A DNA stretch of 52,473 nucleotides, the filler included, from Sphacelaria rigidula (taxonomy: Eukaryota): assembly GCA_964200075.2 (NCBI GenBank). It is 4 parts of 4 records of this genome, joined end to end, with 100 filler letters (N's around TTAATTAATTAA, not from the genome) between each part and the next. Parts side by side here need not be neighbours in the genome. Positions count along the whole stretch, not along the records: positions 39,433 to 52,473 come from CAXNAA020003211.1; 3 more parts are not named here. One strand, given 5' to 3'. The notes under the pieces are model-generated. The model was not told the DNA's origin and made no database searches. It saw only the letters and a list, made by a program, of their open reading frames with translations. Position numbers and translations under genes: made by a program. Each line of letters opens with the position of its first letter. Position 1 is the stretch's first letter. This document shows positions 1 through 52,473 of this stretch, piece after piece.

Positions 1-545
1 AAGAGTCGACTCATAATACTAAAACCAAGTAATTTCCAGACGAATCATTATTTGTCCGACTCTTGAACATGTGTTGACTTTGTAGGAATGTTCTTGTAAA
101 TGGCTCGCGGAAGACAACGACGACTGCTTTCTTTTACAGGATAAGGGGCGGGTATGAGCGTAGTGAAGCGAATCAGTCTCGCCTCCTCTTCGAAGAACAA
201 GTGCCGGGCTCGCTATGGCACAGCGGCAGCTAAGCATCGAAACAGTGAGTTCGTGTCAGCGCTGGTTTGCTCATCTTGGACGTGAAATTGCACGGCGTTT
301 CATATCCTGCGGACTATTTGGAGCTTCAGAGAATCAGGCGCGGCAGCACTTTCGTTGGTGTTGAACACGATACTCAAGCACCTCCAACAGAAAACATATG
401 CGTTTGCAAGCGAATGGCCCTTTGTGCTGGACCTCTCCGTACTATGCTGGGTGTATCATAATCAGCGGGGGGTAGTATACAAGAACATGTCTCGGTCAAC
501 AGGCGTTCCGACTTCAACTTTCTCGACAACTGCATGATGAAATGC

Positions 546-895
546 TAGAGCTCGGAAATGGTTTGTCTAACCATTAACCACTTAAATGGTACATAATGGT
601 TTGGTCATCGAGCGGCGCAGCCGCGAGCCAAACCCGCCCCCCGCCAGAGGAAGCGCCGTGCCGGAGGCACGTTTTTACGCGATTTGGTTTCACTTTAGTG
701 AAGCTAAAAAATGCGTCAAATCTGCGCCAATTTTCAAGGGCTATATGTAGCATACGTAGCCGGTGACGGCTTATAAAGCCGGTAACGGTAAACAATGGCT
801 TGAAACCATCCATCTAAAATTTTCATATAACCATTACCATTACTACCAGTATAATGATAATGGCCAGTTATAACTAGAATCATTTCCGAGCTCTA
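546..895. mobile_element. hAT-type MITE
   Basis: 15-bp TIR TAGAGCTCGGAAATG (546-560) / CATTTCCGAGCTCTA (881-895); 8-bp flanks TGAAATGC / TGAAATAT match 6/8; internal AACCATT/AATGGTT repeats. Confidence 0.7.
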
Positions 896-1800
896 TGAAA
901 TATAGGCTGGGCCAGCTGACAGTGATTTTCGAATGTATTCTGGCCATGCTGTCGGTAATTCGAAGAGGTAGGCGTTGAAATCTCGACACAACGCTTTTAT
1001 CATCACTACGCACAACATTTCTGTGGATGCCAAGAATAATAAAAAAACCAGGAAGTTAGAGCAATTTGAAGTTTCTGAAAAAACTAGAAAAATGCTGAAA
1101 CTCCGTGAAAAAATAAATAAATACGGAGACACCCCCAGAAATGTTGTGCGTCCTTGTGTGGAGGAGAGCATGGTACAATTTCGGCCAAATACCTCAGAAA
1201 TTTGGCACAGCATTCAATTTTTCGAGTGGTACAGCTGCGCCCCGGTGGTCAAACTGGTAGTACCGCCTCTTATTACAGACGTCACGAGTTCGAATTCCGA
1301 CACGACCATCTTGTTTTTGCGCATAATTTGGCATAGCGCCTTGCATTTGGGGGGTGTATAGCGCAGGTTGGGGTAGAACTTCTCCCTCTTACGGTGGTAA
1401 ATGACCGTCGGCTTGGAGCTTCTCTCTCATGATGGAGCTGTTGACAACCTTGATGCCATCTTGCAGCACTACTCGTACCAGTGTGCTTTTGCTTGCGCAT
1501 ATCGAGTCTTCGCGTGCCTGTGCGGCGCAATTCCCTGCCGTAGTTCCACCGCATTTCGTGAGACGAAACGTCTCCAGACACGCTGTCACGCAAGGCGTTC
1601 CCGGTACTCAATGCAGTACAATAACATCATCGCCAAAACTTCGCCAATCGACCAGCGGCGGTGCCGTGCATTACCAGGTTCAAGTCGAGCTGATTTGGTA
1701 AACTTGACGAGTTATGGTGGGACATGCAAATGCGGGATGTACTGCTTGCCCAGCTCGTACCGGTTAGGGTTAGGGATAGGGATAGGTTTAACTAACCCTC

Positions 1801-2350
1801 CAAGGTTGTGTTCTTTAGGGAGCGGTTTTCTTTGTACCCGGGTTATTTTCCCGGGTATTCACGGTACCCGCCATACCCAGCAGACTTTCATACCCTTACC
1901 CGATAGTTCTGTGAGTTCTGTAACCCTCTCGTACCGTTACCGGGGGCACTGGTATGCCCTTGATAAGATACCCCATTGGGGGTACGGTTTTCTGTTCAGC
2001 CTCCACACCATGCCCGACAGTTTCTGTGAGTTTTGTACGCCTTCCACACCCTTACCCGACAGTTCTGTGAGTTCTGTGGATACTGTTTGCCCGTACCCGG
2101 AGCACGGGAATGCTCTTGAAGAAATACCCGATTGCTGGTACGGTTTTCTGTAAGCCTCCCAAACCGTGCCCAACAGGTTCTGTAATCTCTGTTGTAGGAC
2201 TTTCAAACCGGTACCCGACATTTTTGTATTTTTTGTAAGACTTAGTACCGGTACCCGATGTTTCTGTAAGTTATGTGAGGAATCCCATACCCTGCATAAC
2301 ATACCCGTACCCTACAGAGCACAACCTTGAACCCTACAGAACACAACCTT
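1801..2350. mobile_element. MITE with internal direct repeats, probably hAT-like
   Basis: TIR CAAGGTTGTGTTCTTTAGGG (1801-1820) vs CCCTACAGAGCACAACCTTG (2310-2329), with a second right-TIR copy at 2332-2350. Internal repeat CCCTTACCCGAYAGTTCTGTGAGTTCTG occurs twice, plus many GTACCCG motifs. Confidence 0.65.
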
Positions 2351-3049
2351 AAAAACATCTATTCAGGCTGCTTTCTCAGACGCCCCGAACCTGCGGATTA
2401 TTGACGATTGATGATCCTCAGGCAGCAAAAAAAAAAATCGAACTTATAAAGGGGCAGGGTGATATCCCCCGTCATTACGTGCTTGTGCCTTTGCAGGGCG
2501 GTGGTATCCACCACACGAACCTGTTCAACCGGTGAAACACCTTTGATTATCCAGCACTCGCGTTGCACGTCCAACTACCGATTGGTATTTTCCCATTTTC
2601 CCATAGGTATCACAAGCTTCTGTTGCAGGCCGCCACACCAGCGCATCTTTACGGTATTCCACGAGCGCGGTGGCAGAGCACCTCGACTGCCGAAGAAGAG
2701 AAAGTTTGATGAAGATATGGCAGCTGTGCTGAGTGTGGTGTTCGAGCAAAGACTCACATCGTCTGAATAGCCCATGGCCTCCCTGGCTCGCTTTGAGTAT
2801 GGCAGTGGCGCAGGGCCAGGGCCAGCAGTCCACTTGATATCCATTGCAAGGCGAAGGGAGGAGTACAAATTGGTCAAGAGTCGGTTCAACGATTTGAAAA
2901 AAAGATATTTTTCTTGCTCAGGCGGACGGTCAAGTTCCATCGCTCAGACCCGTGATCCATTAACAAACAATGCGTCCGTCCGTCAATTTCAACATTGGGA
3001 GTTTTCACGGAGGGGAGCAGGTATATACTATCACCTGATGCCATTGTTT

Positions 3050-3516
3050 CAAGGGCAGGTCGAGTAGAGTATGCATTTTTGACTACTCGAGTAAAGTACT
3101 CAGATATTTACTCTACTTGACGTTTGAGTAGGTAGAGTACGGCCTCAAATACTCTGCTCAAATTTCAAGTACGTTGAGTACGGCCTCCAATGATACTCAG
3201 ATTTTGAGGAAGCACTCTAAGTAATACTTGAGTATAGAGTATCACTTGAGTATGACCTCCTCTCCTCAAATTTTGAGTACGTTGAGTACGCGGCCTCAAA
3301 CACTCTTTACTCAAAAAAATTGAGTAAGCATTCTCAGTAATAATACTTGAGTATATATTATTACTCGAGTATGACCTCACTCAATACTCTGCTCGAACAA
3401 TTAATAATAAGTGGGTTGGGTACGATCGCAAATACTCTACTCAAACTTTGAGAACTAAAATTATATGGCTCTTAAAAAATAAATACTGAGTATTGAGTAT
3501 ACTCGACCTACCCTTG
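3050..3516. mobile_element. hAT-type MITE with perfect 8-bp TSD
   Basis: TIR CAAGGGCAGGTCGAGTA / TACTCGACCTACCCTTG; TSD CATTGTTT at 3042-3049 and 3517-3524; interior packed with GAGTA/TACTC motifs. Confidence 0.85.
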
Positions 3517-3680
3517 CATTGTTTCATCGTACGCTATATATCAATCAATTCTTGAATACAGCGAGGATGTCCACCCAAATATAACGAAACTGAAAGGTAT
3601 AGACTATGAACATTGTTTTCGTGAGATTGAGAGTAGATGATACGATTGAGAGTGAAAAGCGGTCAATCAGTGAATGAATC

Positions 3681-3690
3681 NNNNNNNNNN
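3681..3690. other. 10-N scaffold gap inside contig 1
   Basis: Run of 10 N. Confidence 0.95.
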
Positions 3691-4483
3691 TCTGCAATAG
3701 CTGGCCACTGAGGCCCTTGATATCCCTGAGTAGGATATCGACGTGTAGCTGTAAGCACACGCAAGACGTGTTGTTGGGCATCATTGTGTGTGAAAAAATC
3801 CCAGATCATGTGCACGATAGAATAATTTGGTGACAGCAGAATTTTAGAGGATTGTTCACAATCTGTTTTCATCTTTCGGGCACGTCAGTCAACGCTAATT
3901 ATCTCAACCCCGAGCTTGCTTCGGACACGACAACACTCGACTTTCACAAGAAGAGCGTTTTCACCTACATGAGATAATAGAGCTCCAACTCCTCTCCTGA
4001 CATGTTTCAAATAGTATTTCTTTGTACGCGCCACTAATTATAATTTTGAGTTGAAGCCTTCTAGGAACATGAATGTGGTGAACCTGTCAGATCGGCAGAA
4101 AAAATCGACCGCACTTTTTCGATCGACAAAAAAAGTGTCAAAACACGCCCTCACTCTTGGAAACAGGCCATTCACAGCCGGTCAAGCGCCAAAACCCCAT
4201 ATGTGCTTCAAGCCGGCCCAGCTCGTATGTTCGCACTATTTATTTTGTTTGAAGCCGAGCTGAGATTCTGCATGGACACACAAGCTGCCGTGTGTGATGC
4301 GAACGCCGGTCGAACAGCTGTGTCGAGGACGAGCCAAAATTCACAATGGTACGAGACAGAATAGACCACAACAAAACTGGCGAACGAACCGCGGACTAGC
4401 TACAAGAAGAGCCGAAAAATCCTTCGAATCCTGTGTACCGCCACTGAAAGCATTACATAATTTCTAGCGAGCGATTTTTTTCC

Positions 4484-4695
4484 TGACGAGGATGATCAAC
4501 GCTGTGCCGGGAGTGTTGATCCTATCCGCGATACCAAAATGTTTAATACCGGGACGTGTGGAAGAGATGGGTTGAGTGGTGCCACGGTGGGGGTGCACAA
4601 ATATTTTCCGAGGTTCGAACTGTTCGGAGCCCCGTCTCATCCAAAAACATTCAAGTGAGATCGAGAGTCTAGCGTTGATTGAGAGGGGGTTGAAT
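4484..4695 (+). mobile_element. 5'-truncated, diverged copy of the tRNA-derived SINE family
   Basis: Shares GGGAGTGTTGATCC..ATCCGCGATACCAAAATG..AGAGATGGGTTGA..GAGGGGGTTGAA with the body and tail of the copies at 20395, 24518 and 33721. Confidence 0.45.
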
Positions 4696-7600
4696 TACTC
4701 GCTCCAACTTTACCAATTTTTCATTTCGCGTAGTATGCTCTTTGCCTGGAACGCGTCGGGAGCTTACAGCTACACGTCGATACCCTACTCAGAGATATCA
4801 AAGGCCTCAGTGGCAAGCTACTACAGTACAGAAAGCGTACCAGGCCTTTCATGGAGCCCGGCGGGGTATCTCGGAACTGGAACTACTTCATCAATGCGTT
4901 GACCGCTTCTAGCTCTCAATCGTATGCCATAGTGGTCCTAACTCTCACGAAAACTTTTCTGTGTGTGTGGGCACGCCACGATTAGCGTTCTAGTGGGCCA
5001 AGGGTATCCCGAATGAATTTCAAAACGGGAGTGTCGCTTACCCATATTCTTGGGTATAACTGTGGGAGCACCTGGATGAGAAACATCTGAGCCCACATGG
5101 GCATACTCTACCGTAGCATGAGTCGGTTGATTCCTTGAGAGCACGGGCTCGTCCAGGGAAGAGGAGTGATGGAAGACAGGACGCAAAATAGGAATGGGGA
5201 AAAAGATGCACTGCAGTCGAAAGCCCCTCCATGACAGCTTTCGCGAAACATGGACAGTAGGTTTCACCCCACCACACGAGATGAAAGACAAAAAAAAGCG
5301 TTCCTTAGAAGTGTTTCAGCTTCCGCAACTATACAGTGAGCACGGTTCATAAGACGCAAACATCGACAACCACATCAAATGTACGAGGCAGCCGCAAGAA
5401 CACCTCACCTCGGCGCACAGCAACCAGTACCGTTTCCTTCAAAAATGAGCTTATAACTCCGAAACAATCGTCGCTTTTTCTGACCTCAAAGAAAAGACCG
5501 ACGACCATTATTATTTCCTCACCCTGTTTCCCCTCAATCGCACGGATACTACTTCCAACGGTTCTCACTGCTCCGCTCGTACCCTCACAAAAAACACAAC
5601 TTGCTTCGTTGAAGTAGCATACGGCACATATATCGCACGTTGAACTCATCTCTCCAGCACAGGTACACACGAAACCGGGACTACGGACGGGTCATCAAGT
5701 GTGTAAAAAATTCCAAGCCTAACTGCCGACAACCCGCCCCTCTTACCGTCCCTTCAATTTTACGCGAAAAAAATCCGTTGATGGGCGGAATTCGGGCCTA
5801 ACTTCTCACCCCAATTTTTGCACTTATTGAAGATCTAGCTATTTTTCACTATCACCATTCCGAATCTAGATAGCTTGACCGAAATCCGTGGCTCATTCTT
5901 CCTGGAAAATTGCACGTTTTCTGCAAAGTCGAGTCCATAGATACTACTCCAGGTTGACCTTTCCTGCCAAATCTGACGTGTCTCTTGCGTCCAAAAATAA
6001 GCTTGTAATGATTTGGGCCTCCGAGTACCTCTCCACTTCCGTGCTATCAATATTATAGGTGACCATACCTGAGCCTTGATTCCCCCCCCCCGCTTTTCCG
6101 ACATTTACTCTGATTGAAAATCTGAGCCTTAGTACCATCCAACTTCGTGGTGGCTGACCGAGAAAGTTGACAACCTAGGTGCTGTCACGGGTCACAGGTC
6201 GTGAGTCAAACAGTCCGATAGAACGAATGTCCAACACCCTCACCAAGCCCCTCCTGCGTTTTGAACAGCAGAAACAGCTCAAGATCAAACTTGAACATTG
6301 TCGTCGATGACCAACGTTAACTGCCACGGTTTCAAACCAATACAGAAACGAGGGACGTATTTGGTTTTAGGGTTCACGAAAAGGGTACAGGTAAACTGGA
6401 CTGAAGAGCCCATCTTACATCCTTCGCTTGTGAATCAAGCAGCACGAAACTCGGAACAAAAGCGGCCATGATTGGGAAACGGTTCCAACATGCTACAAGG
6501 AAGACGAGGGATTCAGTTCGTTTGCCCCCGCAAAAACCAAAAACAAATCCAACACCAATTCAGACGGTAAGTGCGGCGACACTACTACAAAGCTCGTTCT
6601 AGTCGACGTAAAAAAACACATTTTGGCGGCCGCCGTTTGCACGCGTCAAGGGATGTGCCACTGACTCACACTAGCGTGAGTAAATTTCCGCAAGTGCCTT
6701 TTCCAAGGCCTACTAAATCCCACGCCAATCAATCAAATCCCGCGGATAACGTCATACATGATAAGATATCCCTCAGCCCAAATGACGTATGTCATGGCTG
6801 TCCTCCACAACTAACTGGAGGATTTTGAACGAAGGAAATATAGAATCCGACGGGCGCAGAAAGCAACAGAAACAAATCGGAGACACGATGTACCACATTG
6901 GATCGCCGCATGGCACACACTGGAGCAACAAGCAAGCTACGACTTCCAGATTTCAACAGCGCAATGGTTTTCATGCGCACTAGTATTGACACTTCAGCAA
7001 ACACGGCATGTCGCTGAAGGGTTCCCTCTAGTTTGAAAGTAAGGCCTTAGGCGTTCATAGAGATGAGTTTTGCCGCAGAATTAGAGCATTGCCATCAGCA
7101 AATAACAGCATGCTGCAGCGTGCTTGCATCCGGACAAAAATTGCAAGTCCCCCTTTCCCTCCCCAGAATGGCCATCTTGACCGTTTTTTTTTTTTCTCTC
7201 CCCAAATCTCAGAACAGCGGGCCAATTTCCGCAGTGTCAAAAATACAGCATAAAAACGCGAATGCTCGCCGTGAGAGCTGAATTTCCATTTCGGCAAGAT
7301 ATTCCAACGGTTGCCACGTGCCTCGTCATGCATGCCATCTATTCTACAAGAAATAACTACATCTTAAGCAGCCTACATGTAAAACTACCCACTCGTGCAA
7401 ATAATGACCTCAAGACCGACACCCGGGATGAAGCAGCAGCCGCTGGTTGCAACTGTCGAAGGAAGCTGACGAACACCCCTGTCACAAAAACACCCACCCC
7501 CCCTCCCACCTAATCGGACAGTACAACAACATTGACCGACAGGACTTGAAAAATAGCACTCTCCCACACGTGACCCTTTTTCCGAACCCCCTCCCTTCCC

Positions 7601-7743
7601 TACCCACTTACGCGCTGGAAAAATATATGAAGCTACTGACGCGCGGCGTGGGGTGTGTGTCGAGTTGGGCCACAAGCCTGTCGAAAGCTACAAACAGATG
7701 GTACCATGATAGTGATTACGATGAAGGGTACCCGCCCTCGGAT

Positions 7744-10700
7744 CTAGTGGAACTCCTTTTCGCTTGTCCTGGGGAAAAAAAGTCGAGTCAAGACATGGAC
7801 AGACGCGAGATGGGCGGAAGAGCGGGCAGGAAATGGAGGGCATAACGCGGGTGGAGACGCAGGCGTGGACAGAGCGAGGGACGAGTCAAGTGGGATGCAA
7901 AAATATATATATTGTAGTCGAATGAGTCTGATCATGCGAACACTCGAGGCTGGAGACTGAGGACGCCAGAGTGTACGCAGGGATGACTTGTCCGTCTGGT
8001 ATCCACGGGGCGGGATGTACACGTGAAGGATTTCAAACGCTACAGTTCCGCAGCACAAGCTGGTTCCACAAATGTGACCCAGATTAGCACTCGGATTTTG
8101 ACCCGCTATTTCACAAATGTGTCCAGGAGGATAATACAACATTTTGTACTGATATTCCGTTCGTTCCATGGGTATACACGTTACACGTGACGTATTTACG
8201 TGACGCATTCGAAAAAACGTAACTTTGGGCCAATTAACGCTACGCAAGGTTTGATTTTTTGGACGGGACAAATGTAAAGTAAGGTGATGTAACGTGCGGT
8301 CCTTCGCATGAACCTCACCATAGCGTTTTAGGTTCCGAATGTGAAGAAAAACTACGCATTTTTTCGTGATTTTGTAGTATGTCACGGAAAAAAACTACAA
8401 AACAGTTTTTTTTCACCTCTTGGAAATCCCGAGAGACACTGCTTCAAGGTACACACGTTACATCACGTTACGTTACATTTGTCCCGTCCAAAAAATCATA
8501 CCTTACGTGGCGTTAATTGGCCCAAAGTTACGTGTTTCCCGTTTTTTTCAAATGTGTCACGTATGTAACGTGTATTTCCCTGATCTTTTCGACAGTGCAA
8601 TGCAGGCCCCACATGATCAACATACAGAATAACAAGACTTGGAGCGCAACCCACGAGGACCCCGCGCTGATGGAGCGAAAATCACAGGGGGAACACTATC
8701 GCAGGTCGGGACTGTGGAAGGGTTGGACAAATCGTCGCAGGTTCAAATCACCCAACCCTATGATTTCCGAGACATGATTGCTCGGAAAAACGAAAAACGT
8801 TGAACGCGTGTCAAAAATATCCATACGCAAATGTTGCGCTATTCCCACGCGACTGGGATGCAACGCTGAAAAACGAAGCCCAAGGATTATTGCTTCGTAA
8901 GGTACGAATCAACAAGAAAAAATCCAAGTAATTTTCAGACACATCAATATTATTCGTCCGACCTTCGAAACTGTGGGCATCGAGTTGGACCTCATTCGAA
9001 GGGGACCCTCACCATATCCGATTCATACAGGATTGCTTCGTGTCGTACATGAACACCGCAACAGAAGTATCTTCCGGAACGAACATCGTCACCGTGGACC
9101 GAGATGGGTGTCCATAATCTGCGGGTTAATTGACTACATTAGTGACGATGACTCCATCAGGTGTGGTGTAAACCAAGCTAATACAATAAATTTGTTTCGT
9201 CAGTATTTTTCCCTAATCCCAGAAAAGTGGTACCGTTTCGAAGAGAATATGATGATATTCTTCTCCGTCCCGCCGGATAAATCAACGCAAAAAAACACCG
9301 ACATTATGAAGAGTAAAGGTTTCGCCTATAGATACACACAGATATACACACACAACTGCGACAATGAACACACACACACTTACAAGGCGCCATTCATCAT
9401 CCTACCCGTCAAGGTAGCGCCACCTCTTGAAAACTGTGGCAGAGCCTCGAAAATTTTCAAACTGAAATAGCTTAAGCACAAATTACGACGCCTTAACAAA
9501 AACCCTACGCTAAAACCTATATATGTATATTTGCGTCGTTGGTAGCCCACAGGGTGAATGAGAACTCGGCCTTTACCCAAAGAAGAGGCTGCCTCTCAAG
9601 TGGTGACGCTTCCTGTACGTACATTTCCAAGGGTGTGTTGGGTAGGGTGTTTCCCAATTTTTGAAAAATCGTATTCGAAGTACCAAAAAATTCGGGTACA
9701 CTACTAAGATCGTACTCAGCAACACCCGGATATTGGGCAGAGTATTGCTTGCGATCATCCCTCGATATATTGGTCAAGTTTGGATATCGGAGTATCGCAA
9801 CAATTACTTCGGGGAGAATAACATACCAATACATGGGCAGAGTATCGCAACACAAAATTTGGGGAGAGTAAAATACTCGAGTATTTACCCTACCCAGAAG
9901 TGCCGTGGTAGATTCCGTGTTCACATAAACAGCCATCGGTACTCTGCTAAAATAGCCAAAAAAACTCACCATGCCTCCTCCGGTTTTTCCCGCTCGTAGT
10001 AGTCGAACAGGCTGTTGGGGTCCAGCCCCACTAACTTCGATTTCTTGTCCTGCACCATGGCGCTGGTGAACAGCTTCACCAGGTTGAAGTTGGTCAGCAG
10101 GGGAATACCGAAGTCAACCGCCGTACGACGGATGGTGTAGTTGTCCTTCAGGTTCTTGCCGTCGTGCGTGGGTAGGTTGATCACCAGGTCTAGCTTCTTT
10201 TCCCTGATGGTGTCGATGCAGTCGGCTCCTGGGTTCTGTTGGGTTTTTGGTTTGCCGGGATTTACGTCGTCGTTGTTGTTGGTGTGTGTGGTGGAGGAGG
10301 GGGGGGGGGGGGTTCGTGTTGGTTGGGCAAGTTTGAATAACGGAGCGGGGTGGTGGGTTCACGTTAGTATTTGGGGCAAGCATCTGCAATGAACGATGAG
10401 AGGTGCATTCTAGAATAGATGAGACTACGTCTACGACCAGAGAGACAGAGGCAGAGAGAGGATATTGCTTGAGTAGACGTGTTGCCATGATTTGTCACGG
10501 GAAGATACTCTAGCAGGGTACCTAGGCCACGTAAGCAGAAGTACATCTTGTGTGTAAGATTGCAGTTGGCCGAAGCTAAAAGCTGGCAAGGCCACCGCGT
10601 CAGCAATCCTAGCTGAACTGGATGATAGAGCTCCGTTGAAAGCACGTGTGCAGGATTGGTTTTTGTTTCACGGAGGGCTGAGTGCTGTGGTTTGATCTCG

Positions 10701-12148
10701 ATCGCCACCGCTCTCTCCCGAGCTTATTCAGCTTTTCGTCCAGCTCCCAACACAGAAACCAACTTTCTACGAACCCAGGGCTCGTATGAGGATAGCAAAC
10801 AAAAGCGTCCTCAATTCAGGCGGTGCAAGCCGGATTCCAACCATCATCTTCATCAATACTCCTCCGGCAGGTGGGGGCCCAATCCACTCGCACCACTTTT
10901 ACATCGCTAAAAAAAGGATATCCCTCCTCACCCCCGACCCGAAACACTCACGATTTCTCCCGGGAAGCTGAGAAGTGTGGCCTGTACGCCCTTGTCGTGC
11001 AGGTAGCTGTGGGTTGATTCCGTAGCGAAAACGTTGTAGCCCAGCTGAGTCAGGTCGTGCGCTACGGGCACAATGTCGTCCAGCATGGAATCTTGCGCCG
11101 TGAGCAAGATGTTCTTTTGGGGCATCTTGAAGCCGGTTGACAGAAGGGACTGTTTTATCGCGAAAGAGAGTGCAGGTTCAAGGGGAAACGGAGGGGTACA
11201 TATCATGGGAGAAATAGCACATGGTAGCAAGCAAACGAATGAGAAAAAAAATGAGCAACGGAAGACGGAACGATAACGAGATGAAAAATACAAATATATA
11301 TATGTATCTACATACAAAATATACGTACATGAGCGCGGGACGAAAAAACCATCGTTCTCATCTAAAACCCTCTCGTTTTGAGTCGGCTAACAGACACACC
11401 CGCCCATATATCTGTAGGCGCTTACAGAGTTGGAAAGACAGACACATTCTCGCCACCATCACTAGATGAACTTGGCGCGTTGTTGATAGTTTGGTGGTGA
11501 TAACAATCGCCACCGGAACCATTCAAATCAGCTCTAAATACTAAAAAAATCACCCGCTGGGTAAAATACCGAGGCCCCTTGGAACTCTAGATACTGACAC
11601 GAATCGTTTCGACATGTCGAGTACTCCTAAGCGGGATGAACATGTTGGATCTCACTGAGACCTTCGGCCCATGGTAAGCAACAGGACCTTGGAATAACAC
11701 ACCAGGGTCCTTCTAAATATGCACACGACACTTGAAGGTGGAACGTCAACATGTCCTCTACAGGATGTTCGGCAGCTGTTGGTTTTTCCCAGGGTGCGGG
11801 AACTTGTGTTCCTACATCCTCTTTTCAACCAATCAAATCTGGTCGCTGGGATCGCGCACATTGTGACCGACGGAGACGTCTGACACAGGCACGAATGTAT
11901 AGAGCAATAAGAAACAGAGAGAGAGAGAGGGAGACAGAGAGACAGAGGACGAACATTCACGTTTTTTTCGAAGAACCGATAAACGAGTCGTCCATAGGTG
12001 ACGGTTGGAGTACGACACCGAGTGCATGCGGGTACATTCTCCATGGAATATGACGCTTACCTTGAGGAAGGCCTCTTCCTTGTTGACGCCGAAGCACGCC
12101 ACCTCACCGGTGGAAGCCATCTCTACACCCAGCACCGGGTCAGCTCCC
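7744..12148 (-). CDS. CPS1: Carbamoyl-phosphate synthetase, CPS1/urea-cycle-like stand-alone type; last four exons only (5' part off contig)
   Basis: Exons 12148-12061 ([29 protein letters not shown]), 11149-10952 ([16 protein letters not shown]...[14 protein letters not shown]...PGEI), 10235-9970 (NPGAD...LDLVINLP...[26 protein letters not shown]...SLFDYY...EEAW) and 7768-7744 (TSEKEFH*). All GT-AG with consistent phases. The CPS large-subunit motif [15 protein letters not shown] and the MGS-like domain resemble animal CPS1 ([15 protein letters not shown]). The stop follows the MGS domain, so this is not a CAD fusion. Confidence 0.92.
8167..8582. mobile_element. Long-TIR MITE/foldback element in the last CPS intron
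   Basis: About 135-bp inverted arms (8167-8305 vs 8445-8582), e.g. AACTTTGGGCCAATTAACGC / GCGTTAATTGGCCCAAAGTT and TTTTTTGGACGGGACAAATGTAA / TTACATTTGTCCCGTCCAAAAAA. Mirror peptides appear in the ORFs on opposite strands. Confidence 0.8.
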
Positions 12149-13045
12149 CTGCGGTAAACAAAAAAGCAACGTCAATCCGTTACACATGATGGCGAGCACA
12201 GGCAACCCGATCACATTTTGCGAGCAAGCAATGCACTGGGAATCACCTTGGCGACTACACACGAGCGCTGCAATGTTGCAAAGGATGTGTAAGCTCAAGC
12301 CATGCGATAGTCCGGTGAGGTAGGGGGGACGGGACAGGGACGAAACCGCACTGACAATTTCGGGTTTTGGATGATGACGAGAGCACATGGGGATCATTTT
12401 CAAAAACAGTGGTTGATCTTGGAGCTTAGGAGTCTTATTCAAGGGACATTTCTTCCCGATATTCTCGCGACGCTTCACGAGAAATTGGAGTTTTTTCCCC
12501 GACTTGTCTGAAGAACAAATTCTACTTCAACACACCATAGATCATCAGAGAAATCTGTAGTCAGTTTTGAGACATGTGCCCTCACATTTTCCCAACACCG
12601 CATTTTTCCCCTCCGAAACCATCGGAATTTCAGGACAACACGAGACCCTTTAATAATAACCCCCTACCGGCTGTACCGATGTATTTAACGTGAAAGGCTT
12701 CCAACAAGCAGCTCGAGTACCATCGCTTTTGGAGCACCTCTGCCTTGTAGTAAAATGCCATACGAGCTGGGCCAACAGTAATCCCACATTCGACTTTGAC
12801 ACCACAACCTGTCGAGTTTCCCACCTTGACGACGGACGAAGAAAAAAGAGAATCTGTCGGGATTCTAACTCATGATCTCCATAACCAGAGTCTCCTGCAT
12901 CACCTCACGGTTAGGACAAATCATCACAACTGAAAATCACCAAATTCACGATTTCTTCGGCCTGTTCGACCAAAAGGGAGAAAAAGTTGATCGCTGGTCC
13001 AACGGGTGTCCACGTAACTTTCGCGCCATTCCACGTGTCTGGGCT

Positions 13046-13145
13046 NNNNNNNNNNNNNNNNNNNNNNNNNNNNNNNNNNNNNNNNNNNNTTAATTAATTA
13101 ANNNNNNNNNNNNNNNNNNNNNNNNNNNNNNNNNNNNNNNNNNNN
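13046..13145. other. Artificial contig linker (N44-TTAATTAATTAA-N44)
   Basis: Six-frame stop cassette at 13090-13101 flanked by 44 N on each side. Confidence 0.97.
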
Positions 13146-13269
13146 GTGTTTTATAGCGTCATCGCCAAGCGACGCCAACCCCATCGGGGGTCCGCCCCTA
13201 CAAAGCCGGGACGGAGCACGCCGGGTTCTCGCCGGACCAGGCGAAGGCGTACTCATTTGTTGCTTGCCT

Positions 13270-13430
13270 TAGTCGTTTGACCATTGACCACGGGGGGTGG
13301 GGAGGGGGGGCAGGGGCGTACTCATTTATTTCTTGCCTCAGTTGTTCGACCATTGCCCACACATCCCTTTCGAGACGGAACACTGTTCGTACTCCAAATA
13401 GATTGTTCGGCTCGAGGTGTACTGATTATT
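13270..13430. repeat. Dispersed repeat, related to 32643-32705
   Basis: AGTCGTTTGACCATTGACCACG...TTTCGAGACGGARCACYGTTCSTACTCC is shared with 32643-32705 on another contig; locally duplicated at 13250-13300 / 13320-13360. Confidence 0.55.
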
Positions 13431-14066
13431 TTGCATGCGGATGACGACCTCCAATGAGTTGCTTCATTCTCTGGTGTCGCCACTTCCAGAGCCAGCCCGG
13501 GTTCCACGCTGCCTCATGGATGTCTCACCATTCAAACACTGTAACACGATCGTCCCCTTTACGCGGAGTTGATGTTCTCCACCCCGCACCATATGATCTG
13601 ACTCGACCACCACCATGGTTACCGCAAAAAAAAAAGCAAAACAAACGGTAATCTGGTTGCCTAGCTTACGCAATGAGTGGAATGTTTCACAGCGTCGTTG
13701 CCAACCGACACCAACCCTCTAAGGAGGAGGGGCGGGTGATTGGGTGCGCTGACGGATGAACGGGTGTGATGATGAGGTATGAAATATGCACGTAATCATA
13801 TACTTCAATGGCGCAATGCGAGAACTGTTTTGAGATTTTTAGTGTCCAATTTTAGTTGTAGAGTCGGGTGGTTGACAACAGAGAGAGGGAGGAGATTAAT
13901 GGCGAACTCGCCTGATGATACCAACGCGAAACATTTGTCAAAAAGACTGACGATTCCCACAGACATCATCATCATTCCGGACTCAACGCTGCAACGTTCC
14001 CCCGCAGCGATGCCGTCATGGATGGGGATGATAACTCTACGATATTGTTTTTCGCACTCTGCCAAC

Positions 14067-14338
14067 CCCCTCCTTTCCTCGGGACCAGTCCGCGGTCATA
14101 AGGTACCAACTCATCTCTGCCCCGGTGCACGCCGTTCATTTTGATGCGACGGATTGGATCAGCACTCCCGCCCCGCGTGGACTCTCGTCAAATAAACTAG
14201 TTGTGCTCCTCAAGTTCTCACGTTTCCAACAGCGGAAATCAGAGGCTTTTCAGAGAAAACCCAAAATGCACCTGTGGGACATCAACCCTGCATTTTTCCG
14301 ACCTGGTGGGGGGAGCTGTATCATCAGATCACCGGGGC
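14067..14338 (-). mobile_element. tRNA-derived SINE copy (diverged)
   Basis: Body CGGATTGGATCAGCACTCCCGC..CTCTCGTCAAA..CTCACGTTTC..GGAAATCAGA and end CACCGGGGC match the copy at 20395-20722. Confidence 0.6.
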
Positions 14339-14569
14339 TCCGAACACGAACTCCCAAAACAAATCCGTAACGCAGCGATTTTACGAGAAGAAGATACAGC
14401 AAAATATGTCTCTCTCGATTCTACGTCTACGTGCGGTACGTGGTTCGCGAGGTCATACAGTCCGGCAAAAACTACGTTAGCGTGCGATCAACCACCATAT
14501 TCTGTCCCACTAGAAGCATCATCTCTTCATCCGGGGATCTCCTGCAATAACACCCATCCATTCACCCAC

Positions 14570-17500
14570 CTGCAAGGGTTAAAAACGGTAGGCCGCCCGC
14601 CAGGGCGTCCGTCGCCGTAGAGTGTGCGCCGTAGGTAAGCGTATCCAGGAATAGATCAGCAGCGGCGTGGCGCGAGAGATGCTGCGTCCTTGGTACCCTC
14701 TTCGCGAACATTAGACGCCGTCGGTGCACCCCGTATCCCTCTGCTTCATCTCCCAGGCGCTTGCAGATCGCTTCGTTCTGAGTGTGTCGTCAGCGGACCG
14801 CGCGAAAGTGCGCCGTCGGCGTTTACTCAGAACAATGAAGGTCTATTTTTGCTTTCTGGCGATTTGTGTCACCCCGAATGATATTTAACTGCTGCGTTTT
14901 CTTCAAATTCATCACAACATAGTTATGGAAAGCGTATGTAGGCGAGTGTGCCTCAACATCATCTGGGGTGGCGGGGGCGTGGAATTGTGCCACCGGGTAG
15001 CAGTGAGGGTAGTTAGTCCCTCATAGCACCAAAACTGCAGGGCTCAAACTCCTGTGGGTATAGCCAGACCAGAGTGTTCTGCCATAGCTAAGGTGAGACA
15101 ACCATTTCTCCCTGCTGATGAGTTCTAGGCCGCGAGGCTGTGTTCGTCGGGGTCCTTAACAAAACGCGGCACGATTCACTGCCGTGTTGAACTCCAGACA
15201 AAAACGCGGTCTCACCATTTCAAATAAGTCGAAGCTCGTCGGCAACGGCATGCTACCCGCCAACAAAAACCACCTCGGGGGCACGAGAACCGAAGACCAT
15301 CACTCCGTGTGCAAATGTGTCTACCCACCTCGCGCTGCATAGAGCTGGGCTCAAGCAGCCACAACACAGCCCGCGGCACTCGCCTCATTATTTGCATCCA
15401 CAAATAAAACGATTCTGGGCCCAGCTTGTCCACTTTATTAAAATTGGCGAGTACCACGAATGACAGATCCTCCGGTAGGCTGTGTGCACGCCTGTTAAAC
15501 CACGAGATGGAATAGAACCGAGAGGGGTAGAGGGGTGATCAATTTCCTTACAGGTGGACCACAACACAAGGGCCGACATGGGTTGTGTACGGATGTAACT
15601 GTTAGATACTTTGGGGGGGGGGGAGCCATACGCGTATACTTTCCTCGGAAATGTATGTCCGGAAATGCTTTGCGGAGGACACAGTCGAAGTTGACTGTAC
15701 GATGTATTCTACATAGAACAACACCGCACAGCAGACCCGATACGACGTGAGAACTGCTCAGTCAGGTTCCAGTCAAGCATTTTAACTGGAAAAATTAATG
15801 CTTCACCACAACGTTTCGAGCCGGTATCAGGGAACCGTGGGATACAATATATCTCCCATGAGCCACGACTAAGCATGCCCCCAGTCGTCCATCAAGTGCC
15901 AGAGACTCCAGAAGGTCAATTACCGTAAAGCTCTTCTCTCTGTATTATTCATCCTGGCTGTGGCATCGGTAGCTGTGACCCCCTCAGATGCGGCAGTCCA
16001 CCTGCGATCCTCATAGAAGTTCGTCTGGTACGTCCAAGGGAGCAAGACAAGGCTCTCCGAGTAGTGATTCACGTGCTCCGGCGGGATTACCTGCAAATTT
16101 TGTTTTTTGTTTTGTGTGCGTTTCCTGATCCATTCTTGGGTTCAACTTGCTACAACTTGCTGAGCTGGAGATAATCTCCTGCGCTTCCCTAGGGTTCGGA
16201 ACGAAGGTTGTCCGCACTGATACCAAGGATACCGGGGAGGATTACGACTATGCAGTACCGTTTTCAAGCCCCGGCTCAACGCAATGACCCGCGATGTTCG
16301 GCGCAGATACAGAGAGCATCAGGTTGGCAAAACCTTGGGCTCAGACAGCCTTCTTGCGCGCTCTGTGTGACCCTTTGCGCGCCCACAAACAACACTGGTT
16401 TCAAGTACATACTCACGTGTCGGTCTGCCAGAAGGTAATCCACGTACGGGGCGCCGCTTGTGCCCGGAAAAATCAAGTAGCTGGCCTGTGCCAGCGTCAG
16501 AACACGACATCCGGTTCCGTCGGCAAGGGTAAGCGCTTTTACCCCGCGCAACTGTTGCTACTGTAGTAGGCGACTACGTCTGATCGAACTCAAAGCAGAG
16601 TGACTATTGCACAGCCCTATATAGCAACCAGTCGGACAACTCGCTGAACCTAGCAGCACTTACGATGTGTATGACACGTTTCCTTGACGGTCCCATACAA
16701 ACACTTTTCGAAGATGTAGATTGCTGCAGTTCTGATCGCGTTCATATCGCCCGCTACACCAGCGAAGTTTACCTGTATAGGCGCTGGTCGTGCAGCTGCT
16801 ATTTCGCTCCTGCCTCCCAGCGTATGTCCCTGAAGATCCAACAATATATTTACGCCGTCTCCCAGGATTTTTGCGGACGCCTCAGCGTGGCCCACGGGAT
16901 ACAGATCTACAAAGGAAGACGCGAGCAACTGGATGGATTCGCGAACTGCTGAGGTCGTCCCCGTTCTGCTCCTATTCGTGGCGTTACTGGAACTGTCTTC
17001 ACGGTCGCTGCTACTTCCCCCCCCTCCATAGCTGTATGCTGAATATCTGAGCGAGACGCCCACGAATTCCGGGGCGGCACCGGGGGCGAGATGGAGGAGC
17101 ACATGTGCACGATGGGGGTGGATATAGGGACGGCGTAAGCGAGGCAGCGAAAGCGATACATTCCGTGTGCATTTTTTTACATTTGGTGAGCCCCTGGTAT
17201 CCTCTTCACCGTATTTGTGACAACCGTGTCCCATATTTATTCTGCAAAATTGAGGTACCGACTCGTACCAACCACTTACTGCTTGTTGTGACCGTTTTAA
17301 TTTTACATCCAAACGCCGTATCAAGCTTTCTGGCGGATTTCACGAGAATGGCGCAATGTCATCTGCACTGCCCGACCGAAACACCTCCGCGCTTTTCTTG
17401 CTCGCACTTCCACTATCGTTTGCACACCGTCCCGGCCCTAAACTTCACAGGAAAAGTATTTATTTTGTGTCGTCTGGTCGCATCCGCCCACTTTGCATAC

Positions 17501-20500
17501 CTGCAGCAACTCGCTAGCGTGCTATGAGTGATATCCACATCACCAGCGGAGTGAAATGCCGTCATTTCCCCTTCATCTGCTTTCTCCACTGCTTCGATCA
17601 CCGACGGCGGCCGTTGCCACTGCCTTCCACCGCCAAACGCGCTCCGCCGCCCCCCCCCTTGAGAATTATTGACGGGCGTCGTAGAAAAACGTTTCTGCCA
17701 AACAAATGCCCCTTCCATCATGTGCGCCGTTGGATGCTCACTGAAGTCATGCCCAAGGAAACCTATGTCGAGAGTGGGTGCCCTTCCTTTCCCCATATAA
17801 ACTCCCCTTTCTCTACCCCGGTTAGTACTGTCGTCAGATTTCGCCTCGCCATCTCTCATGGGATGTATGTCTACCCCAGCATTTCCTGGGTATGTGCGAT
17901 TTTCAACGGATGCACGATAGTGCTCATCGTATTCCACACCGCTTGGCATATCCGTTGTTTTTTTTGTGTATCTTCTGGAGTGAGCCTCCGCGATTTTGCG
18001 GCGCCACTTGGCGTCAATGGGATAGGGCAGCAGGAGGGAATCGAACGGTAGCAGGGACGGTGGGCGTTCGGCTCCCAGCTGGTGCATGTCCACCTGCATA
18101 TGTTGTGTTGTCGGCGATATTCGTTTTCAGCCGCAGAATCGACGAAGGTTGTAATACGACAAATTACAGTAGTTGACGAGAGCGAACAAGATAGATGCAG
18201 CGGAGTCGTCTAAACAAGGTGGGCAGTAGCAAGTACATTTTCCCGTGGGGGTAAGCAGGGTAGGCATGGTACAGTGAGAACCGGGAACGCGAACGATTAA
18301 CGAAATTAGTACAAGTGTTGCGGTGAAGGTGAGGAACATGATCGATGTGCGAGGCATACTTTTACTCCGACACACAAGACAGCTTGAGCCAGGCAGCGCA
18401 GCTGTGCCAATCAGTGCATGGCGTTACCCGAGTGTGACTCACTTCTCTCTTGAGATCGGAAAGAAGGTTCTCCCAGTCGCGCCAGTCGCACGAAGCCTTA
18501 CGAGCCCTTCAGAAATTGCATATGGGGCGTACATGTAGAAGGAACAATATCATCAGTCGGTGTGGCATAGGTTTGATGTAGCAGATCATGCAGGGCGGGT
18601 TCAGCGTGGGGACAGGAATAAACGAGCAAGCGAGTGTGCAACATAATCTCCAACAGCGACGTAGAGAGAGAAGGGCGAAGTGGCACGCAGTTTCTCTTTG
18701 CCAGGAGGACAGCTCAGGATATCTGATCCGCCAATATTCCTTGGTCGACGGCCGGCGTCACTCCCGACCCTTTGGAGCCGAGGAACTTTTGGACATGGCT
18801 AACGTCACGGGGCGGATTTAGATTTTCTGGTGAAACGTGGTCCTTAGAATTTTCCGGAAATTTATTAACTAAGGGGTACACACTGAACGAAATGACACAC
18901 AGTTTTCGGATTGGTCAATGCTCTTGGCTGGTTGCTCGGCTGATTTCTCGGATTGGCCGAAGATAAGCTGGATCGGCAATGACGTCATTCATTCTGAGTA
19001 TTTTTTTCTCATGGACTGACGTCATGTCTCAATTATTTTGAGAAACATTCTTGCCGAGGAAAATTCGAAAAGATATCTCGGTCGGTTAAGATTGCGACGT
19101 GATATTGTGACAAAATATATCAGATTATGATGAGTCGGCCAAAAACACGATACACAAAAAAAGACGTGACATTTGATATTATGAACTGCGAGTATCGTCC
19201 ACCCGGCATTGCAGAGAAATGCGTCTCACCCGTGTCTATGGGTTGAGTAAGGGTATCGGGGCAAGAGTCGAAGGTGAAAGCATTGGCGGGAAAAACTCAC
19301 GCATGCACAGTCTTGCACTGCGGCTTCAACACCGCCAGTACAGTCCTGTGATCACAACGGTGTGTTACGTAGACATCTACCCTGTAAGGTCTGTCGATTT
19401 TGTACCGAGCTTTACACTGCAGTAGTGTATCACTCATGTTTTGGTAATTGACACTATGTTCTGAGCACACCAGAAAAGGAAACGAGCACCCACAAATGCT
19501 CCTGGTGGTCCACCGCTCGTCTGTCAGGTGCACGCAAGTCTGCCGCAGCTTCTTTGCGGGCAGAAACACGATGGTTTCTATGTTGGTATCCTTCCGTTAG
19601 CCTCGCGTGTTTCACCCCGATGGCGTTACGGTGTGCAGAGATTTTCCGCCTAAAGTTGCGGCGCGAATTTCTTCGCACATGCCAGGACGTGCATATGGAC
19701 ATCTACATCGTGGCATACCATGGGGATTTCAAAGCTAAACAAAGAAATGGAAACGGTCCCCTGCATGATCGATTGTCGGCAAAATTTGGACCTTAAACGG
19801 ATAGGCTTGCGAGCGGCGTTCCCCTGGGGATCTCTGATGCGACCATGGTGAGATCGGATCATTCGCCGTACATTTTCCTATTGATGTGGACATTTCAACT
19901 CTGAATCAGTGAACGCTCACTTGTTCAGGTATTAAATGTCCGCTCGTGGACCAAAACAATCGCCGTGAAAGCATGCAGAAACATCAGACACACCAGCCGA
20001 TGGGTATACATTCCCGCGTATAGGCAGCAGAATATGTTGACTTGCCTATGCATGTTAACCATAGTGTCGATGTAGACATCTCGTTCCCCATTTGCCCCCC
20101 CCCGCGTTGGTTTCTCCTTCACTTGTGCCCCCAGCAGCGCCAACACCGCCCGGTGTTCTTCCTTGGCTAGCGTATGATCGCCCATCTGGTACAAAGCAGT
20201 CCCCAAGTTATTTCTGATTTAACAACAAAAGAGAGCATCGAGGATGTCGAGAAAAACTGATTTACTCGTGGGGGAAACAGGCGAATCTCAACCGGATAAG
20301 GTAAGTCGCACTCGAAGCGAACCGAGCACTCTCTTCGACTGGATCAAAACTGCATGTACCGCCGCACTTACTCGCAGCACGAACGATTTCGCCAATTATT
20401 ATTTTTTATTAATTGGTTAATTAGTTTATTTATCGCACTTTGAACCCCTCCTCTTTATCAGGACGAGTCCGTCGTCTCAAGGGATCGAGCTATCTCTCCC

Positions 20501-23500
20501 CGGTACATACCTTGCATATTGGTCTCGCGGATTGAGTCAGCACTCCCGCACCGCATCAACTTTCGTCAAACAGTCTGAGGCGACCGCTTTTTGTTTACTC
20601 ACGTACTCACGCTTTCGGCGGTGAAAATCAGATAGTTCGAAGACAAAACCTAACGCATCGGGAATCGAACCTCCGTTCTCTGCATCCTTATGGTGGCAGT
20701 CGGGCCATTACACCACCGGGGCGCGGCGGCATATTAAGCTGAATGAGGCCACCTTCACCCATCCGAATGAACTGGAGTGCTCACGTATGTCCACCGGCTT
20801 TAACTCCAGATCGCGGGAACAGTATTCGAGCACCAGTTCGGTGAGACCAATGCTTATGCACAGACGTGCATCATTACTACCCGCGCGCTTTTCTATTCGT
20901 CTGGCGATATTGTTTCAGCTGCCGAGCCAAGCGTGATGCGGAGCCGCGTAAAGCGCGTCATTCTATAAGCGCAACAAGGGACTGTTGAGAGGTAGTGGAG
21001 GGCGGACAGGTCGATCGCGCCAACGTCACCACCGCCGACGGTGTTGTCACGCACAAGCGGGTTGTGTGAACGGCGCTAAACCGAGCGGAAGAGACCACTC
21101 CACAAAATACGCAGCACGTTGAGTGGAGCGTTACCTTAGCATGACCATCAATTCGTCATCGTCGGAGTCGATCATGTGCACTGTATTCCTGTACAGGTCC
21201 ACGGCATCGCGTATTTTGCCGTACCGATGATGCAGGGCTGCCAGGTTCAGCGCTGCGCCGACGTTCTACGAAGCCATTGTCATCACCAACAGCACACGGT
21301 CGATCAACAACGCGTTAGTACTCATAGTATACCCCCAAAATGGGGTAGGTGTTTCGTCCACTGCAAGGTGGAGCCGGCGTCTCGGTGCCGAGTCTCCGTT
21401 GCTCGTACAGTAATATGCTACATGTTTCGCACCACACTGGTTAGTGAACCTGAAGCAACGGTAGTAGCTGACCGTAAATATTACCTCAACGACAGTACCC
21501 GGGAAACGTCGCGCCACGCTGGTTGACTAGCATGCCGCTCGCCCCGTGAAATCAAGTGATATTGAGCCAGGCTAGTTCCACGGTGGAGGGCTACGTTGGA
21601 AATTCAGATGATACTTCTTCCTATCGGCTATCTTACATACCACGACCGTTGATTGTATATCCTGCATATGTGTGCACCGGTATCACCGCAGAAGATTGTG
21701 CTACTCGTTGCAAATCATCGGGTTGATACATCGTGCACGGAATTCAAGATGGTGCATTTGCAAATAACACTTATCATCACTGCACCTGAGGATCAAATTC
21801 CAGAGCAGCCATGAAACTTCGTGCTGCATCTTGACCGTTCCCGGCACTCTGCAGCGCAACGCCCAAGTGAAAGTGAAGTTCCGCATCTTCCGGGTATAGG
21901 TCGAGCGCAAGCTCAAAGATCTCAGCCGCCTAGCGCAGGGTTGGTGGCAAAAACACAATAACATTGTTGTCAGTTCATGTGCTTAGAATAAAGGTTAGTT
22001 CGTTGTGAGTCTCTACGAGTTGATGTGATGGAACTGTCCCGTCGCTCGCATTGAGTCAGATTTTTTTACGAGATGTTGCATCAAAATGGTCTGCAACTGT
22101 CGTCCCTTTTATCCACGTCATTATAGGGATAGGGAAAGCTGATCCATCATAACTAACCGAGACCAGAGCCGCCAGCTACATTCGGAATGGCCAGGAGCAC
22201 AACAGTGGCTGTTGGCACGTCCAGGACACATACCTCAGCGTTACGCCCGCGGTAGTGCAAGTGAAGACCGAGATTATTGTGACCCCATCGATGTGTAGGT
22301 TCTACCTCAAGAGTCCTGCGGAACAATGCCTCCACCACCGTATCAACCGCAGCCAGGGTCTTCCGTCCAACACCAGCGGTTACGTTGCGTTTGGTGGTGT
22401 CCTTTCCTTGAAGGGTGTCAGACGGCATGAGACCGAGACTCGTCGTGACACGTACCCGATCCGCTGGTGCCAAAGTCGAAAGTGCGGATGCAATGTTGTT
22501 GGTGGCGTCTGCGTGTGCCGAGTCTGTTGACGGATCGCGTGGTCAACGAAGGGGTGCTGCGCTGAATGTAGGCGTGCGGCAAAATGCGTTGTGACTCATA
22601 CTTTTCCATTCTCACGGCGTGGTGCTTTCCTATCCCCCCCTCTCGTTAGAGTAAGCTGTATATTTTTGTAGGGCTGTGTATGGGTCGTTTCATGAATACA
22701 ATATGTATTCAAGATTGATCCAGCCAATACCCCCGCGCCCCGGCAGTCTCACGGATACATCTTGAAGCCGGTGAGAGCGACATTGAGGAGTTCGAACCTC
22801 AGAAAATACAATACCATACGTCCTTTTCTCAGGAGCATCTGATCTGCGGTGAAAACAACGTGAGGACGTGAGGACCACAATCCGACGACAGTCGACGCAG
22901 TGCGGAATTGCTAGTCCGGCAGGCCATGCGAACGTGTCGGACACGTGCCGAGGGACAGGCGAGTTGGTCCCTTGAAACTACGAACTATTTCCGAGGAAAA
23001 GAAGGAATCCAATTTTTGACGAAAAAAAAAGAAGATACATTTGAATCAGCAGCAGTCCCCAACATAGTGTTTCGGGGTGCATTGGTGCGGTGGTGGCGTA
23101 GCAACCAGGGGAGGGCACAAACCCAACCAAGACGCAACACCTGGCCGGTGAGGTGGGCCTGCTAGCACCAGAAAAAACGGGCATTCCAGCTTCGTCTCTT
23201 TTTTAAATAGACTTCATTACTGACTGTCCAAGGACAGGTTTTTCCGTGTACAAAGCTATAATTCTGCCAAGGCTTTTCACGGGAAAACGGGACGGGGAAA
23301 ATTTCCGTCTAAAAAAATAATGACGGGGGATGGGAAGGAAAAGCGGAGTGTCGGGACGGGACGCGTCCCATTGTCACGGAAAGGAGTAAGTATCTTTCAG
23401 CACAATTCTCGTCCCATCGTCCAGCGAAAATGAAGACGGTCCCGTCATATTCTCGTTCTGCCCCGTCTCGTCGCCACAGGAAATGTATGCCCCAAACCCG

Positions 23501-25562
23501 AAATGTGTGCGCTGAGGCCAGAAAAGTGTGCAAGCGATGCCTTCGCTCGTCAACAAAAAGACAATATAGTAGGTTTCAGTTTTTTTGTTCCAAGGACATG
23601 GCTTCTATCCAGCAAAACTTATGAATATATCTCGTCATATCTTTATTTTCCCGTGAGATTGAACAGGATTTCCCGTTCCGTTGACCTTCATGCTTCCTTC
23701 ACTTTCCTTGAGCGAGTATATATATATATATATGTATATTTATCTCGGGTGCGTCTATCGTGTAACCACGGCTGGACCCCTGGGGGATCAGTTAATGTGC
23801 GACAATCAATCAAACCAATCCTAGTGACAGGACGTCCAACGGGAACGGAACGGGATATCCCGTGGAACATGACGGGAAACAGCTACCAATGTCCCGTGAG
23901 GACAATCTGGGAACGGGAAGAACCAGGACGGTATCGGAACGAGACGGGAGGAGATTTTTTTCCGCTGCCACAACAATCACGGGACGGGACGGGAACTCTG
24001 AGAATATGTCGGGACAGGAAGTACGGCCCTGGAAAATCGACGAGGCGGGGCAGATATCCCGGCCCTTCTTTTTCCCGTGGGAGATGGTACCCATGAAAAA
24101 CGTGGCATTCTGCTAAAAATATGCGAGAACAAGAATGTGCGAAAGAACGTTGCCTTCAGTCGCGTTTGCCGTTCTGATGCACAAGTATGCAGTCATATAT
24201 GCTGGGAGATAATTGCTCCTGATCTAACGCCAGGGGTATACGGCAGCAGCTCCGAGTATCACAGGAAGTTGAGTGATGACAACCAAGATGTGCGTAATCG
24301 AAAAGTAATCACGAGAGTGCACATTCAATGGACCACGGTCATACCATGCGTAGCAGTATGTTGATCACTTCCAACGTTAACCCCCTGAACGTGCGGAACC
24401 CTAGTCCAGCGATACGAGGACAGCCGTTTTCTTGGCGGCTCCAAGATCGTTGTAACAAGTTTTCGGTGCTGAGACAACGGCTGCGTAAAGATAGCAGTTC
24501 CCACGCATATCGCTCTTTGAACCCCTCCCCTTCTACGGGACGACTCCGTGGTCTCAAGGGATCGACCCATCTCTTCCCGGTACATGCCTTGCATTTTGGT
24601 CTCGCGGATTGGGTCAGTACTCCCGCACAGCGTCAACTCTCGTCGAACAAACTGAGGCAACCGTTTTATGTTTACTCACGTACTCACGCTTTCGAGGGTG
24701 AAAATCAGATATTTCGAAGACAAAACCTAACGCATCCGGAATCGAACCTGCGTTCTCTTCACCCTCCTAGTACATATATATCGAGCTCTATGCGGTAAAC
24801 ACGAGCAACTGCTGTTGTTGTTGCTTACCTTAGCGACCAAAGGGATGCGTAAATGGTTGGGTGCAAGGTGTCAATAATCCGGCGTGCTCCCAATCTATTT
24901 GTCGTAATAGCTGCCTCGTAACATCGCTGACCAGGAGTAACAGTACGATACGCAGACCTCGCGACCGTTGGAAATACACGCAGCACGTACACTCCCTTGC
25001 TTACCGCAGGCGCGTCGAACAACCAACCTGCTCGTAAAGCTGCCGAGTAGTGTTCCACAGCCAACTCAAGTTCCCCCCTCGTCTGCGATATTAGCCCGAG
25101 GTAGAAATGCACGGGGGCGTACCAAGGATATCCCTTCGTGATTGTCAGCAGCTCGGTCTCTGCCCCAGCACTGATAGCGGCTGCTTCGTTTTCTTGCAAT
25201 CGAGTGGACGATATATCGATTAGCGCCAGCGCGGAGCTGACTCTTTTCTCCAACGCTCCCATTGTCATATCGGATGTTGCCTGGGCGCTTGCTGCTGCAG
25301 CAACGGGCCAGGATGAAGCGCATAGTAAAATCCCTACGGCAGGAACTGCCTCAATGGGGAGAAGCGAAGCTACTGTAGCAGGAAGTATAGTGGAAACTAT
25401 GCTATAGATGAGGTAGTAGCACCAGGACGCTGCGCGTGACTGTAAAGCGCAGTAGCAATAATACAACATCGAACGCGATCTTCCAGGGCGTGTTGTTGGC
25501 GTATATCCCGCCCTCGTATCTGTACTGCTCTGTCTGGATTGCGGGCATATTTCGCTATCCAT
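14570..25562 (-). CDS. TPR-containing glycosyltransferase family 41, O-GlcNAc transferase-like (OGT/SEC type); last exon(s) not found on this contig
   Basis: Phase-consistent exons 22523-22234, 21929-21786, 21265-21135 and 20213-20046 (TPRs, e.g. AELHFHLGVALQSAGNGQDAARSFMAALEFDP); 18506-18443 (ASCDWRDW); 18093-17501 (PSLLPFDSLL; GFLGHDFSEHPTAHMM); 17046-16773 (DGVNILLDLQGHTLGGRSEIAAARPAPIQ); 16485-16417 (YLIFPGTSGAPYVDYLLAD); 16090-15924 (PPEHVNHYSESLVLLPWTYQTN); 15491-15329 (LPED..ANFNKVDKL..WMQIMRRVPRAVLWLL); 14777-14570 (ADLFLDTLTYGAHSTATDALAGGLPFLTLAG). Probable first exon 25562-25005 (TPR HFYLGLISQTRGELELAVEHYSAAL). The exon path between 25005 and 22523 is unresolved. Confidence 0.9.
20395..20722 (-). 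mobile_element. tRNA-derived SINE, near full length
   Basis: On minus: head GCCCCGGTGGTGTAATGG (Pol III A box), GGTTCGATTCCC (B box), ~220-bp conserved body, GAGGGGTTCAAA end and an A-rich tail (ATAAATAAACTAATTAACCAATTAATAAAAAAT). Confidence 0.8.
23268..24105. mobile_element. hAT-type non-autonomous element (MITE) in an OGT intron
   Basis: Imperfect TIR CAAGGCTTTTCACGGG / CCCATGAAAAACGTGG; 8-bp flanks AATTCTGC / CATTCTGC; many CGGGAC/GTCCCG subterminal motifs. Confidence 0.7.
24518..24760 (-). mobile_element. tRNA-derived SINE copy (A box lost)
   Basis: Closely similar to 20440-20680 (GTCTCAAGGGATCGA, GGTCTCGCGGATTG, TTTACTCACGTACTCACGCTTTCG, GAAGACAAAACCTAACGCATC, GAATCGAACC). Confidence 0.8.
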
Positions 25563-26112
25563 TCGCCTACCACCTTGGCCTAAACTATTGCTCGCTTGAT
25601 TTAGTATACATCTTTTGAAGTGAGTAGTGCACGGGTGGTGTTAGAGACACGGGCGTGACAGGTGTGGCTAAGATCGTTTGGAGTGGATCATCGACGAGCA
25701 GATGGCTAGCGCACATGACCTCTGCCATGGTCCAATTTTGAACTTCGTCATACTTTAGAGTGATTGAAACGCGACACGCGCCTGACCTTGGCCTGACCTC
25801 AGCTGACCTGGTTGAGTATTATGTTTGTTCCTACCCGCAATGAAACGACACGCAGCCCAGTCAACGCACTCGATAAAGCACGGATATTAAAAACGTGCTG
25901 GTGTGCACACTGCTATGCTATGGCAAAATACCTCTGCGTGTTACACTACAATATTTTTATTGGTAATGATAATCATACTTGCCGCTGTTGTGATCAGTTT
26001 GTTTCATGACGGGCACGGCTTTGCTCGTGTGTTCCGTATACAAATTTCGACTTTACATGACTTATTTTTCTTGGAAGCATCGGAAATCGCCACCCGCATC
26101 TCAACACTGTAG

Positions 26113-26153
<41 letters not shown>

Positions 26154-26189
26154 TCGGCCCGCTATTCTCTTCTCTTTCTTTTCTTTTCC

Positions 26190-26289
26190 NNNNNNNNNNN
26201 NNNNNNNNNNNNNNNNNNNNNNNNNNNNNNNNNTTAATTAATTAANNNNNNNNNNNNNNNNNNNNNNNNNNNNNNNNNNNNNNNNNNNN
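26190..26289. other. Artificial contig linker (N44-TTAATTAATTAA-N44)
   Basis: Stop cassette at 26234-26245; adjacent contig ends are poly-C and poly-G tracts. Confidence 0.97.
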
Positions 26290-27363
26290 GGGTGTTTTCC
26301 CAATAAAAAAGCGGGGAGGGGGCGAGGGGGGTTCCGGAGGGAGAGGGGGGGGGAGAGGGGGGGGGGGGGGGGGGGTATCATAGAAAAAATCAAGTGAGAG
26401 CCAAGTTGGGGCGCAGATCGTATCTCATGAACGGAATCACTTCCTGTACTTTAGTTAGGATCATCCGAGAAATAAAAGGGGGGATATGCCCAAAGAACAA
26501 GACGAAAAAACTCGTGAAACGTGTTGATACATACACAATTTCGGTCCTTATTTTGTTGTCCAATTTTGGCCGATTTCGGCCACTTCAACACCGGGTTTTG
26601 CTGAAGTCGGCCGATATTTGCCATTTTCATGCTGGACGAAAGCGGTAACTTGACGAAGTGGTTGTGAGTGAGGCGGAGCTAGCCTCTGTACATCAAGCTA
26701 GCTGAAACGATGAACTTTTGACGTATTTTCCCCTCCTGTCATCGGGCTTTCCCTTCCTTCTACTCCCGGAATAGGGGGAGAAACACGGCCATTTCCGGGC
26801 CGACTGATTAATTTTAGCCGTTCGGCCCCATGGCGGAAATGGAAACTGTATAACACAAGCGAATAGGTTTCAACTAAAAAAACGCCATATAATAAACGAA
26901 AGAAGAATCGGGCACGGTTGAGAGCCCGTATACAAACAATTCGGCCCTAACTTATGGTACAGAGAAAATGTAACAAGGAGGTGTACTCAGCGATAATATC
27001 GTCCCGTTGCACTGATCGAGATCAGAGCAGTATACCTAGGACCATTATTACCGACATTGTTTTTTCGGAGATGCTCAGCATTTTTCGGACTTTTTTGGAC
27101 TCTGCGTCCGGACTTCTTCTCCGAACACGAAGCGACTTGATTTTTTCTCCGTAGCTTCATTTTTGGAAAAGTCCGGGAAACCCGGATTGCAACGCAGCTC
27201 TTCGGAGACCTACCTACCCTCTGTGTACGTTATGGCGATCGCAAAATTCGAGACTTAGCAGGTAACTTGTCAGTCCCAAAATTTTCGGACATCTCCGGAA
27301 ACCCATTGTCGAAAATGTTAAACCTAAGCGTGGCAGGTTTCAAGTATAAAAATGGGCTACTTA

Positions 27364-27612
27364 GACACTTTCTACGATAGCCCCCCCCCCAAAAAGTGCA
27401 TGGTTTTGGGAGGCAAAATCTTCACGTGAATCGAAATGGGAAACGCCGAGCACAACGAGAAGCTGGGAATTTTCACGCTTGGGTTCGCTCTAGCCAATGT
27501 CGCCAACATGAGGCGCTTCATGCAGTCTGAACCCGAACATCAGGCGCTGTATGACCATTTTTTTCGTGACACTTTTAGCTGGTTTGGGGGGGGGCTATCG
27601 TAGAGAGTGTCC
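27364..27612. mobile_element. Tourist/PIF-Harbinger-type MITE
   Basis: TIR GACACTTTCTACGATAGCCCCCCCC / GGGGGGGCTATCGTAGAGAGTGTCC; TTA on both flanks (27361-27363, 27613-27615). Confidence 0.75.
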
Positions 27613-27722
27613 TTAGCAACATATTTCCACCCATGGTAATTCTTGTGCTGAGGGGTAGTCGGAGCAGGAAACGCTAACTTGATCCCACCCGATCGCATCT
27701 AACACCGTTTTGTTGTTGACAG

Positions 27723-28369
27723 ACCGACCACGCGACACTACAAACCAAGAGGATATGCGACGACATCAAGAACGGCCTTAAAGGTAGGACTACTATCTGT
27801 ATAATGGACTCTTAAGCTACGTCTACGTGAACGAAGTCTTGGTAACTGGGCGTGTGAACGGCGTTCTATTCAACGAATTTCACCAGGGCGTACATGTTGC
27901 CTTCCCACGTTATCTTCACTGCTTGCTTATTGTGTAGAGATGAATCTAGCGCGGTACAAGTACATCGTGCAGGTAGTAATAGGCGAGCAGAGAGGAGAAG
28001 GAGTACGCATGGGGAGCCGCTGTTTCTGGGATTCTGAGACGGACAACATTGCCAATGAGACATACGTCAATGTGAGAACTCTGGTCATAGGTGCTTACTT
28101 TAAGGTTTTCAGGATGAAACGTCAAGTTTCAGGATTTTTTAGCACAAAAGCATATGCCGAACCACGCTGCAGGAGCAGCAGCGATGGGGATCAATTCAGC
28201 AAAGGATCAAGAAGACTTACTTAGGTAACCAATGTAAGGATGGCGTCGCATCCCACGCTGTGGCTGACAGCAGCCACGCCACCTGGTTTCATGTGCTTAT
28301 TTGCTATCCTTCAACTGACAGGACAGCATCTTCTGCGTGGCGACGGCGTATGCAGTATACCTGTGCTAA
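27723..28369 (+). CDS. TCTEX1D2: Tctex-1 family dynein light chain, TCTEX1D2/DYNLT2B type; last three exons
   Basis: Exons 27723-27783 (TDHATLQTKRICDDIKNGLK), 27938-28071 (EMNLARYKYIVQVVIGEQRGEGVRMGSRCFWDSETDNIANETYVN) and 28322-28369 (DSIFCVATAYAVYLC*). GT-AG, phases consistent. VQVVIGEQRGEGV..SRCFWD..TDN is characteristic of TCTEX1D2. Confidence 0.88.
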
Positions 28370-29317
28370 GGTTGCTGGCAAATGGTATGAGGAGCGGTAT
28401 TCATGGTCCGGGTTTGGACTTTGTACCGTCCAAGACTTCTGCCACTGCGCTCGACAACGGAGACGTAGGTTGGTGATCGTCACAATGCTGGAAAACATGG
28501 AAGCGTAAGGCCGGCAGCCGGCTTGTGTGAGGATGCCACCTTGCTTCGCCCTCGAACCGTCTGTTGATGGCAAACCTCGATAGAGCACGAAACTGTTGGT
28601 TGCAAAGGATGGGCGCGAGGATTTTGCTAGCGCTTGGCTCGTCGCTGAGCCACTTCAGTCCAGACGGGTCGCCCAAGAGTAAACCTTTGTTATGTACTAC
28701 ACAGATGACGCCACCTACGCTTGTGATACTACACGCTTCACGTGTGTCGGTGTGGCAGCGAAGGCTGCCACGAGATAAGGTCGGCGAAGGGCCACAGGTA
28801 GGGTGATAGGTGTAACAAGTCGGTGATGGACGACTTGGCGCAATTTCTTTGCACACTGGTGTTTGCATGCGACAAAATGCACATTGAACCTCCAACGTTG
28901 AGCCATTCCATCCAAGCACGCTATATAGCCCAGTCGATCGCCGGCGATGTTGTCTCCACGACGCGGTGTCGCCTCGAGCTCGTTGCTCACCGCAACGGTG
29001 ATACTAATCGTTCATTCCGCTGTTTTCCCCGACAGTCCTGGACTTGTTGGGGTGGTGGAAGCGTTGCGTAGGTCAATGGGGGTGGATAAACGTTCCTTAC
29101 AGAGATGCCGTTGTGAATGAGGGTAGTCTACGATGTGGTAATTCAATTAAGTCGAACAACCGGCGTTCATACATGCGCATACCGTCAATATGTACGCGGC
29201 TCCAGGCCCTACCCATGCTCAGCCACAGACTTCGTCGGACCTCGCTATGCGACCCCGGTGTAACCACTACGGTATTAATCCACGGACGCTACCTCTCGAC
29301 AACAAGGGAAGCTAGAT

Positions 29318-32300
29318 CTATGTGCAACCGAAAGAATATTGACGATCCCGTAATGGTCGCACAGCACCATCGTCATCGCGTTCGGCCTTACACGCCAACG
29401 AACTGCCGTGTGACGAAAGTGATATCTTCATGTCAACCGAAGAACTCGGTTCTCCTCTAGCCAAAGGGAGTCCGATCTCGTCCCCCTCTTCCTCGGAAGA
29501 AAATCCCAAGTCTGGCGGCGTCCAGGGCTCATCGCCGGGGGACGTATCTCCAGTAATAAACCTCAGTCGCGACCCCGGCCCTACACGGCGAGCACCGCGC
29601 TTAGCGTCGCTATTCAACGCAGTATCCACACCACCCTCTCCCTCGTCCATGCGACCGCTTTTGCTCTTTTCAGCCCCATTAGCTTCGCCGATCTTCTTAT
29701 CTTCGCGTCTATCGTTATCGCTGCCACTGTTGTTGCCGGTAATGTCATTGATGTCGACACCGCCGCGGTTCGTGACCTCGTTGTCACGGTGCCTGGTAGC
29801 TAGTCTGGACCGTTCAGCGGCCACGAAATCCACGACACCGGCCAGCTCCTCGTCGTCGCTGACATTGTCGTTGTCGTTTTCGTTGTCGTTGTCGTTGTTG
29901 CTATCATCGTCGGAGAAAAAAAGCTCTGGAAAGACACCTGCTGCTGCACTATTCGTGTCTCCCTCTTTGACACGATGAGTAGCAGCTTCGGTATCTACCT
30001 GGGATGAGTTGTAGCTTGCTGCGCTTGTTTCGATCTTGCTTGCGATTGATATTTCCCCATCTGTGCTTGTGGTCGTTGAGTCTCTCGTGCGATTGCTCTC
30101 TGCCGGCCCGCCAGGTAGTTCTCGCGAGTCTTTGTGTGGCAAAGTTGCTCTAGTCGGGGCTTGTGGGGAAGTATGTTGGTCTGCAGGCCCGCCATCCGGC
30201 TTAGTACTGAGACCAGTGCTGCTGCCGGTTCTGCTGTGTACACTGTCTTTTGCCAGTGCACCAGGAGAGCGCGGCGTTATCGGAAGTGACGCGGAGGTCG
30301 ATCCACCCTGGGACGCGGGGCTGATGCGTCCCTCCCCCTGCGTGACGATGAGTAAAACAGCCAAATTCATCGAGAGAGGGATCGTAGTCGCTATCTTGAT
30401 TGCCTGAGTGACTTCTTTCTCGAGATGCTATGTGTAAACCAACGCTGGTAATCACACTTACTTTACGGTGGGATACTGAGCCAGAAAGTTAGGGGGGCTA
30501 GCCACCTCACCCGGTATCCTCGAACAAGCTACAAGCAACACACGGATCATGCCCACAGCGGAGTTGCGTGCCGATTGCATTAGGGCGAATGCATGAATAA
30601 CACCCTATCCCTTTACCGAGTCAAGACTTTGTCTACACAGTTTATGTCCCTTACGTCCCTCACAGCAGGGGACCGACGGCTAGCTCACCCTATCGTGTTC
30701 CATGTCGTAGCTCCCCACCCGTGATGTTGGCGACATACTTACGGCGCTCTCCCCTTCTTCTCCGGCTTTCGAGTCAGAGGATACCGATCGGTCAAACTTC
30801 TCCCAAACGGCATGCTGCGCGTGCAGCCTGTCGAGGCCACCCCCTTCGGACAAGCTCCACCTGCTGTGCGCGCTTTCATCTAGCAGGCTACCGCTCTCGC
30901 TTGGGTCGTCGGCGCTTGGTCGTCCCTCCACCCCGTTTCCCTTTCCTTTTTTCTGTTCCTCTCCCCTCACCTCCTTTTCGTCCATTTTCACGATCACGCT
31001 TGAACCGCCTTCGTCCGTTATCTTGCCATCGCCCGGCACGTTACACTCTTGTCGGGATTGTGTGGACGTTTCTCCCTCGGTTGCCGCCTCAGACTCGAGG
31101 TGACTAGCGTTCGTCGATCCATCTCCACCACCACCATCGTCACCGCCGCCTCCGCCACAGCCGGTTTTTGGTTTAGTGTCCCCCTGTAGATTCGTTGGTG
31201 CCACTGTCGCTTCTGCTATTTCCGCCTTCGCCGCCAAATGTCTGCTTTTAGATTGCGCAGCGCTGGTCGCTGCGGTGGCGTCGTCTGTTGGAGATGCAGA
31301 ACTGCTTTCGTCCGAGGACAACGACATTGACAGATTGAAACTTTTGGAAGAGATTTCCCCCAAAAACTGAGGTTTCGTCGCTGTGCCTTCAGCGCCATCT
31401 CCCTCTCCGACTCGGTCGACGTCCCCTCCACTATGCAACTCATCGACAGTAGCTGCCTTCTCGCGCACCGTTGCCTCTCGAAGTCCACTTACGGGCTCGC
31501 TATTTAAAAGATCCTTGTGGCCTCTTGGCTGAGATGTACGGACATCCGCTTGACCCAGAAGCGACGGCGTGTTTGGCGACGAAGGTTCGCCACCAGGACC
31601 ATCCCCTTCCGTGTTGGATCTCGCCGCATCTCCTTTGCTCATCGTGCCTGTGGGTATTGTGTCTGTCTCTTTCTTCTTGTGCTCAACGGTGCTACAGTGT
31701 GCAGTTCCCTGGCGGTACTCGCAAGAGGATGATCCACTAGGAGTCGATCCGAGGCGTTTCAAGAATCCGCCCAGTCCCATGCTTCTCAACGGCCTCGCCA
31801 AGGAGGGGACCTGATGAGTACTCCGCTCTACCGCGGCCACTACGTCTTGCTGACTCTCTGCGTTAACCCTGAAAGTGAAGAGCACAGGGGGTCAAGGTAT
31901 CCGTGTCAGAGTTTTGGCGAGGGCTTCTTCTGTAAAAATATATCTCGAAACAAATTTTGGTGATCCGAGCGATCGACCAGGTTGGAACATCAGAGTTGTC
32001 AAGGGTCGTGTAGCGTAGAGCACAGAAGATGCAATGAGGCCGGGTCACTGTTTGAGAAAACCCGACCACGCGATTTGACCAATGCTTTCCGATTTGTTTG
32101 TTGACCTGGTAGGGGCCAGCGCCTGCGCTAGAGCGCACATCGCCTGTGCGAGAGCGAATATGGGAACGCACGGGCGAGGGGTGCAAAAGGAACTCAAACG
32201 ATTTTGTAAGGATTTAAGTAAACATCATTTAGTTGCCGTCCGGAGCTACGAACATGTTGTGTTGGCTCAAAGCTCCAGGTGTGACCGGGTGCCGACCTGT

Positions 32301-35300
32301 CTTCTTTAGCGTCGTGGGCTCCAGCTCCTGTGTTTCCAGCACCAGCGTCGCTGTCCTCGTCGTCAGGTTTTCCCCTCGTTCCCGCCTCCCGAGTGTTGGT
32401 ATCCTCCCGTACGTTGTTCACTTGCTCTCGCCAGAGACCTTCGAGGCAGCGTAGCCTTAGCGCATGCCCGCAGACTTCCTCGCCCAGCTCTTCGATCCTA
32501 TAAATGCATCATATTCCCGCATACAATGATCGATGAAGAGAGGGAAGTTGACACGCGACCAGCTGCTGAGAAATGAAGCGAACGAATAATAGCGCTTGGC
32601 TGGGAAATCGTGTAGGGGGCGTTCTCATGTGTTGCTCACCTTAGTCGTTTGACCATTGACCACGCATCTATTTCGAGACGGAGCACCGTTCCTACTCCTA
32701 ATAGAGACATAGGGAAATCATATAGAGACATAGGGAAATCGTGTAGGGGGGGTACCGGTGTTAGGGGTCTTCACGAAACATCGGTTATAGTATGCAACGA
32801 CGAGGGAATATTGAAGCAGTGGGCCATGAACTCGATCTCAACTCAACCCCTTCCGCAATAGCACCGGGATACAAGTGGCTGTCTAACGGGCAGGGTATAA
32901 GACCCCGGTAACACAAACGTACACGTACAGGGCAGAAAAATGATGAGAAGCAAACAGTTCCCCTAGAAGACACGCGCATCCGTACAGGACGAGCGTGCAT
33001 ACGATCCTTCCCCCCTACGCGCCACACGGGAAAGATACGCATACGTCTCAAGAGCAAGTATTTTCCCACGCGTGTATGGCCTTGAGAAAACAACATGCTC
33101 AAGACGGGGGAACCCCCACGTCGGGAGCTACGATTCGCCGCGAAGACTGCCAGAAGAGCGACAAGGCAACGGGTGCTCGGGCGGGGGGGGGGGGTGCTTA
33201 TACTGCCGCGCGTTCCTCCCCGCCCCTTCGAGCTCGTCGTCTTCCACTTCTGGTGCCCCGTTTTTACCGGAGCGTCGGTCACTAGCTACCTTCCTTCGAA
33301 GTAGGTGTTCCTCGCAGCCGCCGCTGCAACCCCCGTGACGAGCGTATCCACTGTCTTTGTGACTTTTTCCAGTTGTTCTTTTTCCTGCGTCGGCGTTGGG
33401 AGCAATTCTGGCGGCTGTGTCGCCGCGACTTCGGCAGCCGCTGCTGAGCGTAGTTCAAACCGCTCTGGCTCTTCTAGCTGGGAGAAAAGGTAATCAACGA
33501 TCAATGACATGCGACCGCGCGTGGCGGGGGGAGCCCAGCGGCGGTATCGGGCGTCGAAAAAGTATATTGAGTCGAAAATGACGGGCAGTTGGGAACTCGG
33601 CACAGTGGAGGTTTCACTGTGGATCTCACCGCCGTGCGGCGAGTTTCCAGTCTGGTGTGAGAGAACCATGAGGGGGGTCCACGCTATACTGCAGTTTTTT
33701 GTAATTGATTGAAGCCGATGCGACCCGGTGATCTAAATTCAAACGGTACATGAGTAATCAGTTAAGACGCGCGAGTTGGAGGGTTCGAATCCCAACACAT
33801 ACCGCCCTTTAGCCAATAAAATATGTTGTCCGTCCTCGAATGTGTGAGGACGCGAGTGGCAAATAGAGTTTCGACGAAAGTCGACGTGTGGTGTGGGAGT
33901 GTTGGTCATGATCTAATCTTCGATACCAATATCTTGGGCAGGTATTGAGAGAGAGAGATGAGTTGATTCCTCCAGAATACGGAATCGTCCCGAATAAGGG
34001 GAGGGGTTGAAGTGATGCCGAAAAAGTACGGAAAGGCAATAGTACAGCGGTTCGGACTCGTGACAAGCGATGTCGAGCGCTCTATGCTGGAGCACAGCCC
34101 TTCAAGTGACAGTACGATCGTGCGTCTCTTGAAAGGAAATCTACAGCGGGCAAGGATGAAACTCTTCCTTGTAGGGGTGTTGAACTACATCGTTTCTTGT
34201 CTTGCTAAGGCCGCTTGTTGTGACAAACAAACAAAAGGAACATGTTAAAATGCCTTTTTGACCTCCTGCGTCGTTTTACGCCCTAAACAAGGGCTAGGTG
34301 GATGCTGACACCTTGGAATGCCTTGCTATCCTCGTTGACCCGATTGCAGGACACACCTTTGTGTCTTCCGGTGGTCGCAGTTTCATTTCGGCCGAACTTG
34401 CATTCTTGTCCAAGAGCGGTCAAGAACGGTCAAGAATGGTCAAGCCCAGAAAACAAATGTAATTTTTACTTCTGGACTTGACCGCTTTTGGACAAAGATG
34501 CCAGTTCGGCCAAAAGTAAAACTGCAACCACCGCAAGGCACAAAGTTGTCCTGCAAGCGGATCAACGAGTATAGCGAGGCCTTCCAAGTTGTCGACATCC
34601 GCCTAGCTCTTTTTCAGGGAATAAAACGACGCAGAAGGACCAAAAGGCAGCTTTACTGGATTTCTTTGTTTGTTTCCCACAAGAAGCAGCCTGAATGAGA
34701 TAGATATTTACGCGATGGTAACTGTGCCCCGTTTCTTCTAGCGAAATTCCCTCTAAAAGAAGGGTCCGCTCAATCAAGGACGGGAAATGTATCGCGAAGA
34801 AAGTTTTGAAAAGCAAGTCCATAGGCGTGTCTTACCAATTTGTTTCATTTGTTCGCGCTATCAGCTTTGACGCATACTGAGCACGCGAAATGAAAACAGT
34901 ACTACCTCGCCCAACATGATCTTTTCACGGAAAAACAGTACTTGTTTGTCCCGGAGCCTTCAAACAACTGTCCCGAACCTCTCACCCTCTTAATCCTGTC
35001 ACGTATCGCGCGGATGGCTTTATCTAAGTCCGTCGTCAGTCCATCCGACGCTGCCTTCGTGGCCTGCAAACGATGCAAGTACGTTGCCGGGGGGCGGGGT
35101 TAGTCCGGTGCAGGACATACAACGGGACTAGAGGATGACTTGGGTTTCAATTCTGGCGAGGCACCCAAACATAGTTCTTGACTCGAGGGAACGGAGTGTT
35201 CCCTCAAACGAAAAAAGTTCGTTCGAAGACCGGTCTTTGGCGTTTAATGGCAGACATAATGAAAAGTCATTTCTCAGAAGAAGCGCACGTGACAAGAACC

Positions 35301-35796
35301 TACACCGTCCCAAGAGGGCTCCGCCATCTCACATTCCGGCAAACTCATGACATAAACGGTACGCTCGCGAGGATTCCAATGCCCTGGTCGTTCGTCATTG
35401 CTAGGTAAGCGACTTGCTGTTGATATACTAGTGCCACGGCAAGAACCGGCGTCACGCACGGCGTAGAGGACACTGAATTCCTAGAGGAACGAACTCGAGA
35501 CCAGTAAATCGCGTGCAGTATCCTGCACGACCGAGTGCTCCCAGATTAAGGGTGCGGCGTATCTTACCCTTCCATTCGCAGGTGCGCTCTGCCCTATCGC
35601 CGTCCGCTGACGCTCGAAAAAGTCGCCAACATGTGGCATGATCGCTTGCCCTCAATATTACATTAATATTGACCCCTCCCGGCGAAAATCCGGGGTGTTC
35701 CGTCCCGGCTTTGTGGGGATGCGAGATCAATGGTCATATGACTATGGCATGCAAGATCATGAGTACACCCCCCACATACACACACGCACACATACG

Positions 35797-35827
<31 letters not shown>

Positions 35828-38800
35828 ATACACACACCTTTTGAGCCCCGATATGAGCCTCCCTCGATCTCCTCTCGCATTCTCGGTCAATGCGGTTCAA
35901 TCTCCCTCCAAGACGTTTCTCCAGAGCAAGTATGGTGTCGGGTACATCGGCTAACCCTAGTGTACACACCGGAGAAGTGCGTGATCATCAAAAATGAAAT
36001 ACAATTTTACTCCAATACTTCAGACGGAACAGGGAACGGGCTGAATCGAAATTGAGATGCTCGAACTTGGGAACAATCAATGCGACCGGCTTGAGTGGAC
36101 ACGTGCAGCGTGATAGCTGGTGCTTCTCACAAGACGCTCGAATCCTTTCAGTATGTTGGACGGCTGAACCTACTGTACCCTACCTTGCGCGATAGTAACA
36201 TCACCCCGCAGCCTGCCAAGAGCGTCCTCGTGCCCGCTTGCTTGGATCTCCATCTGGTATTTTGCGTGTGCAAGATTTTGATTTTTTTGTGAAAAACAAG
36301 GCGACTTTTATACTCTCGAACGGCTGCTACGCAATTCTTCTCCGCTGTATTTACTCGTCGCTCGTTTCTTCCTTCTCTCTCGGTAGCTCATATTTTTCCG
36401 TATTGAGGAACATATCAACGACCCAGCCCCCCAAGGGGAACTCGAAGCAACAAAACCCCTCGCTCGAAGTCACCAAGTTCTGGCAACTCTGACGCAATTC
36501 GAATACGGGTCCCAAACGTCTCCAAAACGGCCGCGGCCGAGGCGCGTTTGTGACATACAGCAACCATGGTCTCTGTCACGGGCGCGATTCCCGAATATCC
36601 CTTCGCTTGTCGTGGGTATGAGCGACGGACGAGCAACAACACAGAAGTGTTGTCAGCTTCGAAATCGACAATACCGGTTGTACCGCCGGAAAAAACGTTC
36701 GGGATCCGGCGATCCTCGTTACCTCCGCGAGACGACGGTCGACTTCTTCTCTGGTGTTGCGGGAAAGGTGCGCAGCATCCTGTGCCGCGTCGCTCAGCTT
36801 AGTTCGAACATGCGCTTCGATCCTTTGCCACAACTGCGAGACGCAAAAGGACAAGCCAGGCGCACGGTCAGCAAGCCGAGGATGGAAGCGTCCCAGTATT
36901 TGTTGTCCACGTTACATCAAGGCATTCTTCACCAACATTGTAATTTCAGGTAGTAATAGGTCGGAGTGTCCGCCTTTTATCCTTGTCTAGGTTTTTGTGC
37001 CGTCCAGTACTTGCAGTCCCGCCAGGGTCGCAAACAAAACCTCCCAGTGGAAGATAAAATGTTTGTGCGTGTACGTTCTGCCATAAACGGTACAAGACGA
37101 CGACTGTCGACCCACCCGTTCCTCCGCTGCGGAGGCTGCCTCTTCTGCTGCCCCCTCGGCAACAGATTTAACCTGTGCTGGGCTGACCAAAGGAACCGCC
37201 ACCGGTGGCGGCATTGGAGGCGGCAATTCCACCGCTTTCTTTTCGGCCGCAGACTGTCTTCTTCGGACCTCCTCGAGCTCTTCTAACAGATGCGCCTGTC
37301 CCAATCGATGATGACATTCGGTTGGACGTCATCGTAACACAGTGGAAGATCTTGTGGTAGTGGATGTGTCAAAATTGGAGACTAATAGTTTTCGGTGTTT
37401 TCTTCAAAGTCTCTGATTTCCGTTGTTGGAAGCGTGAGGAAGTAAGTAGCAATACGAGTTTGTTTGACTGGGTTTGTTTGACGAAGTCGATACGGTGCGG
37501 GAGTACCCATCCATCCACGATGTCAAGATGTGTGGCATGCCCTCGGGGAGAACGGGGCTGATCTCTCGGCATAACAGACTTATCCCGAGGAGGGGGTAGG
37601 GCTCGAAGTGTGTCGAGGAAAAGAGTGGGTGGTTCGCGTGCTGGGTTTTTCGTTTTTATGTGCGTAAAGGGTGAACATGCACAAATACACCTGCTGCGTC
37701 ATGGATCCACAGAACGATCATTTTCTTCTAGCTGTTGACACACCAATGAAATATCTGAGCCGATTTGTCGGCGGCAGGAAATCACAGGGCAAAAGTTGTC
37801 AAGCACGCATCCGGTAGGAGTATCTGCGCTCTTTGAGACGAGCAAATCAAATGTACGTATGTATACATCACACGAACCAACTGCACGGGCGCGGCTGTTG
37901 TCGACATCTCACCCTGACGGGTGCAAGGGCAGTGGCCGTCGCCGTTTCGGCGGCCTTGAGGGTCGCTCCCACCGCCGCCGACAGGTCGGCCTGCGTGATC
38001 CTGTCACCGAGCTCGCCGATCGCCTGGTGCTGGGTCTGACACCGCCGTGTGAGAACGCGGCTGTCCTCAGCCAATGACTCCATCGTGGCATCGGTTCGGG
38101 CGCACCAACCCTCGCGATCTGCTCGCCAGCCTTCTATTTCAATGATGCTGCTCCTGAAGTGGACGTCGCGGTGGGGTGTGCACGTAGCGACGTCTCGGCA
38201 CAACTGCGTCGGTTGTTGCAATGCTTGCGGTGTAAACTGTATGTGGGTTTTATTTTCCCCCCTCGGACTCACAGGATAGTGGTGAAGAAGTGAGCGAGTA
38301 GAGCCCGGAACAGGGCTCGGGGCAGCGCTCGGAGTACTATGTGCTGCCTTTGCTGTTCGTCTACATATGCTGTATATATACATGCGTACAAATTTTCCGT
38401 TCACTTGTTTTCCCGGGCAGTGCTTACTCATGTTGAAAGTTCAAGAACGACAACCGTTCGCCTAGGGCGCGGAACGAGAAAATTCCATGGTGTAAAAAAA
38501 CAAAATCCTCAGAGAATATGCCGTTTGTTTACCTGTAACTTGAGTACGTTTCCATCCCGTCACCATGATGGGCTTCACACCGGATCCGTCAACGTGGGAC
38601 AATCGACCAACAGGGTTTTCCCATGGGCAAATGCTTGTCAACAAATGTCTGGGTACCACACCTGTTCCGTCTCCCGTCTGCCTGGATCTGTTCGAGGACA
38701 GCGTCTTGGGACATGGCGGCGCCGTCATACTTGCGAACAGTTTTCCCTAGGCCTGAAACTTCCGTCGTAAGCTCTTCGATTCGCTGCTTTAGGGCGTCAC

Positions 38801-38834
38801 TTGCTCGCTCCGCGACGGAGACTCGTTGATCCAC
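29318..38834 (-). CDS. Hypothetical protein with N-terminal coiled-coil and long acidic/Ser-Gly disordered C-terminus; 5' end not resolved
   Basis: Eleven phase-consistent GT-AG exons: 38834-38662, 38153-37913, 37295-37116, 36833-36723, 36253-36184, 35956-35838, 35063-34986, 33477-33290, 32497-32297, 31868-30689 and 30337-29318 (stop). Heptad-like segments (DALKQRIEELTTE, LLEELEEVRRRQ, DLDKAIRAIRDRIKRLEE); no recognised domain. Confidence 0.75.
33721..34011 (+). mobile_element. tRNA-derived SINE copy
   Basis: Head CGACCCGGTGATCTAA, B box GGTTCGAATCCC, body GACGAAAGTCGACGTGTGGTGTGGGAGTGTTG, end GGGGAGGGGTTGAAG. Confidence 0.65.
34209..34691. mobile_element. Foldback MITE (near-complete ~480-bp palindrome), PIF/Harbinger-like ends
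   Basis: Arms of ~235 bp pair along their whole length (CTGCGTCGTTTTA / TAAAACGACGCAG; TTCGGCCGAACT / AGTTCGGCCAAA; GTCCAAGAGCGGTCAAG / CTTGACCGCTTTTGGAC). Ends GGCCGCTT...AAGCAGCC flanked by TAA / TGA. Confidence 0.8.
35775..35837 (+). repeat. Imperfect (CA)n/(CG)n microsatellite at a splice donor
   Basis: CACACGCACACATACGCGCGCGCGCACACACACACACACACACACATACACACAC, directly abutting exon 35838-35956. Confidence 0.9.
37372..37608 (+). mobile_element. tRNA-derived SINE copy (diverged, head lost)
   Basis: TCTGATTTCCGTTGTTGGAAGCGTGAG, GTTTGACGAAGTCGATACGGTGCGGGAGTAC and GAGGGGGTAGGGCTCGAA are the reverse complement of the 14067 / 20395 copies. Confidence 0.6.
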
Positions 38835-39271
38835 CTACTCAACGTGGGTGTGCGCGCGAGTGATTGACGTGTTCTTCATTCAGTTTGTATAGGTTTGCCG
38901 ATACGAGATGAAGAGTCACAATTGACCACGAGGCGGTCACGCTTGCTCGGTGGGATTCTCTTTACGGTTCTACTACATAGGCGAGAGGAAGGCGACAGGG
39001 TATGGATCTGCATAGCGCGTAAGTATACCACGGTACTGTATCGGACGCAATGCGGAAGCAATTCCTCCTCAACAAGAAGAAAATGAACCTAGCGGGAACG
39101 AAGCACTGGAACATCTACCGTTGCTACTTGGCCGTCACCCAGCGCGGCAAAAGTTGGGCATCCACAACTAAGGTGGTGATAAAAGGATCGCGAAGTATTG
39201 TATAGCCAGCACTTTATGCACTTACAGCTACGATAGAACACCTACATATCCTCTTCGCCCTGTAGCCGGTC

Positions 39272-39332
39272 GCCCCGGTGGCTCAGTTGATAACCTCGTA
39301 ACCTTCTGATGGTTGAGTTGGGGGGTTCGATT
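39272..39332 (+). mobile_element. SINE tRNA-like head cut by contig end
   Basis: GCCCCGGTGGCTCAGTTGAT (A box) ... GGTTCGATT (B box); same GCCCCGGTGG start as the SINE family; no clean anticodon arm. Confidence 0.6.
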
Positions 39333-39432
39333 NNNNNNNNNNNNNNNNNNNNNNNNNNNNNNNNNNNNNNNNNNNNTTAATTAATTAANNNNNNNNNNNN
39401 NNNNNNNNNNNNNNNNNNNNNNNNNNNNNNNN
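39333..39432. other. Artificial contig linker (N44-TTAATTAATTAA-N44)
   Basis: Stop cassette at 39377-39388. Confidence 0.97.
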
Positions 39433-39723
39433 TGTGGGGAAAGCACTGTTTTAGGCTTGAGCCTCATCTCAAAGGTAAACCTCAATTCGCACAATTTGTT
39501 GTTCTTCAGTGTTTTTGGGTTGAAACGGAGGCGAAAAAGATGATTATTTACTGTGTGGACCACCAGTAGCGCAGTTGCCGGTGCAGTATAACGACCGCAC
39601 GAGTGGGGAGGAGGGAAGAGCTCAGTTGAGTCGATTTCCAAGAATATTTTGCATCATGACGTATTACCATTGATCCACATCGCCGTTCCGCACTCCTGCT
39701 TTGACTCGAATACCTGTATGTAG

Positions 39724-42333
39724 GTGTCCGCGTCTTTCCCCTCGACCAAAAAGTGGACGTCAAGACGCATCTCCTCGCGCTAAAGCTGTTTCGGCCTCAT
39801 CGATGTTTGGACAAGCACAGCGGTGACGTGGTCTTCAAGTGGATCATACAAGTGCTGGCGCAGCATGGCATACGCCATGAGGATATCCCCGGCGCGGTGA
39901 CGGATGCCGGGTCCGACATCCGGAGTGGGGTGGTGTCGGCATGGTCTTGGGAGTGGTGCTTTGCCCACCTCGTCAACCGCGCGACCATTGACGCCACGGG
40001 AATGTCGCCCGCGAAGGATCGCTCCAAGAATGTTCAGTGTCGCGAACTACTGGAGCTGATCAAACGGATGGTGGAGCACTTCAATAAGCCCGCCGTTGAC
40101 AAGGTTAGATATCATGGAATTTGTATAACAGTCTGCGTGCTCCATGTACCGGTGCCATCTCCAGTCGCTGGGAAGTCACGTTTATTTATCCATGGCTAGT
40201 TCTTGCATTCGTAGGTGACACTTCCGATTACTCCTTTCATCTTCTTTCGAGTGCGAATGGTGGTTACAGTAACATCCGCGAAGCACAAATCGTTCTCGGT
40301 CTGCGATATGTATGCACAACCTCATCACTGAAGTTGCCTCGACGCTGACTCGTCTGTTTTTTTCTTGGAATTCCTTTGCGCGTAACCACTGTTATGAGCA
40401 GATTGCCCTGGAGGATATCATCGACGAAGTGTCGGGAGGAGAGGGCTCCACCGCAAAGCTGTCGCAAGCCGTTGCCCAGCGCTGGATCAGCGTCTTCCAG
40501 ATGCTGCTGCGTGTCCTGCAAAGGGAAGACGCCCTGGGGACATTTCACTTGGCCAAGGGGGAACCCTTTCCCTTGACGGGCAAAAAGGACGAAGTGAGCC
40601 GCAGATCGGTGTGTCGGTGCCTGGTATATCGGCGGCCCACATACCAACTTGCTGTTGCAATGCTTCGCGGACGCTGGCCGCTATAGGTTGACAAAACGTG
40701 ATTGATGTGACCCGTGATTCTTGGAACACCCCCACCCACCGTGGGGGCGAAATCCTCATCCTGCCCCTTTCCTTGATGGAGTTGTGACAAGATTGTTGTC
40801 TTGTTCGAGCGTCACTGAACGCCTGTTTTGTCCGCCTAACAACAATGTTGTGTTCTCAGCTTGAGAAGGAATACAGCATCGTCAATGACGTGAAGGGGGT
40901 AATCGTGTACTCACAAACGACGTACAAGTCAACCGCGCAGGGTAGACTACAACACCTGGTCCTAATCGCCACCACCGCCTTGGACCCGAAACATCCACTC
41001 AAGGTGAGGCATGTGCGGGCAGTCGGGCAGGGGTAAAGAGGACGTGGAACCGGAGGAGGTATGACCCTCCGCTGACTTGACAGGGATCGCGAGAATCACC
41101 CGCGAGGAGTTTGCACGGGGCGTGGCCAGGCGGTTTGTATCACTACGTTATGGGAAAGGCCTCTCGTCTCACAGCCATAGGTATGATATGACCATGTTCT
41201 TCACTCCGGGCGGGCGTGGTCTTAATTATCTGAAGAGGCTGAAGAATTCGACCGTCGGAACGCTGGGAGGTTTCACAAAGTCAGTAGAGGGCGTGAAGTC
41301 AGTAACTATTGGCCAGGTGAATGATCTCCTCGCGGGAGCGATGAGTAAGAGCAGGGCCAGGCCGAAAACGGCTCCCGTCGTGGTGGACGTCGAGTCGCGA
41401 GTGGTGAAGCGATAAAAAGCCGCCACCGGCGCAGCTGTCGATCCACGGCGAGAGGAGTTCGCCACGGAGGGCATCATGGACTCGAGCAGCGACGAAGAGG
41501 GGAAAGCTGCGAGCACTCCCGAGACCACTGCCGAGGAAGAAGCCGGCAACCTAATCAAGGCATGGAAAAACGCCAAGGTGTGTGGTGCGGTGCGATGTAT
41601 CGTTTTTTCTGCATTGCACGTTCCCGTTCTTTGACTCATCTCCATGAAGAAAAACGCGACGCCAAGCATTGGGATTCTTCCCCCGGCATTTCAATGTAGC
41701 AAGACGCACACATCATCATTGCTCCACCGCATACAATTCATTGGTTTGTTTTTTTACAGACGCATGTACCGAGAAGTTCAATTACATACCAAAAATCAGA
41801 CTGTGATCATGGCGAGAGTGCAGTAGAAATATAGGACGCTAGACTGTAGGTCGCTAGCGAACCGTATCCCACTGCTATGCGTTCAATATCATATTTGTTT
41901 TCGTCGCTCCGGGTTACAGATCGGGGGAGAGGAGGAGAAACTGGACGGTGTCGACTATTGGCGGGCCCACAGCAAAGAACACTCGCCTCACCTTCGGTCC
42001 CTGGCGCAGGCGGTGTTTGGTACACCTCCCTCCGCGGGAGTAATGTAGCGTGACTTCTGTGTCGCGGATATGTTTCAGCCCCGCAAGCGTGGTGGCGTCG
42101 ACCCCGCCAATCTCGAGATGGCCTTGTATCTGCGGGGCCAGTTCGACGACATCCCTGTAGAAATCCCACAGCTAAAGGATGAGCAGGCATCGAAAGCCGT
42201 GCCAAGTCGGTTTACGGACAGAAAAATGCTGGAAGAGGTTGAGGTGTTGAACTTTTCTCTCGAGCCCGAGAGTGATATGGGGGAGGAGGAAGATTGTTCG
42301 TGGGAGAACGAGTACGGAGCGGTTCCGAATTAG
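39724..42333 (+). pseudogene. Intron-containing hAT-superfamily transposase, inactivated
   Basis: Exons 39724-40103 (VTDAGSD...WCFAHLVN: second Asp and CxxH), 40402-40593 (QRWISVFQMLLR, the RW motif), 40860-41577 (stops at 41034 and 41413, frameshift near 41040-41076) and 41920-42333 (YWRAH...LRSLAQAVFGTPPSAGVM*RDF...RKRGGVDPANLEMALYL: hAT C-terminal domain with TAG at the catalytic Glu position, 42046-42048). Confidence 0.85.
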
Positions 42334-42410
42334 CTTGTTGGAATTCGTCTGACCCCAACGTGCAGTGTGTGGGTTCCCATTATCATTTTGAGTGGGAAAG
42401 TAGGGCTGTC

Positions 42411-42685
42411 GCGCCCTGGCGGTCCACTGGTCACCATTAGGGAGGAGATAGCGAGGGTTCGAATTCCGATGCGTTGAGATTCTCCAAAATGATTGATTCC
42501 CACCGCCGATAGCGTTGGGACGAAAGTGAACAAGAGGCGATTGACTGAGTATGTTTGACGAAAGTTGACGATGTGCAGAAGTGCTGACCCAATACGCAGG
42601 GTTAACATGCAAGGTGTGTAAGAGGGGAAGTGGGTTGATCCCTCGAGACCGGACTGGTCACGCGGAAGGGGAGAGGTTCGAACTG
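42411..42685 (+). mobile_element. tRNA-derived SINE copy
   Basis: Head GCGCCCTGGCGGTCCACTGG, B box GGTTCGAATTCC, body GTTTGACGAAAGTTGACG..GTGCTGACCCAATACGC..GATCCCTCGAGACC, end GGGGAGAGGTTCGAAC. Confidence 0.7.
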
Positions 42686-42959
42686 CGACAATAAGTATAC
42701 TTGGGGTACAACACAGGGTGAGATATACTACTGTAGTAACGTGATGGCGTGCTGATAACGTGACAGTTCTTTAACAACAGGTTGTAAGGAGAGATGCTCC
42801 TACGACAAGTTTCTTTGATGCTGTAAAACACTGGATACCGATGAAGTCCCGTAACACTAGGCGGCTCGTTGTCGCTGGGAACGGCGATGGACAACAAATA
42901 TATCATGTTGGTGCTTTGCCGATGCCATCACTCGCCACAACTTGAAATCAGTCCCGGTC

Positions 42960-43512
42960 CGCATTGATCATCATGGAAATTGGCTACCGTGTCCGATTTC
43001 CTCGCATGTGGGCGCAGTGTGCATTGACGGAAACCCTTGAAATCTATTGGCATGGACAATGCATATTGATGGAAAAGCCCAAACTCTATCGCTACCGGCC
43101 ATGTCTATCGGTGGGCAATACCAAAATCTGTTGCCGTTGGCCATGTATATCGATGGAATGTTTGGAAAATCCATTGTCACTGACCATTTACATTGATGGA
43201 ATTTTGCGGAATCCATGGCGAAGGACCATGTATATTTATATGAATTTTTCATTGTCCATTTCCATGAACGATGTGTATCGATGGCATGGACCGAAATTTA
43301 TCGTTACCGACAAGTGCACATCGGTGTAATATTTCACACATTATTGCCAGAAAAGATGTATATCGATGAGAACATCACCCAGTACATTGTTACCAGCAAT
43401 GAATATGGGTAGGGGTATGTTGGAGTCACTATTCTCCGCAATGGATATCAATATGATCACCACCGTAGCTATTTTTGCAGCAATAGACCATTACCATGTC
43501 TATTGTCCAGGG
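42960..43512. repeat. Degenerate motif-rich repeat, probable old DNA-transposon subterminal array
   Basis: Recurrent CATGG / ATCGATGG / ATTGATGGAA / CATTGTC motifs; no clean TIR or TSD found. Confidence 0.35.
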
Positions 43513-45223
43513 TGTGGATATTTGACTGTTAAACGCCTTTTGATGGCTTGCTACGTGTTTGGACGAGCACATGGATCGTGTTTCGCCCCTGATTCAATGG
43601 GAAATGCGGATGATGAGCCAATTTGTCTGGAAGGATCACCGCATCTTGTTCAGAGCTGCGTCAGTTGGGACTAAGTCAAAAGGTACGGACACGTTTGTAG
43701 GCAAAGTACGGCATTAAGCTTCGAGTGCACGATATTATCGAAGACTACAGATTGAGATGGTATTTTGCGTGGCGCGTTTGCTTTGTGTGAGTATGCTATG
43801 CCTGAAAAATACAGTTGACCGCACTATTGACTTCACTAAACTCGATTGAGACGTTGTCTTCGAGCGTCGACGTTCAGGGTTCTGCGATTTATCATTTTCT
43901 TTTGAGCCATGCCACGATAGGGGAGGAGGGGGGGAATGTTTGATTCCACGAATTAATGTGTTCATAGATGCCTCAAACGACCTGAACCACTCGCGGTGCG
44001 CTTGTATTTGAGTAAACGCAGTGTAAAGCAGAATGAATGAGCATTATTCATCGGGAGAAAGCGCGTTCGAACAACTGTTGGCTGCTTTCAACGGCGATTG
44101 AAGTGGAATTTCGTGGAAGAAAACGGCACACAATACCCCCCCCCTGTAGCATCCCCCTTTTGGGGAACATGACATTGCATGGTTACGTGTCCCTAACAGG
44201 GAGACAAAGGTAGCATGAATGTGATTGTTGGTGTCTACTATTTGTCAAACGTGCTTTCTACTTCGAGTAGTGCGGAGTTTTGGGGGTGCTGTGGAGTAGT
44301 CCTGTCATGGCTCGATACTCTAGCTGGGAATGGTGCCAGTTCAGTGGGCACTAGGCTAGCTGCTCAAACACAATCATTAGTATCGAAGCCATTGAGCTCG
44401 ATTTACTAGGTGGGAGTCAACCCACACACCAATGACCAGGCGCATGCCCAAGGTTCACGCCGGCGACAAGACGCATAAAATGCGTGTAGTGCGGGCTGCA
44501 GCACAACATGTGTTGCATGAAGGTCAGGCTTACATTTTGTGAAGGCCGAAGGCTCCTCTGAGATAGCAGTCCGAGATAGTGTTGATGCTTCTTGTATTAT
44601 TGGCAACCGGCTGATAGCTGCTGCGTGTGCGTTGAGATGAGTTCCCGAAAGACTGTGTCCGAGTAGGGGGGAACCGTCGAAATCAAACAGACTCAGAATG
44701 GCCCATGACCTGTCGGGCTAGACAACGCAAGAGTATGACACATGGAATCTACTTGACTGGATCATAACCGATAAATCCGGAACATCCCCCCAGCCTTTTA
44801 ATAAGGCTAAGCGAAAGAAACGTGGGAAACGAAGCCTGTGCATCAACACCTGAAAACAAAGAAACGAAAAAACCTGCGACTAATGTTGCATGGGAAAACT
44901 CGGTATCTAGTAGATAGGTAAACCCCGTTAGACGGGGGAAACCCTATCCGTTAGGAAAGGAAAAAAATCTCTAGCGCCCTTTCCAATCGACAGAAACCCC
45001 AGACAAGTGCGATCGCTGTCGTTTTCCCGGGATCTCAGTTAGACTGGAGAACGATTAGCTAGTTGGCTTCATCGCGCGTCGACACCCTAGATCAGTTACA
45101 CTGAATTCCAGGGTAGTGCGGGGCTTTAACCACATCCAACTTACGTTGGAATCGCTAAAAACAACCTTTCCACAAACTCATCAATAATAGTTACAGGAGT
45201 GCAGCTTTTGGGAAGTGCCTGCC

Positions 45224-45422
45224 TGTAACTACCGATGTTTTATGCTACGAATAGAGCCCACGCGCCTTGGCTCGTAAATATATTGGCATGTTACAAAATG
45301 GGAACCAGGCAAGGCCAAGGAAGACAAAGAAAAAGAAGAAACAAAAACAGGCACACTCGCAAGTCACACTGAACAGTACGGTACCAACAATTCTTCTTGC
45401 TTATATTACAACCCCCTTCCCT
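45224..45422 (-). repeat. Polypurine tract and start of 3' LTR of the Gypsy element
   Basis: About 75 nt after the pol stop, the minus strand reads AGGGAAGGGGG (45422-45412), T, then TGTAATATAAG (from 45410). The nearest matching TTACA end is at 45224; the LTR end is tentative. Confidence 0.5.
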
Positions 45423-45496
45423 GTGCAATGATATCCTGTACCATTTCAAATATAACGACTATCCCTAGACATTCCCACTCCAGTTCAAAGTAGGGG

Positions 45497-47260
45497 TCAT
45501 TTTTCCCGTGTTAAACAATCTAGTTCCTGGCGGGATAGCTCCTCCCAGTCTCCGTCTTCGTATCGTACTCGCCAAAAGCGACTCCCGTAGTCATACACCT
45601 GACCCTTGACCTTGAGACCTCCAAAGTCTTTCCAGAAAGTAACACCTATTAGGAAAAGCTTCAAGGCGTCACTGCGCGACAGGGGAGCGGGGCGCTTCTT
45701 GGAGTGCGGGGGCGGATTGGGTGCAATTGCGGGGTTGTACAGGTGCCAAAGTGCGTGGAAAGCGTCTAGTTCCAGAGAGGAAAAGCTGTTTCGGAGCTGG
45801 CTCTCTGGCAGCCAGGCTGACACCTTCCCTTCCAACGACCTGGCCTTGTATTCCCACTGTTTCGTGCCGGCCACGGAGTTGATCTCTCGGCGGTCCACCA
45901 AAGTGACGAACTCCTGAGTTTGGGGAGAAGCAGTGTTGGATTTACAATCTGAACCCCATACATATTGAGCGCACTCGTCGGCTATCGAGTGCCTGAGATG
46001 CGGTGGGCGAACATGGAAGGGTTTCACGTCGGAGACTGCTACTCTACGTGTACGGCGTTTGCGCCCCTGCATGACTACTACCTCTACACTGAGGCCAGTC
46101 ATCAGCACTTCCCTCACTCTCCAGGGGCCCGTTTCCTCGCCTTACCGTCCCGATGTATCGTGCTGTCTGATTCACGTACCATGACCAGATCACCTTCTCT
46201 CGCCGCCACTCCGGGAGAAGGTCTCAAGATTGAGGCGTTCATCTTTGCACGAGTCGATGCTTTCGCGGCGTGTCTTTTGTCAAGAGCTAGACGTACCTCC
46301 TTGAAGTTTTGTCTACGTTACTCCACGAAGACATCCAGACCTTTACTTGATTCCTTCTCCTGGTTCAGGGGGATGAGCGAATCTAGAGACGTGCGAGGTT
46401 CACGACCGAACAGAAGCTCAAAGGGGACATGTCTGAGGGTAGGGAAACGTCTGGCAAGGTACGCTTGATCCAGAGCGCTGGGGAGACGTACTCGTCCCAT
46501 CTCTGGGGCCACGACCTACACAGCTCTGCCAGTATTTCTAGTAGCCATCCCCCCAGCCTCTCGACTGCTCCTTGGCCTCTGGGGTGATCAGAGGGCCCAA
46601 AAGCAATGTCTGCTTTCAGCCCTAAATTCCTTTCCTCCATCACTGCGGATTTTGCGGGGGACGCCGAAGGTCAAGCAGAGTTCAGCAAGGATGCGAGCTA
46701 CACTTTCAGCCTGCTTCGTTTGAAGTGGGAAGCCGAAGGGAAACTTGGAGGCTCGGTCTACGTTTAAAAGAATGTACTTGTTGTTCGTAAGCGATGCAGT
46801 GTCTATGCTCAGCAGGTCCATCTCCAACTCTTCCCATGGTTCTTCGGCTCGTGCCGCTGTCATTGCGATCTTACAGCTATTGGACCTTTTCCTTCTTTTA
46901 CAGCTGCAAGATAACACGTATAGTCTGGTATCCTTCACAATTGACTGCCAGAAAAAGCGATCTCGCATCAAAGACAGCGTGGCTCCTACTCCGATATGAC
47001 CATGTAGGGAGTGTACCAACGCCAAGATGTTAGGTACCATAACCGAGGGGATGGCTAGCAACGGGTTTTTAGTGTCCTTCGTTAGCCACGCCACACCTTG
47101 ATCGTCTAGACTGTATTGGTGTGCAACGTCATCGCTTACCCCAATCTTGACATCATTTTCCGTACTGGGTTCCTCTGCTACCTCGTCGGCACTCGCCACA
47201 ATCTCGCAGTCTGCATGCAGATGCGCAAGTTTTCCCCAACGAAAAATTAGCGAAGCAAAC
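45497..47260 (-). mobile_element. Decayed Ty3/Gypsy LTR retrotransposon: integrase with GPY/F-like, chromo-like and Tudor-like C-terminal modules
   Basis: HHCC zinc finger (HSLHGHIG...FFWQSIVKD...CSC), rve core (PWEELEMD, NVDRASKF, FGVPRKIRSDGGKEF, HPRGQGAVER, WDEYV, SPFELLFGREPR), GDLVMV...GPWRV, then chromo-like (FVTLVDRR..WEYKAR..SAWLPESQL) and Tudor-like (GVTFWKDFGG..KGQVYDY..WRVRYEDGDWEEL). Broken by frameshifts near 46620, 46420 and 46130 and a stop at 46318-46320. Confidence 0.9.
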
Positions 47261-47705
47261 CCGACTACTGTAGTGCATCTATCCCTGTGCTCAACTCGTG
47301 CTCTATGCTGCAGGGTTGCGGTCGTAGCCAAGAATGATTTGGGTGGAGTTTGAACTATCATGGGAACAGTTGTTTGAATCAAGCTCCCATTTTGTTTTCA
47401 ACAATTGTTTTGTTTTAATGCCCCGTTTCAACCTTTTTTTAATCAGGCGTTCTCCATGCGCCTTATTCCCGTCCTTGTTTTGGCGTTGTATCGGTATCCC
47501 CTCACGATCCGCGCCGTCTGGCACGCGGGCGAGACGACAAGTTGGGCACCCGAAGTTTCGTCAATTATTAAAAAAATGAAGCTTTTCCTGAGTTCTTGAG
47601 TTTCGAGCTCACAACCTGCACACCGACTGCACGAGTCACCGTCCCTAATCGACCACGTCAAAACGTTCACTCTCCACATAGTCGTGTCGGCACAACGGCA
47701 CAGCT

Positions 47706-50700
47706 TTGAACGAGGTGGGAGAGACGCTGTCAGAACGGAACAATTACAATAAACTTTATATGTTCATGGGGATCATCGGCTCCATACAAGATCGCACGAA
47801 AAAAAATAATGCAGGAGCCGAAGCGATTGCAGAGGAGCTTACGAAGGTGAGTGGAAATCTGAGAACGTGCTATTTTGGAGCTGGGTGGACACCGACACGT
47901 TGGAATGATTTCCTCTTCTTGTCGAGTGGGTTCCAGGACATTTCCCCGTTCTCCGGTGGCCGTAGTTTCTATTTTCGCCAAACAAGAACTTGAGTTCAAG
48001 AACAGTCGGGAAACGGTCAAATACCGAGACATTCGCCATATTTTTCTGGATTTCACCCTTCCCGGACGAAAATTCTTCTTTGACCAAAATGATAACTGCG
48101 GCCACCGAGGAAGGGGGAAATGTCCAGGGCCCACCTCAATGAGTAGCGCAAATCATCGCAAGGTGTCAAATTCCGCCTAGCTCTCTGTTGAGGGGCGGAA
48201 CAATGCAAGAGTTATAACAAGGCAGTTTTCCGGGTTTTGATTTCAATTTGTTCTCGAGTATATGGGAGTATATCGTTTCACGGGATCAACACTGCTGCTG
48301 TACCGCACTGCCGACTCCACGAGGGCGTGGCGTGAACGGTATGACACCGCCCATGATGCCACACCCTATAGTACGCTCCGACGCGGCAGTCGGCTGCAGG
48401 AAGAGGACACACGCCTGCTCTTTCGGTTCTCGCTTCACTCGTTGCCAAGGCTCGGGTGTGTGGATATGTTTGTATCCACGCGTGAGCGGGGGTGACCAGC
48501 CCATACACTCCGCGCCCCATTGCGGCAACGTACGAGAAGCTGAGGTTAGTTGAGGTTGCTTGATTCGGATCTGGGGTCAGCGAACCACTTCCTTTGTTTG
48601 ATCATTTCTCACTTTCACTGCTTACACCCACGGGTTCCGAATACATCAAATGAAGATACCAGAGAACGGTTGATGGTGTTGAACCACGTCCGATTGCCCT
48701 GCCTGAACTCCGTATTGTTCGTCCACTGCACTTTGTCAGCGCGCGCGGGGTAACTTGAATCGCGTGACGATGGCCCAAGCAAAAACAGAAGTGTTCGACA
48801 GTAACATAACACATGTTTCCTACGCCCGTCAACGCGAGCCGGCACCCCCGCCCCCTCTTGAGAACGACAGCTGTACGTGCGGGTCCCGTCCATGACGACT
48901 CTACGGCAATGGAAAAAAGTGGTTGTGTCGACATCGCCAGAAGCGATGAAGGCCATCGCTTGGGCGTTTCAATACGACAACCGTGGCGTTGACTCGGGAG
49001 CCATATCCCTGGCTTTTCTCAGAAGCAAGCGGTACGCAGACCTGTATGATAAACCCCAGGCCCAATCCATCGCGATCAATATTCTCGTCAGGTACACACC
49101 ACCCGTCTAATGCGGCTAGATAATCAAATGACCCTTAGTTTATTGCATCTTGTGTCAGGGTCAATCGCTGGGGATTTCGACGTACGATGCATCGCGTAAC
49201 GCACCCGAACCCGACGCCCACAAAAACACAGACGCCGACTGTGCATCGTTGAGGCACGCGCTGGAGCGGCCACCCGCTGATCACACACCGCTCAACATGG
49301 ATAATGATATGCTCATTTCACATCGGTGATGATGACCGTTTTCAGACGCTAATTTTTCTCATCAACATCGGACTCTCGTACATTCAACATCCCGTGGAAG
49401 GGTCTCCGAAAACGAGAGCACCAGACAGAGTTGCCGGTGGGCGGGATATCAGGTTCGCCACATGCGGTTTCCCTTGGTCCCGTCACGCAGCACCTAACTG
49501 GTGAAAAGTCTAATGTACTCTTCACAGCACACATTATATATTCGCGCTGCCCGCAGGTTCCAAACGGCGAACAAGACGAATCCTTAGCGAGTGACTGGGG
49601 GCGTATCTCCACAGATGCACAAACAGCCGCAACCCTCCTGGAGCATTCAGAGAGGCAGATCCCTCGTGAAGCGTGGACGCACGTCTTCGAAGAGAAAGTT
49701 TGCATCAATTGTAACACGCGCGTCGACTGCGGTGGACCGTAACCGCTGTCGTAGGCTACAGTATTTCGGAAGCAAGGATCGCGCGTGCAGCACATGTTTG
49801 TGTCACGCTTAGACTTGCGCCCCTTACGCTAGCAACCTTTCTGGCATCATTCCACCTTGCATAAAAAGCGCAGCGTTTAAGCAGGTGGCGTAGATAGCGC
49901 AGCGTTTCGGCAAGTAGCGTAATCGATACTAATTTTTTAATGGGGGGCATAAGAGAGCTTAAACTCTCCAGTAGAGTTGACAACAATGATCTAAATGTCG
50001 ACGTGGTGTGATATGTTGGGGTTGAACTCTGCTATCATCGACCGCGGCCGGGTCTGATATACCAGTCATTCAAACTGCCGGGTTGACTTTCGTTTCTTTG
50101 TTTCACTCCATATATCTAAACATATATTCACAGTGTGTAGTATGCATGTAGTGATCGGTGGATCTGCATCCGGTCAAAAATGGCGCTTGTTGGATATTGC
50201 GAGCATATTTGAGCATTAAACCCATCTTGCGAGCATGGATCGTCGAGCACATATTTTGTGAAATTCGAGCATAGATTGCGCTCCACGAGCCGAATCTTTT
50301 GTGTAACTACTAGCATTACAAAATTACTTTACTAGCATGAGGGGCAAAAGCGCTGTAACACTCACGGGAGGCATTTTGCGCTCCGCGAACATCATCGCGA
50401 CTAGGGTTGCTCGCGAGTTGACTCGCAGCACATACGGGCTGGAGGATTTCAAGCTGCACGTCACGGACTTCATCACATCAGTAGACAACAGCATAGAAGA
50501 GACACGGGCAAGCCTGCCCGAGGAAGAACGGAACGGAGCAGCCACGAAGGCGTTCGAAGATGTCTGTCTCAGCAAACCCCATCGGCGGCTGGACCTGGTA
50601 CGTGATCGACACACAAAAGTCAAGAGTTGAATGTTGGATAGTGAGTAATTCGGGTGATAGGTCGCCGAGACGATACGAACGTAAGGTGGATCGGACATGC

Positions 50701-51558
50701 TGCTATGATAAATGAATCCAAATCGCGCAGAACGGGCTTGCGACGCGCGAAATTGGCGCATGCCAGTCATGGGTACAACAAGGATGGTACACCCACGTGA
50801 TTGGGAGACAAGTGAAACATTTCCACGAGGTTGTTCACCTAGATTTTCAACCACGGCCCGTTTTCGCCGAAAGCACAAAGAGGGGCCATGAGGCGGTACA
50901 ACGATAGCTGGAGGAAGAGGTGGGACGAAGCCAACAACACCATCGCTCGCTTGAAGTTGGCGAACGCGGGCGACGAGGAAGGCGACGGCGAGGATGCTGG
51001 TGAATCGGAGGAGGATGATAGCGATTGTCAACAACCGGCTGAGGGCAGCCGCAAAAACGAATTGGGTTCCTCGTGCGACCCATCATCAGACGTCAGGTGA
51101 GAAGGGATAGCATGAATCAACCCGCAAGCCGTTTCGACGGTGTCGAGCACACCAGTTGACCTCCCGAAGTACAATGCTACCGTTCTAAGATCGGCACGTG
51201 TAATGATTGAAACAACAATCGCCTTACCTGGAAGACGGCCAACCGCTCGACACTTTCATGCCGTCCTCGCAATGGCAGATACCATTGCGTACACTGCGGA
51301 ATGAAGCACCAGACCTTCTGTGAGCTGCTTGTGCCCGTCTCCGAGGGTGCATCTCTTGCCGAGAGGAAGCGACGTTTCTGCCTTGTCTGCGAGGACGAGC
51401 CGGGGCGCCAGAAGAGGAAAGGGGACATAACTGACGGGGCCGGAGGCGGAGGGAATCCTAAAAAGAAGGAGAAGAAATCGTCACAGGCAGGGCAAATGCT
51501 ACCCCCTGCCGGTCCCACCGTGGAAAGCAGAAGGTGCGAGGATAGGTTGCCGTTGTGA
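47706..51558 (+). pseudogene. Degenerate multi-exon gene of unknown family with Cys/His clusters, possibly TE-borne
   Basis: Coding-like segments bounded by splice-like sites (to 47847|GTGAGT; ~48871-49091; 49557-49740 HVFEEKVCINC; 50337-50620; 50843-51096; 51160-51558 HCVHCGMKHQTFC...FCLVC). In-frame TGA at 51157 and 51208. A full spliced model could not be built. Confidence 0.35.
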
Positions 51559-52146
51559 AGACTGTGTCGTCGACTGCAGCTTACCTTTAGATTGCTCCCT
51601 TGGACGACGGTTGTGACAGCATGCATAAGTCGGTCGACATGCGACACTGGGACTGTCAAGCGCAGCTGTCTGTAGGTTCTCCCGTCTTTCGTTCAACCTC
51701 GCGCACTGCTCGACTATGAAAACCTGACGGTGCAGCCGCCAGCTTAACCACCGTAGTGGAACGCACGCCGAAGAAATACGCGGATTGACCCCCACCCCAA
51801 CGCCAGCCCAAACCTCCAGCCAAACAATGAACGGCTTTCCACCACGTGATGTTCGATTCCACAGTGCATGTAGGGCCTTGTTTACTCAACATAGACGACA
51901 ACAAACAGAAGCGTGAATATTCCAATCTGCTCAATATGAGGATATTTTGTCATATCGATTTTACGTGTCGGTTGTTACCCCCCCCAAACCAACCACTTTC
52001 TCGGGAGGGGCTGTATCGAAGAACACACGCTACACCCCGCGACGTGCGGATGACCAGCGCGCAACGAAGGAAACCTGACGATGCTATTGCGTGCTTGCGA
52101 CGTGATATTGTACAGGGCTCATCACACGAGCATACAGGAGGATAAT

Positions 52147-52473
52147 CTACTCCGCCGCCACTGCGCTCTTATTGACCAAGAAGAGCCACTCCCTGTGAAG
52201 AGACCGCCGAAGCTTATCATAGTCTCCATCGATGTCGAGAAAACAATGCTGAGCACGAAAAATGATGACAACAAGGGAAACTTCAGGCGGTTCGTTGAAA
52301 AGGTACTGGAAGTCTTGCATCCGATGGGCACCATCGCCTTTGCAGTCTCGCGGCCCTGGAATCAACACGGACATCGTATCCAAGGTATCACGGTCTGCAC
52401 GGTTCGTGACAGGCACAACCGCGGCATCGATGTTGCTGAAAACAGGGTAGACACATCTGAGTCGGTATCCGTC
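52147..52473 (-). CDS. 3' end of a hypothetical protein, open to the window edge
   Basis: Stop-free frame from 52473 to TAG at 52147 (DGYRLRCVYPVFSNIDAAVVPV...EVSLVVIIFRAQHCFLD...WLFLVNKSAVAAE*); globular-looking composition, no recognised motif. Confidence 0.35.
   Translation of the reverse strand, partial: DGYRLRCVYPVFSNIDAAVVPVTNRADRDTLDTMSVLIPGPRDCKGDGAHRMQDFQYLFNEPPEVSLVVIIFRAQHCFLDIDGDYDKLRRSLHREWLFLVNKSAVAAE

Follow-up and report, generated by a model that had tools for sequence, protein, structure and literature searches.

Reader domains fused to integrases provide the clearest natural cases of transposons choosing their landing sites. The integrase chromodomains of chromoviruses reportedly direct integration to heterochromatin, a finding attributed to Gao et al. 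in 2008. Chromoviruses such as MAGGY and Tf1 are Ty3/gypsy elements in which a C-terminal integrase chromodomain steers integration to heterochromatin, according to the consulted parts of a study addressing them (10.1101/2021.11.30.470311). In Ectocarpus, a Gypsy lineage (Gypsy-10_Ec32) has been described in which the integrase bears a Tudor domain at its C-terminus, together with a homolog in Tribonema minus, and a targeting role has been proposed for reader domains (Genome Biol 2025; PMC12477816). In the parts of the latter article on which we rely, the Ectocarpus Gypsy lineages are placed outside the chromoviruses and Chronos, and the Gypsy-10_Ec32 lineage is described with a Tudor domain only, the term chromodomain being reserved for three other Ectocarpus lineages.

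The locus analyzed here lies in a window (the whole stretch of DNA analyzed, 52,473 nucleotides) of Sphacelaria rigidula. The region is very probably the 3' end of the pol gene of a dead, truncated stramenopile Ty3/gypsy element belonging to a lineage of the Gypsy-10_Ec32 type, the chromo-Tudor tail of which would tether integration in active copies. It resembles Gypsy-10_Ec32, as described in the text consulted, in its Ty3/gypsy integrase, its C-terminal Tudor domain, its members in Ectocarpus and Tribonema, and the proposed chromatin reading and targeted insertion, and differs from that published description in having a chromodomain fold between the GPY/F module and the Tudor domain. As in the chromoviruses, a chromo fold immediately follows the GPY/F module of the integrase, and the logic of tethering is presumably common to both; on the other hand, no Pfam Chromo match is obtained, the cage appears incomplete and a Tudor domain is added. 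The preliminary description of this DNA inferred a retrotransposon lineage that had captured a second reader; since the Ectocarpus Gypsy lineages lie outside the chromoviruses in the portions of the 2025 article consulted (PMC12477816), a chromovirus is not the proper frame for such a capture. The preliminary description also knew of no described chromo plus Tudor integrase. Publication of the Tudor-integrase fusion in 2025 (PMC12477816) means that at least part of this architecture is already on record, but the cryptic chromo fold of the Tudor-bearing Gypsy lineage, and thus the chromo-Tudor tandem too, appears to be unreported, judging from the parts of that article available.

On the minus strand of the window, the translation shows an open frame of 214 residues running from stop to stop (ORF 45497..46141), in which the modules follow the order GPW, chromo-like, Pro/Lys linker and terminal Tudor (Table 1). 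The peptide strings quoted previously are present in this ORF (FVTLVDRREI from 45910 and FLIGVTFW from 45655), and the core observation made at that time, a chromo-like and Tudor-like tail in an open frame, is confirmed by the ORF, by Pfam and by structure prediction. One intact frame had been said to continue after the rve core and GPW module: the modules from GPW to Tudor do occupy one ORF, but the rve core is in a different frame. This core, which is frame-broken, matches PF00665 at E 2.2e-7 with 31.5 bits against a cut-off of 32.6, and the same family is matched above the cut-off in relatives (39.6 bits in P0160 and 33.6 bits in P0155). The G-P-W motif and the strands following it were read in the ORF translation after the integrase core; a local GPY/F profile matches 22 of 23 close relatives, and of 37 relatives two have a match to Pfam SH3_Tf2-1.

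Table 1. Features of the element fragment, with their positions in the window and the evidence for each
Feature	Position	Strand	Evidence or remark
Integrase H2C2 zinc-binding domain	46885..47052	-	aa 116-171 of ORF 46588..47397; Pfam PF17921, E 8.6e-11, 42.2 bits
Integrase catalytic core (rve), first part	46615..46833	-	Pfam PF00665; remainder in another frame, ORF 46383..46670
Damaged integrase stretch	46130..46615	-	Translation with stops, frame change, contigs of other copies
Ty3/gypsy integrase C-terminal SH3-like module GPY/F (G-P-W in this copy)	46007..46132	-	aa 4-45 of the 214-aa ORF; motif read
Cryptic chromodomain-fold module	45737..45916	-	aa 76-135; AF2, VIA, weak sequence matches
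Pro/Lys-rich linker	45677..45736	-	aa 136-155; poorly conserved
PTM/DIR17-like Tudor domain	45515..45676	-	aa 156-209; Pfam PF21743, AF2, VIA
ORF stop codon	45497..45499	-	Sense codon in most other copies (contigs, place 45499)
Candidate polypurine tract and candidate 3' LTR start	45409..45422	-	Purine run 45412-45422, then TG 45409-45410

The copy present in the window is a dead, 5'-truncated, non-functional fragment, the integrase of which is interrupted by three frame breaks and one stop. The breaks in the upstream integrase (46142-47118) occur near 46615, 46422, and 46130, where other copies carry 29, 1, and 19 extra bases, respectively, and the in-frame stop is located at 46318-46320, where nearly all the other copies have another letter. 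Residues 4-342 of relative P0002 align by tblastn with 47118..46132, with a frame change from -1 to -3 at 46132; a programmed frameshift at about this place was considered and rejected, given the 19 additional bases found there in contigs from two of the four runs. Nothing matching RT, PR, or gag was detected by tblastn in the window upstream of 47118. As the contigs of other copies run on through 45200-45607, the repeat reaches beyond the ORF stop codon. An ORF at 39705-40199, which looked transposase-like by eye, had no Pfam match and was dropped, and Rfam gave no match on 44000-49000.

In a copy degraded to this extent, the chromo and Tudor modules might have come together in a one-off fusion, in a gene-model artefact, or by capture of a host exon at this locus. 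No direct repeats were detected in 38000-52473, the window contains no second LTR, and blastn of 43500-47500 against the whole window returned the self-match only and thus no second copy. This explanation has practically no probability left, however, and is refuted by the collinear relatives and the contig coverage: some 1,680 contigs from a single run cover the stretch, which makes this a highly repeated family, and its lineage is published, as the consulted parts of the article show (PMC12477816).

Relatives of the tail are numerous (378 at E<=1e-3, 130 of them at E<=1e-10). Among the best 150 matches, 39 carry both modules collinearly, 39 end before a Tudor domain could appear, and in seven the tail seems degenerate on visual inspection; a clean chromo-only form is absent from these 150, which is weak evidence because most of them are short fragments. 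The integrase-core search performed with P0155 yielded 37 proteins, 23 of which show at least 40% identity while 14 are distant. The succession GPY/F, chromo-like, Tudor was found in 18 of the 23 close relatives; as to the other five, P0066, P0176, P0178, and P0177 end before or inside the modules, and P0180 matches none of the three profiles. All 18 proteins extending beyond GPY/F carry both modules in identical order, whereas none of the modules was detected in the 14 distant ones. The relatives include intact polyproteins of 1521-1647 residues, in which RVT_1, RNase H, H2C2, and rve are accompanied by the chromo-like/Tudor tail, and the order RT - RNase H - IN was observed in P0153-P0155 and P0170-P0174. 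With the full-length polyproteins recovered, the window copy shares only 50-54% identity. Named members come from Ectocarpus sp. CCAP 1310/34 (P0175, P0181, and P0187) and Tribonema minus (P0161 and P0169).

These data show that the integrase of this lineage continues past GPY/F with a divergent chromodomain fold, followed first by a variable linker rich in Pro and then by a PTM/DIR17-like Tudor domain, always in that order. As far as residue frequencies in the alignment can show it, the chromo-like and Tudor modules are as conserved in the lineage as the GPY/F module, the mean frequency of the majority residue being 0.56, 0.53, and 0.54, respectively, and 0.33 in the linker. The preliminary description had spoken of a retrotransposon lineage and had suggested searching for related copies with rve, chromo, and Tudor: the tandem is indeed common to many relatives, including full polyproteins. 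The evidence suggests that the tail of the Tudor-bearing lineage consists of two royal-family folds, the order of which is fixed and conserved in brown algae as well as in a yellow-green alga.

The Tudor assignment is based on both sequence and predicted structure. Residues 166-208 match Pfam PF21743 (PTM_DIR17_Tudor) at E 1.6e-8, with 34.7 bits against a gathering cut-off of 27.2, and the last 87 residues taken alone give E 1.1e-8, so that the match exceeds chance; the same family is matched by 25 of the 37 aligned relatives at E<=0.1. The AF2 model consists of a helix, a four-strand SH3-like barrel (strands 168-173, 176-185, 190-194, and 199-202) and a second helix, predicted with a pLDDT of 93-97. 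VIA comparisons performed on model residues 148-214 gave Tudor or SH3-like barrels in 36 of 50 rows (Z 5.2-6.8), the Tudor matches including Spindlin-4, the BAHCC1 TTD, SMN, PHF19, SETDB1, RDM15, and LBR (Z 5.3-6.1); the Z values of 5-7 obtained with both modules lie below 8, the threshold of the tool's warning about common arrangements. The PTM/DIR17-like identity proposed at the outset is borne out by the Pfam score and the predicted barrel. The putative cage residues, at positions which we take to be the usual place of Tudor cages, are well conserved in the case of Tyr/Phe194 (32 of 37 rows), Asp196 (33 of 37), and Trp199 (32 of 37); at position 173, a Phe in the window copy, no more than 18 of the 37 rows have an aromatic residue.

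The chromo-like module is not detected by Pfam Chromo (PF00385), which was matched by none of 37 relatives at E<=0.1, by none of 25 at E<=10, and not by the query at E<=10. The AF2 model, which was obtained with 37 aligned sequences, nevertheless reaches a pLDDT of 90-97 in both modules, as compared with a mean of 50 without the alignment, and the chromo-like segment is predicted at 90-96 (about 95) to form two long strands (78-88 and 94-102) and a shorter third one, with a helix (122-135) at the C-terminal end. For model residues 60-145, VIA gave 14 rows, every one of the chromo or chromoshadow type (Z 5.2-6.3), including dHP1 (6mha, rmsd 1.9 over 51 residues) and SUV39H1 (22% identity). At the sequence level, the segment of relative P0036 matches cpSRP43 at E 8.2e-5 and 1.1e-3 (single stretches reach only 0.36-2.1), as well as CDYL2 (E 0.14) and MPP8 (E 0.18), and the best four of six matches to the family profile A2 are CDYL2 (E 0.03-0.06). 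The nearest Atlas clusters of the module, that is, its language-model neighbors, are Chromo (0.89). The chromo-like reading is supported by the predicted fold and the VIA rows, despite the lack of a Pfam match.

With the whole-tail profile A1, nothing relevant was found in the PDB: an SSO0352 row was spurious, and the profile aligns weakly with the Ty3 integrase chain 7q5b (E 0.83). Two lectin/storage-protein rows obtained upon comparing the query with the PDB by sequence were likewise discarded as spurious.

The residues presumed to form a chromodomain cage were located through the CDYL2 alignment, in which 22 of 37 rows have an aromatic residue at the second position, whereas the window copy has a Ser there, as do four further rows. 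The third position corresponds to a gap in the family, and the first is not covered by the alignment. As read from this alignment, the canonical aromatic cage does not appear to be kept in the chromo-like module and seems incomplete across the lineage. With the second position alone aromatic, and a Ser there in the window copy, the previous claim that two methyl-lysine readers are present is unproven. Both modules might nonetheless be true methyl-lysine readers acting together as a bivalent (combinatorial) reader, a sharpened form of the preliminary reading which we consider unlikely: two royal-family folds do adjoin and are equally conserved, the second chromo cage position is often aromatic, and the whole model finds its best Foldseek rows among readers with tandem or triple Tudor domains (SETDB1 and the SHH1 SAWADEE domain), albeit with E values no better than 6e-3 and an rmsd of 14-17, but the cage appears incomplete throughout the lineage, and the model gives little confidence as to how the two modules are oriented to each other (pTM 0.46, linker pLDDT 64-77). 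No whole-model Foldseek match reached E<=1e-3. The resemblance to the SETDB1 triple Tudor, SHH1 SAWADEE, and Spindlin lies in the adjacent small beta-barrel readers, whereas similarity to them is weak (E 6e-3 to 0.1, rmsd 14-21), and these proteins combine Tudor with Tudor and are not transposon enzymes. On the whole, the preliminary interpretation stands as regards the tandem of royal-family-type folds behind GPY/F, the type of Tudor domain and the existence of a lineage, but not as regards the chromovirus frame or the two readers.

From this architecture we infer chromatin-guided integration by the chromo-Tudor tail. In active copies, the tail would tether the integration complex to marked nucleosomes, and this tethering would bias the landing sites of new copies, as chromodomains do in the case of chromoviruses. 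The Tudor domain would be the likelier mark reader, Tyr194, Asp196, and Trp199 being conserved, and the cage-poor chromo-like module may serve as a scaffold, as a second weak contact or as a dimerization surface. The favored ligand, which is a tentative guess, is H4K20 methylation. In the consulted parts of a study on Ectocarpus, H4K20me3 is reported on transposons, with 94.6% of the peaks on repeats, and H3K9me2/3 is said to be scarce (10.1101/2020.03.09.980763). It is also conceivable, if rather improbable, that the lineage integrase is a multivalent chromatin reader, in which the cage-poor chromo module and the Tudor domain, joined by a third Tudor-like module in the Tribonema-type clade, would recognize either several marks in combination or a surface of the nucleosome, the H4K20me3 transposon chromatin of brown algae being one example of a target; if true, this would be integration targeting of a kind not described for any transposon. 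The window locus itself, as a dead fragment, is of value only as a pointer to the family, and the chromo-like module, the Tudor domain and the tandem provide concrete constructs to be set against the histone marks of brown algae, the repertoire of which is unusual.

Alternatively, the tail might not read histones at all and might bind nucleic acid or a protein of the host or element (for example Gag, a tethering factor, or methyl-arginine proteins), or simply extend the C-terminal DNA-binding region of the integrase. Residues 148-214 gave many VIA matches to non-histone SH3-like barrels (VapX, TraI, the UvrD/PcrA C-terminal Tudor, KOW, and CarD), and the best sequence match to the chromo-like module is cpSRP43, the chromodomains of which bind proteins rather than histones. 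The ECOD group of SH3-like folds to which this Tudor family belongs includes both kinds of function, according to the parts of the source consulted (PMC11836899). PF21743, however, is a Tudor family of chromatin-type proteins, and the same type of Tudor occurs in arrays of 3-8 copies in host-like proteins. The conservation of Asp196, Trp199, and Tyr/Phe194 at the usual Tudor cage sites also argues against a non-histone role, which we regard as unlikely. The host-like arrays comprise eight copies along with HA domains in P0137, six copies in P0077 and three copies each in P0112, P0096, and P0101. These multi-Tudor proteins are among the best matches to the Tudor domain of the element and belong to the same Pfam family, but have neither an integrase nor a chromo-like module; they may constitute a donor pool for the element's Tudor domain.

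The stop-to-stop frame running from 46141 to 45497 on the minus strand is open over 214 aa and encodes the end of a Ty3/gypsy integrase. The tail reported in the preliminary description, namely a chromo-like segment, a Pro/Lys linker and a terminal Tudor-like module, was confirmed in this frame: the PTM/DIR17-like Tudor family of Pfam (PF21743) matched the terminal module with an E-value of 1.6e-8 (34.7 bits versus a cut-off of 27.2), and the match was recovered when the last 87 aa of the ORF were used alone. The tail had also been described as continuous with the rve core, but tblastn and translation place this core in another, stop-bearing frame. The upstream ORF 46588..47397 carries Integrase_H2C2 (E 8.6e-11) and a partial rve domain (E 2.2e-7, slightly below the cut-off).

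Domain order in the 214-aa integrase ORF
Feature	Residues (aa)	Strand	Pfam
G-P-W module, with short strands as usual in the GPY/F region of Ty3/gypsy integrases	4-45	minus	
Spacer, poorly conserved	between the G-P-W module and 76	minus	
Chromo-like segment (name from the preliminary description)	76-135	minus	
Pro/Lys-rich linker	136-155	minus	
Terminal module, followed by the stop	156-209	minus	PF21743

The assignment of the terminal module to the PTM/DIR17-like Tudors is also borne out by the predicted structure. In the AlphaFold2 model based on 37 sequences, residues 155-210 form four strands flanked by a helix on either side (pLDDT 93-97). When this model was compared with 48,161 representative chains using VIA-align, 36 of the 50 matches listed were SH3-like barrels on the Tudor part. 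Many of these are histone-reading Tudors (Spindlin-4, SMN, PHF19, PHF20L1, SETDB1, LBR, MTF2, the BAHCC1 TTD with H4K20me1, and RDM15 with H3K4me1), and non-histone barrels are intermixed with them. Foldseek gave no match to the whole model at E<=1e-3, and its best rows above this value were tandem or triple Tudor readers. Among the positions where Tudor cages usually lie, Y/F194, D196 and W199 are conserved in 32, 33 and 32 of the 37 rows, respectively, while F173 is less constant (18/37).

The chromo-like call was supported by the predicted fold and by weak sequence matches, but not by Pfam: the Chromo family matched none of the 37 whole tails and none of the 25 isolated segments, and the query had no match even at E<=10. 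The whole-tail profile found nothing relevant in the PDB. AlphaFold2 gave a mean pLDDT of 50 without an alignment, and with the 37 sequences residues 78-135 reached 90-96, the predicted fold having two long strands and a short third one, with a helix at the C-terminus. All 14 of the 50 listed VIA-align matches falling on residues 60-145 were of the chromo type: Chd1 chromodomain 2 (five entries), the Chp2 chromoshadow domain, Oxpecker, Rhino, Chp1, HP1alpha, SUV39H1 (22% identity), dHP1 (51 residues superposed with an rmsd of 1.9), and the chromodomain regions of eEF3 and GEN-1. Their Z scores (5.2-6.3) are, by the tool's own warning, not decisive alone. The segment of the relative P0036 matched the multi-chromodomain protein cpSRP43 with E 8.2e-5 and 1.1e-3, single stretches reaching only 0.36-2.1, as well as CDYL2 (E 0.14) and MPP8 (E 0.18). 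CDYL2 chromodomains were the top four of the six matches to a 25-sequence family profile (E 0.03-0.06), and in the ESM Atlas the segment lies nearest to Chromo clusters (0.89, 172/256 shared features), which is a lead only. Pfam says no, the predicted structure says yes, and sequence provides a thin bridge; the module is very probably homologous to chromodomains.

The core of the chromo fold is kept in the family (W96 and Y98 in 35/37 rows, G105 in 32/37, W110 in 30/37, D126 in 34/37, and H129 in 33/37). In the alignment between the family profile and CDYL2, the CDYL2 Trp which is the second methyl-lysine cage residue corresponds to position 102, which is aromatic in 22 of the 37 rows but a Ser in the present copy; the third position, Tyr in CDYL2, is an insertion without any family counterpart, and the first lies outside the alignment. 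The core is therefore kept, and the textbook methyl-lysine pocket appears not to be.

The lineage-wide nature of the architecture was upheld. An exhaustive HMMER search yielded 378 relatives with an E-value of 1e-3 or better; of these, 130 reach 1e-10 and 12 reach 1e-30. Among the best 150 of the 378 matches, both modules were collinear in 39, and another 39 end before a Tudor could appear; seven have the chromo-like segment with a following tail, all degenerate-looking by eye, 29 have a Tudor only, with no room for a head, nine have a Tudor preceded by other sequence, and 27 are of other types. With the integrase core of P0155, an intact polyprotein, as the query, 37 proteins were recovered and scanned with local profiles of the three modules. 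The order GPY/F, chromo-like, Tudor was found in 18 of the 23 proteins with at least 40% core identity; four of the others (P0066, P0176, P0178, and P0177) end before or inside the modules, and P0180 matched none of the three profiles. None of the modules was detected by these profiles in the 14 distant relatives; three of these instead have a standard Pfam Chromo domain. The collinear relatives and the close core relatives with the full order rule out a one-off fusion. Full polyproteins of 1521-1647 aa exist, carrying RVT_1, RNase H, H2C2 and rve with the chromo-like/Tudor tail. The named family members belong to Ectocarpus sp. CCAP 1310/34 and Tribonema minus, and the protein nearest to this copy shows 66-72% identity. 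Judging from mean majority-residue frequencies, the chromo-like (0.56) and Tudor (0.53) modules are as conserved as GPY/F (0.54), unlike the linker (0.33).

Five of the nine proteins with other sequence before the Tudor are host-like and contain three to eight tandem PTM/DIR17-like Tudors: P0137 (1860 aa, with additional helicase-associated HA domains), P0077 (1186 aa), P0112, P0096, and P0101. They rank among the best matches to the Tudor of the element and are a possible donor pool for it. In the Tribonema-type clade, two integrases have one more module behind the Tudor (aa 1140-1235 of P0160 and aa 590-690 of P0073), which Pfam does not recognise. In the Atlas it lies closest to clusters of Spin/Ssty and PTM/DIR17 Tudor (0.85-0.87, a lead only), and the integrases of this clade may carry three consecutive reader-like folds. 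In P0161 (T. minus JKP88DRAFT_281580, 380 aa), the chromo-like and Tudor tail comes first and is followed by an HNH nuclease domain (PF13392, precomputed); either two genes have been merged in this model, or the tail is reused outside a retrotransposon.

The preliminary description knew of no such integrase, but the Tudor part is already in print. The available text of a 2025 paper on Ectocarpus transposons describes four Gypsy lineages, all unrelated to chromoviruses or Chronos, three with putative C-terminal chromodomains and the fourth, Gypsy-10_Ec32, with a C-terminal Tudor and a Tudor-bearing homologue in Tribonema minus (PMC12477816). The Ectocarpus and Tribonema members of the present family fit the published description of this lineage. 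Apart from this paper, the literature search found no further report of a Tudor in transposons and none of a chromo-plus-Tudor integrase, although supplements may hold more. According to the accessible part of a 2022 survey of chromatin-domain/transposon fusions, Chromo and PHD are the commonest fused readers, above SNF2_N remodellers and SET methyltransferases. The observation originally made thus stands and its interpretation is supported in part: the Tudor-integrase lineage has been described before, with this locus as one of its dead members, and the tail does not represent a new type of system. What is new, to judge from the accessible text, is a detail worth a bench test, namely the fixed chromo-fold module ahead of the Tudor.

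The architecture and its conservation are documented by these comparisons, and a function can be proposed on the model of the chromodomains of chromoviruses, in which the tail would dock the integration complex onto marked chromatin. Methylated H4K20 is read by several Tudors. According to the available text on Ectocarpus chromatin, H4K20me3 marks transposons and repeats, which hold 94.6% of its peaks, and H3K9me2/3 is scarce (10.1101/2020.03.09.980763). For these two reasons, the Tudor would be the favoured reader and H4K20me a tentative candidate for its ligand, while the cage-poor chromo fold might serve as an auxiliary contact or scaffold. Two rival readings, a true bivalent reader and a non-histone partner of the tail, are both unlikely.

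This copy is a 5'-truncated, mutated, dead member of a very abundant family, since its frame is broken and carries stops, tblastn with six relatives gave no match to their RT, protease or gag upstream of 47118, and no LTR pair was found within the window. Residues 4-342 of the intact relative P0002 align to 47118..46132 in one frame, which contains stops, and residues 349-558 to 46132..45506 in a different one. In four public runs covering the stretch, labelled "algae metagenome" and a coded organism, the contigs of other copies are longer by 29, 1 and 19 bases near 46615, 46422 and 46130, respectively, and mostly read a different letter both at 46318-46320, the in-frame stop, and at the stop that ends the ORF. 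One run alone had approximately 1,680 contigs on 2.2 kb, hence the abundance of the family. A purine run (45412-45422) followed by TG is a candidate PPT and LTR start, and other copies' contigs extend from the coding end down to 45200.

Directly upstream of the integrase remnant, the short stretch 47259-47352 stands out in two runs: its contig depths sum to about 267,000-286,000, versus about 1,000-5,000 beside it, with loose contig ends on both sides. It resembles a highly abundant short repeat of a different kind, and Rfam gave no match over 44000-49000. At the end of the Tudor coding part (45496-45643), the summed depth in DNA runs was 4 to 20 times that of neighbouring bins, although, as the tool warns, such depths are no basis for ranking the parts of a gene; this part may be common to more families or genes than the rest of the element. 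The whole window contains 274 N and has an even base composition (about 25% of each base). Two minus-strand ORFs at 16650-18126 match glycosyltransferase family 41 (OGT-like; E 1.8e-10 and 1.2e-5) and are probably exons of a host gene.
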